A stretch of 54,749 nucleotides of DNA from NCBI GenBank assembly GCA_021296025.1, contig JAGWBF010000003.1, forward strand, positions 1 through 54,749, given 5' to 3'. Shown here one piece after another: positions 1-54,749 of this stretch. Position numbers and translations under genes: made by a program. Source of the stretch: Dehalococcoidia bacterium. Its GTDB lineage: Bacteria > Chloroflexota > Dehalococcoidia > Lucifugimonadales > JAGWBF01. The notes beneath the pieces were generated by a model. It saw only the letters and a program-made list of their open reading frames with translations, was not told the DNA's origin and ran no database searches. Within the stretch, counting starts at the first letter, position 1, and the number at the start of each line of letters is the position of its first letter.

Positions 1-159
1 TATAGGCGCGATTATCTCCTCCGGCTCTGTCGCGGTCCAGGCACGGGCGGCATTCAGAGCTTGAGCCTTTCTATCCGCTTCAGAGTCCCCGCAACCAGAC
101 CCCATGAGAGCAATGGCCACTACGCAGGCTAGAATGACAGCTATGCGAGACTTGGTCAT
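1..159 (-). CDS. Partial CDS (N-terminus only, runs off the window): putative lipoprotein
   Basis: My own translation of the minus strand from ATG at 159: MTKSRIAVILACVVAIALMGSGCGDSEADRK... This is a hydrophobic signal peptide with a lipobox-like LMGSGC. It is open to position 1. Too short or truncated to appear in the ORF track. Confidence 0.35.
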   Translation of the reverse strand, partial: MTKSRIAVILACVVAIALMGSGCGDSEADRKAQALNAARAWTATEPEEIIAPI

Positions 160-249
160 ATTCAATATCCCCCGTCTGTAGTGCTTGAGGAGTGGAAACC
201 AAAGCGGCCGGAATAGTCGAGGGTCTTGCTTGGAGTAGGTGGTGTTCTC

Positions 250-324
250 TGGCTCCCCGGGCAGGATTCGAACCTGCGACCTAGCGGTTAACAGCCGCCC
301 GCTCTACCGCTGAGCTACCGGGGA
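250..324 (-). tRNA. tRNA-Asn (anticodon GUU), CCA encoded
   Basis: The minus-strand 75 nt folds as a cloverleaf. Acceptor UCCCCGG/CCGGGGA; D-arm GCUC-AGCGGUA-GAGC; anticodon arm GGCGG-CUGUUAA-CCGCU; T-arm GCAGG-UUCGAAU-CCUGC; discriminator G plus CCA. Confidence 0.9.
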
Positions 325-544
325 AAGAAGGGCCACGCCGGATGGCATGGCCACACTCAGATTCTACCACCCCAACCCACTGCTCTCAATCATCCGGCCC
401 GCCTCCAGGCACAGAATATACCCGTGTTTCTAGCGCATCACTGGGCCAAGGCAGGTTCCCGATTCCCGAGAACGACGAGGTAGTACAAGGAGCTGCTGGA
501 TGACGAGGGAAAACACTTAGGACGTGCAGGTTCCTGGCAGGCTG

Positions 545-1552
545 CTATGCCTTCAGGCGGGGAATGACGTCGCGGCCCATGGTCTCCAGCTGCTTCAGCA
601 CCCGGGCGTGCTCCATCCCCGGCCACTGCATGCGGAGGATCATATGGCTTACGCCCAGGTGATCCTCGTAGTGGCGCAGCTCCGACACTATGTCGTCGGG
701 GGTGCCGATGATGAACCGGTCGCGGGCCAGGTCCTCGAAGGGAACATGGAAGCTCTCGTTGCCTGGAAGGGCCTTATCCTGGCCCCACTGGGCATAGGCA
801 CGGTACTTGGGCTCCAGGTAGGGCTGGGCCTCGGCCATCGCCTGCTCCCTGGTTGCTGCGACGTACGCCTCCCGCATCATGGGGACCTGGGTCCCTCCGG
901 GCCCGCTGGTGGTGGAGGCGACCTCCCGATACCGGGCTAGCTGCTGGTCCACCATCGTGACTGTCGCATGGGGGTTCACCAGCCATGGGTAGCCCAGCTC
1001 TGCGGCCCGCATCACCGCCTTGTCGTGGTTGGCCGCCATCCAGATGGGCGGGTGAGGCTTCTGGGTCGGGGGGAAGCTGGGTGTAACGGGAGGGACCCGG
1101 TAGAACCTGCCCTCATACTCCATCCTGTCCTTTGTCCACAGGCCCTTCATGATCTCCAGGGATTCCAGCATGCGCGGGACCCGCTCTTCCCGCTTTATGC
1201 CAAAGGCGATGTACTCCTCTTCCCGGTATCCCAGGCCGATGCCAAATATAAACTTGCCCCCCGTCGCCGCATCCATGGTGGCCACGGACTCTGCCAAATC
1301 CACCGGGTTGTGCAGGGGTACCAAGATAACCGTGGCTGCCAGGTGCATATCCCCAGCTTCTGACGCCAGGCGGGCCAGCAGGGGGAAGGTTGCGGGCATC
1401 TGGTAGGGATCGGAAAGATAGTGCTGCCCGGCGCAGATGAGGTCGAATCTGGCGTCCCTGGCTGTGCCCACCTGCTCCAGGTTCTCCCGGATCCGGTCTG
1501 CTGCCGACTCGGCGGACAGGTACTGGTTGCCAACAAAGTATCCCAGCTTCAA
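545..1552 (-). CDS. LLM-class (luciferase-like) flavin/F420-dependent oxidoreductase
   Basis: 335-aa ORF. The N-terminal MKLGYF..., the block GGKFIFGIGLGYREEEY and the overall length are typical of bacterial luciferase-like monooxygenases. Confidence 0.85.
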   Translation of the reverse strand: MKLGYFVGNQYLSAESAADRIRENLEQVGTARDARFDLICAGQHYLSDPYQMPATFPLLARLASEAGDMHLAATVILVPLHNPVDLAESVATMDAATGGKFIFGIGLGYREEEYIAFGIKREERVPRMLESLEIMKGLWTKDRMEYEGRFYRVPPVTPSFPPTQKPHPPIWMAANHDKAVMRAAELGYPWLVNPHATVTMVDQQLARYREVASTTSGPGGTQVPMMREAYVAATREQAMAEAQPYLEPKYRAYAQWGQDKALPGNESFHVPFEDLARDRFIIGTPDDIVSELRHYEDHLGVSHMILRMQWPGMEHARVLKQLETMGRDVIPRLKA

Positions 1553-1584
1553 CTTCTTCTCCGTTTCCCGTCCAAGATGATGCG

Positions 1585-2760
1585 CTATGTAACGTAGCGG
1601 AGGGCCGACTCGGTCAGCACCTGGGCTGCAATGGGCAGCGAATCCTCATCTATGTCGAAGTGCTGGCTGTGGTGGGAAGCTGTGATTCCCCGGGCCTCGT
1701 TTCCGCAGCCGACAAGGAAGTAGCAGCCAGGGGCTTCCCTGAGAAAGTAGGTGGCATCATCTCCCACCTGGGGCGGCGAGATAGTAACCACGTTCTCCTC
1801 GCCGACAATGGGGGCGGCGACATCGGCCACCAGCCGGGCCACCCGGGGGTCGTTGATGACGGCGGGGGCGCCCTGGACATGCTCGAAACGGGCTTCGCCT
1901 CTCAGCCCGCGGGCGACGTTCACAGAGATCTCCTCTGCCCGCTTCAGGATGTGCGCCCTGACCGAATCGTCCAGGGTCCGCACGGTGCCGGTAAGCTGGA
2001 CCTCGTCGGACACCACGTTGAAAGCGGTGCCGCCGTGTATGGTGCCGAAGCCTAAGACAGCGGCCTGGGAGGGCTGCACCTCGCGGCTCAGCACAGACTG
2101 CAGGGCGGTTACCACATGGCAGCTAATCAGGATGGGATCGACGGCAAGGTGGGGCATTCCCCCATGTCCTCCCTTGCCCTCCACGGATATCTTGATCTCA
2201 TCGGCGCTGGAGAAAATGGGTCCCGCCTGCGATGTTACCTTCCCCACGGGGAGACCGCTCCACAAATGGAAGCTGAGGACGTTGTCCACCGGCGGGTCCT
2301 TCATGACTCCCGCCTCGATCATGGGCAAGGCTCCGCTCATGATCTCTTCGGCAGGCTGGAAGACTAGCTTTACGTTGCCCTTGATGGACTCTTGGCGGGA
2401 GCTGAGCAGTTCGGCAACCACCATCCCAACGGCGGTGTGCCCGTCGTGTCCGCAGGCATGCATCACGCCATCCACCTGGGAGGTGTAGTCCCGGTCTCTC
2501 GGTTCCTGGATGGGAAGGGCATCGATGTCCACCCGGAGGAGCACCGTGGGCCCCGGCGAAGCTCCCTTTAGCAGGCCCACCACCCCGGTGTCGGCGACTC
2601 CCCGCGTGACCTCCCATCCCACATCTTCGAGGTAGTTGGCGGCGATGTCTGCGGTCCTGTGCTCCTGAAAGGAAAGCTCCGGGTGCCTGTGAAAGTCCCG
2701 ACGGAGCTCGATCAGTTTGTCCTTGAGGCGGGCTACTTCATATCCAATATCGTCTGCCAC
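1585..2760 (-). CDS. M20 family amidohydrolase (N-acyl-amino-acid / hippurate hydrolase-like)
   Basis: 391 aa. Motifs FHRHPELSFQE, MHACGHDGH and GGHG are characteristic of the M20D peptidase/amidohydrolase family. Confidence 0.85.
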   Translation of the reverse strand: MADDIGYEVARLKDKLIELRRDFHRHPELSFQEHRTADIAANYLEDVGWEVTRGVADTGVVGLLKGASPGPTVLLRVDIDALPIQEPRDRDYTSQVDGVMHACGHDGHTAVGMVVAELLSSRQESIKGNVKLVFQPAEEIMSGALPMIEAGVMKDPPVDNVLSFHLWSGLPVGKVTSQAGPIFSSADEIKISVEGKGGHGGMPHLAVDPILISCHVVTALQSVLSREVQPSQAAVLGFGTIHGGTAFNVVSDEVQLTGTVRTLDDSVRAHILKRAEEISVNVARGLRGEARFEHVQGAPAVINDPRVARLVADVAAPIVGEENVVTISPPQVGDDATYFLREAPGCYFLVGCGNEARGITASHHSQHFDIDEDSLPIAAQVLTESALRYVT

Positions 2761-2863
2761 CCTCGCCTCCGTTCGGCTGCGAATTCGTTTCTGGCGGGTA
2801 TTCTATCACAGCGATAACCCGCCCTTGTGTCGCTAGTTGCCCGATACTATACTAGCTACCTGT

Positions 2864-3529
2864 ATGGAAGAGCAGCATCTAGATGAAGAGCTTGCGGAGC
2901 TCAGCCTCTTTCCCCTGAACGTCGTCCTGTTCCCCGGTATGCCCATGCCCCTGCGCATCTTCGAGGAGCGGTACAAGCTGATGATCAACCAGTGTATCGA
3001 CAACTCGGAGGTGTTCGGCATCATGCTCATCCGCGAGGGCCCGGAGGTTGGCGGTGGCGCGGTCCCCCATGCCATTGGCACCACCTGCCGGATCACCGAG
3101 GTCGAGCGCCTGGAAGATGGCAGGATGAACCTGTCCACCACCGGTGAGAAGCGCTTCCAGCTGGTCGAGCCCCTGTACGATGCGCCCTATCTAAGGGGCA
3201 AGGTGAGGTATCTACCCGAAGGGGTGGGTGAGACCCAGGAAGGTGTACAGGAGGAAGCCCACCACCTATTTACGGAATTCATCCGGGGCCTTGCCGGACT
3301 GCGGGGAGGGTGGATGAGCGGCGCCGATGCCCCAGACGACCCCGGCGTGCTTTCTTACTCCATCGCCCACTACCTCGACCTACCGGTCATTGCCAAGCAG
3401 CGCCTCCTGGAGGTGCCCCAGACGGGTGAGCGTCTCAAGTATGAGATACCCCTGCTCCAGGGAGCGGTCCAGCGCCTCAAGGAAGAGACGGTCAAACGGA
3501 ACCCCTACCAGGGACCTCGCCTGAACTAA
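2864..3529 (+). CDS. LON substrate-binding (Lon N-terminal) domain protein
   Basis: LFPLNVVLFPGMPMPLRIFEERYKLMI is the hallmark start of the LON_substr_bdg domain. I prefer the ATG at 2864 over the TTG at 2837 that immediately follows a stop. Confidence 0.8.
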   Translation: MEEQHLDEELAELSLFPLNVVLFPGMPMPLRIFEERYKLMINQCIDNSEVFGIMLIREGPEVGGGAVPHAIGTTCRITEVERLEDGRMNLSTTGEKRFQLVEPLYDAPYLRGKVRYLPEGVGETQEGVQEEAHHLFTEFIRGLAGLRGGWMSGADAPDDPGVLSYSIAHYLDLPVIAKQRLLEVPQTGERLKYEIPLLQGAVQRLKEETVKRNPYQGPRLN

Positions 3530-3599
3530 CTGCCCCTTCAGGGATGCCACCACCTCTTCCCGCCCCTCAACTCCGCCCGAACTTTGGATTGAATGGAAG

Positions 3600-4517
3600 C
3601 TAGTACCCCTCGTAGCGAACCATAGCCTCGGCCGCCGGCTCCCCATCGAAAAGATCGGGATGGAGCGCCCGCGCTAGAATGTCCACGCCGTCAACCAACC
3701 GAGGACCTGAGCGGGTGAAGTAGGCGTTTGAGTTTCCCACAAAGACCTGTCCGCATTGCGTGGCCGACAAGGAACTCCAGCCTGGCAGCTCCGTCAGCAG
3801 GGACATCTCGTCCATCCCCCTGTCAACGTCGAAACCACAAGGCGCGACGAGCAGAACATCGGGGTCCTGGGCCACTACCTCATCCCAGTCGGTCCTGCGG
3901 GAGGGACGCCCAGCCCTTCCCAGGCAATCGACTCCGCCGGCTGCTTCTATCATCTCCGGCACCCAGTGACCGGCGTATATCAGCGGCTGAAGCCACTCCA
4001 GGCAGGCCACCCGTTTCAATTTGGCCTGCCCGGTCTTACTCCTTACCTCATCGATCCGACTTTTCATCCCGTCCACCAGTTCTACTGCCGCATCTTCACA
4101 CCCGGCCGCAGCGCCGACGCGCATGACATCATCGAATACATCCTGGAGACATGTAGGGTCCAGGGTGATGATGGTTGGATCTCTCTTCAGATATCTACAG
4201 GCCTCGGCAACCTGCCGGGCGGTGACCGCTCACTCTTCGCAAAGGGCTTGGGTCAGTATGATGTCCGGCTCCGCTTCCCTGAGCACATCCTTGTCTATCT
4301 CATATATGCCCTTGCCCTGGACCAAGCGTTCCCGGATCCACCGGTCTATCTCCCCGCTGCCGGCCGTCCCGTTGTCCAGGGTGCTATAGACCACCTTGGG
4401 GACATCCAGGGCCGCCGCCGGATAGTCGCATTCGTGGCTCACTCCATAGAGACTATCTCCCAGACCGAGGGCGTACACCATCTCGGTGGCCCCGGGAACG
4501 AAGGAACAGATTCGCAT
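3600..4517 (-). CDS. Cytoplasmic periplasmic-binding-protein-fold (BtuF/cobalamin-siderophore type) protein with an in-frame TGA at 4230-4232; candidate selenoprotein (C-E-E-U) or pseudogene
   Basis: ORFs 4230..4532 and 3600..4124 are in the same frame and separated only by one TGA. My read-through translation is ...DIILTQALCEE-[TGA]-AVTARQVAEACRYLKRDPTIITLDPTCLQDVFDDVMRVGAAAG... From memory, family members carry L-C-x-V-C-A-V at this point, so the TGA sits on the second Cys. There is no signal peptide. Start taken at ATG 4517 (MRICSFVPGATEM). Confidence 0.6.
4201..4220 (-). promoter_or_regulatory. SECIS-like hairpin 9 nt downstream of the in-frame UGA
   Basis: Minus-strand RNA GCCCGGCA-GGU-UGCCGAGGC forms an 8-bp stem with one bulged A. 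The apical loop contains GGU, or AGGUU if the closing A-U pair opens. Confidence 0.4.
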
Positions 4518-4679
4518 GAGCACATCCCCCAAGCACAGTTGTCGTGTCCAGGAGCATTATGCCAAGAAGGTCAACTAACGTACAGAACAGACCTTCGAGC
4601 TGCGTTGTGCCAGGAATACTCCCATGATATATTGACGCCACCGACGCCGAGACACGAGCCAGGCACAAAAGGGAACGAC

Positions 4680-5891
4680 ATGGTGCAAGCTCAGGATATA
4701 AGGAACATGAAGCTGGTCTCCCACCATGATCTTGGCGGGTACGGCAACGTCGGCGAGGGAATCGCCATCCACCAGTACCCCGGCGGGCAGCGCCTCCTCT
4801 TCCTGGCCCACGAAAGCTCCCCCAAGGATGTTACGGTGGTGGACGTCACCGACGTCGCCAACCCCAGGGTGGTGAACCAGACGGAGTTGCCCCACCGGGA
4901 GATGCGCTCCAACTCCCTGGCGGCCGTGGGCGACATCCTGTACGTCGCCTACCAGGTGGCCAGGCCGGGAATGAAGCCCGCAGGCATGGGCATTTACGAC
5001 ATCAGCAAACCTGGCGAGCTCCGGCAGATCAGCTTCTTCGACACTTCCGGGCCCGGCTCCAGGGGTGTGCATTGCTTGTGGTGCGTGGACGGGCGCTACG
5101 CCTACTTGAGCACCGGCAGCAGCGACCTCAATCCCCGAAATCCCAAGGACGACCAGTTCTACATGTGCGTGGATGTGAGCGACCCCGCCCAGCCTCAGGA
5201 GGTCGGGCGATGGTGGCTGCCGGGAACCATGGACAGCGATGAGGAAGACCCGCCGGAGAGGCATCCCCACTTCGACACCGGCTTTCGCCTTCACAACGCC
5301 AACGTTTACCCACAGAGACCCGACCGGGCCTACCTGGGATACATAGACGCCGGATTCATCACCCTGGACATATCGGACATGGCCAAGCCAAAAGTGGTCA
5401 ACCATGTGGACTACCACCCACCCCTCATCGGCTTCACCCACACGGTGGTCCCCCTGTTCCAAAGGGAGCTGCTGGTGGTCAGCGAGGAAGCTATTACCCA
5501 GGATGGGTGTGCCGACTGGCCCAAGCTCGTGTGGATCGTTGATGTCAGCGTCGAGTCGAACCCTGTGATGCTCAGCACCTTGCCGATGCACAAGGAAACC
5601 TACGAGAACCTGCCGGGCCGCTACGGCGCCCACAACATTCACGAGAACCAGCCCGTGCCGACATCCCACATCGACGAGAACATCGTTTATGGCACCTACT
5701 TCAACGGAGGAATCCGTGTGCACGACATCTCCGACCCCTTCAGACCCGAAGAGGTGGCCTACTTTGTGCCGCCCGTGCCTGAGGGTGCCCCAGCCAACGG
5801 GGTCAACGATGTGTACGTGGACGAAAATCAGCTGATCTATACGGTGGACCGCATCGCGGGCGGGCTGTACATCTTGGAGCCCGACTTCTAG
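4680..5891 (+). CDS. LVIVD-repeat beta-propeller protein
   Basis: Only the C-terminal 403 aa of the 711-aa track ORF look real. The upstream part is antisense to the binding-protein gene. Repeated hydrophobic-D-(I/V)-(S/T)-D/xxP units: VTVVDVTDVANP, MGIYDISKPG, FITLDISDMAKP, VWIVDVSVESNP, IRVHDISDPFRP. Confidence 0.7.
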   Translation: MVQAQDIRNMKLVSHHDLGGYGNVGEGIAIHQYPGGQRLLFLAHESSPKDVTVVDVTDVANPRVVNQTELPHREMRSNSLAAVGDILYVAYQVARPGMKPAGMGIYDISKPGELRQISFFDTSGPGSRGVHCLWCVDGRYAYLSTGSSDLNPRNPKDDQFYMCVDVSDPAQPQEVGRWWLPGTMDSDEEDPPERHPHFDTGFRLHNANVYPQRPDRAYLGYIDAGFITLDISDMAKPKVVNHVDYHPPLIGFTHTVVPLFQRELLVVSEEAITQDGCADWPKLVWIVDVSVESNPVMLSTLPMHKETYENLPGRYGAHNIHENQPVPTSHIDENIVYGTYFNGGIRVHDISDPFRPEEVAYFVPPVPEGAPANGVNDVYVDENQLIYTVDRIAGGLYILEPDF

Positions 5892-5966
5892 ACTGTAAGA
5901 CAGAACTTGTGCGGTCTTATGTAAATCCGCTCTACACAGAAATCTTATGGTTTACGGGAGGATGAC

Positions 5967-6869
5967 ATGGTAATGACCAAAGTTAGGGTTGCGGTGATGA
6001 ACGCAATCCACGACCTGCCGGTTTTGGTGGCCAACGATGAGGGTTTCTTCAGGGATGAAGGCCTTGACCTGGAGGTGGTCACCACCCCCGGCATCGCCCA
6101 GGCGTCCGCCGATCACCGGGCTATGCGGGACCTGATATTCGACCGCACCATGGAAGCCATGTACAACGATGGCGACGTCAACCAGTTCCGCATGTGCGAG
6201 TGGGGCGTGATGAAGCGGGTAGTGGAAGCTGAGGAGTGCGGTCAGCGTCCCCAGAAAATAGTCGCCCTGGGGGCCGCAATGACCACTTTCGCCATCTTCG
6301 TTGCTCCCGACTCGGGCCTCTACGAGCCCGAGCAGCTCAAGGACAAGCCCATAGCCGTCAGCCCGTGGAACGGCTCCAACTTCACCACCCTGAAGATGAT
6401 GGACGGCTTTCTCCAAAGGGAGAACATTCGCATAACCAACGCGGGTACCATGCTCGAACGCCTCGACGCCCTGAAGCGGGGGGACATAGCTGGCGCCACC
6501 TTCATGGAGCCCTGGATCAGCATCGCCCAGAAAGAAGGCTTCCGCATCCTCATCGAGAGCCACTCCAGCAGGAGCGAAGGGGCTGCCGACGACCTGGACG
6601 GGCCAACCCTGGCTGCCATGTTCCGTGCCCAAGCCAGGGCCGCCGACGTTCTCAATGAAGACCCCACGCCCTTCCTGCACTACCTGGTCAGTGAAGGCCA
6701 GGGGCGGGTCGAAGAGAAGGATATCCAGAGCTGGCGCCTGCTGCACGCCCATCCCAAGCCCTACACCCAGGAGCGGTTCGAAGATACCTACAACTGGATG
6801 CTTAGCTGGGGCCTCACCTCACCCGGCGCCACCTACGAGTCGGCCGTGGACAACCGGGCCTGGGAGTGA
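5967..6869 (+). CDS. NMT1/THI5-like (nitrate/sulfonate/bicarbonate-type) substrate-binding-fold protein, no signal peptide
   Basis: 300 aa with the N-terminal pattern VRVAVMNAIHDLPVLVANDEGFFRDEGLDLEVV, typical of the SsuA/NMT1 fold. A GGGAGGA RBS lies 6 nt upstream of the ATG. Confidence 0.7.
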   Translation: MVMTKVRVAVMNAIHDLPVLVANDEGFFRDEGLDLEVVTTPGIAQASADHRAMRDLIFDRTMEAMYNDGDVNQFRMCEWGVMKRVVEAEECGQRPQKIVALGAAMTTFAIFVAPDSGLYEPEQLKDKPIAVSPWNGSNFTTLKMMDGFLQRENIRITNAGTMLERLDALKRGDIAGATFMEPWISIAQKEGFRILIESHSSRSEGAADDLDGPTLAAMFRAQARAADVLNEDPTPFLHYLVSEGQGRVEEKDIQSWRLLHAHPKPYTQERFEDTYNWMLSWGLTSPGATYESAVDNRAWE

Positions 6870-6882
6870 TAGGGACTCTCCT

Positions 6883-8328
6883 TTAGATCTTGTGTCCGTG
6901 GGGAGCATAGGCTGATACGTTGGGATTACCTGGCAGGAACTCACCTCGTCCCCGCCTTCCCACTAGCTGACCATCCTCGACGATCACGCTGCCCCGCTGC
7001 ATGGTGAGCTCGGGCATCCCAAGCAGGCGGAACCCCTCGAAGCTGGAGAAGTCCGTGTTGCCGTGCTGCTGCTCCACGACGTGGGTCTTCCCGGGATCCC
7101 AAATCACGAGGTCCCCATCGGAACCCACCTGCAGCGTGCCCTTCTGAGGATATAGCCCAAATATCTTGGCCGGGTTCTCACAGAACACCTGCACCAGCCT
7201 GGGCAAGGTGATTCGGCCCTGGTTGACGCCGTAGCTCCACACAACCGGAACCATGAACTCGATGGTGTTCAGCCCGTAGCGTGCTTCGAATATGTTCTCC
7301 CCGGAGGCGTTGGGGTCTTCAAGGGCGATATCGGCCCTGGCTCCCCCCGTCATCTTCTGCATCTTGGTGAACCCTCCCGAATCGCTGGCGATCACATCTA
7401 TGTGCCCGTCAGCCAGCGCTTGCCAGAGGGCGTCGCAGTCCTCCTTCTCCCGAAGGGGCGGGCCTACCTTTGCCAGCGGGCCCTTGGCGAGGATTTCGTC
7501 GTTGGTCAGGGTCAGGTAGTGGGGGCAGGACTCGGTGAACAGGGGCATCCCCTCTTCACGGAACCGCTTGACCAGGGGGATGGACTCCTTGGCGCTCAGG
7601 TGTACAGGGTACAGAGGGGAACCTACTATTTTCGAGAACACCGCTACCCGGTTCAGCGCTTCGGCCTCGAGTATGTTGGGCTGGGCAGGCAGAAAGTACT
7701 CCCCGGACACCTTGCCCTCCGCAGCAAACTTGTCGGTCAGGTAGTCGATGCAGCAGCCGTTTTCCGCATGGACCATGGCGAGGGCGCCATCCTTGGCTGC
7801 CTGGTCCATCACCTGGATGATGGCGTCGTCCGACAGCATCATTCCCCGACGGCTGTAAGACATGAAAAACTTAAAGGAGATCACACCCAGCCTCACCAGC
7901 TCAGGCACCGACTTGCGCAGGGTGTCTTCATCGGCGGCAACGTAGGTGCCGTGGACGGAATAGTCCAGGTAAGACAGCTTCTGGGCATCGTCGATGAAAT
8001 TCCTTATCACGTCCGTCGTGTATCCGCCGAACCCCCAGGCGGGAACGTTTCCTACGAAGGCTACGACGGTGGTGATGCCCCCGAAGGCAGCGGTGATGGA
8101 GTAGGTATCCATCTTGTCCGAATAGACGGGATGGCAGTGGGAGTCGATGGCCCCCGGCAGAACGTACTTGCCCGTCGCATCTATAGTTCGCACAGCCTCC
8201 CTCTGGGAGAGGTCGTCCTGGATGTCCAGGATTTTGCCATTGCCGATCAGAACATCTCCCCTGCTGATACCCTGGCCACTCACCAGTAGCCCACCCTTTA
8301 CAAGGACGTCAGGTCGCTGCTCAACCAT
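6883..8328 (-). CDS. Cyclic amidohydrolase (D-hydantoinase / dihydropyrimidinase-like)
   Basis: 481 aa. The N-terminal beta-sandwich (VLVKGGLLVSG...GDVLIGNGKI), the metal-binding DSHCH and the overall length match the hydantoinase/dihydropyrimidinase family. Confidence 0.85.
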   Translation of the reverse strand: MVEQRPDVLVKGGLLVSGQGISRGDVLIGNGKILDIQDDLSQREAVRTIDATGKYVLPGAIDSHCHPVYSDKMDTYSITAAFGGITTVVAFVGNVPAWGFGGYTTDVIRNFIDDAQKLSYLDYSVHGTYVAADEDTLRKSVPELVRLGVISFKFFMSYSRRGMMLSDDAIIQVMDQAAKDGALAMVHAENGCCIDYLTDKFAAEGKVSGEYFLPAQPNILEAEALNRVAVFSKIVGSPLYPVHLSAKESIPLVKRFREEGMPLFTESCPHYLTLTNDEILAKGPLAKVGPPLREKEDCDALWQALADGHIDVIASDSGGFTKMQKMTGGARADIALEDPNASGENIFEARYGLNTIEFMVPVVWSYGVNQGRITLPRLVQVFCENPAKIFGLYPQKGTLQVGSDGDLVIWDPGKTHVVEQQHGNTDFSSFEGFRLLGMPELTMQRGSVIVEDGQLVGRRGRGEFLPGNPNVSAYAPHGHKI

Positions 8329-8521
8329 GCCACTCCCCTTCCAGTTTCTCGTCCGATCGACACGACGGTTCGCCCCACGTCTCCCGGCAAAGGTATATTA
8401 CTATCGCCCCAAGACAGCGTCAAAATCCCCGTCGCACGTTGACGCTCCAACTATGCTCTACTACACTCAGCCAACTGGGGAACCAGGAAAAGGCCCCCGA
8501 AGACACCCCAAGGAGCGCTTT

Positions 8522-9499
8522 GTGAAAGCTGTAGTCATCCACGAACTGGGCTCGTCGGATGTGCTCAAGTATGAGGATATGCCGGACCCTCAGATCAGGC
8601 CAAGGCAGGTGCTTGTCCGCATCAAGGCCGCTTCCATCAACCGGGGCGACCTGGGCCGGCGTGAAGGGACCTACCGGGGCGCAACCGCGGGAGCAGCCCT
8701 GCCCCTAGTGCTTGGGTGGGATGTCGCAGGCGAGATCCTGGAGGTAGGCCAAGAGGTGGAAGGGCGCCACGTGGGCCAGAGGGTGGTGGCTACCCTTGCC
8801 CAGGGGGGCTACGCAGAGCTGGCAGCAGTGAACGTGGCAGGCACGGTGCCCATACCGGACAGCCTTTCCTATGAAGAGGCGGCAAGCATACCCATAGCTT
8901 TCCTCACCGCATGGTTTGCGTTGCTGAAGATTGGTGAACTCCAGGACGGAGAGGTAGCCTTAATCCAGTCCGGAGGCTCCGGCGTGGGCATGGCAGCCAT
9001 CCAGATCGCCAAGCACGCGGGAGCCACGGTAATTACCACCAGCGGGACTGAGGATAAGCTGCAACGCTGCCGAGAGATGGGGGCGGACCTCGCAATCAAC
9101 TACAGGCAAGGCGATGTTCCGGCAGAGGTATCCAGTTTTACCGCCGGTTCAGGAGTGAACTACGTCCTGGAATCGGTAGGTGGCGAGACCTTCTCTAACA
9201 GCCTCAAGTGTCTTGCAGCCGGTGGTCGCCTGGTGACCGTGGGCAACACTTCCCAATCGACCTCCCCGGTTGATGCGGGAATGCTTGTTCAGAGGGGTCT
9301 TAGAATAATCGGCTTCTCCCTGTCCACTCAAATGGGAAGGGGAGGCGTCATGGGCGAGTTATACCGCATCTTGGAGCTGTTCGAGCAGGGCGCGCTGAGG
9401 ACAGCAGTGGACAGGGTGTTTCCTCTGAAAGAGGCTTCCGAGGCCCATCGCTACATGGCTGACAACCGGAACTTCGGTAAGGTGCTCCTGGTCCCCTGA
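8522..9499 (+). CDS. NADPH:quinone oxidoreductase / zeta-crystallin-like MDR family
   Basis: VKAVVIHELGSSDVLKYEDMPDPQIRPRQVLVRIKAASINRGD plus the GGSGVGMAAIQIAK Rossmann motif. I prefer the GTG start at 8522. The longer track ORF (from 8147) overlaps the divergent hydantoinase gene. Confidence 0.85.
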   Translation: MKAVVIHELGSSDVLKYEDMPDPQIRPRQVLVRIKAASINRGDLGRREGTYRGATAGAALPLVLGWDVAGEILEVGQEVEGRHVGQRVVATLAQGGYAELAAVNVAGTVPIPDSLSYEEAASIPIAFLTAWFALLKIGELQDGEVALIQSGGSGVGMAAIQIAKHAGATVITTSGTEDKLQRCREMGADLAINYRQGDVPAEVSSFTAGSGVNYVLESVGGETFSNSLKCLAAGGRLVTVGNTSQSTSPVDAGMLVQRGLRIIGFSLSTQMGRGGVMGELYRILELFEQGALRTAVDRVFPLKEASEAHRYMADNRNFGKVLLVP

Positions 9500-9513
9500 A
9501 CCGCCGCAGCCGG

Positions 9514-10896
9514 CTACATGCGAGGCCTAGGCGCAGTGGGTACAACCGGAGGCATAAGCTCCAGCCCTATGGCCTTTTCGCACCAGCGAGCCGCTGCTAG
9601 AAGCTTCCCCTCTCCGAACAGGTGGCCCTCCAGCTGGATCCCCAGGGGCAGCCCTTCCAAGCTTAGACCCGACGGCAGGGAGATGGTCGGCAGCCCCGCG
9701 GAGGTCCAGGGGGTCTGGAACATGGGGCTTCCCGTGGTCCCCCCGTCCAGGGGAGGCGCGGGGCTGGGGGCGGATGGAGTAAGGAGGACATCCACCGACC
9801 TGGCAAGGGCATCCATCTCCGCCCTATGTCGGCGTCGTAGCCTCTGGGCCTGCAGATAGTGCACGCCGGGTATCAGCTTGCCTATTTCGATCCACCCACG
9901 CAGCTTGGGGCTGTAGTCATCGGCCCTGGCATTGAACATATCTTCGTGGTATGCGGAGCATTCCACGTCGGTTATGGTCCGGTGGGCAGCGTAAATGGTC
10001 GCAAAGTTTGGTGGCAGCGACACCTCGACCACGTCGGCGCCGCGAGAGGCGAAGTGCTGGGCCATCTCCTCGGTGTGCCTTCGGGTCTCGGCATCGCAGT
10101 TTTCCAGGAAGAACTCGCGGATGAGACCGATCCTGGGAGCCAGAATAGGAGAGTTCAGCATCTCCCGATACTCATCGACGGGCTCCCAGGCTGAGCACGG
10201 GTCGTTGGGGTCGTAGCCCGCCATCGCGTCCAGCATTATGCCCGCATCTTCGACGGTGCGAGTCAGTATCCCCACCGTATCCATGGAGTAGCTAACCGGG
10301 ATAACACCGAAGCGGCTTACCCGTCCGTAGGTGCCCTTCAGACCGACGATGCCGTTGTAAGCCGCCGGGCGGCACGTCGAGCCTGCCGTTTGGGAACCCA
10401 GAGCACCGGCGCACATGCGGGTAGCCACGGCGACCGATGATCCGCTGCTGGAGCCTCCCGGCGTTCGAGAGGCGTTCCATGGATTGATCGTTGGAGAAGG
10501 GTCGGAAGTCGCAAATTCCGTAGTAACAGCCTTGCCCAGCACGATGGCACCCGCCTGCTTCAGCCGAACCACCGAGGTTGCATCGTGATCAGGAACGAAG
10601 TCTGCGAGCACCTTGGAACATGCCGTGGTCTTCATACCTGCAGTGTAGTAGATGTCCTTCAGTCCGATGGGCACCCCGTGAAGAGGCCCCAGCACATCCC
10701 CCTCGGCTGCTTGTTGGTCCCGACGGTGGGCCGCCCCCAGAACCTCTTCCCTATCGATGGTCACCCATGCGTGGAGGCTGGGTTCCAGCTCATCAATCAG
10801 GTCCAGGAGGGCAGTGCTCAGTTCTACCGACGAAACCTCACCGGTGCGTATAGCACCTGAGGCTTGGGCGATATTCAGATCATAAAGCTGGGGCAT
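9514..10896 (-). CDS. Amidase signature (AS) family enzyme (GatA-like amidase)
   Basis: 460 aa with GVPIGLKDIYYTAGMKTT and the GGSSSGSSVAVA amidase signature. Confidence 0.9.
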   Translation of the reverse strand: MPQLYDLNIAQASGAIRTGEVSSVELSTALLDLIDELEPSLHAWVTIDREEVLGAAHRRDQQAAEGDVLGPLHGVPIGLKDIYYTAGMKTTACSKVLADFVPDHDATSVVRLKQAGAIVLGKAVTTEFATSDPSPTINPWNASRTPGGSSSGSSVAVATRMCAGALGSQTAGSTCRPAAYNGIVGLKGTYGRVSRFGVIPVSYSMDTVGILTRTVEDAGIMLDAMAGYDPNDPCSAWEPVDEYREMLNSPILAPRIGLIREFFLENCDAETRRHTEEMAQHFASRGADVVEVSLPPNFATIYAAHRTITDVECSAYHEDMFNARADDYSPKLRGWIEIGKLIPGVHYLQAQRLRRRHRAEMDALARSVDVLLTPSAPSPAPPLDGGTTGSPMFQTPWTSAGLPTISLPSGLSLEGLPLGIQLEGHLFGEGKLLAAARWCEKAIGLELMPPVVPTAPRPRM

Positions 10897-10956
10897 AACA
10901 CCCTCCTAATGCTCTGCGGATCAAAGGGGTATCCAGGGAACAGCAGCCATCCGGAC

Positions 10957-11589
10957 CTATTTAGTTGAGATCTCGATGGTGTTTATGGTGACATCTTCCA
11001 AGGGCTTGTCACTGGCCCCCGTGCGGACCCGGGAGATGGCCTCCGCCACGTCCTGACCTGTAGTCACCGTCCCAAAGATGGTGTGGCCCCCGTTCAGGTG
11101 GGGAGTGGGCACCGTTGTGATGAAGAACTGGCTTCCATTGGTGCCTGTTCCTCCACCCCGGTTTGCCATGGCAAGATAGCCTGCCCGGTCGAACTTCAAT
11201 TCAGGATCGATCTCGTCGGCAAACTGGTAGCCTGGCCCACCAGTGCCGGTGCCGGTGGGGTCTCCACCCTGGATCATGAACTGGGGGATGACACGATGAA
11301 AGATGATGCCATCATAGTAGTCGTCCTTGGCAAGAAACACGAAGCTGTTGACGGTGTTGGGAGCTTGTTCGGCGTACAAGTCCACTACTATGTCGCCCAT
11401 GCTGGTGTTTATGGTCGCCGTGTAGTTCTTCCCGGGCTCTATTACCGTGGCCGGGAACTCCGAGTACTGTTTCGCCATGCTACCTCCGGGGGTTGCAGTA
11501 GGAGTCTCAGTAGGGGAAGCCCCGCCGCATGAGACCGCCATCAACATCACAAGGGCGACCAGGAAGGACATCGCCGCCAATCTGAGCAT
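10957..11589 (-). CDS. Cyclophilin-type peptidyl-prolyl cis-trans isomerase, lipoprotein
   Basis: Signal peptide ending LMAVSCGG (lipobox). The cyclophilin core has [15 protein letters not shown] and SQFFIT. Confidence 0.9.
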
Positions 11590-11775
11590 GGGGCCATTAT
11601 AGTTGCATGAGGGTGCTGTGTCATCCCAACGCCAATCAGGGCCCTCGGCGCCGGGGATTGACCACTCAACTCTTCTAAAGCTACACTTCTCCCGTCGCCC
11701 CCATCCACCGCCGGATGAAGGGGTCTCACATTAGCTCCCACGTTACATGACAATCAAGTTCAGCAAGGGGGTCCA

Positions 11776-12216
11776 GTGGACTGTCCAAGATGCACAGTGC
11801 CCCTGAAGGTGGAAGGCCACAAGGGTCTCTCAATAGACCGGTGTCCCAAGTGCCAGGGGCTATGGCTGGACTACTCTGAGCTGGACGAGCTGGAAGACAG
11901 AGTGATGGATGAGGACTCTGCCAAGGGAGCGATGATGTTCCGGTCCCATGGCGGGGAGCTTTCATGCCCCAAGTGCAGCGAAACTATGGAGTGGTTCCGC
12001 TACCGGCACTACGACATGGAGATCGATTTCTGCCCCAAGGAACATGGTTTCTGGCTGGACAAAGGCGAGGAGAAGCGGGTTGTCGAGATCATGGAGCAGC
12101 GGGCAAAAGACCTGAAAAGGTCAGCCAGCGCCGAGGCCCAGTGGGAAAGCTTCCTGGCTGGGATGAAGTCCAAGGGCTTTATGACCAAGGTGAAAGACTT
12201 ATTCAAGAGGCGGTAA
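11776..12216 (+). CDS. Tandem TFIIB-type zinc-ribbon (zf-TFIIB) protein
   Basis: Two CPxC...CPKC units (CPRC...CPKCQGLWLD and CPKCSETM...FCPKEHGFWLD) followed by a basic tail. GTG start. Confidence 0.7.
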   Translation: MDCPRCTVPLKVEGHKGLSIDRCPKCQGLWLDYSELDELEDRVMDEDSAKGAMMFRSHGGELSCPKCSETMEWFRYRHYDMEIDFCPKEHGFWLDKGEEKRVVEIMEQRAKDLKRSASAEAQWESFLAGMKSKGFMTKVKDLFKRR

Positions 12217-12306
12217 GCCCGCCATTTGGCCCACAGACCGTGGTCGGGGACGCAGCTCTGTCGGTCATCGTTTCCACATCCTGGCACTATCTCGGGAGGT
12301 AGAAGC

Positions 12307-13182
12307 ATGGAAAACCCCAAGTTCGTGGATGTCAAAGGAGTACGTACCCGTTACTTCGAGTCAGGCCAAGGCGACCCTTTGGTGCTTGTGCATGGCGGCG
12401 CTTTCGGCGGGTTCGACAACGCCGAGGACTGGGAAGTGAACTTCGATTCCCTGGCCGAACAATTCCACACCTACGCCATTGACAAGGTGGGACAGGGTTT
12501 CAGCGATCCTCCCCTGTCCGATGAAGAGTTCGTGATTGGCGCCCATGTCAATCACATCTACGACTTCATGTCGGCGGTAGGCATCGACAGCGCCCACGTT
12601 GCCGGGCATTCCCGGGGAGGCTATGCGGTAACCCGCCTCGCCCTGGAGCACCCCGAGGTGGTTAGGACCCTGACCATCATAGACAGCTCCACCCTGATGA
12701 CCCCGCCGAACCCCATCTACGACGAGTGGGCCAGGCAGGCCGCCAACATTCCCGATCCCCGAGAGCAGATCAGGTACTTGATGGGCGCAAACTCCTTCAG
12801 GGATGATCACGTCACCGAGCACTACATCGACGTAGCCTTGGAGATTCGGGACTTGCCGAAGTCCAAGGATGTGGTAAGGCGCATGGACGACGGGCTTCGG
12901 GACCAGTTCAAGACCGACCTGGTAGCCCGTCAGCCGGAGACCCATGCATGGATAAGGGATGGAGGCATTAAGTGCCCCACGCTGGTGATCTGGGCTTTCA
13001 ACGACCCATCGGCCACCATGGAACACTGTGGCATACCGTGCATGGAGCTGATCCTGCCGTCAGTTCCCAACTCCCAGATGCACATCGTCAATGAAGCGGG
13101 CCATTACTGCTACCGAGAGCAGCCCGAGGCGTTCGAGGATGTCCTGGTCACCTTCATCAAGAAGAATTCGGAAGAGGGCTAA
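12307..13182 (+). CDS. Alpha/beta hydrolase, meta-cleavage-product (C-C bond) hydrolase-like
   Basis: VRTRYFESGQGDPLVLVHGG and the nucleophile elbow AGHSRGG. I prefer the ATG at 12307 (MENPKF). Confidence 0.85.
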   Translation: MENPKFVDVKGVRTRYFESGQGDPLVLVHGGAFGGFDNAEDWEVNFDSLAEQFHTYAIDKVGQGFSDPPLSDEEFVIGAHVNHIYDFMSAVGIDSAHVAGHSRGGYAVTRLALEHPEVVRTLTIIDSSTLMTPPNPIYDEWARQAANIPDPREQIRYLMGANSFRDDHVTEHYIDVALEIRDLPKSKDVVRRMDDGLRDQFKTDLVARQPETHAWIRDGGIKCPTLVIWAFNDPSATMEHCGIPCMELILPSVPNSQMHIVNEAGHYCYREQPEAFEDVLVTFIKKNSEEG

Positions 13183-13185
13183 TCC

Positions 13186-13698
13186 ATGCCTTACACGCTG
13201 GACGACCTAGATGCAATGACCATAAACGAGGCCCAAGGCCTGCCCTTTGCCGACCGGGATGCCATCCTGGACCTGATCATCGCCGACGGGCGCAAGCGAT
13301 CCACCCCCGACATATCCCACCGGGTAGGTCTGTATCACGACTATTTCGACGAGGACCTGACCCGGATGCTCAAGGTGAAGGCTGTCCGGGTGCTATGCCG
13401 TGGAACCACCGAGTCCGGCTTCGACGGGGTTATCGTGGGCGACACGGATGAGGAGCACTACAGGGCGGCCTTTCGTCACCTGGAGACCACCCTGAAGGCC
13501 GCCGGTTCCAGCTATGACCGGGTGGTTACCATGATGGTGTTCCTGACCAACATGGACAACTGGCCCATGCTTAACGAGGTCTATAAGGAGTTCGTGCACA
13601 ACCAGCCTTGCCGAGCAGTTATAGGCACAACCGGACTGGCTGAAAAGCCCCTCATGATCGAAATCGTCGAATGCCTTGCATACAGGGTCAGCCCCTAG
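13186..13698 (+). CDS. RidA/YjgF family protein with an N-terminal extension
   Basis: The C-terminal half (VVTMMVFLTNMDNWPMLNEVYKEF...RAVIGTTGLAEKPLMIEIVECLA) matches the RidA endoribonuclease L-PSP fold. It starts 4 nt after the hydrolase stop. Confidence 0.75.
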   Translation: MPYTLDDLDAMTINEAQGLPFADRDAILDLIIADGRKRSTPDISHRVGLYHDYFDEDLTRMLKVKAVRVLCRGTTESGFDGVIVGDTDEEHYRAAFRHLETTLKAAGSSYDRVVTMMVFLTNMDNWPMLNEVYKEFVHNQPCRAVIGTTGLAEKPLMIEIVECLAYRVSP

Positions 13699-13741
13699 CC
13701 TCAGCTTGCCGGCAAACGCGTCGTAGCCATCCATCTCGCTT

Positions 13742-14845
13742 CTATGACGTGGGCCACACCACCTCTTTTCTTCCGTTGTGCCACTGCACCAGGGGCACAC
13801 TCCGCCCCACCTGGGCGCCTGTGGCTGGGTCTATCTCGAAGGGGCCGTAGAATGTCGTAAAGCGCGTCCGCCTCGCAGTCTCCATGAGGATGTCGCTGTC
13901 CAGGGTCCCGGCTTCCGTCACGCACCGCTCGACCGCCAGCCCCGCAGCATACGCCTGGGCCATTGTGTAGTCCGCCTCCGATTCACGGAACCCAGCATGC
14001 CTGCCCTGGAGTTCCGCAGTAGTCGGGCCATAATCCAGCGCGTAGGACAAGCCCGGCTCCCACTGGCTGGGGCCGATGAACCCCTCCGCCAGCGTGCCCA
14101 TCTCCTCCCCGAACAGGGAGACGCCTGCTGCAACCACCACAAGCGCCTCTGCACCAAAGTCCGTCATAGCTAGCTTCCGCGCCAGCGATAGATCGTCCTG
14201 TATGAGCCCAACCCCAACGACTACATCAGGGGAGCAATCCCTGATGCGCCTCACTGTAGAAGCGAATTCCGGGCGGTCGGACTCATACACTTCGTCGAAC
14301 ACGACATCCCAACCGCACTGCATGGCCCGCTCCACGAATCCCCCAGCCACAGCCTTGGGGAACGAGCCGCGGGAAGAGCGGAGAATGGCAGCTTTCCGGG
14401 GGCGGGGATCCATGTTAATCAGGAACTCCGTCACCCCCCAAAGGTACCTGGAAGCGTGGGACAGGATGCTGACGACCCTGCTGAAGCCACCGTACTGGAC
14501 AGCATCTGACGCGCCCCCATGGTTCCACAGCACCATGCCCAGCTCATCGCTAACGCGGGCGCAGGCCAGGGTGAGGGAGCTGGAATAGGGACCTAGCAGG
14601 ATATCCACCCGGTCTTCGTTAATCAGCTTGCGGGATATGGAAGCCGCTGTTGCAGGCCTGCTCCCATCGTCGTAGTAGAGGAGATGTACCGGTAAAGGGT
14701 CCGAGGACTCGGTTAGGCGCATTCCGCCCCCGGCGTTACAGTCATCTACCCAGCATCTAACGCCGTCTAAGGCCTGCACTCCCTGGCTGCTGAACAGGCC
14801 TGTTAGGGAAATGGGCAGGCCTACTCTGATGGCATCTCTGCTCAA
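13742..14845 (-). CDS. LivK/Peripla_BP_6-type (branched-chain amino acid/amide) binding-fold protein, no signal peptide
   Basis: 367 aa with IRVGLPISLTGLFSSQGVQALDG at the N-terminus and YSSSLTLA, typical of type-I PBPs. No hydrophobic leader. Confidence 0.7.
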   Translation of the reverse strand: MSRDAIRVGLPISLTGLFSSQGVQALDGVRCWVDDCNAGGGMRLTESSDPLPVHLLYYDDGSRPATAASISRKLINEDRVDILLGPYSSSLTLACARVSDELGMVLWNHGGASDAVQYGGFSRVVSILSHASRYLWGVTEFLINMDPRPRKAAILRSSRGSFPKAVAGGFVERAMQCGWDVVFDEVYESDRPEFASTVRRIRDCSPDVVVGVGLIQDDLSLARKLAMTDFGAEALVVVAAGVSLFGEEMGTLAEGFIGPSQWEPGLSYALDYGPTTAELQGRHAGFRESEADYTMAQAYAAGLAVERCVTEAGTLDSDILMETARRTRFTTFYGPFEIDPATGAQVGRSVPLVQWHNGRKEVVWPTS

Positions 14846-14877
14846 GGGCCTCCCGAAAGAAGTACCCCCTCGAACGC

Positions 14878-16068
14878 CTACTCGCCGCTCAGGGGTCGGA
14901 AGATGCCGAATGAGCTGGTGTAGCCATGGAGGTAGGTAGATCCGGCCACAGGCCCGATCTCTCCGTTGCAGAAGAACCCTCCGAGGGGAACGTATCCGAG
15001 GGCGTCCGTGAACAAGCCGGTGTCGTGGTCGGGGCGGCCGTACAGGTATTCACCCCTGCCCAGGCAGGAAAACAGCAGGGCTCCCGAGGTGGTTGTAGCA
15101 CGCTCCTCCTCGGCATACCTGACAAGGAGGGCCGACAAGTCTTCCGCCGAGGTGATGGCATCCCGGAGATGGAACTGCACCCGTTGTCCCTCTCGCAGCA
15201 TCTCTCCTATTGCGATGGAACCACCCTGGGAGTCCACTCCCATAACGTTGCGAATCAGGAAGTCCCCCTGCTGAGGGTTGTCGATGAAGTCGTCCATAAC
15301 GATCCCAAGGAACAAGGAGTTTTGCATTAGGGACTGGTCCCGCTCGCTGGAACGCACGAAAATCTCCTTCAACACCTCCAAGGGAGGACGCTCATCGAGG
15401 GCAACCAGCATGTTGTTGCTACTCTCGGTTATGCACATCAGCTCCCCGATTGGGCGGCATCCCTGGGCCACAACCGTGTCCACAACTATGTTGCCCTTCA
15501 GGGCAAGCCCAATAGCCCCCAAGCGGTGCACCTCGTCCCCCAGGAACAGGACATTCTGACCAGGCTGTTGGCCGCCGCTGGCCAGGCCTCCAATCTTCGT
15601 GCTGCCCCTGTAGGCGTAGTCGATCCCTTCGATGAACGCCTGGGCGGGAAAGCTGTATGGGTCCGCAACCAGCATAAAGTAGGGACTATCTTCGGCTGGC
15701 ACTCCAAGGGCTTCCTCCCACCTGGAAGGACTGGCATCCTGATCGGGGATGTCGCTGCCGACCAGGTGAAAGGCCTTCACGTCCACCCCAGGCAGGGAAG
15801 CCACCGTCAGAGAGACGCCCGGGCTGTGTTCCACCTCCCTGGAGCCTCCAATAACCCCTCCCGCCGAACATCCGAACACCAGGATATTCCCAAGGTGCTC
15901 CCGAATGATGGATGGCACCCGGTCATACTCCCCGGCGAAGTGATGGGACACGAAGACAACGGCAACATCTCCTTGCTCGCCGCCCAGCTGCTCTTTGATC
16001 TGGGAGGTGCAGCTGATGAGAGCTTCCTCAAGGGACTCTTTGTTGGACACGGTGGAAGACCATTTCAT
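14878..16068 (-). CDS. FIST N/C domain-containing sensory protein
   Basis: 396 aa. The layout (DVAVVFVSHHF ... FGCSAGGVIG ... LLFSCLGRG ... GFFCNGEIGPV) is the FIST_N plus FIST_C pattern. Confidence 0.75.
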   Translation of the reverse strand: MKWSSTVSNKESLEEALISCTSQIKEQLGGEQGDVAVVFVSHHFAGEYDRVPSIIREHLGNILVFGCSAGGVIGGSREVEHSPGVSLTVASLPGVDVKAFHLVGSDIPDQDASPSRWEEALGVPAEDSPYFMLVADPYSFPAQAFIEGIDYAYRGSTKIGGLASGGQQPGQNVLFLGDEVHRLGAIGLALKGNIVVDTVVAQGCRPIGELMCITESSNNMLVALDERPPLEVLKEIFVRSSERDQSLMQNSLFLGIVMDDFIDNPQQGDFLIRNVMGVDSQGGSIAIGEMLREGQRVQFHLRDAITSAEDLSALLVRYAEEERATTTSGALLFSCLGRGEYLYGRPDHDTGLFTDALGYVPLGGFFCNGEIGPVAGSTYLHGYTSSFGIFRPLSGE

Positions 16069-16307
16069 TACGCCACATCTCCAGCGTGGGATAGATTCAC
16101 CCAGTTATCACCTTGGTCGCAACCGGCCTTTTCCAGTATATCAGAGCCAGGGTTGCCCTTTCATCCCGCCCCACGGGCGGGAGAGTTCCGAAGAGAATGA
16201 TGGACCGGATGAAATATAGCTTTTCCTGTCGTCATGGGGGAGAATATGACAATCGGCCGTACTTCATTCTTAGCCGCCCTCATGATGATAAAGCGAGAGG
16301 TGCATCC

Positions 16308-18350
16308 ATGCCCAACCATCTCATCAACGAGACCAGTCCATACCTGCTCCAGCACGCCAACAACCCGGTGGACTGGTACCCCTGGGGTGAGGAAGCCCTC
16401 TCCAAGGCCCAGGGGGAGGACAAGCCCATCCTCCTGAGCATCGGGTATTCAGCCTGCCACTGGTGCCACGTCATGGAGCGGGAATCCTTCGAAGACCCCG
16501 GCATCGCGCGGATAATGAACGAGAACTACGTGTGCATCAAGGTTGACCGGGAAGAGAGGCCGGACCTCGACAGCATATACATGAACGCTGTCCAGGCCCT
16601 TACCGGCGGCGGTGGCTGGCCTATGACCGTGTTTCTCACCCCCGATGCCCGTCCCTTCTATGGAGGCAACTACTTCCCACCCGAGGACCGGGGAGGCATG
16701 GTCGGGTTTCCCAAACTGTTGGCGCGGGTCGCCGAAGCCTTCAGGAGCAGGCGGGGAGAGGTTGTGCAGACCACCAACGAGCTGCTGAACCACATTCAGC
16801 CCTCTCCTCCAGCCCGGAGCGCCGACCCCTTGAGCTCCGAGGTCCTGCACGATGCCATGGCCACCCTGGTGCAAGGGTTCGATTTCGACAACGGAGGCTT
16901 TGGCTCCGCTCCCAAGTTTCCACAGCCAATGATCTACGAGTTCCTGCTCAACTATCACCACATCAACAAGGACCCCTTCGCTCTGCAGATGGTGGAGATG
17001 TCGGCGGAGAGGATGGGGCGCGGCGGGATGTACGACCAGATCGGCGGGGGCTTCCACAGGTACTCGACCGATGCCCACTGGCTGGTGCCCCACTTCGAGA
17101 AGATGCTCTACGACAACGCCCTGCTCAGCAGGCTTTACCTGCACCTCTTCCAGGCAACGGGCAACGGCTGGTACCAGCGCATCGCCGAGGAGACCCTGGA
17201 CTATGTGCTGCGGGAGATGACTGACCCGGCTGGAGGCTTCTACTCCACCCAGGACGCCGACAGCGAGGGGGTGGAGGGCAAGTTCTTCGTCTGGTCAATA
17301 GACGAGATTGCAGGCTTGCTGGGGCCGGTCGACGGGCCCATCGTGGCGGGTTACCTGGGGGCCTCCGAGGCCGGTAACTTCGAGGGGCGCAACATCTTTC
17401 ACCTTCCCGAGGCGACTGGACCGTACGCCGAGAAACACGGGCTGTCCATAGAAGAGCTAATAGATAAGGTGCAGCAGGGAAAGGCCTCTCTCCTGGAGGA
17501 GCGGGAGACCCGCATCCATCCCGCCCGGGACGAGAAAGTGCTCACTGCATGGAACGGACTGATGATCCGCAGCTTCGCCGAAGCCGCCTCAATTCTGGGG
17601 CGAGACGACTACAGGCAGGCAGCTCTGAACAGCGCGACCTTCATTCTGGACAATCTCCGGAAGGACGGCCGCCTCCTCCGCACCTACAAGGATGGCCAGG
17701 CGAAGCTGAACGGCTATCTTGAGGACTACGCCTGCATGGCCCATGGTCTGTTGGCCCTGTACGAGGCAACCTTCGACGCCCGATGGTTCGATGAAGCCAA
17801 CGCCCTTGGGAGGGACATGGTAGACCTGTTCTGGGATGAGGCCCAGGGCATCTTCTATGACACCAGCCGGGACCATGAAGCCCTGGTGGTGCGCCCCCGG
17901 GACTTCTTCGACAATGCGACGCCATGCGGAGGCTCGGTAGCTACCGGGGTCCTTCTTCAGCTGGGGGTATTGACCGGGGATGGTGAATACTCCCGGCGAG
18001 CATCGGCCGCCATGCACGCAGTCCAGCAGCACTTGGCGCGAATCGCTCAAGGGATGGGACGCTGGCTGGCCAACGTGTGCTTCTACACCTCGGCCCCCAA
18101 GGAGATCGCCATCATCGGCGACCCATCGTCGGCGGACACTCAGGCCCTGATGAGGGAGGTCTACCAGCGCTACCTTCCTAACAAGGTTGTGGCCGGCGCC
18201 GGTGCCCCCGTGGCCGACGACCACGCTACGCCCCTGCTCCAGGAGCGGGGGATGATCGACGGCAAGCCCACGGCTTACGTCTGCGAGAACTACTCCTGCC
18301 AGCTTCCTGTAACAACCCCCGAGGAGCTGGCCTCCCAGCTGGAGCAGTAG
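16308..18350 (+). CDS. Thioredoxin-domain protein (DUF255 / YyaL / SPATA20-like, N-terminal Trx fold plus six-hairpin glycosidase-like domain)
   Basis: [24 protein letters not shown]...[18 protein letters not shown] is the DUF255 signature. I chose the ATG at 16308. The upstream part of the track ORF lies in the divergent intergenic region. Confidence 0.85.
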
Positions 18351-18609
18351 CCGGCTTCTACCCTTCCTAGAGCTCAGCCCTCCGTCATGCCACATCTTTC
18401 GTAGTTGCGGCGAAGGCTGCAATGACGGGGCAGGCTTCCCACCAGAAACGGGACGGGTTCGCATCCTGCCTTTGGCCGGAGAGATTGGGGATGTTGACGA
18501 CCATCCTACCCACACCTTCTCTTTGGATGTATAATTGGGCAGACTTCCAGAGAGCATCCTAGCTACGTTCCCTGACTGGAAGCCCCACACCACGCTTTTG
18601 GAGAGATTC

Positions 18610-19815
18610 ATGGCTGACAACCAGGTTATTGAAGCTGCCAAGGAGAAGTTCGGCGTCGTGCTGCAACAGCAGTTGGAGCGGGTCGAACGGCTCAAGTCCG
18701 AGCTGGACTGGACCGACTACAGCAAGGTCAGTCCCATCATCGTCGGCACCATCGGTGGAGACGGTATCGGCCCTTACATCGCCGCCGAAGCCCAGCGGGT
18801 GCTGGAGTTCCTCCTCCGCAACGAGGTAGCTTCAGGCAAGGTAGTCTTCAAGACCATCGAAGGCCTGACCATCGAAAATCGGGCCGCCAACCTCAAGAGC
18901 ATACCCGACGATGTCCTGGCTGAGATCAAGACCTGCCATGTCACCCTGAAGGGTCCCACTCACACACCAGAGCGGGGCGACGGCTGGCCCAACCTGGAGA
19001 GCGCCAACGTCTCCATGCGCAAGGAGCTGGACCTCTTTGCCAACGTGCGGCCCGTGCGCATCCCCCAGCAAGGCATCGACTGGACCTTCTTCCGCGAGAA
19101 CACCGAGGATATGTACGCCGTGGGCAGCCAGGGAGTCAACGTCACCGAGGACCTGGGAATCGACTTTCGTGTCATCACCAGCCAGGGTTCGGAGCGCATC
19201 ATCGAGGCAGCCTTTGCCCACGCCAAGCGCACGGGCAAAGACAACGTTACCGTCGTTACCAAGGCGAACATCGTCAAGACCACCGACGGCAAGTTCCTGG
19301 ACATCGCCCGGATGGTGTCCGAAAGGTACCCCGGCATCACCTGGGAGGGCTGGTACATCGACCTTATGACAGCCGCCCTCATCAACCCCGCCCGTCAGAA
19401 ACAGTTCCAAGTCCTGGTGCTGCCCAACCTGTACGGAGACATCCTCACCGACGAAGCTGCCCAGATACAGGGAGGCGTCGGCACCGCCGGCAGCGCCAAC
19501 ATGGGCAAGGCATACGCTATGTTCGAAGCCATTCATGGAAGCGCCCCCCGTATGGTCAACGAAGGCCGGGCCCAGTACGCCGACCCCAGCTCCATGATGC
19601 GGGCAGGGGCGATGCTCCTGACCCACCTGGGATTCGAAGAGATGGGGGACAAGCTGCACAAAGCCCTGGATATATGCGGGCAGTATGAGCGCAGCGTGGT
19701 GATGACAGGACGAAGCAACGGCGCCACGGGCGAGGACTTCGGCAACTATCTGATGAGCACCATCGAGGACGCTAGCCTGGAGGAACGCTGGGAGCAGTAC
19801 GTCCGGGAAGCTTAG
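18610..19815 (+). CDS. icd: Isocitrate/isopropylmalate dehydrogenase family protein (probable NAD(P)-isocitrate dehydrogenase) with a ~40-aa N-terminal extension
   Basis: GGDGIGPYI, the NLYGDILTDEAAQIQGGVG motif and its position directly upstream of mdh. ATG at 18610 (MADNQ). Confidence 0.75.
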   Translation: MADNQVIEAAKEKFGVVLQQQLERVERLKSELDWTDYSKVSPIIVGTIGGDGIGPYIAAEAQRVLEFLLRNEVASGKVVFKTIEGLTIENRAANLKSIPDDVLAEIKTCHVTLKGPTHTPERGDGWPNLESANVSMRKELDLFANVRPVRIPQQGIDWTFFRENTEDMYAVGSQGVNVTEDLGIDFRVITSQGSERIIEAAFAHAKRTGKDNVTVVTKANIVKTTDGKFLDIARMVSERYPGITWEGWYIDLMTAALINPARQKQFQVLVLPNLYGDILTDEAAQIQGGVGTAGSANMGKAYAMFEAIHGSAPRMVNEGRAQYADPSSMMRAGAMLLTHLGFEEMGDKLHKALDICGQYERSVVMTGRSNGATGEDFGNYLMSTIEDASLEERWEQYVREA

Positions 19816-19892
19816 GTAATGGGCGAGACCTCCAGAAATAGGGTAAGCAAGCCAATTTTCTAAGGGAACCAATCGCAAGAAAGGCAGGACAA

Positions 19893-20828
19893 ATGGCTCG
19901 GAAGAAAGTCACGGTGGTTGGGGCGGGGAATGTCGGTGCAACCACCGCCCAGCGGATACACGGGTTGGGTTACGCCGACGTAGTCTTGGTGGACGTTGTA
20001 GAAGACCTGCCCCAGGGTAAGGGCCTGGATATGCTGGAGTCGGGACCTGTCCTCGGCTCCGATGCCCAGATCGCGGGCAGCAACGGCTACGAGGCTACGG
20101 CAGGATCCGACCTGGCCATCGTCACGGCGGGCATCGCCCGTAGGCCCGGCATGAGCAGGGACGACCTGCTGCTGACCAACATGAAGATAATCGGCGATGT
20201 CACCCGTTCGGTGGTGGAACACTCCCCCGACTGCGTGCTGATGGTGGTCACCAACCCCTTGGACGCCATGGTGCAGCACGCCTACGAGGTCAGCGGCTTC
20301 CCTCGCCACCAGGTGTTCGGCATGGCGGGGGTTCTGGACACCGCCAGGTTCCGCACCTTCATAGCCCTGGAGCTGGACGTATCGGTAGAAGACATACAGG
20401 CTGTGGTCCTGGGAAGCCATGGGGACGACATGGTCCCCCTGGTGCGCTACACCTCCGTCGGCGGAATACCCCTGACGGAACTTTTGCCAGATGAGAAAAT
20501 AGAGCAACTGGTGCAAAGGACCCGCCAGGGAGGCGGCGAGATAGTCCAGCTGCTGAAGGCCGGCAGCGCCTACTACGCCCCTTCGGCGGCGGTGTGCCAG
20601 ATGGCTGAGGCGGTGCTGCTGGACAAGAAGCGCATCCTGCCCTGTTCCGTTTACCTGGACGGGGAGTACGGCATCCAGGGCCTCTACGTGGGCGTGCCGG
20701 TAAAGCTGGGTGCCAACGGCATCGAAGAGATAGTGCAGGTGGACCTGACCCAGGCGGAAAAGGATGCCCTCAATCTTTCCGCCAACAACGTCAAAGAGTT
20801 GCTTGAGGTTATGAAGAACGCTGCGTAA
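19893..20828 (+). CDS. mdh: Malate dehydrogenase (LDH-like, NAD-dependent)
   Basis: 311 aa with [32 protein letters not shown] and the catalytic [10 protein letters not shown]. Confidence 0.92.
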
Positions 20829-20880
20829 ACTTCGGTCTGTGTTCTCTCGTTGAGCCTATCTTGGCCTGAAGGATGGTCCC

Positions 20881-22182
20881 ATGGCAAATCGCACGGATGC
20901 TGAAAGAGAGCTGCTGGAAAAGGCTGCCCGGTACATGCCCGGGGCTTCCACGGGCAACATGAAGGTCGATCCCGAACACCTCTTCCTGATAAAGGAGGGC
21001 AGGGGGTCGAAGGTCTGGGATGTCAGCGGCAACGAGTATATAGACTACCTGATGGGGTCGGGCCCCATGGTCCTGGGCCATGCTCACCCTTCGGTGGTAG
21101 CGGCCGTCAAAGAAGCTGTGGAGCAGGGGAGCACCTTCTTCGCCACCAACGAGCGGGCGGTCCTTCTGGCCGAGGAGATAGCCAAGGCCGTCCCCAGCGC
21201 GGACAAGGTCCGGTTCACCACCAGCGGCACCGATGCCGACTTCCAGGCCATGCGGATTGCCCGGGCCTTCCGGAAGAGAGATGTGGTGCTCAAGTTCGAG
21301 GGCGGCTACCACGGCACCAGTGACTACGCCGTGATGAACGTCACTCCCAGCGCCTCCTCACTGAAGGAGTTTCCCACTCCAGCCCCCAATACGGCCGGCG
21401 TACCCAAGGCGATTCTGGACACCATGCTGATAGCCCCTTACAACGACATCGAGACCGCCGCGGCCATTATCGAGCAGAACCACGACGACCTGGCCGCCGT
21501 CATTCTCGAGCCTATGCAGCGCGTCATCGCCCCGAAGCCCGGCTTTCTTCAGGGTCTGCGAGATGTGACCTCCCATTTCGAGATACCTCTCATTTTCGAT
21601 GAAGTGGTCACAGGCTTCCGCCTTGCCTACGGCGGCGCCCAGGAGTACTACGGCGTGCAGCCCGATCTGACCACCATGGGCAAGATCGTCGGCGGTGGCT
21701 ACCCCCTGGGAGCTGTTGCCGGACGGGAAGAGCTCATGGCTGTGCTCGACCCGCAGCGGGCCGATTCCGACTCCTTCGTCTCCCAGGTAGGCACCCTCAA
21801 CGCCAACCCCGTGGCCTGCGCCGCAGGCTTGGCCACCCTGAACGAGCTGCGCAAGCCCGGCATATACGACCGACTCCACGCCATCGGCAGACAGATCAGG
21901 GATGCGATTGAGCGCGTGTGCCGGGAGGCTGAAGTGCCGATGCAGCCATCGGGCGAAGACGCCATATTCGGCTTCTACTTCACCGACGAACCCATCGAGA
22001 ACTACCGCTCGACCCTAAAGGCCGATGCGGAGAAGATGGCCCGGTTCAACATCCTGCTCCTGGATAAGGGGGTACTGAAGAACTGGCCCGACAAGTTCTA
22101 CCCTTCCCTTGCCCACTCGTCGGAAGATATAGATACAACGACTCAAGCCTTTGCCAAGGTGATCGACCAGATCAAGGGCTAG
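20881..22182 (+). CDS. Class-III aminotransferase (glutamate-1-semialdehyde aminomutase-like)
   Basis: 433 aa with DYLMGSGPMVLGHAHP, FDEVVTGFRLAYGGAQEYYGV and the PLP-lysine context DLTTMGKIVGGG. Confidence 0.85.
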   Translation: MANRTDAERELLEKAARYMPGASTGNMKVDPEHLFLIKEGRGSKVWDVSGNEYIDYLMGSGPMVLGHAHPSVVAAVKEAVEQGSTFFATNERAVLLAEEIAKAVPSADKVRFTTSGTDADFQAMRIARAFRKRDVVLKFEGGYHGTSDYAVMNVTPSASSLKEFPTPAPNTAGVPKAILDTMLIAPYNDIETAAAIIEQNHDDLAAVILEPMQRVIAPKPGFLQGLRDVTSHFEIPLIFDEVVTGFRLAYGGAQEYYGVQPDLTTMGKIVGGGYPLGAVAGREELMAVLDPQRADSDSFVSQVGTLNANPVACAAGLATLNELRKPGIYDRLHAIGRQIRDAIERVCREAEVPMQPSGEDAIFGFYFTDEPIENYRSTLKADAEKMARFNILLLDKGVLKNWPDKFYPSLAHSSEDIDTTTQAFAKVIDQIKG

Positions 22183-22194
22183 CGCCGGGGGGAC

Positions 22195-23235
22195 ATGAAG
22201 TATCCTTGGGCCAATGTGCTCATCCTCTTTCTGGCAGGCGTGGGGATGGCCACCGGATTCCTGGCCCTAACTTCTGACGGCTCTCTTACAGTTGTATCCC
22301 TGTGGGTCCACCGGATATCGGGCTACGCCTTGATATTCCTGATGGCCTGGAAGCTCCAGAACATCCTTCAGCCCATACTGGACAAGCACCTCTGGAGCTA
22401 CTCACCCCTTCTGCACTTGGCATCCATTGGGCTGCTGCTTCTGCTGTTCTCAGCATTGGCCCTTGGAGCGGTATGGAGCACTGCCGGATATTTCACCTAT
22501 TGGGGAATCAGCGGGGTCAGCTGGCACATATATTTGTCCCTGCTTCTCTTGCCCCTGCTCCTGGTCCACCTCCGGCGCCACCGGCGCCTGCTGCGCCCCC
22601 GCTACTGGGCAGAGCGACGGACCCTCATTCGCACGGCGGGCCTGGCGGTAGCTGGGTTCGTGCTGTGGCGCACCGTGGAGGTTGTGGCCGACGGCCTGGA
22701 CCTTCCAGGCCAAGACCGGAGATTCACGGGATCCTATGAGCGGGGGAGCTTCTCCGGCAACGATTTCCCATCCACCTCATGGCTGAACGACAAGACCCCC
22801 AGGGTTGACTCAAGCCAGTGGCGGCTCCAGGTAAAGGGCAGGGTTGCCCGACCCTTGACCTACTCTTACGATGACCTTTTGGAGATGGACACGCGCTTGG
22901 AGGCGACCCTGGACTGCACCGGCGGGTGGTACTCAACCCAGGAGTGGCAGGGAGCGTCGCTTAGAGACATTCTGGAAGAAGCTGGGCCCACCTCCGATGC
23001 GGCCAGCATTACAGTCCGTTCCCTGACAGGATACTACCGCCGGTTCTCCCTGGGAGAGGCGGCGGACTACCTGCTGGCGGTGCGCGTAGGGGGAGAGGTG
23101 CTGGAGCCCCGGCACGGCTACCCCGCCAGGCTGGTATCGCCGGGCAAGAGGGGGTACGACTGGGTGAAGTGGGTGGACTACATCGAGGTAAACGACACCA
23201 GCAAATGGTGGCAGCCTCCTCTGCCCATAACGTGA
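22195..23235 (+). CDS. Membrane-anchored molybdopterin-dependent oxidoreductase (sulfite-oxidase/YedY-fold domain fused to an N-terminal polytopic His-rich membrane domain)
   Basis: The N-terminal ~165 aa has about 5 predicted TM helices with conserved-looking His residues (VHRISGY, LLHLAS, SWHIY...LVHL). The C-terminal domain carries LEATLDCTGGW, EPRHGYPARLVSPGKRGYDWVKWV (Oxidored_molyb pattern). Confidence 0.7.
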   Translation: MKYPWANVLILFLAGVGMATGFLALTSDGSLTVVSLWVHRISGYALIFLMAWKLQNILQPILDKHLWSYSPLLHLASIGLLLLLFSALALGAVWSTAGYFTYWGISGVSWHIYLSLLLLPLLLVHLRRHRRLLRPRYWAERRTLIRTAGLAVAGFVLWRTVEVVADGLDLPGQDRRFTGSYERGSFSGNDFPSTSWLNDKTPRVDSSQWRLQVKGRVARPLTYSYDDLLEMDTRLEATLDCTGGWYSTQEWQGASLRDILEEAGPTSDAASITVRSLTGYYRRFSLGEAADYLLAVRVGGEVLEPRHGYPARLVSPGKRGYDWVKWVDYIEVNDTSKWWQPPLPIT

Positions 23236-23329
23236 CCAAGGGTCGGCGGAGCCTTACACTATCCGAGACTTGAGATGCCTCCGTGGAACTGTTGACTAAT
23301 TGAGATTGGAAGAACAAAAGGAGAGCAAC

Positions 23330-23701
23330 ATGGAGCTTGGCGCATTTTCCATCAGCCTTGCGGTGGAGGACCTGGAAGCATCCAGGGAATTCTACGAGAA
23401 GTTCGGGTTTGAGGTGGTAGGAGGCGAGGCCTCGGAAAACTGGCAGATACTACGGAACGGCTATTGCACGTTGGGGCTGTTCAAGGGGATGTTCGACAAG
23501 AACATCATCACCTTCAACCCAGGCTGGGACGACAAGGCGCAGCCCGTGGCGGATTTCACCGATGTGCGCGAGCTGCAGCGCCAGCTTAAGTCCAGGGGTG
23601 TAGGTTTCATCAGCGAGGCAGACGAGGGAGGGTCAGGACCTGCCAGCTTCGTCGTCCTCGACCCCGACGGCAACCCCATCCTCGTCGATCAGCATATCTG
23701 A
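23330..23701 (+). CDS. VOC (glyoxalase/bleomycin-resistance/dioxygenase) family protein
   Basis: [25 protein letters not shown] ... [15 protein letters not shown]. An AAAAGGAGAG RBS lies upstream of the ATG at 23330. Confidence 0.75.
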
Positions 23702-23765
23702 TCCCGGCCCCAGCGGGAGCACCGCAGGGTTCCGCCGGGATCTCCACCAATAGAGGCAACAGGGG

Positions 23766-24650
23766 CTAGGCGGGGACCGCCTTTGACACAAGGTCGCCGG
23801 TGGAAATGATGTGCTTCTGCAAACCCAGTTCATCGGGGTCCAAGCCCATGGCCAGCCCCATCAGCTGGGGAAGATGCAGTATGGGCAGGTTGGTCTTCCG
23901 CTGGGATTGGGCCATTGCCTTGGGCTGGTAGCCGTCCAGGTTCAGGTGACACAGGGGACAGGGCGTTACCATCGCATCGGCCCCCATGTCTGCAGCCTCG
24001 GAGGTGTGCTTTCCGACCATGGCCACAGAGTTGGCTTCGTTGATGGTCAGTATGGGAAAGCCGCAGCAACGGCTTTTGCCCGAAAAGTTCACGACCTCTC
24101 CGCCAATGGCCTCGATGAGCTCTTCCAGGGATGTCTCCCTTCCGGGGTAGTCCTTGAATCCAAGGGCGTTGCTGGGGCGTAGTATGTAGCACCCGTAAAA
24201 GGGCGCGACCTTGAGGTGAGTCAGAGGATTCCTGACGTGGGTCTTGAGGGTCTCAACCCCGATGTCCTCTATGATTATCCAGAGAAGGTGCTTCACCACC
24301 GTCGTTCCCTTGTACTCCAGGTACTCCTCGGCCAGTTCGGCGTTGACCCTGGCGAGATACTCGGGGTCGTCGGTGAGTCTCTTGTTGGCTTGGGACATCA
24401 CTCCCTGGCATGTGCTGCAGATGGTCATGATGGGCAGGCCCATCCACTCCGCCATGGCAAAGGTGCGGGCGTTCAGCACATCGCCGAGGAACTGGTTCTT
24501 CTCCTGGAGCACACCGGCCCCCGTGCAGGATGCGCCTACCATCTCTTCCAGCTCGATTCCCAGGCGACGGCAGACCTGCATCGCAGCAGGGTACAGCTCG
24601 GGGCAGCCACCCCGGGATACGCAGCCTGGGAAAAACGCATACTTTGACAT
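23766..24650 (-). CDS. CCG-domain (HdrB-like) subunit of non-classical succinate dehydrogenase/fumarate reductase
   Basis: 294 aa with YAFFPGCVSRG, ASCTGAG and a CCG motif (KSRCCGFP). It lies immediately downstream of sdhA-sdhB. Confidence 0.75.
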   Translation of the reverse strand: MSKYAFFPGCVSRGGCPELYPAAMQVCRRLGIELEEMVGASCTGAGVLQEKNQFLGDVLNARTFAMAEWMGLPIMTICSTCQGVMSQANKRLTDDPEYLARVNAELAEEYLEYKGTTVVKHLLWIIIEDIGVETLKTHVRNPLTHLKVAPFYGCYILRPSNALGFKDYPGRETSLEELIEAIGGEVVNFSGKSRCCGFPILTINEANSVAMVGKHTSEAADMGADAMVTPCPLCHLNLDGYQPKAMAQSQRKTNLPILHLPQLMGLAMGLDPDELGLQKHIISTGDLVSKAVPA

Positions 24651-24689
24651 TTACCTTCTACCTCAAGTAACTCAGGTTTGGGGACAGGT

Positions 24690-25643
24690 CTATTTCTTTG
24701 GTTCCAGCTTTCGGAAAATCCGCCGGACGTTCTCCACGTTGGGCAGCATCTTGTGGAATATGGGGGGCATCTTGCCCCGCACCAGCGCGCGCAGTCCGAC
24801 GGGTGCGAAGCTTTGCATGGCCCGAATGTTGAACATGCCTACCGTCTTCACGGGAAGCTTCAGCTCATCCAGCCGGCCGCTATGGGAAACCAGCTCGACG
24901 AAAGCATCGGTGTGCCGTGCTCCAATCTCCTTATCGAACCCGGCATTCATCGCCAAGTCCCGCATCACCATGATGCGGTCCATGGGGGCCACCCCTTTGG
25001 GGCAGACCTGGACGCACTCCATACAGCGGGTGCAGTCCCAAATGCCCGAGTACTGGCGCAAGCTGTCCAGCCTGGGCTTCTCCTGGGAGTCCCGGGGATC
25101 AGCGACGAAGCGGTAGGCCTTGGCGAGGGCCGCGGGCCCCAGGAAATTGGAGTCCACCTCCAGCACAGTACAGTCGGATACGCAGGCGCCGCACAGGATG
25201 CAGCCCATGACCCCGGCCAGGTGCAGCATATCCTCGTTTGGAGCAAGGTACTCTCCCTCGGGCTCCGGGCCCTCGGGCTGAAGCCACGGATCGACAGCCT
25301 TGACCTTGTCCCAGAAGGGGGTCATGTCCACCACAAGGTCCTTGATCACTTCCATGTTGCCCATGGGTTCTATCGTGACACTCCCACCGTCGGGCGCGAT
25401 CTCGCTCACCCGGGTCTTACAGGCAAGCTGAGCGTGGCCGTTCACCCTCATCGAACATGAGCCGCAGATTGCGCTTCGGCAAGAGCATCTAAGGGACAAG
25501 GTCCCGTCGATGTCTTCCCTGATGTTGATCAGGGTATCCAGCACGGTGGTGTACTCATCCACCTCGACCTTGTACTCCGACCAGTAGGGAATGGGCTCTT
25601 TGGCTTCGGGGTCGTATCGTCGTACCTTTACGGCCAGATCCAT
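24690..25643 (-). CDS. sdhB: Succinate dehydrogenase/fumarate reductase iron-sulfur subunit, with a C-terminal extension
   Basis: 2Fe-2S CSCRSAICGSCSMRVNG; 4Fe-4S CILCGACVSDC; the third cluster motif CTRCMECVQVCP has four Cys. Start set at ATG 25643 (MDLAVKV), which forms an ATGA overlap with the sdhA stop. Confidence 0.85.
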   Translation of the reverse strand: MDLAVKVRRYDPEAKEPIPYWSEYKVEVDEYTTVLDTLINIREDIDGTLSLRCSCRSAICGSCSMRVNGHAQLACKTRVSEIAPDGGSVTIEPMGNMEVIKDLVVDMTPFWDKVKAVDPWLQPEGPEPEGEYLAPNEDMLHLAGVMGCILCGACVSDCTVLEVDSNFLGPAALAKAYRFVADPRDSQEKPRLDSLRQYSGIWDCTRCMECVQVCPKGVAPMDRIMVMRDLAMNAGFDKEIGARHTDAFVELVSHSGRLDELKLPVKTVGMFNIRAMQSFAPVGLRALVRGKMPPIFHKMLPNVENVRRIFRKLEPKK

Positions 25644-27322
25644 CAGTACTTCCTTTCCTCGGGCGTCCACTGGGTGATTACCACCGGACTGTAGGAGATC
25701 TTCGGACCCTCGGGGGTTGATGTCACAAGGATGTGCTTGAGCCAATCGGCGTCATTCCGCTCCGGGAAGTCCGTCCGTGAGTGCGCCCCCCTGCTTTCCT
25801 TGCGTTCCAGGGCGCTGACAGCTATGGCCTCAGCACAGTCCAGCATCAAGCCCAGCTCCAGGTCGAACACCATGTCTGTGTTGAACGTGCGTCCCTTGTC
25901 TTCTACCGGCACCGTTGTGTACCGCTCTTTGAGCTGTTGGATGGTGTCCAGGGCCTCTTTCATGCCGTTCTGATCCCGGTACACACCCAAGTGGGCATTC
26001 ATGGCAGTCCCCATATCCAGGCGGATCCTAGCGACGCGGTCCCCGTTGGCATCCCTGGAGAGTATTTCAGCCAAGCGTTTCTCTTCCTGCCCAACCAGTT
26101 CTTCGACATCCAGGGGTTCCTGCGTCGTTCCCTTGGATACCTCAGCGGCATGGTTACCGGCACGGTGTCCGAAGACGACGGTGTCCAGCAGCGAGTTTGC
26201 TCCCAAGCGGTTGCCCCCGTGAACGCTGACGCAGGCGCACTCGCCTGCTGCATATATACCGGGGACACTTGTGAGACCATCCACGTCGGTCTTTATTCCG
26301 CCCATCTGGTAGTGCATTCCCGGCTGCACAGGGATGGGTTCTTGAGTTATGTCAATGCCCAATAGGTCGAGGCCAATGTCATATATCTGAGAAAGCTTTT
26401 CCTTTATGAGCTGTTCTCCCAAGTGCCGGCAGTCCAGCAGTACGGACCCATTTATGCCGTTGCCTTCGGCTATTTCGATTGTCTCGGAGCGGGACACAAC
26501 ATCCCTGGAAGCCAGCTCCATCATGCTGGGGGCGTATCTCTCCATAAACCGCTCGCCGTCCTTGTTGAGCAGGTAAGCTCCTTCGCCTCGCGCTCCTTCT
26601 GTGATCAGCACTCCGCTGCCTTTCAGCGTGGTCGGGTGGTACTGGACCATCTCCATGTCCATGAGGGGGACCCCAGCCCGGTACGCGAGGGCTATGCCAT
26701 CGCCAGTCACGATCAGTGCATTGGTGCTGGGTTCGAACACGCGTCCCAGCCCTCCTGTACACAGGATTACGGTCTTGGCCTTGATCAGGTACACCCGGCC
26801 CGTGCGGATTTCCATGGCCAGGACGCCGCAGCACTTACCTTCCTGCATAACCAGGGATGTCACGAACCACTCTTCGTAGCTGGTGATTTCCGACTTGAGG
26901 AGCTGCTCGTATAGGACGTGGAGGATCGCCTGCCCGGTGAAGTCGGCCACGAAGAAGGTTCGCGCCCGCCTTTGGCCCCCGAAGGCCCTGGTGCCCAGGC
27001 GTCCCTCATCATCCCTATTGAATATCACGCCCATGTGCTCCAGGGATATGAGTTCCTCCCCCGCCACCTGGCACATAAGCTCGATGGAGTCCTGGTCCCC
27101 CAGGTAATCGCTGCCCTTGACGGTGTCATAGGCGTGCTCTTCCCAAGCATCGCCGCGGTCAACCAGCGCCGCGTTTATTCCACCCTGGGCGGCGTTGGAG
27201 TGGCTGCGCACGGGATACACCTTGCTGATGATCCCCGTATTGGCTCCCATCTCTGTGGCAGCCAGGGCCGCCCTCATTCCTGCCAGGCCGGCGCCCACTA
27301 CCAGCACATCATGCTCAAGCAT
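25643..27322 (-). CDS. sdhA: Succinate dehydrogenase/fumarate reductase flavoprotein subunit
   Basis: 559 aa with [13 protein letters not shown], the covalent-FAD His context [11 protein letters not shown] and the capping-domain motifs. Confidence 0.92.
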
Positions 27323-27402
27323 ACGCTATCGGTCCTACCTTACTGCTTTGTTGATAGACCACCCTGGCAGCCCCCACTGTCAACACTCCGTACCGCCGCG
27401 GG

Positions 27403-27951
27403 TCAGCCAGCATCTCGCAGATGCATCGCCATCATCAGTCCGGCGATGCTCTTAGCATCCTTGATGATACCCTTCTTGATCAGTCCTGGCACCTGCGCCA
27501 GCGACACGTGTTCGACCCTGATATCTTCATCCTCATCAGCCGGAAGGGAGCTGGGAAAGAGTCCCCGTGCCTCATAGGCGTGCATGAGTTCGGTGCTAAA
27601 TCCCGGGCTGATCCAGAAGCTGGACAACAGCTCCAGGTGGGTTGCGGAGTACCCCGTCTCCTCCTGGAGCTCCCTCAGGACCGTCTCCTGCGACAGCTCC
27701 CCTTCTTCCACGTTTCCGGCCGGTATCTCCAGCAAGACCTGCTCCACCGCTTTGCGGTACTGGCGCACCATTACTATGTTGCTTTCGTCTTCATAGGGAA
27801 CGATGCATACGCAGGGGCGATGTTCGACGATCTCGCGGATACTCTGACCGCCACGGCCAAGGCTGACATCATCCACTCGTACGTTGAATATCCTTCCTTG
27901 GAAGGCCAAGCGGCTGCTTAAGGTGAGTTCAGGCTGGAGGTCGGACGTCAT
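27403..27951 (-). CDS. NUDIX hydrolase (ADP-ribose pyrophosphatase-like)
   Basis: Nudix box GNVEEGELSQETVLRELQEETGY. Confidence 0.85.
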   Translation of the reverse strand: MTSDLQPELTLSSRLAFQGRIFNVRVDDVSLGRGGQSIREIVEHRPCVCIVPYEDESNIVMVRQYRKAVEQVLLEIPAGNVEEGELSQETVLRELQEETGYSATHLELLSSFWISPGFSTELMHAYEARGLFPSSLPADEDEDIRVEHVSLAQVPGLIKKGIIKDAKSIAGLMMAMHLRDAG

Positions 27952-27956
27952 TGTAC

Positions 27957-28850
27957 CTAGTACTGGATAGCCCTGGTGGTACTTGCACCATCGCCGAAAC
28001 CCAGCCGTTGGGTGAGGGTTTCGAAGAAGTGAACAGGAGGATTGGACCGGAGAAACAGGGCTGAACAGGGGCTTGCTTGTACCTCAACCGCTGCCCCTGC
28101 CGGCAGGTCGGCATCCACATAGCCATCCACGCTCAGGGTGGCGCTGTGGTCGGTTCGGACAACCAAATCGACCGTCGATGTGGCTGGAAGCACCATGGCA
28201 GATGCCATCCCCACGTGGGGCGCTATGGGCTTCAGTATCATCTCATCAGCCAATGGCCACAGGATCGGCCCACCCACCGAAAGGTTGTATCCTGTGCTTC
28301 CCGTTGCTGTGGAAACGATCACTGCATCGGCCCGAAACTCGGTTATGAAAGCGCTGTTTATGTAGGTAGCTATAGAAACCAGTCGGGACACCGCTCCTCG
28401 TCCGACGACCACATCGTTCAAGGCGTTACACTCTTGTTTACCTGCCATGGACAGATAGTTGCTGCCGCCCCTTCCATCGGACATGGTACGAACTTGGAGC
28501 ATGCATCTTTCTTCCACTCGCATGTCCCCTTCCAGGAACAGGGGGACCCTGTCAAAGGCTTCGTGGGCTTCGATCTCGGTCATGAAGCCCAGCCTTCCCA
28601 TGTTTATTCCCAGAATGGGGATGCGGTTCGGAACGGACACCCTGGCGGCGCGAATTATGGTGCCATCTCCGCCAATGGTGATAATCAGGTCTGTTTCTTC
28701 GGCGCCGGGCAAGCTTTCCTCAACCTCGGTTGCAGCACACTGCCAGGACCTGCCGCCAAGATCCAGCCGCTCGACCAGGGCATTTGCCATTTCTTGGGCT
28801 TCGACTATGCGGTCGTTGTAGATGAAACCGATGGTCTGAAGAGACGCCAT
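27957..28850 (-). CDS. nadK: NAD+ kinase
   Basis: 297 aa with IITIGGDGTIIRAAR and the STATGSTGYNLSVGGPI motif. Confidence 0.9.
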   Translation of the reverse strand: MASLQTIGFIYNDRIVEAQEMANALVERLDLGGRSWQCAATEVEESLPGAEETDLIITIGGDGTIIRAARVSVPNRIPILGINMGRLGFMTEIEAHEAFDRVPLFLEGDMRVEERCMLQVRTMSDGRGGSNYLSMAGKQECNALNDVVVGRGAVSRLVSIATYINSAFITEFRADAVIVSTATGSTGYNLSVGGPILWPLADEMILKPIAPHVGMASAMVLPATSTVDLVVRTDHSATLSVDGYVDADLPAGAAVEVQASPCSALFLRSNPPVHFFETLTQRLGFGDGASTTRAIQY

Positions 28851-28976
28851 TTACCGCTTCCGGGGGAACGCCATCCCCAGGGTGGTGCCAGCTATCTGAC
28901 TACGGAAGTCTAGCATCGGCCCTCGTAGCTGTCAACAAAGGTGGACAGGCTGCGGCGCCCTCTCTGGTGGGGCACA

Positions 28977-30500
28977 TCAACCAATGGGGAGAAGCCCCAC
29001 GTACTCCACCACCGTGGCGCCCAAGGTCCCCGCCGACAGCTCCACCAGCCTGAGCAGCGGCCCAGGAAGGAAGCCGAAGACCAGTACTCCCAACGCCGAC
29101 ACCCCCAGGGCCAACTTAAATGACGCAGATGTGGGCACGGCCCCCTCGGATGTAGGCGGTTCCAGGTACATCGTACGCACAACCCTCAGATAGTAGTAAG
29201 CCGACACGACGGTATTGGCGACACCTACAACCACCAGCCAAAGCAGGCCGCTCTCCAGGGCGGAGCCGAAGATATACAGCTTGGCGATGAATATGCCAGT
29301 GGGGGGCACCCCGATCAGGGCAACCAGGGACAACGCCAGAGCAAAGGCAAGCAGAGGCGCCCTGCGGCTGATCCCTGCGAAGTCCGATATCTGGTCGCTC
29401 CCGACCTTGTTGGCGATAGCCATGACCGCGAAGAAGGCAGCCAGGTTGGTGGCAGCATAGGCACCCAGGTAGTACAGGACGCTGCTGGGGCCGGAGGTAT
29501 CGCCATCGGCAGTAGTGGGAGCGATGGCCGCCAAGCCCACCAGCAGGTATCCGGCGTGGGCTATGGTGCTGTAGGCCAGCAGCCTCTTGACGCTGGTCTG
29601 GGCGATAGCCACCAGGTTGCCTATCGTCATCGAGGCGGCCGCCATGACAGCCAGAAGTATCTGCCAGTCAAGCTGGAAGACCTCGAACCCCCCGTACAAC
29701 ACCCTGAGCAGCACCGCAAACCCGGCAGCCTTGCTAGCCACGGACAGATAGGCCGTGACGGGGGTTGGCGCTCCCTCGTACACATCCGGCACCCACATAT
29801 GAAAGGGGGCCGCCGATATCTTGAAGCCGAAGCCCGCGATGATAAGCACCACTCCTAGCAGTAAGGCCGAGCTGCCTCCGAAAATCTCCCCCGCCTCTGT
29901 CAGGAAAGCAGCCTGCCGGGCAATGTCACTCAGGAAAGTGCTCCCGGTGAACCCGTATACGAGGGCAATGCCATACAAGAGCAGGGCAGAACTCACGGCG
30001 CTCAGGACCAGGAACTTCAGGCCCGATTCGCTGGAGCGGGAAGTCTTTAGAAAGGCCGCAAGGGCTATCAATGGCAGTGTGGTCAGCTCCAATGCCACGT
30101 AGATGGCAATAAGCTCTTCGGTGGCCGCCAGAAGCATCATGCCGGTTGCAGAGAACAGCAGCAGGCCGTAGTACTCGCCCCGGTGCTCCCTCACATGCCT
30201 TGCATAGTCGGACGACGCCAAGACCACCAAGGCAGCCACGCCCAGCACGAGGAACTTGAAGAACAGGGCGAACCTGTCCACGACCAGGGTGCCGAATATG
30301 CCAACCAGTCTATGGTCGGGCTGATCGGCAACATCCATCCAAAGCCAGATGCTCAGACCCAGGGGGACTAGAAGTCCAATGGCGGCGAGCAGTCCGAGAA
30401 GGCCCTTCTGCTTCACCACGAGGTCCAGCAAGATAACCAGCAGGGCCAAGCCCACAAGGGCTATCTCCGGGGAGAGAAGGCGGACATCTTCAGGGGTCAT
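28977..30500 (-). CDS. nuoN: NADH-quinone oxidoreductase subunit N
   Basis: 507-aa polytopic antiporter-like protein (FHMWVPDVYEGAPTPVTAY). It is the last gene of the nuo cluster and overlaps the nuoM stop. Confidence 0.9.
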   Translation of the reverse strand: MTPEDVRLLSPEIALVGLALLVILLDLVVKQKGLLGLLAAIGLLVPLGLSIWLWMDVADQPDHRLVGIFGTLVVDRFALFFKFLVLGVAALVVLASSDYARHVREHRGEYYGLLLFSATGMMLLAATEELIAIYVALELTTLPLIALAAFLKTSRSSESGLKFLVLSAVSSALLLYGIALVYGFTGSTFLSDIARQAAFLTEAGEIFGGSSALLLGVVLIIAGFGFKISAAPFHMWVPDVYEGAPTPVTAYLSVASKAAGFAVLLRVLYGGFEVFQLDWQILLAVMAAASMTIGNLVAIAQTSVKRLLAYSTIAHAGYLLVGLAAIAPTTADGDTSGPSSVLYYLGAYAATNLAAFFAVMAIANKVGSDQISDFAGISRRAPLLAFALALSLVALIGVPPTGIFIAKLYIFGSALESGLLWLVVVGVANTVVSAYYYLRVVRTMYLEPPTSEGAVPTSASFKLALGVSALGVLVFGFLPGPLLRLVELSAGTLGATVVEYVGLLPIG

Positions 30501-32059
30501 TTGCCGGCGCTCACCAGGTCACTTACTTGTGACAGATGGGCAATGCCAGCCCCAAAGTAGTCGGTCAGAAGGGAGGGATACACTCCGATCACGACTATGC
30601 TTGCAGTCAACATCACAGCCGGAGCAGCTTCCAGGATGCTGGCATCGGTGATCAGGTCGAAGCGCTCTTTCCTTGGCCCGAATAGCACCCGTTCCAGCAT
30701 CCAAAGGATGTAGCCGGCGGCTATGACTATCCCGAATGCCGCCAGGGCTGTTGGCCACGCAAAGGCCTTGAAACTCCCCAGGAACACCATGACCTCCGCC
30801 ACAAATCCGCTCAGGCCGGGCAACCCGAGGGAGGCCAGCCCCGCGATGAGAAATCCGCAGGCGATGAGGGGCATCCTCCCGGCCAGCCCACCCAGGTCGG
30901 GGATGTACCTTGTGTGCGCCTTCTCATACACCAGCCCGACAAGGAGGAATAGCAGGCCCGTGATGGTGCCGTGAGTAAACATCTGCATGCTGGCTCCGGC
31001 CAGTGCAAGGCCGGCCACGTTCTCCGAGTCGGACCCGAAGAGGGTCCCTCCTCCGACACCTACAGCAACGCCCAACAGCACCAGTCCCATGTGGCTCACG
31101 CTGCTGTATGCTATCAACCGCTTCAGGTCCGTCTGGCGCAGGGTCACGATTGCTCCGTAGAGGACGCCGACCACGGCCAGCACCGCCAGCACCCATGCGT
31201 AGGTCTGGGCATGCTCCAGTTCGGGGAACATGCCCACGCAAACCCTGATCAGCCCATAACCGCCCATCTTCAACAGCACTCCGGCCAGCATGATGCTGAC
31301 CGCCGTCGGTGCGTCGGTGTGGGCGTCGGGCAGCCAGGTATGCACAGGCCACACCGGAAGCTTGATTGCGAAGGCAGCCACGAAGAACCAGAAGATAAGG
31401 CCGACGGGGACCACAGATGAGCTGCTTATTCCCATCAGAGACAGCTGGGTCATGTCGAAGGTGGCCAAATTCGAGGTCAGGGCTACCGCAATTATCCCCA
31501 CTAACATGAAAGCCCCGCCGAGGATAGTGAAGACCAGGAACTTCATCGCCGAGTACTCTTTGCGCCCGGTGCCCCAGATGGAGATAAGCATGTACATGGG
31601 CACCAGCTCCAGCTCCCAGAAGAGGAAGAACAGCAGAAAGTCCTGGGCTGCGAACACACCCATGACCGCCGTCTGCAGGACAAGCAGCCAAACGAAGTAC
31701 TCCTTGACCCTGGTCTGGATGCTCCATGATGCCAGCACAGCGGCCAAGCCCAATAGCCCGGTCAGCAGCACCAGCGGAGCGCTTAGGCCATCTACAGCCA
31801 GATGATAGCTGGCTGTAAAGGACGCGCTGCCAATTATCGCACCTTCACCGAACCAGTTGAACCTGTCGATGATCTGGAACCGCTCGGCCCCTCCCCGGTC
31901 GTAGAGGGAGAGCACCAGCCCCGACAGGACGAGGTCAGCCAGGAGCACCAAGGTGGCAAACAGGTGTACTTTCCCACCACTCCGCAACAGGGCAGCTATC
32001 ACAATCGCTCCTGCCAGGGGCAGGAAGACGGTCGCGGTCAAAAGGCCGTTAAATTCCAA
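30497..32059 (-). CDS. nuoM: NADH-quinone oxidoreductase subunit M
   Basis: 520 aa with FFLFWELELVPMY and HTWLPDAHTDAPTAVSIMLAGVLLKMGGYG. Confidence 0.9.
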   Translation of the reverse strand: MEFNGLLTATVFLPLAGAIVIAALLRSGGKVHLFATLVLLADLVLSGLVLSLYDRGGAERFQIIDRFNWFGEGAIIGSASFTASYHLAVDGLSAPLVLLTGLLGLAAVLASWSIQTRVKEYFVWLLVLQTAVMGVFAAQDFLLFFLFWELELVPMYMLISIWGTGRKEYSAMKFLVFTILGGAFMLVGIIAVALTSNLATFDMTQLSLMGISSSSVVPVGLIFWFFVAAFAIKLPVWPVHTWLPDAHTDAPTAVSIMLAGVLLKMGGYGLIRVCVGMFPELEHAQTYAWVLAVLAVVGVLYGAIVTLRQTDLKRLIAYSSVSHMGLVLLGVAVGVGGGTLFGSDSENVAGLALAGASMQMFTHGTITGLLFLLVGLVYEKAHTRYIPDLGGLAGRMPLIACGFLIAGLASLGLPGLSGFVAEVMVFLGSFKAFAWPTALAAFGIVIAAGYILWMLERVLFGPRKERFDLITDASILEAAPAVMLTASIVVIGVYPSLLTDYFGAGIAHLSQVSDLVSAGK

Positions 32060-32085
32060 CTAGTACCGCCCAGTCCCCATTTTGC

Positions 32086-34053
32086 TCAGGTCCACATGAA
32101 GGCAAAGAATACCCCTCCTATAACTATTGCTCCCAAGGTGACGATCAGCACGTACCCCTGGGCCTGCCCGGTCTGGAGCAGGGCCACAACCCTTCCAAAG
32201 TTCATGGATGACCAACCGATGGTCTCCGCAAAGTTGTCTATAATCTTCCGGTCCATCCAGTCCAAGCTTCCACCGCCGACGCCGTAGAACCCTCGCCTCG
32301 TAACCCCTCCTTCGAGCAGCTCGTCCATGTAGTACTTCCGGGAAAGGAGGTGGTGTGCCAGTCTGAAGGGGGCGCCCAGTGGCCCCGGCAGAAGGTTCGG
32401 GACTAGGAACAAGAACACCGCAGTCCCTATGCCCAGGACCGCAACGGCCAGGGACAGCCCTGCCAGGGAAAGGATGATGTCGGACTTGCCTCCCAGGAAG
32501 TCCGCAAACCAGTGGGCCGGAATTCCCAGGATGTCCACGACAGGGTTCACGAGGCCGCCCGCAACTACCGACGCCACAGCCAGCAAACCCATGGGCAACA
32601 CCATAACCCAGGGGGACTCGGCCAGATGCACCTTGTGCTCTCCTTGGTGGGAGGGAATGCCGGCGTCCTGTTCCTCAGCTTCGACACCTCCCCTGAACTC
32701 CCCGTGGAAGGTCATGAACACCATCCTGAAGATGTAGAAGGCGGTCATGGGGACAGCGGCGAACAGGAGCCAGAACACCACCGTGTCCACAGTTGAACCG
32801 CCACCCCAGGCATGGGCCAGAATCTCATCCTTGCTCCAGAAGCCCGACAGGGGGAAGATCCCGGCCAAGCTCAGCGAGCCAATAAGCACAAGCATGTAAG
32901 TCCATGGCATGTATTTACGAAGGCCGCCCATGTAACGCATGTCAAAGGTGCCGCTGGCATGGTTCACACTGCCAGCGCCCATGAAGAGCAACGCCTTGAA
33001 AAAGGCATGGGTGAACAGGTGGAAGATGGCAGGGACGTAGGCGCCGACTCCCAAGGCCGCCACCATGTAACCAAGCTGGCTGATCGTGGAGTAGGCCAGC
33101 ACCCGCTTGATGTCGTTCATCACCAGTCCCATGGTGGCCGCGAAGATAGCGGTGATCGCCCCAACCAAGGCGATGATCTGCATCGCATGCACCGAGGCCT
33201 CGACGACGGGAAAGAAACGGGCGATCAGGAACACCCCAGCAGCTACCATCGTGGCCGCGTGGATCAGGGAGCTGACAGGGGTGGGACCTTCCATGGCATC
33301 GGGCAACCATATATGCAGGGGGAACTGGGCTGACTTCCCCATCGCCCCGGCAAATATCCCCATCACCATGAGAGTGAGAGCCGTTCCTCCCAGGAGACCT
33401 AGCTGCACTCCTGCAGATATGTCGGCAATCTCCAGGGCGTTGAGCCCGTTTTCAGCAAATGCAGCCGTGTTGAAGAACAGGTATAGAATGGCGATCAGGA
33501 AGCCCAAGTCCCCAATTCGGGTAACTACGAAAGCCTTCTTTGCAGCAGCAGCAGCAGCCGGCCTCGTGAACCAGAAACCGATGAGAAGGTACGAGCACAC
33601 CCCGACTAGCTCCCAGAACACGTACAGCTGTACCACGTTGCTGGCAATCACAAGCCCGATCATGGAAGCAGTGAACAGGGACATTAGGGCGTAATACCGG
33701 GCGAAACCCGGATCGCCTCTCATATAGCCGAGGGAGTACACCTGGACCATCAGGCTCACCCCGGTCACAACCACCAGCATTATGGATGTGAGCGGGTCCA
33801 GGATAATGCCCAGGTTTATCTGCAACGCGCCCAGGCTCAGCCACTCGTGGGGAGCGAACAGCACCTCGCCGTTGTCGATGACGGAGCCAAGGGCCACCAG
33901 CGACAGGGCGAATGAGGCGCCTATAGTCGTGATGGTCGTAAGGGCAGCCAGGCCGGAGAACCGGTTGAGAAATGGCCGGATCACCAGGGCAATGGCTACA
34001 AAGGAACCCAGCGGCAAAAGGAATATAGCCCAAACGGCTGCCTCTTGGATCAT
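32086..34053 (-). CDS. nuoL: NADH-quinone oxidoreductase subunit L
   Basis: 655 aa with YVFWELVGVCSYLLIGFW, LHIWLPDAMEGPTPVSSLIHAATMV and the C-terminal lateral-helix region. Confidence 0.9.
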   Translation of the reverse strand: MIQEAAVWAIFLLPLGSFVAIALVIRPFLNRFSGLAALTTITTIGASFALSLVALGSVIDNGEVLFAPHEWLSLGALQINLGIILDPLTSIMLVVVTGVSLMVQVYSLGYMRGDPGFARYYALMSLFTASMIGLVIASNVVQLYVFWELVGVCSYLLIGFWFTRPAAAAAAKKAFVVTRIGDLGFLIAILYLFFNTAAFAENGLNALEIADISAGVQLGLLGGTALTLMVMGIFAGAMGKSAQFPLHIWLPDAMEGPTPVSSLIHAATMVAAGVFLIARFFPVVEASVHAMQIIALVGAITAIFAATMGLVMNDIKRVLAYSTISQLGYMVAALGVGAYVPAIFHLFTHAFFKALLFMGAGSVNHASGTFDMRYMGGLRKYMPWTYMLVLIGSLSLAGIFPLSGFWSKDEILAHAWGGGSTVDTVVFWLLFAAVPMTAFYIFRMVFMTFHGEFRGGVEAEEQDAGIPSHQGEHKVHLAESPWVMVLPMGLLAVASVVAGGLVNPVVDILGIPAHWFADFLGGKSDIILSLAGLSLAVAVLGIGTAVFLFLVPNLLPGPLGAPFRLAHHLLSRKYYMDELLEGGVTRRGFYGVGGGSLDWMDRKIIDNFAETIGWSSMNFGRVVALLQTGQAQGYVLIVTLGAIVIGGVFFAFMWT

Positions 34054-34054
34054 C

Positions 34055-34249
34055 TTACAGTTTCCTCAGGATCTCCTCTGCCACATGTTCCCTGCCCTTG
34101 GGCACCATGATCCGGAAAGGGGTCCGATCTGCCCAATCGAGGATGTCCCCCTCAGGAAGGATACGAGTGGGCAAACCCTCTCCTTCCAGGACTTCCTTCC
34201 ACATCTCGGCCGTCATCAGGTTGGACACCCTCTTAAACTCGGTCCACAT
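34055..34249 (-). CDS. Small DUF2007-like (putative signal-transducing, PII-like fold) protein embedded between nuoK and nuoL
   Basis: 64 aa. NLMTAEMWKEVLEGEGLPTRILPEG...RIMVPKGREHVAEEIL resembles the DUF2007 pattern. Its stop lies 1 nt from the nuoL start. Confidence 0.5.
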   Translation of the reverse strand: MWTEFKRVSNLMTAEMWKEVLEGEGLPTRILPEGDILDWADRTPFRIMVPKGREHVAEEILRKL

Positions 34250-34277
34250 ACTGCCTTCCCACTACTCGCGTAGTCGC

Positions 34278-34607
34278 TCAGCGTCGCATCAAGCTGGCTT
34301 CAGTTATGTCAACAGTTTCCCGGTTCCTGTAGAGCGCTATGACTATTGCCAGGCCCAAAGCTATTTCGGCCGCCGCAACGGTTATGATGAACACAACGAA
34401 CATCTGCCCGGTCAACAATCTTCCCAGGTGGTCCTGGACCCCCGTCGGAACAATGTACTTGGCAAAGGCCACCATTGCCACGTTTACCGCGTTGAACATC
34501 AGCTCAAGGGACATGAGGACGGTAATGGCATTCCTCCGAGCCATCGTGCCGTACAGCCCGATGCAAAAGAGGATGGCAGAGAGTATCAGCAGTCGCTCCA
34601 GGTCCAC
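34278..34607 (-). CDS. nuoK: NADH-quinone oxidoreductase subunit K
   Basis: 109 aa with 3 TM helices. LSLELMFNAVN and the conserved Glu-containing helices. GTG start 2 nt after the nuoJ stop. Confidence 0.9.
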   Translation of the reverse strand: MDLERLLILSAILFCIGLYGTMARRNAITVLMSLELMFNAVNVAMVAFAKYIVPTGVQDHLGRLLTGQMFVVFIITVAAAEIALGLAIVIALYRNRETVDITEASLMRR

Positions 34608-34609
34608 CG

Positions 34610-35653
34610 CTACCGATCCCTCGTGATTACCAGCGCTCCGATTATGGTGGCCAGCAAAAGCACCGCGGCCACCTCAAAGGGCAGAACGTAATCGTTTATC
34701 AGCAGGTCTCCTATTCCCGTGCGCTCCTCGGCCCCTTCGTAGCGTCCCTCGAAGACATTCAACACAGGGAAGTTCTCGACGGACACGCTCTGCCCGTCAA
34801 CGGACAATATACCGGTGGCTTCCCCGGGAACCACCGAGTATTTCAGGTCTCCGTCAGAGCCGACCAACCACCACCTGTCCTCTTGTACCTTCGGACGTAT
34901 CTCGACTACATCCTGCACAGGAGAGTCGGGCGCGTTTAATGCGCTAATCAGGTCCTCGGACAAGGGTGTGGGCTCCGTGGCCTCCATGAACTCCTCGGCA
35001 AACGCAGGATGCAATCTGGCGACCAGCCGACCCTGTTCCAGGAAAATCAATTCGGCCTGCAGTATCTGCGCGTCCGTCTCATAGTCAATCGCTTCCGAAG
35101 TCCGAAGGTTGGCCCTATGCTCCTCAGCAATTGCCAGGTTCTCATCAATGCGCTCTTGGATATGCCTCCCCACACCATCTTCCCAGTCAGCAGGGAGGCC
35201 GCCCACTGTGTTGGACTGCACCGCTTCGGTAGCCCAACCCAAGCCCCGGACATCCAGTCGTTCCTGGATAAGCTGCTGCTGACCAGTTGAAGCTACATCC
35301 AACCCCGGTTGCTGGTTCCAGTCGGTGTCCAATGCTACGTAAATAAGGGCAGCCAACAGCAGCGCTGGGAGTACGACCGCGGGAAGCTGAAGCCGATTCG
35401 GCAGGTTGCCTTGCTGCACCTCCCTGGTGAGCATGATGGCGAATACGATGAGGATAGCCACAGCGCCCACGTAAATCAGTAGCTGAACGACAGCCAGGAA
35501 CTCGGCGCTCATCAGCACGAAGAGGCCCGCCACCGTCATGAAGACGAGGACAAGGAGAAGGGCTGCCCGAAACACATCCCTGACAAGTACAACGCCCAAG
35601 GCGCCACCGACACCTGCGGCCGACAGCATCCAGAATGCTATCTCCTGAAACAC
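34610..35653 (-). CDS. nuoJ: NADH-quinone oxidoreductase subunit J carrying a ~200-aa hydrophilic insertion
   Basis: The N-terminal 108 aa are NuoJ TM1-4 (LAVVQLLIYVGAVAILIVFAIML). The C-terminal YVLPFEVAAVLLLATIIGALVI is the conserved last helix. Residues ~109-318 are acidic and hydrophilic with no TM segment. Total length is 347 aa versus the usual ~170-200 aa. Confidence 0.85.
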   Translation of the reverse strand: MFQEIAFWMLSAAGVGGALGVVLVRDVFRAALLLVLVFMTVAGLFVLMSAEFLAVVQLLIYVGAVAILIVFAIMLTREVQQGNLPNRLQLPAVVLPALLLAALIYVALDTDWNQQPGLDVASTGQQQLIQERLDVRGLGWATEAVQSNTVGGLPADWEDGVGRHIQERIDENLAIAEEHRANLRTSEAIDYETDAQILQAELIFLEQGRLVARLHPAFAEEFMEATEPTPLSEDLISALNAPDSPVQDVVEIRPKVQEDRWWLVGSDGDLKYSVVPGEATGILSVDGQSVSVENFPVLNVFEGRYEGAEERTGIGDLLINDYVLPFEVAAVLLLATIIGALVITRDR

Positions 35654-35772
35654 CGGTTTTCTTGCATCCTCTCGGTTCTAATTTGAGATGATGGAATGCC
35701 TACCCTGGATTTCATCTCGACTAATGTAGCCATTCCTTCCCTGCTATGGGCATTCGGTCTCACTGCCGGACC

Positions 35773-36363
35773 CTAAGACTCAGCAGATGACGACCGGCCT
35801 TCGCCGATATCCGCCCTATTTATTCTTGCTCCCGACTTTTCGTGTTGGTGCCACCGGTTCTGCTCTCTTCCCACTTCTTTCCAGGATAGTGGTGGACCGT
35901 CGTGGGGACTATATCCGGCGTTCTCGAGCTGGGGCCGGAACCAGGTGCTGGGTCTTTTCTCCGCTTGGCGGAGCTCATCTATGCCGATAACCAGCTCGCT
36001 GCGGGCATAGCGTCCCCGCTCGAAACCACTACCCATGAACAGCGCATCGTAGGGGCACGCCTCGACGCACAGCCCGCAGAACATGCAACGCCCAATGTCT
36101 ATGTCGAACACTTCCAGGTTGTACTTGTCGCCCTGGGGTTTGGCGGTGCCGCTGGGGGAAGTTACGATCTTGATGATTCCCAGGGGGCAGTACTTGGCAC
36201 AGGATGCGCATCCAGTACATCGCTCTTCGTACCACCCGAACTCTTCACCCCGGAACCTGGGATGTTGGGAAACCCTTTCCTCAGGGTACTGAATCGTAAA
36301 GGGTTTCCTGGTCAGGTTCTTCAGGGTGATCATCAGGCCCTTGGCAAGTCCAAGACCGTACAT
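35773..36363 (-). CDS. nuoI: NADH-quinone oxidoreductase subunit I (2x[4Fe-4S]) with a ~50-aa C-terminal tail
   Basis: MYGLGLAKGLMITLKNLTRKPFTIQYPEE, CTGCASCAKYCP and CMFCGLCVEACP. I prefer the ATG at 36363, with AGGGAG 12 nt upstream. The track ORF begins at 36429. Confidence 0.85.
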   Translation of the reverse strand: MYGLGLAKGLMITLKNLTRKPFTIQYPEERVSQHPRFRGEEFGWYEERCTGCASCAKYCPLGIIKIVTSPSGTAKPQGDKYNLEVFDIDIGRCMFCGLCVEACPYDALFMGSGFERGRYARSELVIGIDELRQAEKRPSTWFRPQLENAGYSPHDGPPLSWKEVGREQNRWHQHEKSGARINRADIGEGRSSSAES

Positions 36364-36459
36364 GCTATGCCCCATCTCCCTGCCCGGCAGCGGGCAAGGT
36401 CGTTCTCGAAGGCCAGGCCCCGGTTCCAAATGTGCTTTGCGGTGGGCGTACCTTGTCTC

Positions 36460-37599
36460 TCACGACGTTACTAGGGCGAGGGGAATATTTATTGCAGCCA
36501 TAAGGCCCAGGTCCCCCCTCGAAAGGGCTCCTGTGTCATCTCGAAGCCAGTAGACCTGCAGGGTGGTTGCGAAAATGTTGATCAAGCTCAGCGGGAACAG
36601 GAATTTCCACGCGAAGGCCATTATCTGGTCTATACGCAGCCTGGGGAAGGTTGCCCTGATCCAGATGAACAGGAACACAAAGAACCCCAATTTCATCAGG
36701 AACCAGAGGGCCCCCAGCTGGCCGGAAAGAAATGGACCGCTCCAGCCGCCCAGGAACAGGGTGGATGCCACAGCCGATGCTGCGACCACGCCTCCGAACT
36801 CTGCCATCTGCACCAGGGCAAACTTGATGCCGCTGTACTCGGTGTGATAGCCGGCCACAAGCTCCGATTCCGCTTCCACGATGTCGAAGGGGGTGCGGTT
36901 CAGCTCCGCCGAGATTCCCAGCAGGAACACCAATATCCCCAGGGGCTGCACCACGATAAAGGGCAGATGCTGCGCGTTGACCACATCCACCAAGCTCATG
37001 GACCCTGCCAGAAGTACGATGCCGACCATGGAGAGAACAGTGGGAATCTCATAGCTGATCAGCATGGCCACGCCCCGCATAGCTCCGAACATGGCGTAGC
37101 GGTTCCCCGAAGACCAGCCTGCCATGAAAATGCCCAGGGTGCTCAGACCGGTAATGGCCACAAGGTAGAGGACCCCGATATTCAGGTCTGCCAGGAAGGT
37201 ATTCCTGGCGATGGGAACCACCGCCAGCCCGGCTATCAACGGGAATACAACCACGATGGGCACCATCAGGAACGCAATCCGGTCCGCGCCCTGGGGCACC
37301 AGATCTTCCTTTGTCAACAGCTTTACAAGGTCGGCGATCGGCTGTAGGAGTCCGAAGGGTCCCCACCGGTTGGGCCCCAAACGGTTTTGCATTCTCCCCA
37401 GTACGCGCCTCTCCAGCCACACGTACAGGGCAGCGCCCAGAAGCACGCCATTGACCAGGATAAGAATGATCAGAAATCCCGAGATGATGTGGTCGAGCCA
37501 GCACAGGGAACTTGGGATGAACTCGCCAATGGCGTTGTAAATGTGCCTGTAAAGCACATTGTCATGGAACAGGCTGTCGGGGCCTATGCTGCAGTTCAC
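36460..37599 (-). CDS. nuoH: NADH-quinone oxidoreductase subunit H
   Basis: 379 aa with ERRVLGRMQNRLGPNRWGPFGLLQPIADLVKL and AELNRTPFDIVEAESELVAGYHTEYSG. GTGA overlap with the nuoD stop. Confidence 0.9.
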   Translation of the reverse strand: MNCSIGPDSLFHDNVLYRHIYNAIGEFIPSSLCWLDHIISGFLIILILVNGVLLGAALYVWLERRVLGRMQNRLGPNRWGPFGLLQPIADLVKLLTKEDLVPQGADRIAFLMVPIVVVFPLIAGLAVVPIARNTFLADLNIGVLYLVAITGLSTLGIFMAGWSSGNRYAMFGAMRGVAMLISYEIPTVLSMVGIVLLAGSMSLVDVVNAQHLPFIVVQPLGILVFLLGISAELNRTPFDIVEAESELVAGYHTEYSGIKFALVQMAEFGGVVAASAVASTLFLGGWSGPFLSGQLGALWFLMKLGFFVFLFIWIRATFPRLRIDQIMAFAWKFLFPLSLINIFATTLQVYWLRDDTGALSRGDLGLMAAINIPLALVTS

Positions 37600-38702
37600 C
37601 GATCAACCTCGCCCATGTTTATGTCGATGCTCCCCAGGTTGACGATCATGTCTGCCAGCTTCCAGCCGATGAGCAGGTCCTTGATCATCGTCAGGTTGAG
37701 CAAAGAGGGCGAACGTATCTTGCATCGGTAGGGAGATATCCCCCCGTCGCTGATCAGATAGAAGCCAAGCTCGCCCTTGGGGGATTCAACGCGCCCGTAG
37801 GACTCAGCCCCCTTGGGCGGACGCAGCACCAGGGGCAGCTCCGCTCGCACCGGGCCCGGGGGCATCTGCTCCACGCATTGTCGGACGATTCTCAGGCTCT
37901 GGCGCATCTCCTGCATTCGCACCCAGAACCTGTCCAGGTTGTCGCCGTTGGTGCCGACCGGCACATCGAACTCCAGCCCGTCGTACACATCGTAGGGGTC
38001 GGCCTTTCGCCAGTCCCAAGCCAGCCCGCTGGCCCGCAGTATGGGGCCGCTGGCCGAGCAGGCGATAAGCCTGTCCAGGGGCAGATTGCCGACGTTTCGC
38101 ACCCTCACAAGAATGATTTCGTTCTCCGCAAGGAGCTGTTCCAGCTCATCCAGGTAGGACGGCATGTAGTCCAGGAACCGGTCCAGGGCGGGCCAGAAGT
38201 CCTCGGGGGCGTCGTAATACACCCCCCCGGGCCTCATGTAGCTCACGGTAATGCGAGCGCCGCACAGCATCTCGAAAAGGTCCAGGATGCGCTCCCGCTC
38301 CCGGAAGCAGTACATCAACGGCGTGCCCAAGGCCCCCAGGTCCTGGAGCAGGAAGCCGGTGGCCACCAGGTGGCTGGCGATACGCTGGAGCTCGGCTGCC
38401 ATAACCCTCAGGTACTGGCCCCTTATGGGCACCTCTATGCCCATGAGTCTCTCGACGGCAAGGCAATATGCTTGATTGTTGGTCATGGAGGCCACGTAGT
38501 CCAGCCGGTCGGTGAGGGTGACAATCTGGGTATAGTTGCGCTCTTCGGCAAGCTTTTCGGTGCCCCGGTGCAGGTACCCGAATATGGGCTCCACATCCAC
38601 GATCATCTCGCCATCGAAGGTCACGCGAAGGCGAAAGACCCCGTGGGTGCTGGGATGCTGGGGCCCGATGTTGACGGTGATGGGCTCGGTGCGAATCGGC
38701 AT
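37596..38702 (-). CDS. nuoD: NADH-quinone oxidoreductase subunit D
   Basis: NIGPQHPSTHGVFRL plus the C-terminal SIDINMGEVDR. The ATG at 38702 lies 8 nt after the nuoC stop. An alternative ATG at 38726 would overlap nuoC. Confidence 0.88.
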   Translation of the reverse strand: MPIRTEPITVNIGPQHPSTHGVFRLRVTFDGEMIVDVEPIFGYLHRGTEKLAEERNYTQIVTLTDRLDYVASMTNNQAYCLAVERLMGIEVPIRGQYLRVMAAELQRIASHLVATGFLLQDLGALGTPLMYCFRERERILDLFEMLCGARITVSYMRPGGVYYDAPEDFWPALDRFLDYMPSYLDELEQLLAENEIILVRVRNVGNLPLDRLIACSASGPILRASGLAWDWRKADPYDVYDGLEFDVPVGTNGDNLDRFWVRMQEMRQSLRIVRQCVEQMPPGPVRAELPLVLRPPKGAESYGRVESPKGELGFYLISDGGISPYRCKIRSPSLLNLTMIKDLLIGWKLADMIVNLGSIDINMGEVDR

Positions 38703-38709
38703 GGTCGGC

Positions 38710-39168
38710 CTAGTACTCCACCGCATCCTGGAAATCTTTGCGCAGCGGATGCCCCGGAAAGCCTTCCCAAAGCAGGATTCGCTTCATGTTGGGGTGGCCC
38801 TCGAACCTGACGCCCATCAGGTCCCAGATCTCTCTCTCCTGGTAGTCAGCCCCCGGCCAAATCTCGATGACTGACGGGACTTCAGGTTCGCCCCTGCCGG
38901 GCACCCTTGTCCTCAGGAAGGTGCTGTGGTTGAACTCGAAAGAGGTCATCAGATAGACGACCTCGAAGTGGTCTATGTAATCAACCGCCGAGATGGAGTT
39001 CAGGAATTCGAGCTTCAGCTCGGGGTCTTCCTTCAGGAACCTGCAGACATCCGCGATAAGGGGCGGTTTTATCCACAGGTGAGATGCTGTCTGCTCTTCC
39101 ACAGAGTCGGGATAAGCTGCCTGAATGTGCTGGGCCAGTTCCCCCACATCAAGGAAGCTGGTCATCAT
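38710..39168 (-). CDS. nuoC: NADH-quinone oxidoreductase subunit C
   Basis: 152 aa with [41 protein letters not shown]. Confidence 0.9.
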
Positions 39169-39782
39169 TCACCTGCAACGTTGCCCCGCAGACTGTAGCG
39201 TTTGATCTTTTCGTGGAGCTGCATGATCCCGTAGAGAAGGGCATCGGGCCGGGGCGGGCAGCCGGGCACATACACATCCACCGGGACGATGTGGTTGACG
39301 CCGGGCACCACGCTGTAGCAGGAGTAGTAGGGTCCACCGCTGGTGGCGCAAACGCCCATGGAGATGACCCACTTGGGTTCGCCCATCTGGTCGTAGATCC
39401 GTCGTATGGCCGGCGCCATCTTCCAGGTGACGGTGCCTGCGACGATCATCAGGTCCGCCTGCCTCGGTGTGGCCCTGAAGGCCTCCATCCCAAACCGGGC
39501 TATGTCGAACCTTCCCATCGCTGTGGCCATCATCTCGAACGCGCAGCAGGCCAATCCGAAGGCCACGGGCCACAGGGCCGACTTGCGCCCCCAGTTCAGC
39601 AGGGCATCCACCGAGGTGACCATCACATTCCGGGACAGGTCATCAGGCACCTGGATCAGAGGTTCAGGATAAGGTTGGGCGCTGTTCCGGCGCATGTCGC
39701 TGACCACTCGCCCTTCCTCCAGGTCCAGGCTCCAGGTACGGGCGCTCAGGGGGCCTGCGCCATCTTGTATTTCCTGGGTCAT
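39165..39782 (-). CDS. nuoB: NADH-quinone oxidoreductase subunit B (N-terminal ~35-aa extension)
   Basis: [32 protein letters not shown] and [14 protein letters not shown]. The ATG at 39782 lies 2 nt after the nuoA stop. The track ORF from 40013 is out-of-frame overlap with nuoA. Confidence 0.9.
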
Positions 39783-39784
39783 TC

Positions 39785-40168
39785 CTATCTCCACTCCAGG
39801 TCCTGTTTTCGCCAAGCGTAAACCCAGCCGAGCATCAGTATAAGGATGAACACCATCATCGCTATCAGGGCAAACAGGCCAAGCTGATTGAACTTGACTG
39901 CCCAAGGATAGATGAAGACCACCCCGACATCGAAGATGATGAACAGGAGGGCGTACAGGTAGAAACGGAAGTTGAACTGTCCCCATTTGCCTCCGATGGT
40001 CTGCATCCCGCACTCATAGACCTCGGACTTGACGTCACTGGGCTTCTGGGGACGTATCTTGACTTTGGAAGCAGCCCACGACAGCATCAACATGCTGGTG
40101 GGAACTATGACGGCTACTATGCCGAGAATTGCAACAAGGCCGTACTGACGCAGATAATCGTCGACCAT
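39785..40168 (-). CDS. nuoA: NADH-quinone oxidoreductase subunit A
   Basis: 127 aa with 3 TM helices. [34 protein letters not shown]. Confidence 0.9.
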
Positions 40169-40247
40169 GCTCCCCTAAACACACCCTGCATTTGGCCTAG
40201 GAAATATAACATAGGCAGACCCCTGGCGCAAGGAAAGAGCCTGCCCT

Positions 40248-41741
40248 TTAGGCCCCCTTTGCCAGGGTACCCAATGCCCCTTCTATGCGCCTTACGCAGC
40301 GCTCCTTGCCCAGCACTTCCATGGTGGCGAACAGGGGAGGTGAAGCTGTCCTGCCGGTGAGGACCATGCGCAGCATGCCGAAGTAACGGCTGGCCGAGAG
40401 TCCCATCTCGGCAGCGGCTGCCGTGAACCACTCCTCCAGGACCTCGTGGTCGAACTCCTTGGCACCCTCCATAATGTCCAATCCACGCTTAAGCGCAGCT
40501 ACGGCAGTTTCAGGTTCTCTCACCCGGTCCAGTATCTCTTCGGCGCGGGGATTCACGTTGTCCAGAAAGAAGTAGCTAGCAGCCTCGGCCACGCTTCCCG
40601 CGTTGTCCAACCCCCCGCCCAGGGTCCTTATCCGCTCTTGCAGCAGGGGGACGAGCTTCAGCAGATAGTCCCGGTCCACGGGGGTGCACTCCCCAGGCAG
40701 GTCCTTCTCCAGGTAGGGCAAGACCGCGTCGGCCAGCTCCTCAGAGGACATCTGCCGGATGTACACCCCGTTCATCCACTGGAGCTTCTCGATATCGAAG
40801 ATTGCCGCCGAGCGGACGATGCGGTCTGCGTCGAAGCTATGCACCAGCATCTCCCGGGACATCACCTCCGTCTTGTCATCCAGGGACCATCCCAGCAGGG
40901 CCATGAAGTTTACCATCGCATCCGGCAGGAACCCTTCGGACCTGTACTGGAGGGCTGATGAAGCCCCGTGGCGCTTGGACAGCTTGGACCTGTCGGGCCC
41001 CAGGATTATGGGCAGGTGGGCGAATACGGGGGGCGTATATCCCAGGGAGCTGTACAGATGGACATGGAGCGGGGTGCTGGACAGCCACTCCTCGGCCCGG
41101 AGGACATGGCTGATGTCCATCAGGTGGTCATCGACGACGTTGGCTAGGTGGTAGGTCGGATAACCGTCGGACTTCAGCAGGATATGGTCATCCAGGAGGT
41201 CGTTGCGCCACACAACATCACCCCGGATGATGTCATGGAAGTCCGTCTCTCCCTCCCTGGGCATCCTGAAGCGGACCGCCGGGACTAGACCCTGGGAATC
41301 CAAACGGTCTCGCTCAGCGGGACTCAGGTCCCGGCAGTGGCCATCGTACCCTCTTGAGCCCTTCTGCCCCCTTCTCGACCGGCGCATCTCTTCCAACCGG
41401 TCCGGGGAGCAGTAGCAGTGGTAGGCGCTCCCGTCCTCCACCAGCCTCTGGGCCGCCTCGTGGTAGATGTCCAGCCTCTGGGACTGGAAGTAGGGAGCGT
41501 GAGGGCCTCCCACCTCGGGGCCTTCATCCCAGTCCAAGCCAAGCCAGCGCAGGGATTCCTGGATCTTGCCCAAGGCCCCGGCGGAGTAGCGCTTCTGGTC
41601 GGTGTCTTCCACCCGGAGGATGAATGACCCACCATGATGGCGGGCAAATAGCCAGTTGAAGAGGGCTGTGCGCAGGTTGCCTATGTGGGGGTCCCCTGTG
41701 GGACTGGGTGCGTAGCGCACCCTCACGCTGCTTCCAGGCAC
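40248..41741 (-). CDS. gltX: Glutamate--tRNA ligase
   Basis: RVRYAPSPTGDPHIGNLRTALFNW (HIGN) and KLSKRHG (KMSKS-type). 497 aa. Confidence 0.92.
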   Translation of the reverse strand: MPGSSVRVRYAPSPTGDPHIGNLRTALFNWLFARHHGGSFILRVEDTDQKRYSAGALGKIQESLRWLGLDWDEGPEVGGPHAPYFQSQRLDIYHEAAQRLVEDGSAYHCYCSPDRLEEMRRSRRGQKGSRGYDGHCRDLSPAERDRLDSQGLVPAVRFRMPREGETDFHDIIRGDVVWRNDLLDDHILLKSDGYPTYHLANVVDDHLMDISHVLRAEEWLSSTPLHVHLYSSLGYTPPVFAHLPIILGPDRSKLSKRHGASSALQYRSEGFLPDAMVNFMALLGWSLDDKTEVMSREMLVHSFDADRIVRSAAIFDIEKLQWMNGVYIRQMSSEELADAVLPYLEKDLPGECTPVDRDYLLKLVPLLQERIRTLGGGLDNAGSVAEAASYFFLDNVNPRAEEILDRVREPETAVAALKRGLDIMEGAKEFDHEVLEEWFTAAAAEMGLSASRYFGMLRMVLTGRTASPPLFATMEVLGKERCVRRIEGALGTLAKGA

Positions 41742-42622
41742 CTTATCACCTCATTCATGTCCTCGGGCAGGGGAGCCGTAAAGGTCATCTCCTCGCCTGT
41801 GGTCGGGTGCATGAAGCCAAGGCTGTAGGCGTGCAGGAACTGCCTTGGCAGCAGGGGACTGGTCTTTCCGTAGAGGCCATCTCCAAGAAGGGGATGCCCG
41901 ATGGCTGCAAAGTGGACCCGGATCTGGTGGGTTCGGCCCGTTTGGGGGAACACGTTCATTAGCGAGCAACCGCCGATGCTGCGGACAACCTCGTAGCTGG
42001 TAACGGAATCCCGGCCTCCTTCCACCACCGCCATTCGCTTGCGGTTTATTCTATCCCTGCCTATAGGGTACCGCAGGGTTCCCTTAGCGGGCAAAACCTC
42101 ACCCACAGCCAGGGCCCGGTACATCTTGGACATGCTCCTGGAGGCCAGCTGCCTGGCCAGGTGCTGGTGGGCCGCCGTGGTCTTGGCCACAACCATCACG
42201 CCCGAGGTGTCCTTGTCCAGCCGGTGAACGATGCCCGGCCGGACGGTATCTCCGATGCCTGCAATGTCGGGGCATATGGACAGAAGAGCGTTCACCAGCG
42301 TCCCCGACGGATGGCCGGGACCGGGATGGACGGAGAGCCCCGGCGGCTTGTCAACCACAGCCAGGTCCGCATCCTGGTACAGAAGGTTGACGGCGATGTC
42401 TTCGGGCTGGAGGGCCGAAGGTTGGGGCTCGGGCAGACCGACCTCCACCTCATCCCCTGCATTAAGCTTTTGCCCCGGCTTGGAGGTGCTGCCGTTCACC
42501 AGCACATGACCATTCCCAATTAGCTGGCGGACCTGAGACCTGGTCAGGCCGGGCCTCTGAGAGACCAGGTAGATGTCCAGTCTCTCCTGGCGGTATGAGA
42601 CCTGCAGCGTAAAGGTCTCCAT
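41723..42622 (-). CDS. rluD: RluA-family 23S rRNA pseudouridine synthase (RluD-like) with an S4 domain
   Basis: S4 domain RLDIYLVSQRPGLTRSQVRQLI and catalytic HRLDKDTSGVMVVAKT. The ATG at 42622 lies 2 nt after the lspA stop. The upstream part of the track ORF overlaps lspA out of frame. Confidence 0.88.
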   Translation of the reverse strand: METFTLQVSYRQERLDIYLVSQRPGLTRSQVRQLIGNGHVLVNGSTSKPGQKLNAGDEVEVGLPEPQPSALQPEDIAVNLLYQDADLAVVDKPPGLSVHPGPGHPSGTLVNALLSICPDIAGIGDTVRPGIVHRLDKDTSGVMVVAKTTAAHQHLARQLASRSMSKMYRALAVGEVLPAKGTLRYPIGRDRINRKRMAVVEGGRDSVTSYEVVRSIGGCSLMNVFPQTGRTHQIRVHFAAIGHPLLGDGLYGKTSPLLPRQFLHAYSLGFMHPTTGEEMTFTAPLPEDMNEVIRCLEAA

Positions 42623-42624
42623 GG

Positions 42625-43293
42625 TCACTGGGCCCCTCGGTTCCCGTAGGTCACGCCACATCCCGGGCACAGCCACACCCCTCCGGTGTAGCGCACTTCG
42701 GTGTTGCACAAAGGGCACCCTAGTAGTAGCGCGGTTCCCAGGTCCCCTTGGACCATGCCTGCGCTTCTGTCCACGGTAAGCGAAACCCCACCCTTTGCTC
42801 CATAGGGCCGTGGTTGGCCTGTTCTCTCCTGCTTGTTGGGAGACAGAAGCAGGAAAAGCAGCAGAAGGATGCCCACCACAATAGATGCGTCCGCCACGTT
42901 GAATATCGGCCACGGTCCGACGTCTATAAAGTCTGTGACCGCCCCCAGCCTTATCCTGTCCACCAGGTTGCCCAAGGCTCCTCCCAGCTGCAGGCCCAAG
43001 CTCAGGCGCAGCAAGGGACTGGACAGGGCGTGGCTGCGATACAGGAAGAAGAGTATCCCGATGGCAACAAAGGAGGCCAACACCAGCACCATCGTCTGGT
43101 CGGGGAAGAGGCCAAAAGCCCCTCCGGTATTGGAAGTCAGAGTGATCCGGAAGAAACCATCGTAAGGCACCGATTGACCATAGAAGAGACGGTTAAGGAC
43201 TATGGCCTTGGACACCTGGTCCAAGCTGAAGGCTGAGCTGGCTGCCAGCAGGAAGAAGGGGTCTTTTACCCAGGACACCCATCCTGGATTCAA
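42625..43293 (-). CDS. lspA: Lipoprotein signal peptidase II fused to a C-terminal C4 zinc-ribbon tail
   Basis: LspA core (NTGGAFG, GGALGNLVDR, FNVADASIVVG) followed by ~70 extra residues ending in GCPLCNTEVRYTGGVWLCPGCGVTYG. Confidence 0.85.
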   Translation of the reverse strand: MNPGWVSWVKDPFFLLAASSAFSLDQVSKAIVLNRLFYGQSVPYDGFFRITLTSNTGGAFGLFPDQTMVLVLASFVAIGILFFLYRSHALSSPLLRLSLGLQLGGALGNLVDRIRLGAVTDFIDVGPWPIFNVADASIVVGILLLLFLLLSPNKQERTGQPRPYGAKGGVSLTVDRSAGMVQGDLGTALLLGCPLCNTEVRYTGGVWLCPGCGVTYGNRGAQ

Positions 43294-43342
43294 GGTGTGC
43301 TCCTAGGGAAACCTCGACAGGAAAACAAGAGGGTTCGCAACT

Positions 43343-43987
43343 TTACTTTACCAGGTGGGGAGCAAGGAACCGGGCAACCTCGTCGGCGGCGCTGTTCTCG
43401 AGGCCTGCCCACACATGATTAGCTCCGGGTATGATTCTCAGCTCGGCGCCCTCCAAATTCCCAGCCACCGCTTCTTGCAGGGACTCGCTATTCACCACCT
43501 GGTCCCTGTCGCCGCTTATCACCAGCTTGGGCACCCCAGATTTGCTTTCTTTCAGGCCTTCGAAGGCCCTGAGGGGAGGCGAGACCAGGGCCATGGCCTT
43601 GATGCGCCCGTACCCTCCCAACCCTACCAGGGACACCACAGCCCCGAAGGAGTATCCAACCAAGCCCAGGCGTTTGCCGTCCACGCCGGGCAGCTTGCCC
43701 AGCACCTGCAGGGCAGCGGCCACATCGTCCTTCTCTCCTTCTCCCTCGTCGTAGGCTCCCTCGCTCCGGCCAACCCCCCGGAAATTGAACCTCAGGGTCG
43801 AGATGCCCTGTTCAAGGAGGGAGCGGGAAATGGCAAGCACAAGGGAGTTATCCATGCTGCCTCCCATAAGGGGGTGGGGATGACACAGGACGACCCCCGG
43901 ACACGCGACCGCGGCGTCGCCGGGAGATGCCAGGACAGCCTCCAGGGTGAGATTGCCTGAACGGAATGAGAGCGCTGTTTGTCGCAT
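43343..43987 (-). CDS. Alpha/beta hydrolase (COG2945-like small serine hydrolase)
   Basis: 214 aa with HPHPLMGGSMDN, the nucleophile elbow GYSFGA and GANHVW. Confidence 0.8.
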   Translation of the reverse strand: MRQTALSFRSGNLTLEAVLASPGDAAVACPGVVLCHPHPLMGGSMDNSLVLAISRSLLEQGISTLRFNFRGVGRSEGAYDEGEGEKDDVAAALQVLGKLPGVDGKRLGLVGYSFGAVVSLVGLGGYGRIKAMALVSPPLRAFEGLKESKSGVPKLVISGDRDQVVNSESLQEAVAGNLEGAELRIIPGANHVWAGLENSAADEVARFLAPHLVK

Positions 43988-44090
43988 ATTCGTAATGACC
44001 CGTTGCCAGACTCATCATACTAGATTTCGCCCTAGTGTTTGGCAAGAAGTGTTGCTAGAATATTGCCCAATCCCGGCTCCGGAGGCGCAT

Positions 44091-45149
44091 ATGCCTGTCA
44101 TCGATTTGCGAAGCGACACCGTTACCAAGCCCACTGAGGAGATGAGGGCCGCTATGGCCCAAGCTGAGGTGGGCGACGACGTTATGGGGGAAGACCCTAC
44201 TGTCAACCGGCTGGAGCAGATGGCGGCTGAACTTCTGGGCAAAGAGGCGGGCCTGCTGACCTCCAGCGGCACCATGAGCAACCTGATCGCTGCCCTGTCC
44301 CACTGCAGACGCGGCGACGAGGTGATCATGGGCAGCGAGGGACACATGTTTTGGAATGAAGTAGCAGGGGCTGCCACCCTGGCCGCGGTGCAGGTGCGCA
44401 CCGTGCCCAATGATTCTCAAGGGCGCATGGACCCGGGCGATGTGGAGGCGTCCATCAGGCCCCCGGGCAACATCCACTTTCCCAGGACTTCCCTACTCTG
44501 CCTTGAAAACACCCACAATCGGTGCAACGGGGGAGTCCTCACTCCCGAGGACACCCGCAGCGTGTCCGAGGTCGCCCACGCCAACGGCGTGGCGGTCCAC
44601 CTGGACGGCGCGCGGGTGTTCAACGCCGCCGTGGCCCTGGAGGTCCCTGCCAAAGATCTGGTGGCCGATGTGGACGATGTGTCCTTCTGCCTGTCCAAGG
44701 GGCTGAGCGCTCCGGTGGGCTCCGTCCTGTGCGGCAGCCAGGAGTTCGTGGAGCAGGCCCGCAAGTGGCGCAAGATGCTGGGCGGCGGGATGCGCCAGGC
44801 CGGGGTGATTGCAGCAGCGGGCGTTGTAGCGCTGGAAACGATGGTCGATCGCCTGGCCGAAGACCACTCCAATGCCAGCCGCTTGGCCTCGGGGTTGTCC
44901 CAAGTCCCCGGAATACGCCTGGACCCAGGATCCTTCCAGACCAACATTGTATTCCTGGAGCTGGAGGCGGAGCTGGGGAGCGTCCATGAGTTCATATCCC
45001 GCCTCAACCAGCATGGCCTGAAGGTGTCCTATCCGGGTGGGCGCCGGATCCGGCTGGTAACCCACCGTCACATAAGCCCGGGGGATGTAGAACAGGCTGT
45101 GGATATTGTCGCCAAGGTCGCCAGGGAGCAGCGTAAGCCGGCGGCTTAG
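44091..45149 (+). CDS. ltaE: Low-specificity L-threonine aldolase (beta-eliminating lyase family)
   Basis: IDLRSDTVTKPTEEMRAAMAQAEVGDDVMGEDPTVNRLE. GGAGG RBS before the ATG at 44091. The PLP-lysine region is FCLSKGLSAPVGS. Confidence 0.88.
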   Translation: MPVIDLRSDTVTKPTEEMRAAMAQAEVGDDVMGEDPTVNRLEQMAAELLGKEAGLLTSSGTMSNLIAALSHCRRGDEVIMGSEGHMFWNEVAGAATLAAVQVRTVPNDSQGRMDPGDVEASIRPPGNIHFPRTSLLCLENTHNRCNGGVLTPEDTRSVSEVAHANGVAVHLDGARVFNAAVALEVPAKDLVADVDDVSFCLSKGLSAPVGSVLCGSQEFVEQARKWRKMLGGGMRQAGVIAAAGVVALETMVDRLAEDHSNASRLASGLSQVPGIRLDPGSFQTNIVFLELEAELGSVHEFISRLNQHGLKVSYPGGRRIRLVTHRHISPGDVEQAVDIVAKVAREQRKPAA

Positions 45150-45185
45150 CAAAGGCCTGCAATCATATCGCCGACCGATAACCAT

Positions 45186-45216
45186 TTGCGTGCACAGCAT
45201 CAGGATGGCATATAAT
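45186..45216 (+). promoter_or_regulatory. Candidate sigma70-type promoter for the Rieske ferredoxin gene
   Basis: TTGCGT (45186-45191), a 19-nt spacer, then TATAAT (45211-45216), ~55 nt upstream of the ATG. The spacer is longer than optimal. Confidence 0.3.
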
Positions 45217-45272
45217 ACGGGGCGTTCGCTCTGCAAGGAGATACTCAAAACCAAGATTCTGGAGGAGACAGC

Positions 45273-45590
45273 ATGCCCGCAGACTTCGTGAAGGTGGCCC
45301 AGACTTCGGACCTGGCTCCGGGGCAGATGAAGCAGGTGCAGGCCGGTGATGAGCTGATCCTGCTGATTAACCTCGACGGGGAGTACTTCGCCATGGATGA
45401 CATCTGCTCCCATGCCTATGCCCCCCTGACCCAGGGCGACCTGAACGGCGAAGAGGTGGAGTGCCCGCTGCATGGCAGCGCCTTCAACGTGAAGACCGGG
45501 GAGGTGCTGTGTCCCCCCGCCAACCAGTCCCTCGAGACCTTTGCGGTGCGCATAGAAGGGGACGACATCCTCGTCGGCCCCAAGGGCTGA
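45273..45590 (+). CDS. Rieske [2Fe-2S] ferredoxin (non-heme iron oxygenase ferredoxin component-like)
   Basis: 105 aa with CSHAYAPL...CPLHGSAF (CxH...CxxH). GGAGGAG RBS. Confidence 0.88.
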   Translation: MPADFVKVAQTSDLAPGQMKQVQAGDELILLINLDGEYFAMDDICSHAYAPLTQGDLNGEEVECPLHGSAFNVKTGEVLCPPANQSLETFAVRIEGDDILVGPKG

Positions 45591-45637
45591 AACTATGGGC
45601 ATAGCCTCGTCCCGATGAGGGGGCGCCCATTTGGGGA

Positions 45638-46375
45638 TCACCGGCCCCTGGTGTCTCCCCACAGGTAGATGTGCAGACGGGGGCTGAACCGCAGGTTTTC
45701 GTTCACGCAAAGCTGGCTCAGCCAGTCGCTCCGCTCCTGCAGCACCGAAGAGGTGCGCCCCTCGGGGGAAAGGAGCACCCGCTCCCTGGAAAGAGACATT
45801 TCATCCATAAGCCTGCGGACCTCTTCCACGTCCGATTCCCTCGTAACCACGAACTTGAAATAGGCCTGCGAGATAGCTGCGAAGGACTTTAGCGCCTCCG
45901 GGACATAGCGTTCCTCCGACGTATTCCCCGACGTGTCAAGCTTGGGAGAGACGTTCCACTGATCGATAAGCGCACCCATTTCAGGCGTGGGCGCGATGGT
46001 GCCGTTGGTCTCCACCTCGAAGGTGAATCCCCGGCCCTTAAGCGATCGGACCAGCCCAGCCATCTGGTCCTGCTGCAACATCGGCTCTCCCCCGGTGATG
46101 ACAAGATGGGAACAGCCGTATTGCAGCACCTCGTTTTCGACGTGTTCTGGCGAGAGTTCCACAACCTCTTTTTGGAAATCGTAGTTCTTCCAGTCCCAGG
46201 TGTACTTGGTGTCGCACCAGGTGCAGGCCAGGTTGCACTGGGCCAGCCTCAGAAACACCGCTGGTGTCCCCGCCATCGTACCTTCGCCCTGAAGGGTGTG
46301 AAATATCTCCGGCCTGCCTTCGGGTCGACAGCTTACTTTCAACAACGTTTCCGAAGGGTGGGAATCCGTATTCAC
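45638..46375 (-). CDS. queE: 7-carboxy-7-deazaguanine synthase (radical SAM)
   Basis: TLQGEG...CNLACTWCDTKYTW cluster motif. Last gene of the que operon. Confidence 0.88.
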   Translation of the reverse strand: MNTDSHPSETLLKVSCRPEGRPEIFHTLQGEGTMAGTPAVFLRLAQCNLACTWCDTKYTWDWKNYDFQKEVVELSPEHVENEVLQYGCSHLVITGGEPMLQQDQMAGLVRSLKGRGFTFEVETNGTIAPTPEMGALIDQWNVSPKLDTSGNTSEERYVPEALKSFAAISQAYFKFVVTRESDVEEVRRLMDEMSLSRERVLLSPEGRTSSVLQERSDWLSQLCVNENLRFSPRLHIYLWGDTRGR

Positions 46376-47121
46376 GACGTTCCGCCCTTCAACCTTACCA
46401 GCAGGGGGTCGGGGTGCCCCGCCTCTTGAAAGCCCTTTGCCCGCAGAATACAGCTGTCGCAGGTACCGCAGGGTTCAGGGCCTCCCTGGTAGCAGCTCCA
46501 GGTGTTGGTGAGGGGAGCATCTAGATCCTTGGCCCATCGGACTATCTCCCCCTTGGACAGGTGGATGATGGGGGTCTCAATATTCATCGGGATGTTGTAC
46601 TCGCTCCACAGCTTGCTCCCGTACTTTAGGACCTCTTTCATCTTCTCGAAAAACTCGGGGCGGCAATCGGGATACCCGCTGTAGTCGATAGCATTGGGGG
46701 CCATGAACAGCGTGGCCTGAATCTCATCCGCCTTCAACTTCTCCTGCTCAATGGCCCACAGAGCCTGGCTCTCCAGGTAGGCGGCGCTGACGGTGATGAA
46801 GAAGGTGTTGCGTAGGGGAACGTAGGAGCTGGGAATGGACTGGCCCATCTGGCTTGCGTCTCTTTCCTCGGGCAGGGCGATGACGTCGGGGCTGGTCAGG
46901 GCCGAATACCAGGCGACCTTCCCAAAGGACGACACATCCACCAGCTCATGGCGGATGCCCAGGGATGCGCTGACCTGGCGGGCGCTGTCCAGCTCCGTGC
47001 TGTGGATCTGGCCGTAGTAGAAGGTGAGGGCCGTCAGCCGGTCGGTCCTGTGCTTGGCATATGCCGAAACGGTGGTGGAGTCCAGCCCGCCGGAGAGCAG
47101 GGTGACGCCGATGCTGACCAT
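46372..47121 (-). CDS. queC: 7-cyano-7-deazaguanine (preQ0) synthase
   Basis: LLSGGLDSTT PP-loop and the C-terminal zinc site CYQGGPEPCGTCDSCILR. Confidence 0.9.
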   Translation of the reverse strand: MVSIGVTLLSGGLDSTTVSAYAKHRTDRLTALTFYYGQIHSTELDSARQVSASLGIRHELVDVSSFGKVAWYSALTSPDVIALPEERDASQMGQSIPSSYVPLRNTFFITVSAAYLESQALWAIEQEKLKADEIQATLFMAPNAIDYSGYPDCRPEFFEKMKEVLKYGSKLWSEYNIPMNIETPIIHLSKGEIVRWAKDLDAPLTNTWSCYQGGPEPCGTCDSCILRAKGFQEAGHPDPLLVRLKGGTS

Positions 47122-47549
47122 CAGGAGGCTGATCTATATTCAGCGTACTGGGTAGAGGACTCCCACATACGGACAGCTGCCGGTTCGATGCCGCAAAGCT
47201 CCTCGGTCTTGCGGTATATCTCCCGGGCCATCACCTCCGCCGACGGGTTCACCCCATCGAAAAGGTAGATGAACTGCTCCTTGACCCCCCGTAGAGCTTC
47301 CAAAAGCTCGCCGTCCTTGCTGTTCAACAGGAATGCGTGGTCCCAGTTGGCATCGATCCACGAGGACACCTTCTGCTTCAGCTCGCTGAAATCCACCACA
47401 AATCCCACTGAATTCAGGGCATGGGAAGCCATGAAAATTTCGACCTTGTAGTTGTGGCCGTGGGGATGGATACACTTGCCATTGTGGCCCAGGAGCCGGT
47501 GACCGGCGGAGAACTCCATCTCCACCCGGACCTGGTAGTCGTCCTTCAT
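47121..47549 (-). CDS. queD: 6-carboxy-5,6,7,8-tetrahydropterin synthase
   Basis: 142 aa with FSAGHRLLGHNGKCIHPHGHNYKVE. Confidence 0.9.
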   Translation of the reverse strand: MKDDYQVRVEMEFSAGHRLLGHNGKCIHPHGHNYKVEIFMASHALNSVGFVVDFSELKQKVSSWIDANWDHAFLLNSKDGELLEALRGVKEQFIYLFDGVNPSAEVMAREIYRKTEELCGIEPAAVRMWESSTQYAEYRSAS

Positions 47550-47571
47550 CGCCGTCGCCTGATGAGACCGC

Positions 47572-48015
47572 TCAAGAGGGCAAGCCCTCTCCTGGGTACG
47601 TGGCGGTAACGACTGTGTGCAACCCTCCCCGGACCTTGTAGTCCAGCACTACCTCCATGCAGCGGGGCTTGCACGCACCCACCAAGTCGTCCAGGATACG
47701 ATTGGCGGCGCTTTCCTGCACGATCCCCACATCCCGATAGGACAACAGGTAGTACTTTAGGGACTTTAGCTCGATGCACAGCTCGTGAGGCTCGTAGGTA
47801 ATGCTCAGCGTGCCGTAGTCGGGAAGGCCCGTCCAGGGGCACACGGCGGTGAATTCGTCGGTGTCTATGCGAACTGTGGACTCTCCACAAGAAGGCTCGT
47901 AGTCAAAGGACATAATGATGGCGCTGTCGATGGACGCCTCCGGTCCATCCTGTATGAGCCTGTCCAGGTTCTCGTAGCGTTCCTTCAGCGATTCTATAGA
48001 TGCCATGTCCGCCAC
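47572..48015 (-). CDS. queF: NADPH-dependent 7-cyano-7-deazaguanine reductase (unimodular type)
   Basis: 147 aa with the catalytic Cys context FTAVCPWTGLPDYG and the IELKSLKYYL motif. GTG at 48015 or ATG at 48006. Confidence 0.88.
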   Translation of the reverse strand: MADMASIESLKERYENLDRLIQDGPEASIDSAIIMSFDYEPSCGESTVRIDTDEFTAVCPWTGLPDYGTLSITYEPHELCIELKSLKYYLLSYRDVGIVQESAANRILDDLVGACKPRCMEVVLDYKVRGGLHTVVTATYPGEGLPS

Positions 48016-48092
48016 TTCTTCGCCCAGTCCTCCGGGATTGTGACCCAGGTATTCCTCCGAGCCAACCGGAGGTCATATCGGACGTTTATTTC

Positions 48093-48121
48093 ATGATAGG
48101 TTATGCCAAATGAGGTGTCAA
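48093..48121 (-). promoter_or_regulatory. Sigma70-like promoter of the queFDCE operon
   Basis: The minus strand reads TTGACA (48121-48116), a 17-nt spacer, then TATCAT (48098-48093). This leaves a ~70-nt leader before queF. Confidence 0.5.
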
Positions 48122-48149
48122 AACCCCTGTGTGGCTCCCTCTATCTCCC

Positions 48150-48178
48150 TTGTCATTCCTAGGGCCCTGGGGTATCCT
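48150..48178 (+). promoter_or_regulatory. Weak candidate promoter for the divergent FTR-like operon
   Basis: TTGTCA (48150-48155), a 17-nt spacer, then TATCCT (48173-48178). If used, the first gene must start downstream of 48178, for example at TTG 48232. Confidence 0.25.
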
Positions 48179-48621
48179 TGTTGTATCTGGCAGATACGGG
48201 AGGGCCCCTGGCCCAAACGGGGGAAAAGGCGTTGAAAGACCAAGCCCCAAACGGCGCAGCGGCCGAGACCGAACTGCTCCAATCTCCGGCAGAGCTGGAG
48301 GAGATACAGGAGCTTTTGAAAGAGGCGGTAGCTTCGGAGCCCTCCCTTCGCCTGTTGCCCAAATTCGGCATGGCGCGGGCCGGCAGTCCCGACTTCCACA
48401 GGACCTACTTTGCTATCCACTGCACCTGTGGGACGGCGGGTCTTGTTTGTATAGAAACAGCCAAGTCCAAGACCCTGTCCCAAGTTGAGGATGCGCTGCC
48501 TTCCCTGAAGCAGCACCTGGTGGGCAGGGCCAAGCAGTTTGCAAGCATGCCATGCTCAATGCACACCAGCATGCGCTCTGCGGGCATCCAGGCTTCAATG
48601 CCAGGAAGTGGGGGAGGCTGA
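48178..48621 (+). CDS. Uncharacterised protein, first gene of the FTR-like operon (start uncertain)
   Basis: 147-aa ORF with a coding-like helical acidic segment (ELLQSPAELEEIQELLKEAV), then a Cys/His cluster (HCTCGTAGLVC ... MPC). I recognise no family. Its TGA at 48619-48621 is 1 nt from the ATG of the next gene, and the RBS of that gene lies inside this ORF. Confidence 0.45.
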   Translation: MLYLADTGGPLAQTGEKALKDQAPNGAAAETELLQSPAELEEIQELLKEAVASEPSLRLLPKFGMARAGSPDFHRTYFAIHCTCGTAGLVCIETAKSKTLSQVEDALPSLKQHLVGRAKQFASMPCSMHTSMRSAGIQASMPGSGGG

Positions 48622-48622
48622 T

Positions 48623-49039
48623 ATGGCGAAGGAACTGGACCAGGACAAGGCGATGGAAGGCACCATCCGCTTCTCGGAAAAGTACGTCGAGAAGAGCGGG
48701 TACAAGTTCTTTCCCGACCAGGAGGTGGTGCGCCTAGTACAGGAGGGCCTGGCCCGCAACCAAGTGGAGTACGGCTACCGCTACTGCCCTTGAATGCCCC
48801 TCAGCGGCGATCCCGTCGAGGACCGCAAAAAGATTTGCCCCTGCGACCGGCACCATGAGGATATAGAGAGGGACGGGTTCTGTATCTGAATGTTCTTTGT
48901 CAGCGAAGAGTTTCTTCGCCAACAGGAACAGGGTAGTGAGATCGAACAGACCATTGGCGATGCAGTCCAGCCCGGCGAGGGCCTGTTTGACCAACCATAT
49001 AAATCGAAGGCAGACCAGAAGGGGAGTCAGAGTACTTAG
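48623..49039 (+). CDS. Ferredoxin:thioredoxin reductase catalytic-subunit (FTR-beta) homolog with two in-frame TGA codons (48791-48793, 48887-48889); candidate double-selenocysteine protein (U57, U89)
   Basis: GGGGGAGG RBS 6 nt before ATG 48623. Read-through translation: MAKELDQDKAMEGTIRFSEKYVEKSGYKFFPDQEVVRLVQEGLARNQVEYGYRYCP-U-MPLSGDPVEDRKKICPCDRHHEDIERDGFCI-U-MFFVSEEFLRQQ...ST*. It aligns with cyanobacterial FtrC (...YAKRTDTYFCSD..VVIEGLARHKEELGSPLCPCRHY...WNCPCVPMRERKECHCMLFL). The CPC/CPC/CHC pattern becomes CPU/CPC/CIU. All three pieces are in one frame. Confidence 0.7.
48799..48821 (+). promoter_or_regulatory. SECIS-like hairpin after the first UGA of the FTR-like gene
   Basis: CCUC-A-GCGG-[CGAUC]-CCGU-C-GAGG: two 4-bp helices around an A/C mismatch, beginning 5 nt after the UGA. 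This is the weakest of the four hairpins. Confidence 0.3.
48903..48919 (+). promoter_or_regulatory. SECIS-like hairpin after the second UGA of the FTR-like gene
   Basis: GCGAAG-AGUUU-CUUCGC: a perfect 6-bp stem (7 bp with the A-U closing pair, leaving a GUU loop), beginning 13 nt after the UGA. Confidence 0.45.
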
Positions 49040-49054
49040 AGGAGCTGAGAAGCT

Positions 49055-49291
49055 GTGAGCATAACCGTTTACACATCCGTTGGTTGAGGCCCCTGCCACA
49101 TGGTGAAAGTGTACCTTTCACAAAAGGGGTTGGAGTTTACCGAACGGAACGTTTCACTGGACGAAAACGCAAGGGATGACCTGCTATCCCTGGGATATCG
49201 CAGCACACCCGTGACTGTGATAGACGACCAGAAGGTCGTCGGGTACAGCCCTCCCAAGCTGGAAGAAGCCCTGCAAGCGGCCGGGATCTAG
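49055..49291 (+). CDS. Glutaredoxin/NrdH-like small redoxin with an in-frame TGA at 49085-49087; candidate selenoprotein with a U-G-P-C active site
   Basis: GAGGAG RBS 10 nt before GTG 49055. Translation: MSITVYTSVG-U-GPCHMVKVYLSQKGLEFTERNVSLDENARDDLLSLGYRSTPVTVIDDQKVVGYSPPKLEEALQAAGI. The track ORF (49100..49291) starts after the active site and lacks beta-1 and the CxxC loop. Reading through the TGA restores a complete Grx fold with the Sec at the first CxxC position. Confidence 0.7.
49103..49121 (+). promoter_or_regulatory. SECIS-like hairpin after the UGA of the redoxin gene
   Basis: GUGAAAG-[UGUAC]-CUUUCAC: a perfect 7-bp stem with GU in the loop, beginning 15 nt after the UGA. Confidence 0.45.
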
Positions 49292-49328
49292 ACGCAGGTA
49301 ACCTTGTCCCATAGGGCCAATGCAAGTT

Positions 49329-49352
49329 GCTCCTCCGCTTATACAGAGGAGC
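49329..49352. terminator. Candidate bidirectional hairpin between convergent genes
   Basis: GCUCCUC-(10 nt)-GAGGAGC in the 107-nt gap between the redoxin gene (+) and the carbamoyltransferase-like gene (-). There is no clear U-tract. Confidence 0.25.
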
Positions 49353-49398
49353 GGGCCTAGCGGGCGTGCCTCAGGAAACTGGATGCAAGTAGGCGGGC

Positions 49399-50301
49399 TT
49401 ACTTGCCCAGCAGCTTCATCAAGAGGGCCATCCTGACGTACAAGCCGTTCTCTGCCTGACGATAGCCGGCCCATCGAGGATCGCTGGTCTCCTCGATGAT
49501 CAGATCGCTGCGCTGCATTGGGTCGAGGATGACGCATCCCGGCTTCAGGGCCGCCAGCAGGTCTCTATCGACCTTGGCTTCCACAATGTTCCGGCTCCTC
49601 ACCAACTCCGCGTGGCCCGGCGTGCCAGCCCCGTTAACGTACACCGCATCCAGTGACCCGGCCAGCTCTGCCAGTGACGTACCCTGGGTGAAGGAGATTC
49701 CGGCACTGGTGCAGTAATCTATCGTGTCCTGATCGGCCTGTCCGGTTACGGGCACCAAGTGCACGCTGACGTTGTCGTACATTGCCAGGGCCGTCAGCAG
49801 GGCGTTTACGTTTCGATGATCTAGCCGGCCCAGGAAAGAGATGTTAAGCCCATCTATGCCGCCCAGCTCCCGATTGAGGGTGTACAGGTCCAGGAGCGCC
49901 TGGGTCGGGTGGTCTTCGGGGCTTCCTCCGTTGATGACCGCCAGCCCCCCGGCCTCGGCGGCTTGCTCCGCAGCCCCGGGCTGCTGCGACCTTAATACAA
50001 CAACATCGAAATGCAGGCTTTCCAAGAACCTCATGGTGTTCTCAATGAAGGTGGTTGTCCTGACCGGGAAGAACTGGGATGCATCTTCTGTGTGCTGAGC
50101 ATCGCCCCCGAGGAGGGCCATCGCCCGCTCGAAGGACGCCCGGGTGAGGAAGCTGGGTTCGTAGAACAGGCAGTATAGTGACCGGCCTTGCAGGGCCTGT
50201 TCCACAGGAGCGCCATCTCGAATTCGATCGCACAAAGGAAATAGCTCGCCTTCAATCCATTGGCGCTCCAGGTCCCTGGTCCGTATTAGGTGATTCGACA
50301 C
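49399..50301 (-). CDS. Aspartate/ornithine carbamoyltransferase-family protein with non-canonical active-site motifs
   Basis: 300 aa with the ATCase/OTCase fold. HPTQALLD is retained, but the carbamoyl-phosphate motif S-T-R-T-R reads S-F-L-T-R (YEPSFLTRASFE). The C-terminal H-P-x-P reads L-D-P-M. Confidence 0.7.
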   Translation of the reverse strand: MSNHLIRTRDLERQWIEGELFPLCDRIRDGAPVEQALQGRSLYCLFYEPSFLTRASFERAMALLGGDAQHTEDASQFFPVRTTTFIENTMRFLESLHFDVVVLRSQQPGAAEQAAEAGGLAVINGGSPEDHPTQALLDLYTLNRELGGIDGLNISFLGRLDHRNVNALLTALAMYDNVSVHLVPVTGQADQDTIDYCTSAGISFTQGTSLAELAGSLDAVYVNGAGTPGHAELVRSRNIVEAKVDRDLLAALKPGCVILDPMQRSDLIIEETSDPRWAGYRQAENGLYVRMALLMKLLGK

Positions 50302-50494
50302 AACAAGTCCTCGGTGTAGCTTTGGGTCATTCCGGTCATCGGAAAGGTGCCTTCCTGGAAAAAACTCTTATGTTATATTGCAGGCACCAGTGAGAATGTA
50401 ACCGGGCCATGTTACACTATAGCCCGCTTTATCGCCAAGCTGGGTCAAAGCTACGCCAGGGTGGTCCCGGCACTCTTTCGAAGGAGCGGCAGGT

Positions 50495-51529
50495 TTGGAC
50501 AACATACTGGTCACCGGTGGTGCAGGATTCCTTGGGATGACCCTTGTGAAGAGCCTGGTGGGCTTCGGGGTGCGCCCGCGGGTGCTCGATATCAACCGTC
50601 CCGGGGACCCTGAGCTGGAGTCCAAAATGGAGTTCATCCGGGGGGACATCCGCAATCCCGACACCGTCCACCGGGTTGTTCGGGGGATGGATATAGTGTT
50701 TCATCTGGCCGCCGCCGTGCTGCCCACCAGAGGGAAGCGGGCGTACACATCCACCAACACCGAGGGCACGAGGAACCTGCTCCAAGCCTCCCTCGACCAT
50801 AACGTGAGACAGGTTGTCCACGTATCCACCAGCGCCATTTACGGAATACCCCAGGAGCTGCCGGTCACCGAGGAGTCCGAGCTTCGTCCCATGGGTTACT
50901 ATGGGAACGCCAAGTACCAGGGCGAGCTGCTGGTAAAGAGGTACCGCAACAGGGGCCTCAGGGTGTGTGTCCTGAGGCCACGGACCATCATCGGCACCGA
51001 ACGCCTGGGGATATTCCACATCCTCTTCGACTGGATCAAAGAAGGCAAAAAGGTCCCGATAATCGGCAAAGGGGACAACCTGTTCCAGTTTGTGAGCGCC
51101 CGCGACTGTGTGACAGCCTGCTACAAGGCAGTAGATGCCCGCAGCAATGACGACTTCAACCTAGGCGCGGAGGAGTTTTCCACGGTAAAGGCGGACCTCG
51201 AGGGCCTAACCGCCTATGCCGGCACAGGGTCCCGCGTTGCCCCAATACCTGCGCCACTGGTATAGGCCCCTCTCCAGTTTCTGGATACCCTCAGGCTTTC
51301 ACCACTCATGGACTGGCAGTACAAGGTGGCCGACAAGCCCTTCTACTTTGATATCACCAAGGCCAAGACGGACCTAGGCTGGCAGCCCAAGGACAGCAAC
51401 CTCAGCATGTTCATCGACTCCTACGACTGGTACACCAACTACTACGTCGATTCTGCCGAAGCCTATGGGTCTACTCACCGCAAGGCCGTGCGTCAGCGAT
51501 TTCTCCGTCTCCTCAAGGCTGTATTCTAA
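50495..51529 (+). pseudogene. NAD-dependent epimerase/dehydratase interrupted by a single in-frame TAG (51263-51265)
   Basis: ORF 50495..51265 (TTG start, AAGGAG RBS, ILVTGGAGFLG) and ORF 51308..51529 are in the same frame. Read-through gives ...VAPIPAPLV-*-APLQFLDTLRLSPLMDWQYKVADKPFYFDITKAKTDLGWQP..., which is the normal C-terminal region of this family. Confidence 0.6.
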
Positions 51530-51543
51530 GACCCGAGTGCCCC

Positions 51544-52209
51544 ATGAGAGTTGACCTGCACCTCCACACCATGTATTCCGGCGACTGCGCCACGCACCCA
51601 AAAATTGTTGTGGAGAGGTGCAAAGCGGCGGGACTGGGCTGCATAGCCGTCACGGACCACAACAGCATCCGCGGCGCCCTCCACGTCCGAGAGCTGGCCG
51701 ACTTCCCAGTGATCGTGGGAGAAGAGGTAATGTCCAACAGCGGGGAGATCATCGGCCTGTTCCTCGAAGAAGAAATTCCAAGGGGCCTCTCTCCCGAAGA
51801 AACAGTCAAGCGTATCAAGGCCCAAGGAGGCCTGGTGCATATCCCCCACCCCTTCGACCGCATCCGGCGTGGCCCCCTGAGCGCGGCTGCCCTAAAACAA
51901 GTGCTTCCCCAGGCTGACCTTCTCGAGGTGTTGAACTCTCGCACCCTCCTGCCCGGTGACCTAATGAGATGCACCGCCCTTTCCCAACGGAGCAACGCCA
52001 TCCCCATCGCCGTGAGCGATTCCCACACCCCGGGGGAGTTCGGCGCCTCTTACATGGACATCGATCCATTCGATCTCTCCCCGTCGTCCCTGCTTGAGGC
52101 GCTAAAGCAAGGTCAGGTCGTAGGCCGGCGTTCTTCACCCCTGGTGCACCTCACTACTGCTTATGTCAAGCTGTCCAAGAAGTTTGCTTCGTCGAAGGCT
52201 CAGCGGTGA
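51544..52209 (+). CDS. PHP-domain metal-dependent phosphoesterase
   Basis: MRVDLHLHTMYSGDC...IAVTDHNSIRG...HIPHPFD. Confidence 0.85.
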   Translation: MRVDLHLHTMYSGDCATHPKIVVERCKAAGLGCIAVTDHNSIRGALHVRELADFPVIVGEEVMSNSGEIIGLFLEEEIPRGLSPEETVKRIKAQGGLVHIPHPFDRIRRGPLSAAALKQVLPQADLLEVLNSRTLLPGDLMRCTALSQRSNAIPIAVSDSHTPGEFGASYMDIDPFDLSPSSLLEALKQGQVVGRRSSPLVHLTTAYVKLSKKFASSKAQR

Positions 52210-52249
52210 CCCAGGGCCAGGACCCACAAAACCCTGAGAGAGCTAGACG

Positions 52250-52942
52250 ATGAATGGAAACCCCGGCGACACCCCGGACATCGACCTTCCCGGCTGGGCT
52301 TGTGGCAAGGGGAAGGCGGAGAGCCGTTCCGGCTACCTGCTGAAGCGCCCGTGGGATGTGGTGGTCGGCCTCATCGGAATGATGATCGCGATGCCTCTCT
52401 GGGTGGTCTTCGTCATCGCCATAAAGCTGGAAGACCGGGGTCCTTTCTTCTTCACCCAGGAGCGTTGGGGCAAAGACAAGACCAGGTTCCGGGTGTACAA
52501 GATACGCACGATGGTGCCCAATGCCGAGGAGGCCTTCGGAAACATCCAGGCCCGGGAGAATGACCCCAGGGTTACCCGAGTGGGCAGGTTTCTCAGGGCC
52601 ACCAGCCTGGACGAGTCCCCCCAGCTGATTAATATAGTCAGGGGCGACATGAGCTGGGTGGGGCCCAGGGCTTTGCCGATCAACGAAGTGCAGACCCAGG
52701 AGACCGAGGGGGACCTGCCTGACGAAGCCGTTGAGGGGTTCGAGACCCGCTCAAAACTCCGGCCAGGGCTGACGGGCATCGCCCAAGTGTACGCGCCGCG
52801 CGACATACCCAGGGAGCAGAAATACAGGTACGATGCGATCTATGCCTACAGCCAAAGCCTGATTACTGACATCAGGCTGATCCTGGCTTCCCTGTGGATA
52901 ACCTTCAGGGGTAAGTGGGAGTCCCGGGAGCGCAAGCTCTAA
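52250..52942 (+). CDS. Bacterial sugar transferase (polyprenyl-phosphate hexose-1-phosphate transferase, small PGT type)
   Basis: One TM helix, then FFTQERWGKDKTRFRVYKIRTM, DESPQLINIVRGDMSWVGPRA and RPGLTGIAQV. Confidence 0.88.
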   Translation: MNGNPGDTPDIDLPGWACGKGKAESRSGYLLKRPWDVVVGLIGMMIAMPLWVVFVIAIKLEDRGPFFFTQERWGKDKTRFRVYKIRTMVPNAEEAFGNIQARENDPRVTRVGRFLRATSLDESPQLINIVRGDMSWVGPRALPINEVQTQETEGDLPDEAVEGFETRSKLRPGLTGIAQVYAPRDIPREQKYRYDAIYAYSQSLITDIRLILASLWITFRGKWESRERKL

Positions 52943-52946
52943 AGAG

Positions 52947-53927
52947 CTAGGAGTGGTCTATATCCATGACCACTTTGACTATGTTGTCCTCCCGGTTCTC
53001 ATACATGCGGTAGGCCTCGTTTATGCTGCTCTCGTCGAACGCCTTCCGATGGGTGATCATCTGCGCCGGATCGATCCATCCCCGCTCTCGCAGCTCCACG
53101 ATCTCTCGAATCTGGCTTATAGGGTCTCCGCTACGGGCTCCCGTCGTGGGGATAATGGTTGGCTGATTATCCATCCAGGTCCGGGTGTCGACGGGAACGA
53201 TATCATCACCCTGGATGCCGAAGATGATCACGGTGCCAAACCGCCTGATCATGCGAAACACCATGTCCAAGGTATCGGGATAGCCGGCGGCTTCGACTGA
53301 CACATCAGGGCCTACCCCTCCAGTCAGCTCCTGCACCCTCTCCAGGAGGTCTTCCTTGGAGGGGTTGATCGTGTGTGTTGCTCCGAACTTTCGCGAGTAC
53401 TCCAGTCGGTAGTCCAGCAGGTCCACGGCTATCACCTGCCGGGCGCCCTGGCGAGCAGTCAGCATCGTGAAGGACAGGCCGATGGCGCCCTGCCCCATGA
53501 TCACCACGCTCTTGCCCATGATGTTGCCCATCCTCTTGCAGGCGTAGAACACGGTCCCAGTAGGCTGGCACATCACCCATTCAGACAGGGAGCCGTGGTC
53601 GGGCAGTCCCACCATGCGTCCGGGGTTTGACACCAGGTATTCGCTCAACCCACCCATCTCCAGGGTAGGGATGACAATAACCCGCTGGCCCTCACGGAAC
53701 TCATCGGTGCGGCTTTCAACCACTGTGCCTGCGCATTCATGGCAAGGCCTGCCCAGGGGCAAGGGGTACTCCTCCTCGGGCATCACGGGGCCGTATCCAT
53801 GCCGTATGTCGCTGCCACAAATGGAGACGCTATCCAGACGGACCAGACACTCGCCGTCCGCGGCCGTCGGAGTCTCGGAATCGAACACCATAAAGCGCTT
53901 GGGACCCACCAGCTGAGCAACCTTCAT
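52947..53927 (-). CDS. Zinc-dependent alcohol/polyol dehydrogenase (MDR family)
   Basis: 326 aa with SICGSDIRH, GRPCHECAG and the Rossmann motif VVIMGQGAIGL. Confidence 0.85.
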   Translation of the reverse strand: MKVAQLVGPKRFMVFDSETPTAADGECLVRLDSVSICGSDIRHGYGPVMPEEEYPLPLGRPCHECAGTVVESRTDEFREGQRVIVIPTLEMGGLSEYLVSNPGRMVGLPDHGSLSEWVMCQPTGTVFYACKRMGNIMGKSVVIMGQGAIGLSFTMLTARQGARQVIAVDLLDYRLEYSRKFGATHTINPSKEDLLERVQELTGGVGPDVSVEAAGYPDTLDMVFRMIRRFGTVIIFGIQGDDIVPVDTRTWMDNQPTIIPTTGARSGDPISQIREIVELRERGWIDPAQMITHRKAFDESSINEAYRMYENREDNIVKVVMDIDHS

Positions 53928-54109
53928 AACCTAACCCGGCCCCCTTCTAGCCAATCTATCGGCGGGGCCACCGCCCGCCTCAAATCGTAGCTAACAGTAC
54001 ATTACACGGGGGACAACGGCAAGCCCTGCCCAGTCGTTGACACCCCTATACCCCTGGCATACAATCCCGCTGCGATAAGGGCACCAAACCTTTCCCAAGG
54101 GGTGCGTCC

Positions 54110-54307
54110 ATGGACATTGACCGCAAGACCCTCCGAGATATGCTCCAACTCTACCAGGGGATCGAGATGTCCGATGAAGAGTTCGACCTGATAGAACCGG
54201 AGCTTCAAAGCTACTTCGATATAGTCGAAAAGATGAAAGAGTTGGACCTGTCGGACGTTCCGTCGGGACGTCTGCTCAGGGCCTCCGAAGGAGGAGGGAG
54301 CCAATGA
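54110..54307 (+). CDS. GatC-like small acidic subunit
   Basis: 65 aa. MSDEEFDLIEPELQSYFDIVEKMKELDLSDV resembles the GatC helical hairpin. ATGA overlap with the downstream amidase gene. Confidence 0.55.
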   Translation: MDIDRKTLRDMLQLYQGIEMSDEEFDLIEPELQSYFDIVEKMKELDLSDVPSGRLLRASEGGGSQ

Positions 54308-54749
54308 CCAATAACGAGCTCCTCGATACAACTATAAGTGACCTGGCACCCCTAATAAGGGACCGCAAGGTGTCGCCGGTAGAGGTGACCGAAGCCGCCC
54401 TCGCCCGGGCAGAGGATCTGCAGCCCAAGCTCAACTCCTTCATCACCATCCTGCACGACAGGGCCATGGATGAGGCCAGAGAGCAGGAGCGGGCCATAGC
54501 CGCAGGAAATTTTGTCGGTCCCCTCCAGGGCATCCCCATTGGAATAAAGGACAACATCGCCACGGCAGGCATACGCACCACCCTGGGCAGCAAGGTGCTC
54601 GCCGACCATGTACCTGATGAAGATGCCCACGTGGTTACCCTGTGCAGGCAGGCTGGGGCCATCCTCCTGGGCAAGGAAAACCTGGAGGAGTTCGCTGCAG
54701 GCGCAACCTCCAACAACCCTCACTACGGGGCGGTGCACAACCCCTGGAA
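54304..54749 (+). CDS. Amidase-signature enzyme (GatA/AtzE-like), 5' partial, runs off the window
   Basis: My own translation from ATG 54304: MTNNELLDTTISDLAPLIRDRKVSPVEVTEAAL...LQGIPIGIKDNIATAGIRTTLGSKVL...NNPHYGAVHNPW. It is open to the window end and absent from the ORF track because no stop is reached. Confidence 0.85.
   Translation, partial: MTNNELLDTTISDLAPLIRDRKVSPVEVTEAALARAEDLQPKLNSFITILHDRAMDEAREQERAIAAGNFVGPLQGIPIGIKDNIATAGIRTTLGSKVLADHVPDEDAHVVTLCRQAGAILLGKENLEEFAAGATSNNPHYGAVHNPW

What the first reader, a model, noticed from the sequence alone, without database searches (positions are those of the whole stretch)
3600..4517. Signal-less BtuF-like binding-fold protein with C-E-E-[UGA]: a fourth candidate selenoprotein, or a nonsense pseudogene
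Two track ORFs (4230..4532 and 3600..4124) are one gene interrupted by a single in-frame TGA. The joined product is a full-length (~305 aa) type-III periplasmic-binding-protein fold without a signal peptide.

The UGA lies in ...ILTQALCEE-U-AVTARQV... From memory, cytoplasmic members of this family carry a conserved L-C-x-V-C-A-V here. That would make a CxxU redox pair, and a SECIS-like hairpin follows.

A Sec form of this family would suggest a redox or metal (possibly corrinoid or selenium/thiol) handling role rather than transport. No ABC permease or ATPase gene is adjacent.
Basis: partly seen in the sequence, partly recalled or inferred. Interest (0 to 1): 0.65.

Follow-up and report, generated by a model that had tools for sequence, protein, structure and literature searches.

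The report
Selenocysteine-containing cytoplasmic BtuF-like binding protein
The apparent stop codon inside this gene almost certainly encodes selenocysteine, so the gene is intact and not broken, but this selenoprotein family is already listed in recent catalogues and only its biochemical function remains unknown.

Summary
Window 4517..3600 (minus strand) is one 305-codon gene of the Peripla_BP_2 (class III binding-protein) fold. It has no signal peptide and a single in-frame TGA at 4232..4230.

The TGA aligns with the second Cys of an invariant CxxC (136 of 136 diverse homologues). The same TGA is present in 30 distinct orthologues from Dehalococcoidia/Chloroflexota, some only about 50% identical to the window protein. 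Both halves of the gene are under purifying selection. A hairpin that fits the bacterial SECIS model follows the TGA. Its stem codons show no synonymous variation, and Cys-form homologues lack it.

TGA is also an ordinary stop in 17 of 45 window genes. The window carries two further classical selenoprotein genes: one ferredoxin-thioredoxin-reductase-like with two TGA, and one glutaredoxin-like.

I conclude it is a genuine selenoprotein and not a pseudogene. [quoted passage not shown]

The function is uncharacterised. Four invariant Cys (one replaced here by Sec) probably line the inter-lobe cleft. B12-linked gene contexts in three other lineages point to cytoplasmic corrinoid handling. That step is inference.

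The parts
3600..4517 (-). Complete gene: 305 codons plus TAG stop, encoding a cytoplasmic Peripla_BP_2 (BtuF-like) protein with Sec at codon 96
   Evidence: All close orthologues are also 305 codons with one TGA.
4515..4517 (-). Start codon ATG. A GGGGGA ribosome-binding-like motif lies at 4530..4525, 7 nt upstream
   Evidence: Sequence. Homologues start MRICS.
4233..4517 (-). Codons 1-95: most of the N-lobe, including the invariant H28-E29-C30-D31 (C30 at 4430..4428)
   Evidence: dN/dS 0.03-0.09 among close orthologues. C30 is conserved in 96% of 136 representatives.
4230..4241 (-). C93-E-E-U96 motif (CxxU). Cys93 is TGC at 4241..4239
   Evidence: C93 and C96 are invariant in 136/136 Cys-form representatives. 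The C93 codon is TGC in 30/30 Sec forms.
4230..4232 (-). In-frame UGA, read as selenocysteine (codon 96)
   Evidence: At this alignment column: TGA in 30 genes, TGC in 14, TGT in 4.
4201..4220 (-). SECIS-type hairpin. Lower stem GCC/GGC with a bulged A (4204), upper stem CGGCA/UGCCG, apical loop GGU (4212..4210), 17 nt after the UGA. It encodes A-R-Q-V-A-E
   Evidence: Folds (core MFE -12.6 kcal/mol). The stem codons CGG, CAG and GAG show zero synonymous variation in 30 genes, while the loop position of the Val codon varies freely. Cys forms lack the hairpin. It fits the bSECIS constraints quoted.
3603..4229 (-). Codons 97-305: the rest of the N-lobe, the connecting helix and the C-lobe, with invariant E174, W175, W185, C227 (3839..3837) and R273
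   Evidence: dN/dS 0.13-0.26 downstream of the TGA. Conservation. Model of a Cys homologue.
3600..3602 (-). True stop codon TAG

Best explanation
**What it is.** This is an intact gene for a cytoplasmic selenoprotein with the class III periplasmic-binding-protein fold (Peripla_BP_2, BtuF-like).

**How the UGA is read (inferred from sequence evidence).** UGA at codon 96 is recoded to selenocysteine. The signal is a SECIS hairpin 17 nt downstream, inside the coding sequence: a 4-bp invariant stem CGGC/GCCG (extended to 6-8 bp, differently in each subclade), with apical loop A-GGU-N. SelB carrying Sec-tRNA(Sec) presumably binds it.

**Where Sec sits.** Sec replaces the second Cys of an invariant CxxC. 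That motif lies in the loop after a beta-strand of the N-lobe. Together with the invariant C30 and C227 it forms a Cys3Sec centre. By the general architecture of this fold, these residues line the inter-lobe ligand cleft.

**Origin.** The Sec form arose once within Dehalococcoidia/Chloroflexota and has been retained in two deep subclades: CEEU (the window's type) and CEVU.

**Function (inferred, not shown).** The protein is not a transporter component. It most likely binds a tetrapyrrole-type ligand, most likely a corrinoid, in the cytoplasm. It would use the thiolate/selenolate centre to coordinate or chemically process that ligand, with Sec as the more reactive nucleophile or soft ligand.
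For: **Sec decoding**
- There is a single TGA and no other lesion in the window gene or in L001-L004.
- The TGA aligns with Cys in all Cys forms.
- TGA is kept in 30 distinct genes from GTDB species representatives, down to 48-52% amino-acid identity.
- dN/dS is 0.03-0.09 upstream and 0.13-0.26 downstream, with dS 0.5-0.9.
- Of 124 conserved degenerate codon columns, only 4 have zero synonymous variation. Three of them (CGG, CAG, GAG) plus GCC (29/30) form the hairpin stem. The Val third position in the loop varies A/C/G/T.
- Hairpin core MFE is -8.9 to -14.9 kcal/mol in Sec forms and -2.2 to -7.5 in Cys forms.
- The hairpin meets all four bSECIS constraints quoted from PMC13188914.
- Sec forms are monophyletic in an NJ tree.
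- TGA is an ordinary stop in 17/45 window genes, so there is no genome-wide reassignment.
- The window also has a FeThRed_B-like gene with two TGA at Cys positions and a glutaredoxin gene with TGA in UxxC.
- Dehalococcoidia MAGs with 46-49 selenoproteins are reported in PMC13326102.
- The family is listed as a CxxU selenoprotein in PMC9312934 and PMC13188914.

**Fold and function**
- PF01497 hit.
- The AF2 model of the 53%-identical Cys homologue P0003 has pLDDT 92.7.
- The best Foldseek matches are heme and B12 binding proteins: RhuT, BtuF, ShuT (TM 0.7-0.8).
- C30, C93, C96 and C227 are invariant or nearly so.
- L040: a cobalamin riboswitch heads the same-strand gene run that contains the homologue.
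- L044: the homologue sits among a riboswitch, a BtuF-like protein, BluB and a BtuC-like permease.
- L055: a TonB-dependent receptor and CobD lie directly upstream on the same strand.
- One homologue (P0185) is fused to a DCC1-like thiol-disulfide oxidoreductase.
Against: - No selA, selB, selD or tRNA-Sec gene is in the window or in the fetched flanks. The source genome could not be searched.
- There is no protein-level evidence.
- The upper stem is invariant, so it offers no compensatory changes. The proposed lower stem is not conserved between subclades: 65% of cells are paired and covariation is no better than in shifted controls.
- No Rfam family matches the hairpin.
- On function: no riboswitch or B12 gene lies near any Sec form or in the window. 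B12 contexts occur in only 3 of about 50 Cys-form loci. Most neighbourhoods are lineage-specific and uninformative.
Confidence: 0.9

Rival explanations
1. Nonsense pseudogene. A Cys codon (TGC or TGT) mutated to TGA and the gene is decaying.
For: A single-base change TGC/TGT to TGA would be enough. Gene callers and GenBank annotate only the truncated C-terminal fragment, as 'ABC transporter substrate-binding protein'.
Against: - The same TGA is present in 30 distinct orthologues down to about 50% identity.
- No gene has a second stop or a frameshift.
- Purifying selection is strong downstream of the TGA, with dN/dS 0.13-0.26.
- A conserved hairpin occurs only in the TGA forms.
Confidence: 0.01
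2. UGA is not read as Sec. Either it terminates, giving a 95-residue N-terminal piece, with a separately initiated C-terminal piece that assembles with it. Or it is read through with a standard amino acid (Trp or Cys) by a near-cognate tRNA.
For: - The Sec machinery was not seen.
- Gene callers find start codons for a 197-residue downstream ORF in relatives.
- There is no covariation proof for the hairpin.
Against: - The start used for the downstream fragment in relatives (GTG in ...KVLDKQP) is absent in the window (..RYLKRDP). The first in-frame start in the window is at codon 132, which would delete core strands.
- The split falls exactly on an invariant Cys.
- The hairpin matches the bSECIS model.
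- Other classical selenoprotein genes are in the same window.
- The lineage is reported to be rich in selenoproteins.
Confidence: 0.05
3. Functional rival. The Cys3Sec centre binds a metal ion or an Fe-S cluster, as a metallochaperone, sensor or structural site, and has nothing to do with corrinoids or tetrapyrroles.
For: - Four invariant Cys are a classical metal or cluster signature.
- L039 carries a Cys-rich C-terminal extension and a DUF1289 neighbour.
- Review PMC13188914 notes that predicted transporter-type selenoproteins are mostly linked to heavy-metal handling.
- Most loci have no B12 context.
Against: - The fold is closest to heme and B12 binders, not to the direct metal-ion binders.
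- There are three independent B12-linked contexts.
- Invariant Trp and Arg residues (W175, W185, R273) are more typical of an organic-ligand pocket.
- From general knowledge: Sec usually replaces catalytic Cys, not structural Cys.
Confidence: 0.3
4. Sequencing or assembly error created the TGA.
For: None beyond the general possibility.
Against: The identical codon appears in independent assemblies, including complete long-read chromosomes.
Confidence: 0

Closest known systems
[quoted passage not shown]
   Same: BtuF-like binding-protein domain, CxxU motif, a single Sec, known only from MAGs and metagenomes. The window gene fits every descriptor given.
   Different: - The example accessions could not be retrieved, so identity with them is by description only.
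- The reviews give no SECIS, phylogeny or function.
- The paper the 2026 review cites for it (PMC5029168) does not list the family in its main text or in the supplementary files held here.
- The window belongs to a minor CEEU subclade, about 50% identical to the abundant CEVU subclade.
BtuF, the periplasmic vitamin B12-binding protein of the BtuCDF importer (E. coli 1N2Z/1N4A, V. cholerae 5YSC), and the heme-binding proteins RhuT, ShuT, PhuT and BhuT
   Same: Two-lobe class III fold with a long connecting helix (Foldseek TM 0.7-0.8). N-terminal sequence similarity.
   Different: - No signal peptide and no adjacent permease or ATPase genes.
- NCBIfam BtuF equivalog score is 26.8 against a cut-off of 234.
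- It has an invariant four-Cys centre that, to my knowledge, the periplasmic proteins lack (not checked here).
SaoB and SaoX, ABC-transporter substrate-binding selenoproteins (Haft and Gwadz 2023, as cited in PMC13188914)
   Same: Selenocysteine in a protein of substrate-binding-protein type.
   Different: Different families and motifs (CUxxT, UxP). They are encoded with ABC permease genes, whereas this protein is cytoplasmic and stands alone.
BtuM (Cys-ligated cobalamin, decyanation; PMC6072759) and the eukaryotic CblC/CblD trafficking proteins
   Same: They are a precedent for thiolate coordination and processing of the corrin cobalt, which is the chemistry proposed here for the Cys/Sec centre (own knowledge for CblC/CblD).
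   Different: Unrelated folds. No experimental link to this family. The resemblance is a functional hypothesis only.
Bacterial SECIS elements (E. coli fdhF type; bSECISearch consensus)
   Same: A hairpin inside the coding sequence just 3' of UGA. G at loop position 1-2 followed by G/U. 16-37 nt spacing. MFE at or below -7.5 kcal/mol. All are met.
   Different: Short 4-bp invariant upper stem. In the window clade the bulged A lies on the 3' side. No SelB-binding data.

Membership tests
Bacterial selenoprotein gene | In-frame UGA aligned with Cys in homologues (Sec/Cys pair) | tested here: met
   At the column: TGA 30, TGC 14, TGT 4. C96 is Cys in 136/136 representatives.
Bacterial selenoprotein gene | UGA-containing orthologues in other organisms, with coding constraint continuing past the UGA | tested here: met
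   30 distinct genes. Downstream dN/dS 0.13-0.26.
Bacterial selenoprotein gene | [quoted passage not shown] | tested here: met
   Loop (A)GGU(N), 16-17 nt spacing, MFE -8.9 to -14.9 in all Sec forms. Synonymous sites in the stem are frozen. Absent from Cys forms.
Bacterial selenoprotein gene | Compensatory base changes supporting the hairpin | tested here: inconclusive
   Upper-stem pairs never vary. The lower stem is not conserved between subclades.
Bacterial selenoprotein gene | Sec machinery (selA, selB, selC, selD) in the same genome | not testable with these tools
   Not in the 54.7-kb window or the fetched flanks. Indirect support comes from three further TGA codons at Cys positions in FeThRed_B-like and glutaredoxin genes of the window and from literature on selenoprotein-rich Dehalococcoidia.
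Bacterial selenoprotein gene | Selenium in the protein (75Se labelling or mass spectrometry) | not testable with these tools
   This needs an experiment.
Peripla_BP_2 / class III (BtuF-like) binding-protein fold | Pfam PF01497 match above the gathering score | tested here: met
   79.5 bits against 27.5.
Peripla_BP_2 / class III (BtuF-like) binding-protein fold | Two alpha/beta lobes joined by one long helix | tested here: met
   AF2 model of the 53%-identical Cys homologue P0003: pLDDT 92.7, helix 141-162. Foldseek matches to RhuT, BtuF and ShuT. The window protein itself could not be modelled.
ABC-importer substrate-binding protein (functional class) | Export signal (signal peptide or lipobox) | tested here: not met
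   The protein starts at the first beta-strand. Nearly all family representatives match from residue 1.
ABC-importer substrate-binding protein (functional class) | Encoded next to a FecCD-type permease and an ABC ATPase | tested here: not met
   None within about 5 kb in the window or in L001-L004. No transporter gene was among the neighbour families found recurrently next to the homologues.
BtuF proper (NCBIfam NF002894 equivalog) | Score above the curated cut-off | tested here: not met
   26.8 bits against 234, and only residues 2-42 match.
Catalogued 'Cobalamin binding protein BtuF' CxxU selenoprotein family | BtuF-like domain with a CxxU motif and one Sec | tested here: met
   CEEU at codons 93-96, one TGA. 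Descriptors. CDD cd01144 itself was not run.
Catalogued 'Cobalamin binding protein BtuF' CxxU selenoprotein family | Sequence identity with the published example accessions (RUA21600.1, MDE0719563.1) | not testable with these tools
   Accessions cannot be fetched.

The most novel reading that the evidence does not exclude
The widespread cytoplasmic CxxC/CxxU family with the BtuF fold (at least 2,700 clusters at 50% identity, in Chloroflexota, Thaumarchaeota, Actinomycetota, haloarchaea and other groups) could be an uncharacterised corrinoid-processing enzyme or chaperone. In this reading a Cys3(Cys/Sec) centre in the cleft coordinates the cobalt or attacks its upper ligand (decyanation or dealkylation). 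That would make it a prokaryotic functional counterpart of CblC or BtuM. The Sec forms in Dehalococcoidia would be the catalytically enhanced version.
Probability: 0.2. Interest if true: 0.7.

Novelty: already known. Interest (0 to 1): 0.3.

Why it matters
For annotation, the gene is whole. In public records, including GenBank, its relatives are mostly called as truncated 'ABC transporter substrate-binding protein' fragments, and these should be joined with a Sec at the TGA.

For biology, the Sec/Cys pair marks residue 96 as the reactive residue of a very large, uncharacterised cytoplasmic family with a transporter-type fold. Together with the four invariant Cys and the scattered B12-linked contexts, this gives a concrete, testable entry point: corrinoid or metal binding, and thiol/selenol chemistry.

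The existence of the selenoprotein family is not itself a discovery. It is already in the catalogues.

Tried and rejected
- **Rfam.** A scan of the whole window at gathering thresholds and of 4100..4300 at E up to 10 gave nothing relevant.
- **Covariation.** RNAalifold and pair counts on 28 SECIS regions show an invariant upper stem and no real support for a shared lower stem.
- **tRNA-Sec.** Searched in the window and in 29 loci. None was found, and these are small flanks so none was expected.
- **Sec machinery.** A Pfam map of about 35 window genes found no selA, selB or selD.
- **Modelling the window protein.** Model coordinates are not exposed, so Cys-Cys distances could not be measured.
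- **Source paper.** The paper that the 2026 review cites for the family (PMC5029168) does not mention it in its main text or in the supplementary files held here.
- **Neighbourhood clustering.** Across 80 loci no neighbour is conserved across phyla.
- **Window-wide scans for in-frame TGA.** The first scan, by ORF length, was mostly noise. A codon-usage scan returned only this gene plus four weaker candidates that I judged antisense shadow ORFs (one lies antisense to the DUF255 gene).
- **Genome-wide TGA reassignment.** Rejected, because TGA ends 17 of 45 window genes.
Full report
**1. The observation**

On the minus strand, ORFs 4230..4532 and 3600..4124 are in the same frame. Reading from ATG 4517 to TAG 3602..3600 gives 305 codons with one internal stop. 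That stop is TGA at 4232..4230 (codon 96), in ...DIILTQALCEE*AVTARQVAEAC....

With Cys placed at the TGA, the product matches Pfam PF01497 Peripla_BP_2 (E=3e-22, 79.5 bits against a cut-off of 27.5, residues 8-263). The protein begins directly with the first beta-strand. Its residue 2 aligns with residues 22-24 of the periplasmic homologues' chains, so it has no signal peptide.

The long plus-strand ORF 3756..5891 that overlaps the gene is real only from ATG 4680. From there it is the divergently transcribed LVIVD-repeat gene (403 aa, as in L001).

**2. Is the TGA a lesion or a codon?**

*Homologues and close relatives.* A homologue search returned thousands of proteins of about 304 residues, roughly 50% identical, carrying L-C-[DE]-V-C-A-V at the site. 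The closest relatives (77-90% identical) appeared only as 179- or 197-residue C-terminal fragments. I fetched the DNA for four of these (L001-L004, from contigs of 0.5 to 2.4 Mb). Each holds the same 305-codon gene with one TGA at codon 96 and no other stop or frameshift, in conserved synteny.

*Wider distribution.* A scan of one genome per GTDB species found the same TGA column in 27 species-representative loci (two duplicate L001/L002). All are Dehalococcoidia or Chloroflexota MAGs. Most have the motif AICEV*A[VI]S[ST]RQVAE and are only 48-52% identical to the window protein. Across 48 non-redundant genes the column reads TGA 30, TGC 14, TGT 4.

*Selection.* dN/dS among the window's close relatives is 0.03-0.09 upstream and 0.13-0.26 downstream of the TGA, at dS 0.5-0.9. 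In the other Sec subclade the medians are 0.11 and 0.18. A pseudogene, or a gene that terminated at the TGA, would not keep the downstream 209 codons under such constraint.

*No general reassignment.* TGA ends 17 of 45 mapped window genes, so the genome has not reassigned the codon.

**3. The recoding signal**

*Anatomy.* Nine nucleotides after the UGA lies the hairpin GCC-CGGCA-GGU-UGCCG-A-GGC (4220..4201). The apical loop GGU starts 17 nt after the UGA.

*Frozen synonymous sites.* Across 30 Sec-form genes there are 124 amino-acid columns that are conserved and degenerate. Only four of them show no synonymous variation: Cys93 (TGC), Arg101 (CGG, a six-fold degenerate amino acid), Gln102 (CAG) and Glu105 (GAG). 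Ala104 is GCC in 29 of 30. The third base of Val103, which sits in the loop, is T, A, C or G. Codon choice is therefore frozen exactly where the stem needs it and free where it does not.

*Specific to Sec forms.* The core hairpin folds at -8.9 to -14.9 kcal/mol in every Sec form, against -2.2 to -7.5 in the 18 Cys forms. The two ranges do not overlap.

*Weak points.* The upper stem is invariant, so it provides no compensatory changes. The lower stem differs between subclades and gets no covariation support. Rfam has no matching model.

**4. Does the organism decode Sec?**

The window holds no selA, selB, selD or tRNA-Sec gene. I could not search the rest of the genome.

Indirect evidence is good:
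- At 48623..49039 (+) the window encodes a ferredoxin-thioredoxin-reductase catalytic-subunit-like protein (PF02943). It has TGA at both positions that are Cys in CPC and CHC (48791 and 48887).
- At 49055..49291 (+) it encodes a glutaredoxin (PF00462) with TGA as the first residue of UGPC.
- Glutaredoxin and a two-Sec ferredoxin-thioredoxin reductase are both listed selenoprotein families.
- The BSepDB paper lists Dehalococcoidia MAGs with 46-49 selenoproteins.

**5. Evolution**

In a neighbour-joining tree the Sec forms make one clade with two deep subclades. One is CEEU (the window, L003-L007). The other is CEVU (L009-L036). Cys forms from Chloroflexota, Solirubrobacterales and others lie outside. 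This fits one Cys-to-Sec conversion followed by long retention.

A second database search, seeded with a CEVU-type sequence, showed that 90 of the best 120 clusters are 192-220-residue C-terminal fragments. So the Sec form is abundant in metagenomes and is routinely mis-called. GenBank names such fragments 'ABC transporter substrate-binding protein' (MXZ91408.1, MYD48076.1, MCE2501477.1).

**6. What the protein is**

*Family size.* A profile search of 1.84 billion representatives found 2,744 clusters at E of 1e-30 or better. Nearly all are about 300 residues and match from residue 1.

*Conserved residues.* In 136 diverse representatives Q90, C93, C96 (the Sec site), P178 and C227 are invariant. 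C30 is 96% conserved, W175 and W185 are 99%, and R273 is 96%.

*Structure.* An AlphaFold model of the Cys homologue P0003 is confident (pLDDT 92.7). Its best structural matches are periplasmic heme and B12 binders: RhuT, BtuF, ShuT, PhuT and BhuT, at TM 0.7-0.8. In the model C30, C93/C96 and C227 each sit just after a beta-strand, of the N-lobe, N-lobe and C-lobe respectively. In this fold those loops line the inter-lobe cleft.

*Not BtuF proper.* The protein scores 26.8 bits against the NCBIfam BtuF equivalog cut-off of 234. It lacks an export signal and adjacent transporter genes.

**7. Function**

Neighbourhoods are mostly lineage-specific. A LON-substrate-binding-domain protein is the neighbour in Dehalococcoidia, a Na/H exchanger in the CEVU clade, and Nre in Thaumarchaeota.

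Three Cys-form loci point to cobalamin:
- **L040 (Armatimonadales).** A cobalamin riboswitch (52 bits) heads the same-strand gene run that contains the homologue.
- **L044.** The homologue sits among a cobalamin riboswitch (109 bits), a canonical BtuF-like protein, BluB (above its cut-off) and a BtuC-like permease.
- **L055 (Nitrospiria).** A TonB-dependent receptor and CobD (above its cut-off) lie directly upstream on the same strand.

All three homologues carry the HECDYP, CxVC and PCGF motifs.

Other hints are weaker. L063 has heme oxygenase downstream. Rare fusions join the domain to a DCC1-like thiol-disulfide oxidoreductase, to GGACT or to CoaE.

No riboswitch lies near any Sec form.

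My best reading is a cytoplasmic corrinoid- or tetrapyrrole-handling protein. Its thiolate/selenolate centre would coordinate or process the ligand, with BtuM (PMC6072759) as a chemical precedent. A metal or cluster site is the main functional rival. This part is inference, with modest confidence.

**8. Novelty**

[quoted passage not shown] The paper the 2026 review cites for it (PMC5029168) does not mention the family in its main text or in the supplementary files held here. I could not retrieve the example accessions.

Every descriptor fits, so I rate the finding as already known.

This analysis adds five things:
- the anatomy of the SECIS element and the frozen-codon evidence for it;
- the single origin and the two subclades;
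- the scale of mis-annotation in public records;
- the invariant four-Cys signature;
- the first contextual hints of a B12 link.

**9. Verdict**

This is a genuine selenoprotein gene (confidence about 0.9) and not a pseudogene. It is ordinary in the sense that the family is already catalogued. Its function remains open. Interest 0.3.

Noticed in passing
window 48623..49039 (+): Ferredoxin-thioredoxin-reductase catalytic-subunit-like gene (PF02943, E=3.7e-26) with two in-frame TGA, at 48791..48793 (YRYCPU) and 48887..48889 (GFCIU). Both fall at the second Cys of the CPC and CHC motifs. A two-Sec form of this family is listed in PMC13188914.
   Followed up: partly
window 49055..49291 (+): Glutaredoxin-like gene (PF00462) starting at GTG 49055, with TGA at 49085..49087 in TSVGUGPC (UxxC). 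It lies directly downstream of the FTR-like gene. A hairpin GUGAAAG-UGUAC-CUUUCAC follows 15 nt after the TGA.
   Followed up: partly
window 4239..4241 (-) and the same column in 29 other Sec-form genes: Cys93, three codons before the UGA, is TGC in 30/30 Sec forms. It is one of only four conserved codon columns with no synonymous change, which may be a codon-context effect on recoding.
   Followed up: no
L009-L036 (CEVU subclade), e.g. L028 3001..3921: In the abundant Sec subclade C172 is replaced by His (RVLHLEW) and position 181 becomes Cys (PLMCGGHW). The cleft residues therefore differ between the two Sec subclades. The window clade also uniquely has E instead of the 95%-conserved V95.
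   Followed up: no
L040 859..5296 (+): A cobalamin riboswitch is followed on the same strand by four ORFs: a prepilin-type protein with an H-X9-DG domain, two ORFs with no family match, and the CxxC binding-fold gene among them. This could be an unusual B12-regulated operon in an Armatimonadales MAG.
   Followed up: partly
L044 1797..6388: A B12 cluster surrounds the cytoplasmic CxxC homologue: riboswitch, canonical BtuF-like protein, DUF488, BluB and a BtuC-like permease. The riboswitch lies on the minus strand just 3' of the BtuF-like ORF, with no long ORF downstream of it, which is odd.
   Followed up: no
L039 2992..4140 and 2609..2995: The Gemmatimonadota homologue carries a Cys-rich C-terminal extension (CCPECGG...CWC...CLCPAC). 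A DUF1289 protein is encoded immediately upstream.
   Followed up: no
P0185, P0173, P0220: Rare fusions join the CxxC binding-fold domain to a DCC1-like thiol-disulfide oxidoreductase, a gamma-glutamyl cyclotransferase-like domain or dephospho-CoA kinase. They may be real or may be gene-call merges.
   Followed up: partly
L004 5860..7273: The amidohydrolase that is one gene of 455-481 aa in the window and in L001-L003 is called as two pieces (337 + 111 aa) in L004. This could be a frameshift, a pseudogene or another recoded stop.
   Followed up: no
window 3756..5891 (+) and 3380..3646 (-): The 711-aa plus-strand ORF overlapping the gene is spurious in its first third; the real LVIVD-repeat gene starts at ATG 4680. 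The 88-aa minus-strand ORF 3380..3646 lies antisense to the LON_substr_bdg gene and is probably spurious too.
   Followed up: yes
window 23766..40168 and 45638..48015: Housekeeping context. It includes an HdrB-like CCG protein, sdhB-like and sdhA genes, NAD kinase, a NUDIX protein, and a likely nuo operon at about 28977..40168 (only two subunits were checked against Pfam). GluRS and the queuosine-precursor genes queC, queD-like (PTPS), queE-like (radical SAM) and queF are also present. tRNA-Asn is at 250..324.
   Followed up: partly

What the first reader, a model, noticed from the sequence alone, without database searches (positions are those of the whole stretch)
48178..49291. Three-gene operon: unknown Cys/His protein, Sec-FTR-like reductase and Sec-redoxin, a candidate ferredoxin-driven selenol-based disulfide-reductase module
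**Arrangement.** The three genes are on the same strand and tightly packed. Stop and start of genes 1 and 2 are 1 nt apart, and genes 2 and 3 are 15 nt apart. The operon is divergent from the que operon and bounded downstream by a convergent gene.

**Missing and extra parts.** No FTR variable subunit, thioredoxin reductase or ferredoxin gene is adjacent. Instead there is an uncharacterised protein with a HCTCG...C...MPC cluster that I cannot assign to any family. It may be a novel partner or electron-input subunit.

**Inferred logic.** By analogy with FTR-thioredoxin: a reduced Fe-S donor passes electrons to the FTR-like [4Fe-4S]/Sec-Sec centre, which reduces the U-G-P-C redoxin, which reduces unknown targets. 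Three of the four redox-active chalcogen positions in the relay would be selenium.
Basis: inference. Interest (0 to 1): 0.85.

Follow-up and report, generated by a model that had tools for sequence, protein, structure and literature searches.

The report
Three-selenocysteine FTR-like redox gene trio
Three co-oriented genes in a Dehalococcoidia genome encode an unannotated metal-site-like protein, an already catalogued iron-sulfur reductase with two selenocysteines and a glutaredoxin-like protein with one, and the trio recurs as a unit in many relatives, so it is probably one disulfide-reducing system with a partner protein I found described nowhere.

Summary

**The genes**
- Gene 2 (48623-49039) scores 226 bits against NCBIfam NF041072, "FtrB family double-selenoprotein" (cut-off 160). 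Its in-frame UGAs sit at the two redox-active Cys positions of ferredoxin:thioredoxin reductase. A double-Sec FTR homologue was first reported in 2008.
- Gene 3 (49055-49291) is a glutaredoxin-fold redoxin with a U-G-P-C motif.
- Gene 1 (48178 or 48232 to 48621) is a real gene, with dN/dS of 0.12-0.27.

**Selenocysteine decoding**
- All three UGAs are conserved in every relative examined.
- Each is followed 16-19 nt later by a hairpin whose synonymous sites are almost frozen. This is a SECIS signature.

**The unit**
- The trio is conserved in Dehalococcoidia/Chloroflexota loci while the flanking genes change.
- Of 42 loci with enough flank, 39 have gene 1, 36 have gene 3 and 35 have both.

**Gene 1 family**
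- It has no Pfam, NCBIfam or PDB relative.
- It has a confident fold with no structural match.
- Only C-x-C, Glu, C-x-x-H, one Leu and (in one alignment) one Phe are invariant.

**Unproven**
- Ferredoxin as the electron donor, and the role of gene 1.

**Extra lead**
- In 9 of 85 loci the module lies within about 3.5 kb of grdC and/or grdA (glycine reductase selenoprotein A).

**Verdict:** a known selenoenzyme in an undescribed three-part system.

The parts
48150..48178 (+). Sigma-70-like promoter match (TTGTCA, 17 nt, TATCCT) in the divergent intergenic region. A stronger match for the que operon lies on the - strand at 48121-48093.
   Evidence: This is a consensus match only, 9 of 12 positions. 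If it is used, transcription starts after the TTG at 48178, which argues for a downstream start for gene 1.
48178..48621 (+). Gene 1: member of an unannotated small-protein family (about 100-150 aa). Alternative start at TTG 48232. Conserved core from about residue 37.
   Evidence: ORF. dN/dS 0.12-0.27 against L001-L005. No Pfam or NCBIfam hit. No PDB sequence hit at E<=10. 139 homologues at 90% clustering and 78 clusters at 50% identity. AF2 model with pLDDT 83.7 and pTM 0.72. Best Foldseek match in PDB has E=0.19.
48421..48429 (+). Invariant C82-x-C84 of gene 1. In the model it sits in the turn of the beta-hairpin.
   Evidence: Invariant in alignments A5 (34 sequences) and A6 (76 sequences). 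Secondary structure: strands 55-63 and 69-77 flank C64 and C66 in model numbering.
48553..48564 (+). Invariant C126-x-x-H129 of gene 1. In the model it sits at the N-terminus of the last helix.
   Evidence: That these two residues and the C-x-C form one metal site is inferred from the topology. No coordinates were available.
48623..49039 (+). Gene 2: FtrB-family double selenoprotein. Cys55, Cys72, Cys74 and Cys87 are the predicted [4Fe-4S] ligands. Sec57 and Sec89 are the predicted redox-active pair. It has a family-specific C-terminal extension of about 45 residues.
   Evidence: NCBIfam NF041072, 226 bits against a cut-off of 160. Pfam FeThRed_B, 3.7e-26. PDB relatives 4TPU, 7PWE and FTR catalytic chains, with Cys aligned to the Sec positions.
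48791..48793 (+). UGA encoding Sec57 of gene 2 (C-P-U).
   Evidence: TGA in 85 of 85 relatives.
48807..48826 (+). SECIS-like hairpin 1 (GCGAUCC-CGUCGA-GGACCGC). It starts 16 nt after the U of the UGA. This window's clade has an A-C mismatch in the stem.
   Evidence: Across 68 unique sequences, synonymous-codon entropy is 0.11-0.69 bits in stem codons +5, +6 and +9 to +11, against 1.6-1.8 bits in loop codons +7 and +8.
48887..48889 (+). UGA encoding Sec89 of gene 2 (C-I-U).
   Evidence: TGA in 85 of 85 relatives.
48903..48919 (+). SECIS-like hairpin 2 (GCGAAGA-GUU-UCUUCGC). It starts 16 nt after the UGA. An outer stem extends it to about 48891-48930.
   Evidence: Codons +5 to +10 (AGC GAA GAG UUU CUU CGC) are nearly invariant at synonymous sites in 65 unique sequences (entropy 0-0.44 bits).
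49055..49291 (+). Gene 3: glutaredoxin-fold, NrdH/YruB-like redoxin with active site U11-G-P-C14.
   Evidence: Pfam Glutaredoxin, 3.6e-14. NCBIfam YruB 72.8 bits and NrdH 60.4 bits, both below their cut-offs. U-[GS]-P-C in 66 of 66 relatives.
49085..49087 (+). UGA encoding Sec11 of gene 3.
49103..49121 (+). SECIS-like hairpin 3 (GUGAAAG-UGUAC-CUUUCAC). It starts 18 nt after the UGA.
   Evidence: Stem codons GUG AAA GUG ... CUU UCA have entropy 0-0.25 bits in 49 unique sequences.
49329..49352 (.). Inverted repeat GCTCCTC-N10-GAGGAGC between the convergent gene 3 and the carbamoyltransferase-like gene. Possible end of the transcription unit. There is no T run.
   Evidence: Read directly. Not reported by the terminator scan. 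Weak.

Best explanation
The three genes form one co-expressed redox module found, so far, in Dehalococcoidia/Chloroflexota. It is an FTR/FDR-type iron-sulfur disulfide (here diselenide) reductase system.

**Shown**
- All three UGAs are conserved, and each has a SECIS-like hairpin, so they are read as selenocysteine.
- Gene 2 keeps the four [4Fe-4S] ligand cysteines of FTR catalytic subunits. It has Sec at both positions of the redox-active pair.
- Gene 3 is a glutaredoxin-fold redoxin with U-G-P-C.
- Gene 1 is a conserved protein that travels with gene 2.

**Inferred**
- A low-potential one-electron donor (ferredoxin or a similar carrier) reduces the cluster of gene 2.
- The cluster reduces the Sec57-Sec89 diselenide in two one-electron steps, as in FTR.
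- Sec57 then attacks the selenylsulfide of oxidised gene 3.
- Reduced gene 3 passes the electrons on to target proteins.
- Gene 1 is the obligate partner subunit of gene 2. It would take the place of the FTR variable chain or of the rubredoxin domain of archaeal FDR. Its C-x-C / C-x-x-H residues would bind a metal. Whether that metal is structural or carries electrons cannot be decided here.

**Possible target**
- In some lineages the likely target is glycine/betaine reductase selenoprotein A. In this genome the target is unknown.
For: **Family assignments**
- Gene 2. Gene 3.

**Sec decoding**
- TGA at both gene 2 sites in 85 of 85 loci and in gene 3 in 66 of 66 loci, with reading frames conserved downstream.
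- A hairpin lies 16-19 nt after each UGA, and synonymous-site variation collapses only in the stem codons.

**The module is a unit**
- tblastn finds gene 1 in 73 of 85 loci and gene 3 in 66 of 85 loci.
- Among 42 loci with at least 500 nt upstream and 700 nt downstream, 39 have gene 1, 36 have gene 3, 35 have both and 31 have the same order and strand.
- No other neighbouring gene family occurs in more than 16 loci. The three largest remaining clusters (67, 16 and 10 loci) are ORFs in other frames that mostly overlap gene 2; the commonest true neighbour is in 12 loci.
- The same trio sits in a 3.7-Mb genome with different flanks.
- In L004 about 2.9 kb separate queF from gene 1, against about 0.15-0.2 kb in the other loci, yet the trio stays together.
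- Tight spacing and Shine-Dalgarno sites fit co-translation.

**Gene 1 is real**
- dN/dS 0.12-0.27.
- Invariant C-x-C, Glu and C-x-x-H.
- Confident model.

**Literature**
- The two Sec residues of the marine FTR homologue match the two redox-active Cys (PMC2398784).
- FTR and FDR both use an active-site [4Fe-4S] cluster (PMC7278568).

**Target lead**
- grdC and/or grdA lie within about 3.5 kb of gene 2 in 9 loci, which include three clearly divergent GrdA versions. In four of them grdA ends 16 nt before gene 2.
- Glycine reductase needs a thioredoxin-type reductant, and Dehalococcoidia carry glycine reductase genes (PMC9751293).
Against: **No direct evidence**
- Nothing shows a physical gene 1-gene 2 complex, any bound metal or cluster, a ferredoxin donor, or Sec incorporation.
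- Coordinates of the gene 1 model were not available, so the metal-site geometry comes from topology alone.

**Exceptions to the module**
- L044 has neither gene 1 nor gene 3 within 4 kb.
- L048, L051, L052 and L081 lack gene 3 nearby. L071 lacks gene 1.
- Gene 1 is on the opposite strand in a few loci.

**Other weaknesses**
- Every named member comes from one phylum, so part of the synteny may be inherited rather than selected.
- The His of the FTR C-H-C motif is Ile here.
- No ferredoxin gene is adjacent.
- No tRNA-Sec was found in the window, and none of the 43 larger ORFs scanned with Pfam matches a Sec-synthesis gene. About ten ORFs between 23.8 and 32.1 kb were not scanned.
- The grd link is absent from this window.
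Confidence: 0.6

Rival explanations
1. Gene 1 is not a subunit or electron carrier. It is a substrate, regulator, assembly factor or selenium-handling helper of the FtrB/redoxin pair. One example would be a protein whose C-x-C / C-x-x-H thiols are themselves reduced, or which senses redox state. The enzyme proper would then be gene 2 alone, perhaps as a homodimer like archaeal FDR, working with gene 3.
For: The nearest solved relative of gene 2, FDR (4TPU), works without a separate small subunit (that it is a homodimer is my own knowledge of Kumar et al. 2015). Cys-type FTR-like genes in other organisms sit next to a redoxin or on their own, with no gene 1. Gene 1 is inverted in some loci and absent in L044 and L071. 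Gene 1 evolves faster than gene 2: 65-81% against 91-96% identity in close relatives.
Against: Gene 1 is the gene most faithfully linked to gene 2, more so than the redoxin (39 against 36 of 42 loci). It usually ends tens of nucleotides before the gene 2 start, 1 nt in this window. This is the pattern typical of stoichiometric partners. No family member is fused to a DNA-binding or sensor domain.
Confidence: 0.22
2. The module is specifically the reductant system of glycine/sarcosine/betaine reductase. It would replace the NADPH-thioredoxin reductase/thioredoxin pair that clostridial grd operons carry, rather than being a general disulfide reductase.
For: grdC and/or grdA lie beside gene 2 in 9 of 85 loci. 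The GrdA copies fall into three clearly divergent versions plus one close variant (71-99% identity). GrdA matches Pfam at 2.7e-52. Glycine reductase needs a thioredoxin-type donor, and Dehalococcoidia carry glycine reductase genes (PMC9751293). A Sec-redoxin reducing a Sec-protein has a precedent in Clostridium: a selenoprotein glutaredoxin adapted to selenoprotein MsrA (Kim et al. 2011, as listed in PMC9312934).
Against: No grdC or grdA match was found in the other 76 loci. That includes this window, where tblastn of the whole 54.7 kb found none.
Confidence: 0.12
3. The in-frame UGAs are genuine stops and the region is a set of decayed gene fragments, or UGA is recoded to another amino acid. 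There would then be no selenoprotein module.
For: Gene callers split the genes at the UGAs or translate them as Trp. No tRNA-Sec is in the window, and none of the ORFs scanned with Pfam matches a Sec-synthesis gene. MFE z-scores of the single-sequence folds are modest, -0.7 to -1.9.
Against: TGA sits at exactly the catalytic positions in 85 of 85 and 66 of 66 copies. Downstream sequence is conserved in frame down to 59% identity. Synonymous sites are frozen in hairpins at a fixed distance from each UGA. TGA also serves as an ordinary stop nearby, for example at the end of gene 1, so there is no general recoding. The family is curated as a selenoprotein (PMC2398784).
Confidence: 0.03

Closest known systems
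FtrB family double-selenoprotein (NCBIfam NF041072), the FTR-homologue selenoprotein from the Global Ocean Sampling survey (Zhang & Gladyshev 2008, PMC2398784)
   Same: Gene 2 is a member, scoring 226 bits against a cut-off of 160. It has two Sec residues at the two redox-active Cys positions and keeps all four cluster-ligand Cys.
   Different: Nothing differs for gene 2 itself. The papers I could read list the enzyme alone. They do not mention gene 1 or a fixed Sec-redoxin partner.
Ferredoxin:thioredoxin reductase of cyanobacteria and chloroplasts (FTRC/FTRV heterodimer; PDB 1DJ7, 2PU9, 7BZK)
   Same: Catalytic-subunit fold family (Pfam PF02943). C-P-C ... C-P-C ... C-x-C arrangement. An adjacent thioredoxin-fold acceptor. 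A small second protein encoded alongside.
   Different: Sec replaces both redox-active Cys. The His of C-H-C is Ile. The small partner (gene 1) has no sequence similarity to anything in PDB, and its helix/three-strand/two-helix model matched no PDB chain, FTR entries included. The acceptor is a glutaredoxin-like Sec protein rather than a thioredoxin. Gene 2 has an extra C-terminal tail of about 45 residues. The host appears to be a non-photosynthetic heterotroph.
Ferredoxin:disulfide reductase (FDR) of Methanosarcina acetivorans (PDB 4TPU)
   Same: Best solved-structure match of gene 2 (E=5.8e-15). An FTR-like catalytic domain in a non-photosynthetic organism, associated with an extra metal-binding element.
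   Different: FDR carries a fused rubredoxin domain and uses Cys. Here there is no fused domain. A separate protein with C-x-C / C-x-x-H is encoded upstream. The redox pair is Sec-Sec.
Sec-containing glutaredoxin/thioredoxin redoxins (U-x-x-C), NrdH/YruB-like glutaredoxins
   Same: Gene 3 has the glutaredoxin fold (Pfam 3.6e-14) and a U-x-x-C motif of the kind listed for selenoprotein Grx and Trx (PMC9312934).
   Different: It scores below the curated cut-offs of YruB, NrdH and the Uxx-star families. It is coupled to an FTR-like reductase rather than to glutathione or a flavoprotein reductase.
Thioredoxin reductase/thioredoxin genes embedded in clostridial glycine reductase (grd) operons
   Same: In 9 related loci the trio lies beside grdC and/or grdA, the position a reductant system occupies in clostridial grd operons. 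The clostridial operon layout is my own knowledge.
   Different: The reductase is an iron-sulfur selenoenzyme rather than a flavoprotein. The association is absent in the window and in most loci.

Membership tests
FtrB family double-selenoprotein (NF041072) | Whole-protein score above the curated cut-off | tested here: met
   226 bits against a cut-off of 160, model positions 1-121 of 121.
FtrB family double-selenoprotein (NF041072) | Two in-frame UGA codons at the positions of the redox-active Cys pair, with the four cluster-ligand Cys retained | tested here: met
   C55-P-U57, C72-P-C74, C87-I-U89. These align to C-P-C / C-P-C / C-x-C of the solved FTR and FDR chains. The pattern is identical in 85 of 85 relatives.
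FtrB family double-selenoprotein (NF041072) | SECIS element downstream of each UGA | tested here: met
   Hairpins at +16 nt, with synonymous sites frozen in the stem codons. No Rfam family reached its threshold.
FtrB family double-selenoprotein (NF041072) | Actual selenocysteine incorporation and a bound [4Fe-4S] cluster | not testable with these tools
   Needs proteomics, 75Se labelling and spectroscopy.
Classical ferredoxin:thioredoxin reductase (FTRC/FTRV heterodimer) | Catalytic subunit of Pfam family FeThRed_B | tested here: met
   E=3.7e-26, 91.7 bits.
Classical ferredoxin:thioredoxin reductase (FTRC/FTRV heterodimer) | C-H-C motif with the catalytic His next to the second redox-active Cys | tested here: not met
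   The motif is C-I-U in the window and in almost all of the related loci.
Classical ferredoxin:thioredoxin reductase (FTRC/FTRV heterodimer) | Variable subunit (FTRV beta-barrel) as partner | tested here: not met
   Gene 1 has no Pfam hit and no PDB sequence hit at E<=10. Its model matches no PDB chain at E<0.19, although FTR heterodimer entries such as 1DJ7 are in that release. None of the flanking ORFs scanned hits the variable-chain family.
Classical ferredoxin:thioredoxin reductase (FTRC/FTRV heterodimer) | Reduced ferredoxin as electron donor, thioredoxin as acceptor | not testable with these tools
   Biochemical assay needed. The adjacent acceptor is glutaredoxin-like, not a thioredoxin.
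Archaeal ferredoxin:disulfide reductase (FDR, 4TPU type) | FTR-like domain fused to a rubredoxin domain | tested here: not met
   Gene 2 matches 4TPU only over residues 15-107. Its C-terminal tail has no Cys and no rubredoxin Pfam hit.
Glutaredoxin-fold redoxins (Pfam PF00462), NrdH/YruB subfamilies | Glutaredoxin domain with an N-terminal C/U-x-x-C active site | tested here: met
   Pfam 3.6e-14 (53.1 bits against 22.9). U11-G-P-C14.
Glutaredoxin-fold redoxins (Pfam PF00462), NrdH/YruB subfamilies | Score above the curated cut-off of a named NCBIfam subfamily (YruB, NrdH, Uxx-star) | tested here: not met
   YruB 72.8 bits (cut-off 88.55). NrdH 60.4 bits (cut-off 85.75). Uxx_star 43.1 bits (cut-off 66).
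Treble-clef / zinc-knuckle type metal site (considered for gene 1) | Two ligands from a beta-hairpin knuckle and two from the first turn of a helix, close together in space | tested here: inconclusive
   The secondary structure fits: C-x-C lies between strands 55-63 and 69-77, and C-x-x-H starts helix 108-122. No coordinates were returned, so distances could not be measured. The knuckle is C-x-C rather than C-x-x-C.
Reductant system of glycine/betaine reductase (grd cluster member) | Encoded within or next to grd genes | tested here: not met
   Met in 9 of 85 related loci. Not met in this window, where tblastn with GrdA and GrdC found no match in the 54.7 kb.

The most novel reading that the evidence does not exclude
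Gene 1 founds a new class of small metalloprotein with a Cys3-His site. It would bind iron or an iron-sulfur centre. It would form an obligate heterodimer with the double-Sec FtrB and serve as its built-in electron-entry subunit.

Together with the Sec-redoxin, this would give marine and freshwater Dehalococcoidia, possibly including SAR202-type lineages (not tested), a very low-potential, selenium-based reductant line. That line would feed glycine/betaine reductase selenoprotein A and other targets, in place of the NADPH-thioredoxin reductase system.
Probability: 0.2. Interest if true: 0.75.

Novelty: new variant of a known kind. Interest (0 to 1): 0.55.

Why it matters
**What is known and what is added**
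- FTR-type enzymes are the only thioredoxin-reducing enzymes I know of that use an iron-sulfur cluster to split a disulfide one electron at a time.
- A version with a diselenide in place of the disulfide has been listed in selenoprotein catalogues since 2008. As far as I could find, it has never been studied.
- This work shows that it does not stand alone. It travels with a Sec-redoxin and with an unannotated, structurally unmatched small protein that has an invariant Cys3-His signature.

**What this makes possible**
- It defines a three-protein system that can be expressed and tested directly.
- It suggests what the missing partner of a non-photosynthetic FTR looks like.
- Through the grd-linked loci, it offers a candidate physiological acceptor.
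- It gives a natural case for asking why evolution would place selenium at three of four positions of a thiol relay.

**Practical point**
- Automatic annotation splits genes 2 and 3 into fragments, so the module is invisible in most MAG annotations.

Tried and rejected
- **First metagenome scan.** It used an alignment with W or C at the Sec sites and found nothing, because the back-translated patterns excluded TGA. Repeating it with X at those sites gave 305 confirmed relatives, of which 80 were kept.
- **Gene 1-gene 2 complex.** No complex model exists.
- **Known relatives of gene 1.**
  - Pfam gave only noise at E<=1 across 76 members.
  - NCBIfam gave none.
  - A PDB profile search gave none at E<=10.
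  - Foldseek against PDB had a best E of 0.19.
  - One JGI name, "tRNA C12 N-acetylase TAN1", on one member has no support from any search and was dismissed.
  - Weak similarity to ribosome hibernation factor chains was judged to be noise.
- **Gene 1 as a diverged FTR variable chain or FTR catalytic duplicate.** Rejected on fold topology and the absence of any hit.
- **Rfam.** Nothing in the region reached a gathering threshold.
- **Literature.** Searches for an FTR-like/rubredoxin/Chloroflexi connection and for SAR202 selenoproteins returned nothing relevant.
- **Cys-type relatives.** Their contexts (P0028, P0029, and the C/U variant P0025) show no gene 1. This is too few cases to conclude anything.
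- **Window-wide look for Sec machinery, grd genes or a nearby ferredoxin.** Only the complex I Fe-S subunit turned up, in the 43 ORFs scanned.


Full report
**What is in the sequence**

- Gene 1 is the ORF 48178-48621.
- Gene 2 starts at ATG 48623, 1 nt after the gene 1 stop, and runs to TAG 49039. It reads through two in-frame TGA codons at 48791 and 48887.
- Gene 3 starts at GTG 49055, 15 nt after gene 2. It reads through a TGA at 49085 and ends at 49291.
- Shine-Dalgarno-like purine runs precede genes 2 and 3.
- Upstream, on the other strand, lie queF, queD, queC and a radical-SAM ORF that I take to be queE. Downstream, a carbamoyltransferase-like gene converges on gene 3.
- The window comes from a Dehalococcoidia genome. 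Its closest matches are Dehalococcoidia MAGs.
- A promoter-like match has its -10 element ending at 48178. Most relatives start gene 1 at a Met that is CTG here. Both points suggest that the true start is the in-frame TTG at 48232. The conserved part of the protein begins near residue 37 either way.

**What genes 2 and 3 are**

- Gene 2 scores 226 bits against NCBIfam NF041072, "FtrB family double-selenoprotein" (cut-off 160). It scores 3.7e-26 against Pfam FeThRed_B.
- Its best solved relatives are the Methanosarcina FTR-like ferredoxin:disulfide reductase 4TPU (5.8e-15), then 7PWE, then the plant and cyanobacterial FTR catalytic chains.
- In those alignments the two UGA positions fall on the second Cys of the first C-P-C motif and on the last Cys of the C-x-C motif. 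C55, C72, C74 and C87 fall on the remaining Cys.
- From what is known of Synechocystis FTR (cluster ligands Cys55, 74, 76 and 85; redox pair Cys57-Cys87; my own knowledge of Dai et al.), the redox-active pair here is Sec-Sec.
- This was already noted for a marine read in 2008 (PMC2398784). Selenoprotein reviews list the family. Gene 2 on its own is therefore not new.
- Gene 3 is a glutaredoxin-fold protein (Pfam 3.6e-14) with U-G-P-C. It resembles YruB and NrdH redoxins but scores below their curated cut-offs.

**Are the UGAs read as selenocysteine?**

- TGA is present at both gene 2 sites in all 85 related loci, and in gene 3 in all 66 loci where gene 3 was found.
- The downstream reading frames stay conserved down to 59% identity.
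- A hairpin follows each UGA at a fixed distance of 16-19 nt.
- The best evidence comes from synonymous sites across 49-68 distinct sequences.
  - Elsewhere in these genes, codons for conserved residues mostly vary freely, with entropy of about 0.8-2.4 bits.
  - The codons that form the stems are nearly fixed. After the second UGA, AGC GAA GAG UUU CUU CGC have 0-0.44 bits. After the gene 3 UGA, GUG AAA GUG .. CUU UCA have 0-0.25 bits.
  - After the first UGA, the two stem arms have 0.11-0.69 bits. The two loop codons between them are free, at 1.6-1.8 bits.
- That pattern is what an RNA structure overlaid on coding sequence produces. It fits a bacterial SECIS.
- In this window's clade the first stem carries an A-C mismatch.
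- TGA also terminates gene 1, so the code is not generally reassigned.
- Sec incorporation itself could not be tested. No tRNA-Sec lies in the window, and none of the ORFs scanned with Pfam matches a Sec-synthesis gene.

**Is gene 1 real, and does it belong with the others?**

- Against five related genomes, gene 1 has dN/dS of 0.12-0.27 with dS up to about 2.5. It is therefore a protein under purifying selection.
- A first search found only 15 close homologues.
- A scan of metagenome contigs for relatives of gene 2 returned 80 more loci. tblastn then found gene 1 in 73 of the 85 loci and gene 3 in 66.
- I counted only the 42 loci with at least 500 nt upstream and 700 nt downstream, and used profile searches that read through TGA.
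  - 39 loci have gene 1.
  - 36 loci have gene 3.
  - 35 loci have both.
  - 31 loci keep the same order and strand.
- The flanks are not conserved. Apart from clusters of alternative-frame ORFs that mostly overlap gene 2, no other neighbouring gene family occurs in more than 12 loci.
- The que genes and the carbamoyltransferase gene accompany the trio only in the window's near relatives.
- A 3.7-Mb genome carries the trio between unrelated genes.
- Exceptions exist.
  - L044 has neither partner within 4 kb.
  - One lineage (L048, L051, L052) and L081 lack a nearby gene 3.
  - L071 lacks gene 1.
  - A few loci have gene 1 inverted.
- Many loci are close variants of one another. The number of gene 1 groups below 80% identity is 44.

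**What gene 1 looks like**

- The family is small. There are 139 proteins at 90% clustering, and 78 clusters at 50% identity among 1.84 billion representatives.
- Members are about 100-150 residues long and essentially never fused to another domain.
- Every source name is "hypothetical protein" from Dehalococcoidia or Chloroflexota, apart from one unsupported JGI label.
- It has no Pfam or NCBIfam match and no PDB sequence match.
- An AlphaFold2 model built on 76 sequences is confident (pLDDT 83.7, pTM 0.72). It has one helix, three strands and two long helices.
- Foldseek found nothing in PDB better than E=0.19. The fold is therefore not that of the FTR variable chain or of a rubredoxin.
- Across the whole family, the invariant residues are C82, C84, E93, L110 or L114 (depending on the alignment), C126, H129 and, in one of the two alignments, F121.
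- In the model, C-x-C sits in the turn of the beta-hairpin and C-x-x-H begins the last helix. The chain trace should bring these two points together, as in treble-clef metal sites.
- This is inference.

**How it most likely works**

- Shown:
  - a [4Fe-4S]-type FTR/FDR catalytic protein with a Sec-Sec pair;
  - a Sec-Cys redoxin;
  - a third conserved protein tied to them.
- Inferred by analogy with FTR and FDR (PMC7278568):
  - A low-potential one-electron donor reduces the cluster.
  - The cluster cleaves the diselenide in two steps.
  - Sec57 attacks the oxidised redoxin.
  - The redoxin reduces its targets.
- I think gene 1 is the partner subunit of gene 2. Three observations support this.
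  - Gene 1 is the neighbour most faithfully linked to gene 2.
  - It usually ends just before gene 2 starts.
  - The double-Sec family has a conserved C-terminal tail of about 45 residues. The two short Cys-type relatives examined lack both the tail and gene 1.
- Whether its Cys3-His site is structural (zinc) or carries electrons, like the rubredoxin domain of FDR, cannot be decided here.
- One related C/U variant sits beside two desulforedoxin-like ORFs instead of gene 1. This is a single case and only hints at the electron-carrier reading.

**A lead on the target**

- In nine loci the module lies within about 3.5 kb of grdC and/or grdA. The GrdA copies fall into three clearly divergent versions plus one close variant (71-99% identity).
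- In four of these loci grdA (Pfam GRDA 2.7e-52) ends 16 nt before gene 2.
- Glycine reductase requires a thioredoxin-type reductant, and Dehalococcoidia are known to carry glycine reductase (PMC9751293).
- The module could therefore supply selenoprotein A in those organisms.
- The window has no grdA or grdC match. I could not search the rest of its genome.

**Comparison and novelty**

- Gene 2 is a member of a known, curated selenoprotein family. Gene 3 is a known kind of Sec-redoxin.
- The system differs from classical FTR in four ways.
  - There is no variable chain.
  - Ile replaces the catalytic His.
  - The acceptor is glutaredoxin-like.
  - Three of the four redox positions are Sec.
- It differs from FDR in having no fused rubredoxin domain.
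- The following appear in none of the papers I could search:
  - the fixed three-gene module;
  - the gene 1 family with its Cys3-His signature;
  - the grd association.
- I rate it a new variant of a known kind, of moderate interest. It would interest specialists because it turns an 18-year-old catalogue entry into a defined, testable three-protein system.

Noticed in passing
window 50495-51529 (+): The NAD-dependent epimerase/dehydratase gene has an in-frame TAG at 51263-51265. Three relatives (L001, L002, L008) have Lys at that position, and the frame continues conserved for another 87 codons. This is a nonsense mutation (pseudogene) or a sequencing error.
   Followed up: yes
L018, L022, L033, L039, L041, L042, L048, L051, L052 (for example L033:1941-3886): In nine related loci the double-Sec ftrB lies next to grdC and/or grdA (glycine reductase selenoprotein A, itself with an in-frame TGA in C-F-V-U). 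In L033, L039, L041 and L042 grdA ends 16 nt before ftrB.
   Followed up: partly
L088:397-1350: A variant of gene 2 has Cys at the first site and TGA at the second. It has no gene 1 or gene 3 on its 2.9-kb contig. Two small desulforedoxin-like ORFs (CxxC...CC) lie downstream on the other strand.
   Followed up: partly
window 48093-48178: Back-to-back promoter-like matches sit in the queF / gene 1 intergenic region. TTGACA-17-TATCAT (11 of 12) faces queF and TTGTCA-17-TATCCT (9 of 12) faces gene 1.
   Followed up: no
window 49329-49352: A 7-bp inverted repeat with a 10-nt loop lies between the convergent gene 3 and the carbamoyltransferase-like gene. It has no T run. It may be a two-way transcription stop.
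   Followed up: no
window 16113-18350 (+): A large (745 aa) thioredoxin-domain protein of the DUF255/DsbH type is another redox protein in the window. No link to the trio was examined.
   Followed up: no
gene 1 model (window 48232-48618) and family members: The weak structural and Pfam hits of gene 1 include ribosome hibernation factor (S30AE) proteins: Foldseek E of 0.3-1.5, and 5 of 76 members at E>=0.056. This is probably noise from a small alpha/beta fold.
   Followed up: partly
window 44493-45710 (-): A 405-aa ORF between a hydrolase gene and the radical-SAM (queE-like) ORF has no Pfam match at E<=1e-5. It overlaps the start of that ORF by about 70 nt, so it may be a spurious or mis-started ORF.
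   Followed up: no

What the first reader, a model, noticed from the sequence alone, without database searches (positions are those of the whole stretch)
48623..49039. FTR catalytic-subunit homolog in which both cysteines of the redox-active disulfide are encoded by UGA (putative diselenide/selenol active site)
**Seen in the sequence.** One frame, opened by a strong RBS plus ATG at 48623, carries three short pieces separated only by TGA at 48791 and 48887, and ends at TAG 49037.

**Homology.** Joined, the pieces form a recognisable ferredoxin:thioredoxin reductase catalytic chain: FSEKYVEKSGYKFF..VQEGLARN..YCP-U-...ICPC...FCI-U-MFFV, against the canonical LCPC...NCPC...CHCMLF.

**Established knowledge.** In Synechocystis FTR the [4Fe-4S] ligands are Cys55/74/76/85. 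The redox-active disulfide that contacts the cluster and attacks thioredoxin is Cys57-Cys87.

**Inference.** The two TGAs fall on exactly those two positions, and all four cluster ligands stay Cys. If the TGAs are read as selenocysteine, the enzyme would use a Se-Se or Se-Fe chemistry next to the cluster. Natural proteins with paired Sec residues are very rare, and I do not know of a described Sec-containing FTR. Standard gene callers and the six-frame track miss the gene completely.
Basis: partly seen in the sequence, partly recalled or inferred. Interest (0 to 1): 0.9.

Follow-up and report, generated by a model that had tools for sequence, protein, structure and literature searches.

The report
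Known double-selenocysteine FtrB reductase gene
This is a genuine gene for an iron-sulfur disulfide reductase in which both active-site cysteines are replaced by selenocysteine, but the family was predicted in 2008 and already has a curated database model; what this analysis adds is its conserved gene partners.

Summary
ORF 48623-49039 (+) has in-frame TGA at 48791 and 48887. With U read as C it matches Pfam FeThRed_B and, at full length, NCBIfam NF041072 "FtrB family double-selenoprotein" (226 bits, cut-off 160). The TGAs align with the second Cys of the CPC and CxC motifs of solved FTR/FDR structures, and all four cluster ligands stay Cys. All 81 related loci, nearly all Dehalococcoidia MAGs, keep TGA at both sites. 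Each TGA is followed after 13 nt by a conserved hairpin with GU in its loop and strong synonymous-codon constraint. TGA is otherwise the window's commonest stop.

The novelty claim fails. A two-Sec FTR was reported from the GOS metagenome in 2008 and is listed in reviews from 2022 and 2026.

Added here:
- The gene is the middle of a conserved three-gene module.
- Upstream lies an unannotated small protein with an invariant CxC...CxxH signature.
- Downstream lies a glutaredoxin-fold redoxin whose thioredoxin-type motif is U-G-P-C, with its own UGA and hairpin.
- In one subclade, but not in this window, the module sits inside glycine/betaine-reductase clusters.

Sec insertion itself and the sel genes of this genome could not be tested.

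The parts
48178..48621 (+). Upstream conserved ORF ('UP'). These are the maximal ORF coordinates and the true start is uncertain. The conserved core runs from about 48271 to 48600. It is a small protein with invariant C-x-C...C-x-x-H. Its TGA stop (48619-48621) lies 1 nt before the FtrB ATG.
   Evidence: - Present directly upstream of FtrB in 80 of 81 loci.
- Invariant residues C51, C53, T55, E62, P77, F90, M93, C95, H98 and R102.
- 100 homologs, all unannotated.
- No Pfam or NCBIfam hit.
- Confident AF2 model, pLDDT 86, with no PDB structural match.
48610..48617 (+). Shine-Dalgarno-like GGGGGAGG, 5 nt upstream of the FtrB ATG.
   Evidence: Read directly from the sequence.
48623..49039 (+). 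FtrB family double-selenoprotein gene: 138 codons, with Sec at residues 57 and 89.
   Evidence: - NF041072: 226 bits against a cut-off of 160, aa 3-123 matching profile 1-121 of 121.
- PF02943, E 3.7e-26.
- PDB relatives 4TPU, 7PWE and 1DJ7.
48791..48793 (+). UGA-1 (Sec57). It aligns with the second Cys of the CPC motif (Cys57 of Synechocystis FTR).
   Evidence: TGA in 81 of 81 loci. A single variant, L086, has TGC.
48807..48826 (+). SECIS-like hairpin 1: stem GCGAUCC / GGACCGC, loop CGUCGA, 13 nt after UGA-1. In this window the stem has one internal A.C mismatch.
   Evidence: - Alifold consensus.
- Codon constraint: Gly GGC 77/82, Glu GAG 79/82, Arg CGC 80/82, and Asp codons biased to GAT against the gene-wide GAC preference.
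- 92.9% of cells paired.
- The two mismatching variants never co-occur.
48887..48889 (+). UGA-2 (Sec89). It aligns with the second Cys of the C-x-C motif (Cys87 of Synechocystis FTR).
   Evidence: TGA in 81 of 81 loci.
48903..48919 (+). SECIS-like hairpin 2: stem GCGAAG / CUUCGC, loop AGUUU, 13 nt after UGA-2.
   Evidence: - Codon constraint: Ser AGC 81/82, Glu GAG 82/82, Leu CTT 82/82.
- 100% of cells paired, and all 29 changes are wobble-compatible.
- The segment folds with z = -3.18.
49055..49291 (+). Glutaredoxin-fold (NrdH/YruB-like) small redoxin with a thioredoxin-type active site U-G-P-C. GTG start, with AGGAG at 49040-49044.
   Evidence: - PF00462, E 3.6e-14.
- TIGR02196 at 72.8 bits and NrdH at 60 bits, both below their cut-offs.
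- Present next to FtrB in 80 of 81 loci.
49085..49087 (+). UGA-3: Sec at the N-terminal position of the UxxC motif of the Grx-like protein.
   Evidence: TGA in all 77 distinct homologous sequences examined.
49103..49121 (+). SECIS-like hairpin 3: stem GUGAAAG / CUUUCAC, loop UGUAC, 15 nt after UGA-3.
   Evidence: - Codon constraint: Val GTG 76/77, Lys AAA 71/77, Leu CTT 77/77, Ser TCA 76/77.
- The hairpin is part of the minimum-free-energy fold.

Best explanation
The ORF is a functional gene of the FtrB family double-selenoprotein (NCBIfam NF041072) in a Dehalococcoidia (Chloroflexota) genome.

Recoding:
- Both in-frame UGAs are recoded to selenocysteine.
- Each is served by a short hairpin that starts 13 nt downstream and carries GU in its apical loop (a bacterial-type SECIS).

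Enzyme (inferred from FTR and FDR):
- The product is a single-domain [4Fe-4S] enzyme of the ferredoxin:thioredoxin / ferredoxin:disulfide reductase type.
- Cys55, Cys72, Cys74 and Cys87 (window numbering) hold the cluster.
- The redox-active pair next to the cluster is Sec57/Sec89 instead of Cys/Cys.
- By analogy with FTR, one-electron input from a low-potential donor cleaves the Se-Se bond.
- Sec89 is then transiently held on a cluster iron, while exposed Sec57 attacks the oxidised partner.

Partner (inferred):
- The cognate partner is most likely the co-transcribed 78-aa glutaredoxin-fold redoxin. Its thioredoxin-type motif is U-G-P-C, so the relay is selenium-to-selenium.
- A third conserved gene, UP, is translationally coupled upstream. 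It encodes a small protein with an invariant CxC...CxxH signature. This could be a metal-binding accessory or electron-input subunit.

What is shown: gene identity, the positions of the UGAs, their conservation, the hairpins and the three-gene module. Actual Sec insertion, the cluster chemistry, the donor and the final targets are all inferred.
For: Identity:
- NF041072 at 226 bits against a cut-off of 160, full profile length.
- PF02943.
- Significant matches to solved FDR and FTR chains, with the U residues on the second Cys of CPC and of CxC.

Recoding:
- TGA at both sites in 81 of 81 loci from about 80 species-level genomes, with constant spacing.
- The protein is conserved downstream of both TGAs, with free synonymous variation outside the hairpins.
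- Synonymous-codon entropy is 0.25 in stem codons and 0.74 elsewhere, Mann-Whitney p = 6e-6.
- 96.2% of cells are paired, against 19-62% for slid registers. Helix 2 is 100% paired, with only wobble-compatible changes.
- TGA is an ordinary stop in 13 of 28 long ORFs of the window.
- Database 'W/W' homologs are TGA/TGA in the DNA.
- Cys/Cys homologs exist (P0013 and P0014).
- Dehalococcoidia MAGs are among the most selenoprotein-rich bacteria, with 46-49 genes (PMC13326102).

Module:
- UP and the Sec-Grx lie adjacent in 80 of 81 loci.
- The Grx UGA and its hairpin are conserved.

Precedent:
- An FTR-like FDR that passes electrons to an NrdH-like redoxin, and FDR reducing a Trx in Methanosarcina.
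- A Sec-Grx serving a Sec-enzyme, described as 'tandem use of Sec'.

Prior description of the family: PMC2398784.
Against: - No selA, selB, selC or selD gene was found. The first 26 kb of the window were scanned by family search, the rest was inferred from synteny with L001, and the only tRNA in the whole window is tRNA-Asn. The Sec machinery of this genome is therefore unverified.
- The hairpins show no two-sided compensatory substitutions. Structural support rests on conservation at synonymous sites and on wobble compatibility, not on classical covariation.
- In this window hairpin 1 carries an internal A.C mismatch, and its single-sequence minimum-free-energy fold is a different hairpin.
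- No Rfam family matched.
- No experimental work on any member of this family turned up in the library searches run here.
- The link from FtrB to the Grx is guilt by association only.
Confidence: 0.88

Rival explanations
1. The TGAs are decoded as a standard amino acid (Trp, Gly or Cys), through a reassigned genetic code or near-cognate read-through, rather than as selenocysteine.
For: - Public gene calls translate homologs with Trp at both sites (P0001-P0009).
- No tRNA-Sec or sel gene was seen in the DNA examined.
Against: - TGA terminates 13 of 28 long ORFs in the window, including full-length matches to Mdh and HemL-like profiles.
- GC content is about 60%, unlike known code-4 or code-25 lineages (the latter point is from my own knowledge).
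- The TGAs sit only on catalytic Cys columns of three redox motifs. Trp or Gly there would abolish the redox pair.
- Each TGA has a dedicated conserved hairpin at a fixed distance.
- The W/W proteins come from short contigs and do not translate under code 11.
Confidence: 0.05
2. The gene is a pseudogene, or the TGAs are sequencing or assembly errors in a Cys-type FtrB.
For: - One related contig has TGC at site 1 (L086).
- One database protein has Ser at site 1 (P0011).
Both show that single-base variants of this codon occur in assemblies.
Against: - The same two TGAs occur in 81 of 81 independent assemblies, including long-read complete chromosomes.
- The frame stays intact and conserved through to the C-terminus, with 121 of 121 profile positions matched.
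- The hairpins show synonymous-site constraint.
Confidence: 0.01
3. Translation mostly stops at the first UGA, giving a 56-aa peptide, and read-through is rare or regulatory. For example, it could be selenium-dependent attenuation of the downstream Grx gene rather than production of an enzyme.
For: - UGA recoding is generally inefficient in bacteria (own knowledge).
- Three UGAs in one short operon would make expression strongly selenium-dependent.
Against: - The protein sequence after UGA-1 and UGA-2 is the most conserved part of the gene. It holds two of the four cluster ligands plus the conserved C-terminal extension.
- A 56-aa fragment would carry only one cluster ligand.
Confidence: 0.03

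Closest known systems
NCBIfam NF041072 'FtrB family double-selenoprotein'. This is the Sec-containing ferredoxin-thioredoxin reductase family of Zhang & Gladyshev 2008 (GOS read JCVI_READ_1093012271142; example MCS5647748.1).
   Same: - Full-length equivalog-level match.
- Two Sec at the two redox-active Cys positions.
- SECIS predicted after the UGAs.
   Different: Nothing material: the window gene is an ordinary member. The papers I could read list only the protein. They do not describe the three-gene module, the UGPC redoxin partner or the Dehalococcoidia distribution.
Ferredoxin:disulfide reductase (FDR) of Methanosarcina (PDB 4TPU) and the FTR subunit B-like protein 7PWE.
   Same: - Closest solved relatives by sequence, E 5.8e-15 and 2e-12.
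- Non-photosynthetic FTRc-like enzymes with no variable subunit.
- Non-His residue inside the last CxC motif: Tyr in these structures, Ile here.
- An FDR works with an NrdH-like or Trx-like small redoxin.
   Different: - Those enzymes use Cys/Cys and carry an extra domain. 4TPU is annotated as a rubredoxin fusion of 173 aa, and 7PWE has a roughly 95-aa N-terminal extension.
- The window protein has the FTR domain plus a 40-aa C-terminal tail, uses Sec/Sec, and has a separate conserved partner, UP.
[quoted passage not shown]
   Same: - Same Pfam domain.
- Same CPC...CPC...CxC arrangement.
- Same inferred role of the pair next to the [4Fe-4S] cluster.
   Different: - FTRc is a heterodimer with a variable subunit (Pfam FeThRed_A). 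No such gene is here, and UP does not match it.
- FTRc has CHC where this protein has C-I-U.
- Sequence similarity is weaker, E about 1e-7 to 1e-8.
Selenoprotein glutaredoxin/thioredoxin (UxxC) and 'tandem use of selenocysteine' (the Clostridium Sec-Grx that reduces Sec-MsrA; Kim et al. 2011, cited in PMC13188914).
   Same: - The neighbouring gene is a Grx-fold protein with UxxC.
- It is paired with another selenoenzyme, so selenium hands over to selenium.
   Different: - The motif here is the thioredoxin-type U-G-P-C.
- The protein is NrdH/YruB-like, below those models' cut-offs and below the Uxx-star selenoprotein models.
- Its upstream reductase is itself a double selenoprotein.
Clostridial glycine reductase operons that carry trxB-trxA (own knowledge; thioredoxin reductase as the electron route to Grd is stated in PMC9751293).
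   Same: In 10 of 81 related loci the UP-FtrB-Grx module lies between grdA and grdE, inside a Grd cluster with no TrxB or TrxA nearby. That is where a reductant-supplying system would be expected.
   Different: - The window has no Grd gene anywhere in its 54 kb.
- The donor would be ferredoxin-type rather than NADPH.
- The functional link is untested.

Membership tests
NCBIfam NF041072 FtrB family double-selenoprotein | Whole-protein score above the curated equivalog cut-off (160 bits), over the full profile. | tested here: met
   226 bits, E 6.6e-68, aa 3-123 on profile 1-121 of 121, with U read as C.
NCBIfam NF041072 FtrB family double-selenoprotein | In-frame UGA at both positions of the redox-active pair, with the four cluster-ligand Cys retained. 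| tested here: met
   C-P-U ... C-P-C ... C-I-U. The alignments to 4TPU, 7PWE and 7BZK place U on the second Cys of CPC and of CxC.
NCBIfam NF041072 FtrB family double-selenoprotein | Selenocysteine is actually inserted: Sec machinery in the genome and Se in the protein. | not testable with these tools
   - No sel genes or tRNA-Sec in the window.
- Only class-level support is available: Dehalococcoidia MAGs with 46-49 selenoprotein genes.
Bacterial SECIS element | A stem-loop a short, fixed distance 3' of the UGA, with a conserved G (GU) in the apical loop. This definition is from my own knowledge of the bSECIS model. | tested here: met
   - Hairpins start 13, 13 and 15 nt after the three UGAs.
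- Their loops are CGUCGA, AGUUU and UGUAC.
- Stem codons are synonymously constrained, p = 6e-6.
- 96% of cells are paired, against 19-62% when slid.
Bacterial SECIS element | Base pairing supported by compensatory (two-sided) covariation. | tested here: inconclusive
   - Zero pairs show changes on both sides.
- There are 34 wobble-compatible one-sided changes.
- Helix 1 tolerates A.C mismatches at two internal pairs.
- The stems also encode invariant amino acids, which limits variation.
Pfam PF02943 FeThRed_B | Score above the gathering threshold. | tested here: met
   91.7 bits against 22, aa 11-104.
Classical heterodimeric FTR (chloroplast/cyanobacterial) | A partner variable subunit (Pfam FeThRed_A), and His between the last two Cys (CHC). 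| tested here: not met
   - The neighbouring UP has no FeThRed_A match even at E <= 10.
- Its fold is alpha/beta with no PDB match.
- The motif here is C-I-U.
Methanosarcina-type FDR (4TPU) | FTR-like domain fused to a rubredoxin domain. | tested here: not met
   - Only one Pfam domain is present in the 138-aa protein.
- The match to 4TPU covers chain residues 10-102 only.
Selenoprotein glutaredoxin (Grx, UxxC), for the neighbouring gene 49055-49291 | Glutaredoxin fold with Sec at the first position of the CxxC motif. | tested here: met
   PF00462 at 53.1 bits against 22.9. U-G-P-C with a conserved TGA.
NrdH / YruB / Uxx-star glutaredoxin-like families, for the neighbouring gene | Score above the NCBIfam curated cut-offs. 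| tested here: not met
   TIGR02196 72.8 against 88.55; TIGR02194 60.4 against 85.75; NF041212 43.1 against 66.

The most novel reading that the evidence does not exclude
UP, FtrB(Sec,Sec) and Grx(Sec) form a dedicated, self-contained reductase system specific to Dehalococcoidia, in which every thiol-exchange step is carried by selenium.
- UP would be a previously unrecognised metal-binding subunit (invariant CxC...CxxH). It would either feed electrons to the FtrB [4Fe-4S] cluster or stabilise FtrB, as the variable chain does in plant FTR.
- The system would replace NADPH-thioredoxin reductase and thioredoxin as the reductant supply for selenoprotein A of glycine/betaine reductase, and for other targets in lineages such as this window's.
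- That would tie osmolyte or glycine catabolism in marine SAR202-type bacteria to low-potential ferredoxin and to selenium supply.
Probability: 0.3. Interest if true: 0.6.

Novelty: already known. Interest (0 to 1): 0.35.

Why it matters
The enzyme itself is unusual. A pair of selenocysteines sits next to a [4Fe-4S] cluster, probably as a diselenide, and nothing experimental on it turned up in the searches run here. However, its existence has been known since 2008, and NCBI's annotation pipeline can name it, so the window adds one more instance.

The practical value of this analysis is the context:
- The hairpins that mark the three UGAs are now defined.
- The family is widespread in Dehalococcoidia: 215 species-level genomes gave hits, and the best 80 are all Sec/Sec forms.
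- The gene always travels with a Sec-containing mini-thioredoxin and an uncharacterised CxC...CxxH protein.
- In one subclade the trio is embedded in glycine/betaine reductase clusters.

This gives a concrete reconstitution experiment (ferredoxin, FtrB, Grx, GrdA) and flags a systematic annotation error. These genes appear in public protein sets either as fragments or with Trp in place of Sec.

Tried and rejected
- **Rfam at gathering thresholds** found only tRNA-Asn and no SECIS family.
- **tRNA-Sec search** in the window and in all fetched loci found none. This is uninformative, because only about 1 Mb of scattered flanks was covered.
- **NCBIfam scan of 20 long ORFs in window 1-26 kb** for selA, selB or selD found none, only housekeeping and catabolic enzymes. 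The rest of the window was annotated by synteny with L001: nuo operon, gltX, queCDEF.
- **Exact look-up of a window protein** to obtain the source contig failed; it is not on record.
I did not re-run it with a W/W homolog.
- **Strict hairpin scan of every in-frame TGA** in the window recovered two of the three known sites. Hairpin 1 is missed because of its A.C mismatch. The two further hits lie in junk frames, so there are no further selenoprotein candidates by this criterion.
- **Fold search of the UP model against the PDB** found nothing significant: best E 0.37, TM below 0.4. Pfam at E <= 10 gave one spurious hit.
- **A lower-stem extension of hairpin 2**, seen in the single-sequence fold, was rejected as a general feature. 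The 3' partner codons vary in amino acid across homologs.
- **The alternative minimum-free-energy hairpin after UGA-1** was rejected. Its pairs involve freely varying third positions: Leu codon +3 and Pro codon +7.
- **An apparent in-frame stop in one UP homolog** was only the true stop, overrun by the tblastn coordinates. UP has no Sec.
- **Literature:** nothing found for '7PWE'. Wei et al. 2015 (PMC4697749) is not held. Haft's 2022 preprint does not discuss FtrB.
Full report
**1. Observation**

- The ATG is at 48623, five bases after GGGGGAGG.
- In-frame TGAs lie at 48791-48793 and 48887-48889.
- The TAG stop is at 49037-49039.
- The joined product reads ...YRYCP-U-MPLSGDPVEDRKKICPCDRHHEDIERDGFCI-U-MFFVSEEFLR...

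**2. Identity**

- With U written as C, the 138-aa protein hits Pfam FeThRed_B across both TGAs (aa 11-104, 91.7 bits).
- More tellingly, it hits NCBIfam NF041072, "FtrB family double-selenoprotein". This is an equivalog model. The score is 226 bits against a cut-off of 160, and all 121 profile positions are covered.
- Against solved structures, the best matches are the Methanosarcina FTR-like ferredoxin:disulfide reductase 4TPU (5.8e-15) and 7PWE (2e-12). Plant and cyanobacterial FTR catalytic chains follow at about 1e-7 to 1e-8.
- In every printed alignment (4TPU, 7PWE and the plant FTRc 7BZK), the first U lies on the second Cys of CPC and the second U on the second Cys of CxC. The four cluster-ligand Cys are kept.
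- The residue between the last Cys and the Sec is Ile. It is Tyr in 4TPU and 7PWE, and His in photosynthetic FTRc.

**3. Are the UGAs real recoding sites?**

- A scan of one genome per species found 215 relatives. The best 80 are all Dehalococcoidia or other Chloroflexota MAGs, with the top hit 96% identical.
- Including one metagenome contig, 81 of 81 loci have TGA at both sites, always 96 nt apart.
- The protein sequence is conserved through and beyond both TGAs, while synonymous positions vary freely. For example, the invariant Val at codon +36 uses all four codons about equally.
- TGA ends 13 of 28 long ORFs in the window, and GC content is about 60%. The genetic code is therefore standard.
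- Public "homologs" with Trp at both positions (P0001-P0009) are mis-translated. P0003's DNA has stop codons there and does not translate to the database protein under code 11.
- Other database entries are fragments that end at the first or second TGA (P0012 and P0010; 57-aa calls).
- Cys/Cys relatives with CPC...CPC...CHC exist (P0013 and P0014).
- One contig has TGC at site 1 while keeping the downstream hairpin and the TGA at site 2 (L086). This is either a recent Sec-to-Cys change or an assembly variant.

**4. SECIS elements**

| UGA | Spacer | Hairpin coordinates | Stem | Loop |
|---|---|---|---|---|
| UGA-1 (FtrB) | 13 nt | 48807-48826 | GCGAUCC / GGACCGC | CGUCGA |
| UGA-2 (FtrB) | 13 nt | 48903-48919 | GCGAAG / CUUCGC | AGUUU |

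Codons whose bases lie in the stems are almost frozen at synonymous sites.
- Leu CTT 82/82, Ser AGC 81/82, Arg CGC 80/82, Gly GGC 77/82.
- The two Asp codons in stem 1 prefer GAT, although Asp elsewhere in the gene prefers GAC by about 9 to 1.
- The same amino acids outside the stems use four to six codons.

Quantitative tests:
- Over FtrB and the neighbouring Grx, normalised synonymous entropy is 0.25 in stem codons and 0.74 elsewhere (Mann-Whitney p = 6e-6).
- In the formal pair count, 96.2% of cells are paired, against 19-62% when partners are slid by one to three columns.
- Helix 2 is 100% paired, and all 29 of its changes are wobble-compatible.
- Helix 1 is 92.9% paired, with A.C mismatches at two adjacent internal pairs. 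These never occur together.
- There are no two-sided compensatory changes. This is strong conservation evidence, not classical covariation.

In this window hairpin 1 carries one A.C mismatch. Its single-sequence minimum-free-energy fold is a different hairpin, which the comparative data do not support.

**5. Prior knowledge**

- Zhang & Gladyshev (PLoS Genet 2008, PMC2398784) reported FTR catalytic-subunit selenoproteins from the GOS metagenome. [quoted passage not shown]
- Reviews from 2022 and 2026 list the family. The 2026 table gives NF041072, motif CxU, two Sec.
The gene is an ordinary member of a curated family.

**6. Context found here**

The gene is the middle of a conserved three-gene module.

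*Downstream: a Sec-containing redoxin*
- The ORF runs from GTG 49055 to 49291, with AGGAG at 49040.
- It encodes a 78-aa glutaredoxin-fold protein (PF00462).
- It is nearest to the NrdH and YruB families but falls below their cut-offs.
- Its active site is the thioredoxin-type U-G-P-C, with TGA at 49085-49087.
- That TGA is present in all 77 distinct homologs examined.
- It is followed after 15 nt by a third hairpin at 49103-49121 (GUGAAAG / CUUUCAC, loop UGUAC). The same codon freezing is seen there: Leu CTT 77/77 and Ser TCA 76/77.

*Upstream: the unannotated protein UP*
- The maximal ORF is 48178-48621, and its stop lies 1 nt before the FtrB ATG.
- It has no Pfam or NCBIfam family.
- It has 100 unannotated homologs.
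- Ten residues are invariant, among them C51-x-C53 and C95-x-x-H98.
- Its AlphaFold model is confident (pLDDT 86, alpha-beta3-alpha2 topology), with no structural relative in the PDB.

*Co-occurrence*
- UP and the Grx accompany FtrB in 80 of 81 loci. The exception is a 2.2-kb contig.
- The Cys-type FtrB P0013 instead sits next to a Trx-fold protein and has no UP.

**7. Link to glycine/betaine reductase in a subclade**

- In 10 of the 81 loci, and in three further contigs reached through distant UP homologs, the module lies inside a Grd cluster.
- Those clusters hold a GrdC/D-like gene, GrdA with its own in-frame TGA (CFVU), a GrdE-like gene and GrdB.
- In L044 the module sits between grdA and grdE, with no thioredoxin reductase or thioredoxin within 12.4 kb.
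- Grd needs a thioredoxin system for electrons (PMC9751293). These lineages therefore plausibly use UP-FtrB-Grx for that purpose.
- The window shows no such link. No Grd gene occurs in its 54 kb. The module is flanked there by queF-queD-queC-queE on one side and an OTCase-like gene on the other.

**8. Mechanism (inferred)**

- By homology with FTR and FDR, a low-potential one-electron donor would reduce the Sec57-Sec89 bond through the adjacent [4Fe-4S] cluster.
- Exposed Sec57 would then attack the selenenylsulfide of the U-G-P-C redoxin, which passes reducing equivalents on to targets.
- There is a precedent for an FTR-like enzyme working with an NrdH-like or Trx-like redoxin (Methanosarcina FDR).
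- There is also a precedent for selenium-to-selenium relays (a Sec-Grx with Sec-MsrA).
- The role of UP is unknown. Its invariant three Cys plus one His suggest a metal site.

**9. Limits**

- No sel genes or tRNA-Sec were found in the window, and the rest of the genome could not be reached.
- Support for Sec decoding in this genome is therefore indirect. It rests on the three hairpin-equipped UGAs and on the class-level fact that Dehalococcoidia MAGs rank among the most selenoprotein-rich bacteria.
- None of the library searches run here returned an experimental study of this family.

**10. Verdict**

- It is already known as a family, so novelty is low.
- Moderate residual interest lies in the conserved all-selenium module, the uncharacterised UP protein and the Grd linkage.

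Noticed in passing
window 49055-49291 (+), TGA at 49085-49087: A second selenoprotein gene lies directly downstream. It encodes a 78-aa glutaredoxin-fold redoxin with active site U-G-P-C and its own SECIS-like hairpin at 49103-49121. Gene callers start it at the ATG after the TGA, giving a 63-aa product.
   Followed up: yes
window 48178-48621 (+): A conserved, unannotated small protein (UP) is translationally coupled to FtrB. It has invariant C-x-C...C-x-x-H, no Pfam or NCBIfam family, and a confident AF2 model with no PDB match. Its function is unknown and its true start codon is uncertain. A TTG at about 48229 with an upstream GGGGGA is a candidate start.
   Followed up: partly
L037, L044, L045, L049, L051, L052, L074, L077, L079, L081, L082, L083, L085: In these loci the UP-FtrB-Grx module is embedded in a glycine/sarcosine/betaine reductase cluster: GrdA with an in-frame TGA, GrdB, a GrdE-like gene, a GrdC/D-like gene, and an ABC transporter in L044. 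The Grx is placed divergently. No TrxB or TrxA is nearby in L044.
   Followed up: partly
L086 positions 559-570 and 661-663: This is a natural or assembly variant with TGC (Cys) at site 1. The SECIS-1 hairpin is still intact, and TGA is kept at site 2. Database protein P0011 has Ser (one base from TGA) at site 1.
   Followed up: partly
Database proteins P0001-P0009 (for example L088 556-999): Public metagenome protein sets hold this family translated with Trp at both Sec positions, apparently from code-4 gene calls on short contigs. Other entries are fragments of 57, 84 or 88 aa. This is a systematic annotation artefact.
   Followed up: yes
Alignment A4 columns 117 and 123 (window 48907 and 48913): In hairpin 2, the change Glu GAA to GAG (A-U becomes G.U in the stem) usually co-occurs with Phe TTT to TTC at the last loop base. 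There are a few exceptions (L005, L037). This could be shared ancestry or a loop-stem interaction. It remains unexplained.
   Followed up: no
window 16113-18347 (+): A 745-aa ORF has only one weak NCBIfam hit. It is 27 bits, over aa 85-149, to a segment of the rhodanese/DsbD fusion-like selenoprotein TsoB, far below that model's cut-off. I did not examine it further.
   Followed up: no
window 45638-48015 (-): A queE-queC-queD-queF (preQ1 synthesis) cluster lies divergently upstream of the module. The same arrangement is seen in L001. No functional link is evident.
   Followed up: no

Follow-up and report, generated by a model that had tools for sequence, protein, structure and literature searches.

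Our analysis supports, with a probability of roughly 90%, the interpretation that four UGA codons standing in frame within three redox genes of the window (the whole stretch of 54,749 nucleotides that was analysed) are ordinary selenocysteine (Sec) codons, each with a SECIS element on its 3′ side and each served by the standard bacterial pathway. The TGAs lie at 48791–48793, 48887–48889 and 49085–49087 on the forward strand and at 4232–4230 on the reverse strand. All four are in frame and occupy catalytic Cys positions, as seen by comparison with Cys orthologs, and they are spanned by the Pfam domains FeThRed_B (PF02943, E 3.7e-26), Glutaredoxin (PF00462, E 3.6e-14), and Peripla_BP_2 (PF01497, E 3.2e-22); translation and domain spans thus bear out the coordinates and frames given in an initial annotation of this DNA. 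The genome has the Sec-decoding trait: a tRNA-Sec with the anticodon TCA was found, and SelA, SelB, and SelD are encoded, with scores of 538.4, 309.8, and 214.1 bits, each above its cut-off. The assembly has flaws in two of these genes: the reading frame of selD shifts at seven consecutive G residues, and Ns interrupt selB. The observation is real and was correctly interpreted, and both the selenoprotein families concerned and the bacterial SECIS model are already published.

In E. coli, the complex of SelB, Sec-tRNA(Sec), and GTP binds the SECIS loop and out-competes release factor 2 at the UGA. In the window, each UGA has a short stem-loop on its 3′ side within the coding sequence, with a stem of 6–8 bp and a small apical G-U loop whose G lies 22–27 nt from the U of the UGA. 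By analogy with E. coli, SelB with Sec-tRNA(Sec) and GTP would bind this loop, bring the tRNA to a ribosome that has reached the UGA, and out-compete release factor 2 there, and TGAs that lack such an element would terminate; we infer both the SelB binding and the actual insertion of Sec. The products would be three known selenoproteins: a two-Sec reductase, a UGPC redoxin, and a BtuF-like CxxU protein.

The reductase gene (48623–49039, +), translated with TGA as U, encodes a homolog of the catalytic subunit of ferredoxin:thioredoxin reductase with the motifs CPU57 ... CPC ... CIU89. With 226 bits it clears the cut-off of the NCBIfam model NF041072 (FtrB_double_U), which is 160, and its two in-frame UGAs fall at CxU positions, which identifies it as a member of the FtrB double-selenoprotein family. 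In an alignment to solved FTR/FDR chains, U57 (UGA 48791) and U89 (UGA 48887) align with the second Cys in CPC and in CxC, respectively. Sec would thus stand at both members of the redox-active pair, and a diselenide would therefore be likely beside the 4Fe-4S cluster. Both codons are TGA in 122/122 fetched FtrB loci, the second always 32 codons past the first, and both were present in 42 of 101 related genomes, at 61–96% identity. Across a phylum-wide sample of 401 genomes, the two-TGA form was seen only in the window itself; the other forms present were distant ones with Cys and a few with one TGA. A query with the single protein stopped at 6 loci, since a pattern that has Cys where the gene has Sec fails to match TGA; an alignment query reached 211 relatives, 80 of which were kept. 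The first gene of the operon (48178–48621, +) codes for a conserved, Cys-containing protein of 147 aa that has no match in Pfam or NCBIfam and whose Atlas matches are all below 0.9; a similar sequence sits upstream in one ortholog. The TGA of the operon's first gene is a true stop with no hairpin on the 3′ side.

Downstream of the reductase lies a glutaredoxin/NrdH-like selenoprotein gene (49055–49291, +) with U11 (UGA 49085) in the active site UGPC. The protein has a glutaredoxin fold with a UxxC motif (53.1 bits on PF00462 against a cut-off of 22.9), and its score does not reach the cut-off of a named NCBIfam model (YruB, 72.8 vs 88.55; Uxx_star, 43.1 vs 66). The UGA and the UGPC motif are kept in 42/42 orthologs, and the gene adjoins the reductase at all 42 two-TGA loci. 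The redoxin is probably a substrate of the adjoining two-Sec reductase, and we infer that it receives electrons from this enzyme. The third gene (3600–4517, −) encodes a BtuF-like protein of the Peripla_BP_2 fold, in which Sec is the last residue of a CxxC-type motif (CEEU96, UGA 4230–4232). The codon is TGA in 29 orthologs and TGC or TGT in 14, the latter with CxVC in place of CEEU. Public gene calls in close relatives comprise only a 197-aa tail of the protein, past the TGA. An ORF on the other strand that overlaps this gene (3756–5891, +) was read as an LVIVD-repeat gene whose start had been placed too far upstream; the gene probably begins at ~4672.

Three of the four hairpins drawn in the initial annotation are conserved in orthologs at the level of RNA structure. 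The element after UGA 48887 (48903–48919, +; GCGAAG(AGUUU)CUUCGC, G at +24) has a ΔG of −7.0 kcal/mol, or −7.7 kcal/mol when an A-U closing pair is added. It is paired in 100% of cells in 42 orthologs, the sole changes being three that are compatible with G-U pairing; the Leu codon CTT, used for 13% of the genome's Leu residues, is invariant in the stem, and RNAalifold on 73 distinct sequences predicts the same hairpin. For UGA 49085 the element (49103–49121, +; GUGAAAG(UGUAC)CUUUCAC, G at +27, ΔG −5.9) is paired in 99.6% of cells in 42 orthologs, and CTT, TCA, and AAA, which are rare codons, are retained in it (TCA accounts for 6.6% of Ser and AAA for 16% of Lys). At 49109/49115, a G-C pair has become U-A, a single compensatory change that arose via two amino-acid changes. 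In the element after UGA 4232 (4201–4220, −; GCCCGGCA(GGU)UGCCG-A-GGC, G of GU at +22, ΔG −11.5), 96.6% of cells are paired and compensatory changes occur in three pairs (4218/4203, 4216/4206, and 4215/4207; 12 cells), a score reached by 0/500 shuffles. This hairpin tracks the Sec forms, as it is present in 27/29 Sec and 3/14 Cys orthologs. The covariation check that the initial annotation had proposed gave three compensatory pairs for UGA 4232 and one for UGA 49085. For the elements of UGA 48791 and UGA 48887 it gave conservation and wobble-compatible changes only, with no double compensatory changes; the peptide is invariant there, and apart from third codon positions it is difficult to tell RNA constraint from protein constraint.

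For UGA 48791, the claim that a stable hairpin of SECIS position and shape follows every in-frame UGA has to be modified. All four hairpins are present as written, but the one drawn here (48799–48821, +; CCUC-A-GCGG(CGAUC)CCGU-C-GAGG, ΔG −9.7) is unconserved and probably not a SECIS: G and U are not adjacent in its loop, and the loop begins 14 nt past the UGA, outside the required spacing of 16–37 nt. The element that serves this UGA is most likely another one, at 48807–48826 (+; GCG-A-UCC(CGUCGA)GGA-C-CGC), with GU in the loop and G at +25. Its conserved form among orthologs is GCGAUCC(NGUNGA)GGAUCGC, and 75 distinct sequences comprise 39 with the full 7-bp stem and 36 with one mismatch; in the window itself the stem consists of 3+3 bp around an A-C mismatch (ΔG −5.9), and orthologs with the full stem reach −10 to −12.5. 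Pairing in 42 orthologs amounts to 99.1% of cells over six pairs and 93.3% over seven, in an alignment that is also the one by whose inspection the hairpin was found.

We consider it unlikely that 48799–48821 is nevertheless the working SECIS here and that 48807–48826 arises as a side effect of the conservation of the peptide GDPVEDR. The former is indeed the more stable in the sequence of the window itself (−9.7 vs −5.9 kcal/mol), it has a G at loop position 2, and its pairs are mostly retained within the genus; on the other hand, 85.1% of cells are paired, and three of its eight pairs are open in 10, 21, and 11 of 36 distinct orthologs, broken by third-position changes. Among the 75 distinct sequences, it has no mismatch in 14, one in 29, two in 23, three in 8, and four in 1, that is, two or more in 32, and third positions are variable in its stem and frozen in its loop. 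The 14-nt distance of its loop also lies under the range of 16–37 nt given in PMC13188914. Furthermore, a distant reductase that has Sec solely at the first site retains a hairpin of the 48807–48826 type (CGAUCC(CGUGUU)GGAUCG), and RNAalifold on 75 sequences chooses 48807–48826 over 48799–48821. With the first 27 distinct sequences, RNAalifold had given a hairpin that includes the UGA itself; we set this hairpin aside, since a ribosome positioned on the UGA would need to unfold it.

A more general objection is that the hairpins are chance or compositional by-products of GC-rich coding sequence, with UGA readthrough or Sec insertion independent of them. Folding energies by themselves are weak evidence against this. 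The four hairpins as first drawn have −9.7, −7.0 (−7.7 with the extra pair), −5.9, and −11.5 kcal/mol, and the corresponding 60-nt windows, with MFE values of −17.0 to −17.4 against shuffled means of −12 to −15, give z-scores of −1.39, −1.92, −0.66, and −0.80, which are weak and not discriminating. Of 15000 random sense codons, 15.4% have a hairpin of at least 6 bp with a ΔG of −5.9 or lower at SECIS position, as do 32/303 true TGA stops. If one of the first two loop positions has to be G, the values are 8.9% and 21/303, and with GU in the loop they fall to 2.1% and 2/303; of the 20 TGA stops in the window, 3 have a hairpin, 2 one with G, and none one with GU. Rfam scans of the whole window at the gathering threshold, and of both regions at E ≤ 10, returned no SECIS family and only unrelated chance matches. 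By the above counts one hairpin means little, but four of four by chance are unlikely, as against 3/20 after the TGA stops of the window. Compensatory changes occur in the stems, some through amino-acid changes, and the stems hold frozen rare codons: the median normalised codon entropy is 0.17 in 9 stem codons and 0.79 in 46 other conserved codons (Mann–Whitney p 1.6e-4). In two families, the BtuF-like proteins and the reductases, the hairpins follow Sec and not Cys, distant reductase homologs having them at 3/3 Sec sites vs 3/31 Cys sites; the orthologs are kin, and such counts overstate their independence. Altogether, an origin by chance or composition appears highly improbable to us.

TGA is also used as a true stop, as the initial annotation had stated, and this holds for the sdhA-like flavoprotein gene (25643–27322), nuoD (37596–38726), and the first gene of the operon. 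As TGA terminates 305 of 1054 long ORFs in the genome, as well as 20 predicted genes in the window, the recoding is local and does not represent a change of the code. An origin of the TGAs in sequencing errors or pseudogene lesions, or a use of UGA as an ordinary amino-acid codon throughout (NCBI tables 4 or 25), is already contradicted by the conservation data and hardly deserves consideration. The assembly does have at least one homopolymer frameshift (selD), but dozens of independent genomes share these TGAs, with the frame intact to either side of each. TGA is not rare as a stop and frequent inside genes as global reassignment would have it, 95 of 109 same-frame TGA junctions are without a hairpin of ΔG ≤ −5 by our rule, many such junctions resemble gene boundaries in having long open frames before and after them, and the Sec machinery is encoded. 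The proposal of context-dependent UGA recoding is backed by this machinery, the catalytic Cys positions, the kept UGAs, the TGA stops, and the RNA-level conservation of three of the four hairpins. Just six TGAs of the 70-kb contig are flanked by coding potential in both directions, namely the four discussed here, 35288 (+), and 55903 (−). The last of these is in an OsmC-like gene ~1.1 kb past the end of the window; 35288 was rejected as a Sec codon, being antisense to a nuoJ-like gene and having no Pfam match.

Elsewhere in the genome, similar hairpins with G at +21 to +25 follow TGAs in rhodanese, OsmC, UGSC, and AhpC/TSA genes, which were chosen by the same rule (G at +20 to +28, GU), itself tuned on the four hairpins of the window. 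Likely selenoprotein genes also exist outside this rule, as the loop G of selD is at +31 and one rhodanese has the loop GGC. The rule also marked a gene for an LLM (luciferase-like) oxidoreductase on another contig, whose TGA is retained in 6/6 genomes of the genus, the next relatives having Cys; this family is not named in the searched text of a 2026 review (PMC13188914). If this case is true, these genomes would still contain selenoprotein families that have yet to be described and that a SECIS rule specific to the lineage could recover. Tentatively, and with rather more doubt than confidence, we suggest that the SelB of this Dehalococcoidia lineage may accept a very compact SECIS, with a stem of 6–8 bp, an N-G-U loop, and G at +22 to +27; two elements of this kind would then fit 96 nt apart in one gene of 138 codons. 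Standard gene callers split or cut short the Sec genes of the window, and our numbers provide a quantified warning that a single hairpin after a TGA in a genome of 60% GC is not evidence by itself.

The SECIS of E. coli fdhF, a hairpin of roughly 40 nt with a bulged U, has its loop G-U about 23–24 nt from the U of the UGA, where it is recognised by SelB. The elements described here are similar in this distance, whereas the fdhF hairpin is longer and its bulged U has no conserved counterpart in them. The bSECIS model of Zhang and Gladyshev, as given in section 5 and the legend of Fig. 2 of PMC13188914, demands an apical loop of 3–9 nt, an upper stem of 4–16 bp, a G among the first two loop positions that is usually followed by G or U, a distance of 16–37 nt from the UGA to the apical loop, and an MFE of −7.5 kcal/mol or lower. 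In the order UGA 48791, 48887, 49085, and 4232, our elements have loops of 6, 5 (or 3), 5, and 3 nt (CGUCGA, AGUUU, UGUAC, and GGU, with a loop G that is invariant in orthologs), stems of 6–8 bp (3+3 bp around A-C for the first), and spacings of 20, 19, 22, and 17 nt. They agree with the consensus in being ORF-internal stem-loops just 3′ of the UGA with a small loop and G then G/U; they differ in that two of the lone hairpins (−5.9, −7.7, −5.9, and −11.5 kcal/mol) are weaker than the limit, at −5.9, and that the G keeps to a narrower range, +22 to +27.

As for the proteins, 'Cobalamin-binding protein BtuF, CxxU' is a selenoprotein family in a table of PMC13188914, and our BtuF-like protein shares the Peripla_BP_2 fold and the CxxU motif with it. 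A literature search for a periplasmic binding protein as a selenoprotein returned nothing else of relevance than this table entry; in the main text and one supplement of the BSepDB paper (PMC13326102), the terms ferredoxin, periplasmic, and cobalamin are absent, and siderophore and glutaredoxin are absent from that supplement, too. Our analysis adds a SECIS for the BtuF-like family that is backed by covariation. Sec-containing glutaredoxin-like proteins have been published (PMC1088965, PMC2398784), and they resemble our redoxin in having a small Grx fold and a UxxC motif that begins with Sec; the window protein differs in scoring under the cut-offs of the named NCBIfam models. A two-Sec ferredoxin–thioredoxin reductase was first reported from ocean metagenomes (PMC2398784). 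The reductase of the window shows no essential difference from the FtrB double-selenoprotein (NF041072), as both have two Sec residues at the two redox-active Cys positions, and what is added to the knowledge of FtrB is the conserved site of its first SECIS, together with the Sec-redoxin gene linked to it. The two-Sec reductase that adjoins a Sec-redoxin is a naturally occurring example of what is probably a diselenide active site next to an iron–sulfur cluster, and at the level of the family it is already part of the literature.

Translation with TGA read as selenocysteine (Sec) places the four TGAs of the initial annotation in frame, at its coordinates, within three genes of the window, which covers the first 54,749 of the 70,491 bases of its contig (genome assembly 1.95 Mb, 60% GC). 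UGA 48791 and UGA 48887 encode U57 and U89 of an FtrB-like reductase (48623-49039, +) with the motif order CPU57 ... CPC ... CIU89, and in an alignment to solved reductases (4tpu, 7pwe, 1dj7 and others), the CPC and CxC motifs have their second Cys at these two positions. Going by the published reductase mechanism, U57 and U89 are the redox-active pair, and the Sec pair of a two-Sec metagenomic homolog has been assigned to redox-active positions (PMC2398784). UGA 49085 encodes U11 in the UGPC motif of a glutaredoxin/NrdH-like protein of 78 residues (49055-49291, +, PF00462). The operon begins with a Cys-containing 147-aa protein (48178-48621, +; conserved Cys and His, CxC ... CxxH), followed by the two-Sec reductase and the UGPC redoxin. 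Pfam and NCBIfam gave no hit for this first protein, and no Atlas match was confident; one ortholog locus (L043) has a sequence resembling it 5' of the reductase gene, and the protein may be a reductase partner. On the other strand, UGA 4232-4230 encodes U96 (CEEU96) of a BtuF-like Peripla_BP_2 protein (4517-3600, -, PF01497). The nearest public proteins to this product have 197 aa and cover 64% of the query, as public gene callers began after the TGA, so that the annotation wrongly shows Sec forms as truncated proteins. On the opposite strand, this gene is overlapped by an open frame of 711 codons (3756-5891, +); the LVIVD-repeat domain of this frame is confined to its distal part, so the true start is probably close to 4672, which would make the two genes divergent.

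Recoding is context-dependent and not global, as had been proposed. The genome contains a tRNA-Sec with anticodon TCA as well as selA, selB and selD, each above its curated cut-off, and TGA terminates 305 of 1054 long non-overlapping ORFs genome-wide (TAG 538, TAA 211). TAG is thus the commonest stop among long ORFs. Within the window, TGA is the true stop of 20 predicted genes, including those for an sdhA-like flavoprotein, nuoD and the first operon gene. A contig-wide scan returned six TGAs flanked on either side by sequence with coding potential, namely the four discussed here, 35288, which we rejected as an antisense artefact, and 55903 in an OsmC-like gene just outside the window; the list of in-frame UGAs is therefore complete for the window, and the recoding is local. 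The selD gene has its own in-frame TGA at 8579 (CAGU) and shows a frameshift in a homopolymer of seven G (contig C121 of the window's assembly G000, ~8878), which is probably an assembly error, and selB (G000:C12:3779-5625) is broken by a run of N.

Orthologs were collected from the window's own genome and 100 others of the same order. Of these 101, 42 carry a reductase gene with both TGAs (61-96% identity), always with the UGPC gene downstream (42/42), and seven genomes have distant stop-free forms. After a further collection scan, U and U, 32 codons apart, were found in 122/122 fetched reductase loci, several of them duplicates from genomes that were fetched twice. The BtuF-like gene has the TGA in 29 genomes and Cys in 14 fetched orthologs. 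Covariation, which had been suggested as a check, is seen as compensatory changes in the stems of UGA 4232 and UGA 49085. The hairpin 4220-4201 that follows UGA 4232 is paired in 96.6% of cells, with two-sided changes in three pairs (12 cells), a score matched by 0/500 shuffles; C-G to G-C is found in most sequences, G-C to A-U occurs twice, and some of the changes involve amino-acid replacements. A hairpin of dG <= -5.9 is found at this place in 27/29 Sec orthologs versus 3/14 Cys orthologs. One Cys-form ortholog (L109) has TGT for TGA and yet keeps a SECIS-like hairpin (-10.5), which may be the remnant of a recent Sec-to-Cys change. The hairpin 49103-49121 (UGA 49085; 99.6% of cells paired) shows one compensatory change, G-C to U-A, through Val-to-Leu and Leu-to-Ile substitutions, and its stem retains CTT, TCA and AAA, codons that encode 13%, 6.6% and 16% of the respective residues in the genome. 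The hairpin 48903-48919 (UGA 48887) is paired in 100% of cells with three G-U-compatible changes, and no two-sided change was found among the orthologs. In the reductase, the median normalised codon entropy is 0.17 for the nine codons with a third position paired in either of the two stems, versus 0.79 for 46 other conserved codons (p = 1.6e-4).

Could such hairpins arise by chance? Taken as single sequences, they are barely above chance (z-scores of 60-nt minimum free energies, MFE, after the four UGAs: -1.39, -1.92, -0.66 and -0.80). We defined a hairpin by at least 6 bp with one interruption allowed, a loop of 3-7 nt that begins 17-30 nt downstream of the UGA's U, and dG <= -5.9, which is the value of the least stable Sec hairpin. 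Of 15000 randomly chosen sense codons, 15.4% were followed by such a hairpin, as were 32/303 true TGA stops; requiring a G at loop position 1 or 2 lowered the values to 8.9% and 21/303, and requiring GU in the loop, a rule modelled on these same four hairpins, to 2.1% and 2/303. The window's 20 TGA stops gave three, two and none, respectively. At these background frequencies, a hairpin at four out of four UGAs is unlikely by chance. Strong hairpins also follow two true TGA stops, of a glyoxalase-like gene (23699-23760, +, -11.6) and a Rieske gene (45588-45650, +, -10.0); they are probably terminators, and a hairpin 3' of a TGA alone thus does not prove a SECIS.

For UGA 48791, the hairpin should be redrawn. 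The stem-loop originally assigned (48799-48821) is the most stable at this site in the window's sequence (-9.7), but pairing is lost at three positions of its 8-bp stem, in 10, 21 and 11 of 36 distinct orthologs. A conserved alternative, recognised post hoc, lies at 48807-48826, in the window GCG-A-UCC(CGUCGA)GGA-C-CGC with -5.9 kcal/mol. In most orthologs, an A-U pair replaces the window's mismatch, giving a perfect 7-bp inverted repeat (-10 to -12.5 kcal/mol) that RNAfold chooses as the MFE structure. Among 75 distinct sequences, the alternative stem has no mismatch in 39, one in 36 and two in none, versus 14, 29, 23, 8 and 1 sequences with zero to four mismatches for the original stem; the two single mismatches of the alternative do not co-occur (0/10 vs 24/65, Fisher p = 0.025), and RNAalifold on the 75 sequences predicts 48807-48826. 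A distant homolog from another family of the phylum (43% identity), with Sec at the first site only, has CGAUCC(CGUGUU)GGAUCG after the UGA and no hairpin after the Cys at its second site; it is an independent check that supports 48807-48826. In two homologs whose only Sec is at the second site, that site is followed by a hairpin, and 14 all-Cys homologs have one at 0/14 first and 2/14 second sites.

Like hairpins, with G at +21 to +25, follow in-frame TGAs in Pfam-domain genes elsewhere in the genome (rhodanese, OsmC, UGSC, two AhpC/TSA, GRDB-like); picked by the hairpin rule, these are illustrations and no test. The genome also has exceptions to the rule: the selD loop is GUG at +31, and another rhodanese has GGC. 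The OsmC-like gene (G000:C104:55829-56284, -; PF02566 across TGA 55903) is a fifth Sec gene, ~1.1 kb beyond the window's end, with GGUCGC(CGUG)GCGACC (dG -9.1, G at +25) after its TGA. In a luciferase-like (Bac_luciferase/LLM) oxidoreductase gene (G000:C121:10905-11906, +; loci L095/L199), TGA 11232 lies within the Pfam domain and is followed by CGGCCCA(GGU)UGGGCCG (-11.9). Within the genus, 6/6 genomes have both TGA and hairpin; the closest relatives beyond it (66-68% identity) are stop-free, and the two with a readable site have Cys without such a hairpin. The words 'luciferase' and 'monooxygenase' are absent from the accessible text of a 2026 review (PMC13188914), and this may therefore be an unlisted selenoprotein family. 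In purD (G000:C7:9453-10739, +), TGA 10653 lies within the GARS_C domain, with the next stop 27 codons further on, and a hairpin of -8.8 follows it; this may reflect a Sec codon, an error or a hairpin arising by chance.

The observation of the initial annotation holds, and its interpretation is right. Standard bacterial Sec insertion best explains the four UGAs: by analogy with the E. coli paradigm, SelB with Sec-tRNA(Sec) would bind the apical loop and deliver Sec at the UGA. The operon order, together with family knowledge, suggests a ferredoxin-driven reductase that would have a diselenide where the disulfide normally is and would reduce the selenol-thiol UGPC redoxin. The loops CGUCGA (UGA 48791), AGUUU (48887), UGUAC (49085) and GGU (4232) start 20, 19, 22 and 17 nt after the UGA, with the G of GU at +25, +24, +27 and +22 from its U. 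The bacterial SECIS model (PMC13188914) has a loop of 3-9 nt, a stem of 4-16 bp, a spacing of 16-37 nt, a G at loop position 1 or 2, usually with G or U next, and an energy limit of -7.5 kcal/mol. Loop, stem, G position and spacing of all four hairpins fit this model, whereas two of them, taken in isolation, miss the energy limit. BSepDB lists Dehalococcoidia with 46-49 selenoproteins, and its accessible supplement text matched none of the terms searched (PMC13326102). The reductase scores 226 bits against NCBIfam NF041072 'FtrB family double-selenoprotein' (cut-off 160), a two-Sec family first described from ocean metagenomes with predicted SECIS (PMC2398784); 'Ferredoxin-thioredoxin reductase, CxU, 2 Sec' and 'Cobalamin-binding protein BtuF, CxxU' are entries in a table of the 2026 review (PMC13188914), and Sec-glutaredoxin-like proteins have long been known (PMC1088965, PMC2398784). 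These are known families using a known mechanism.
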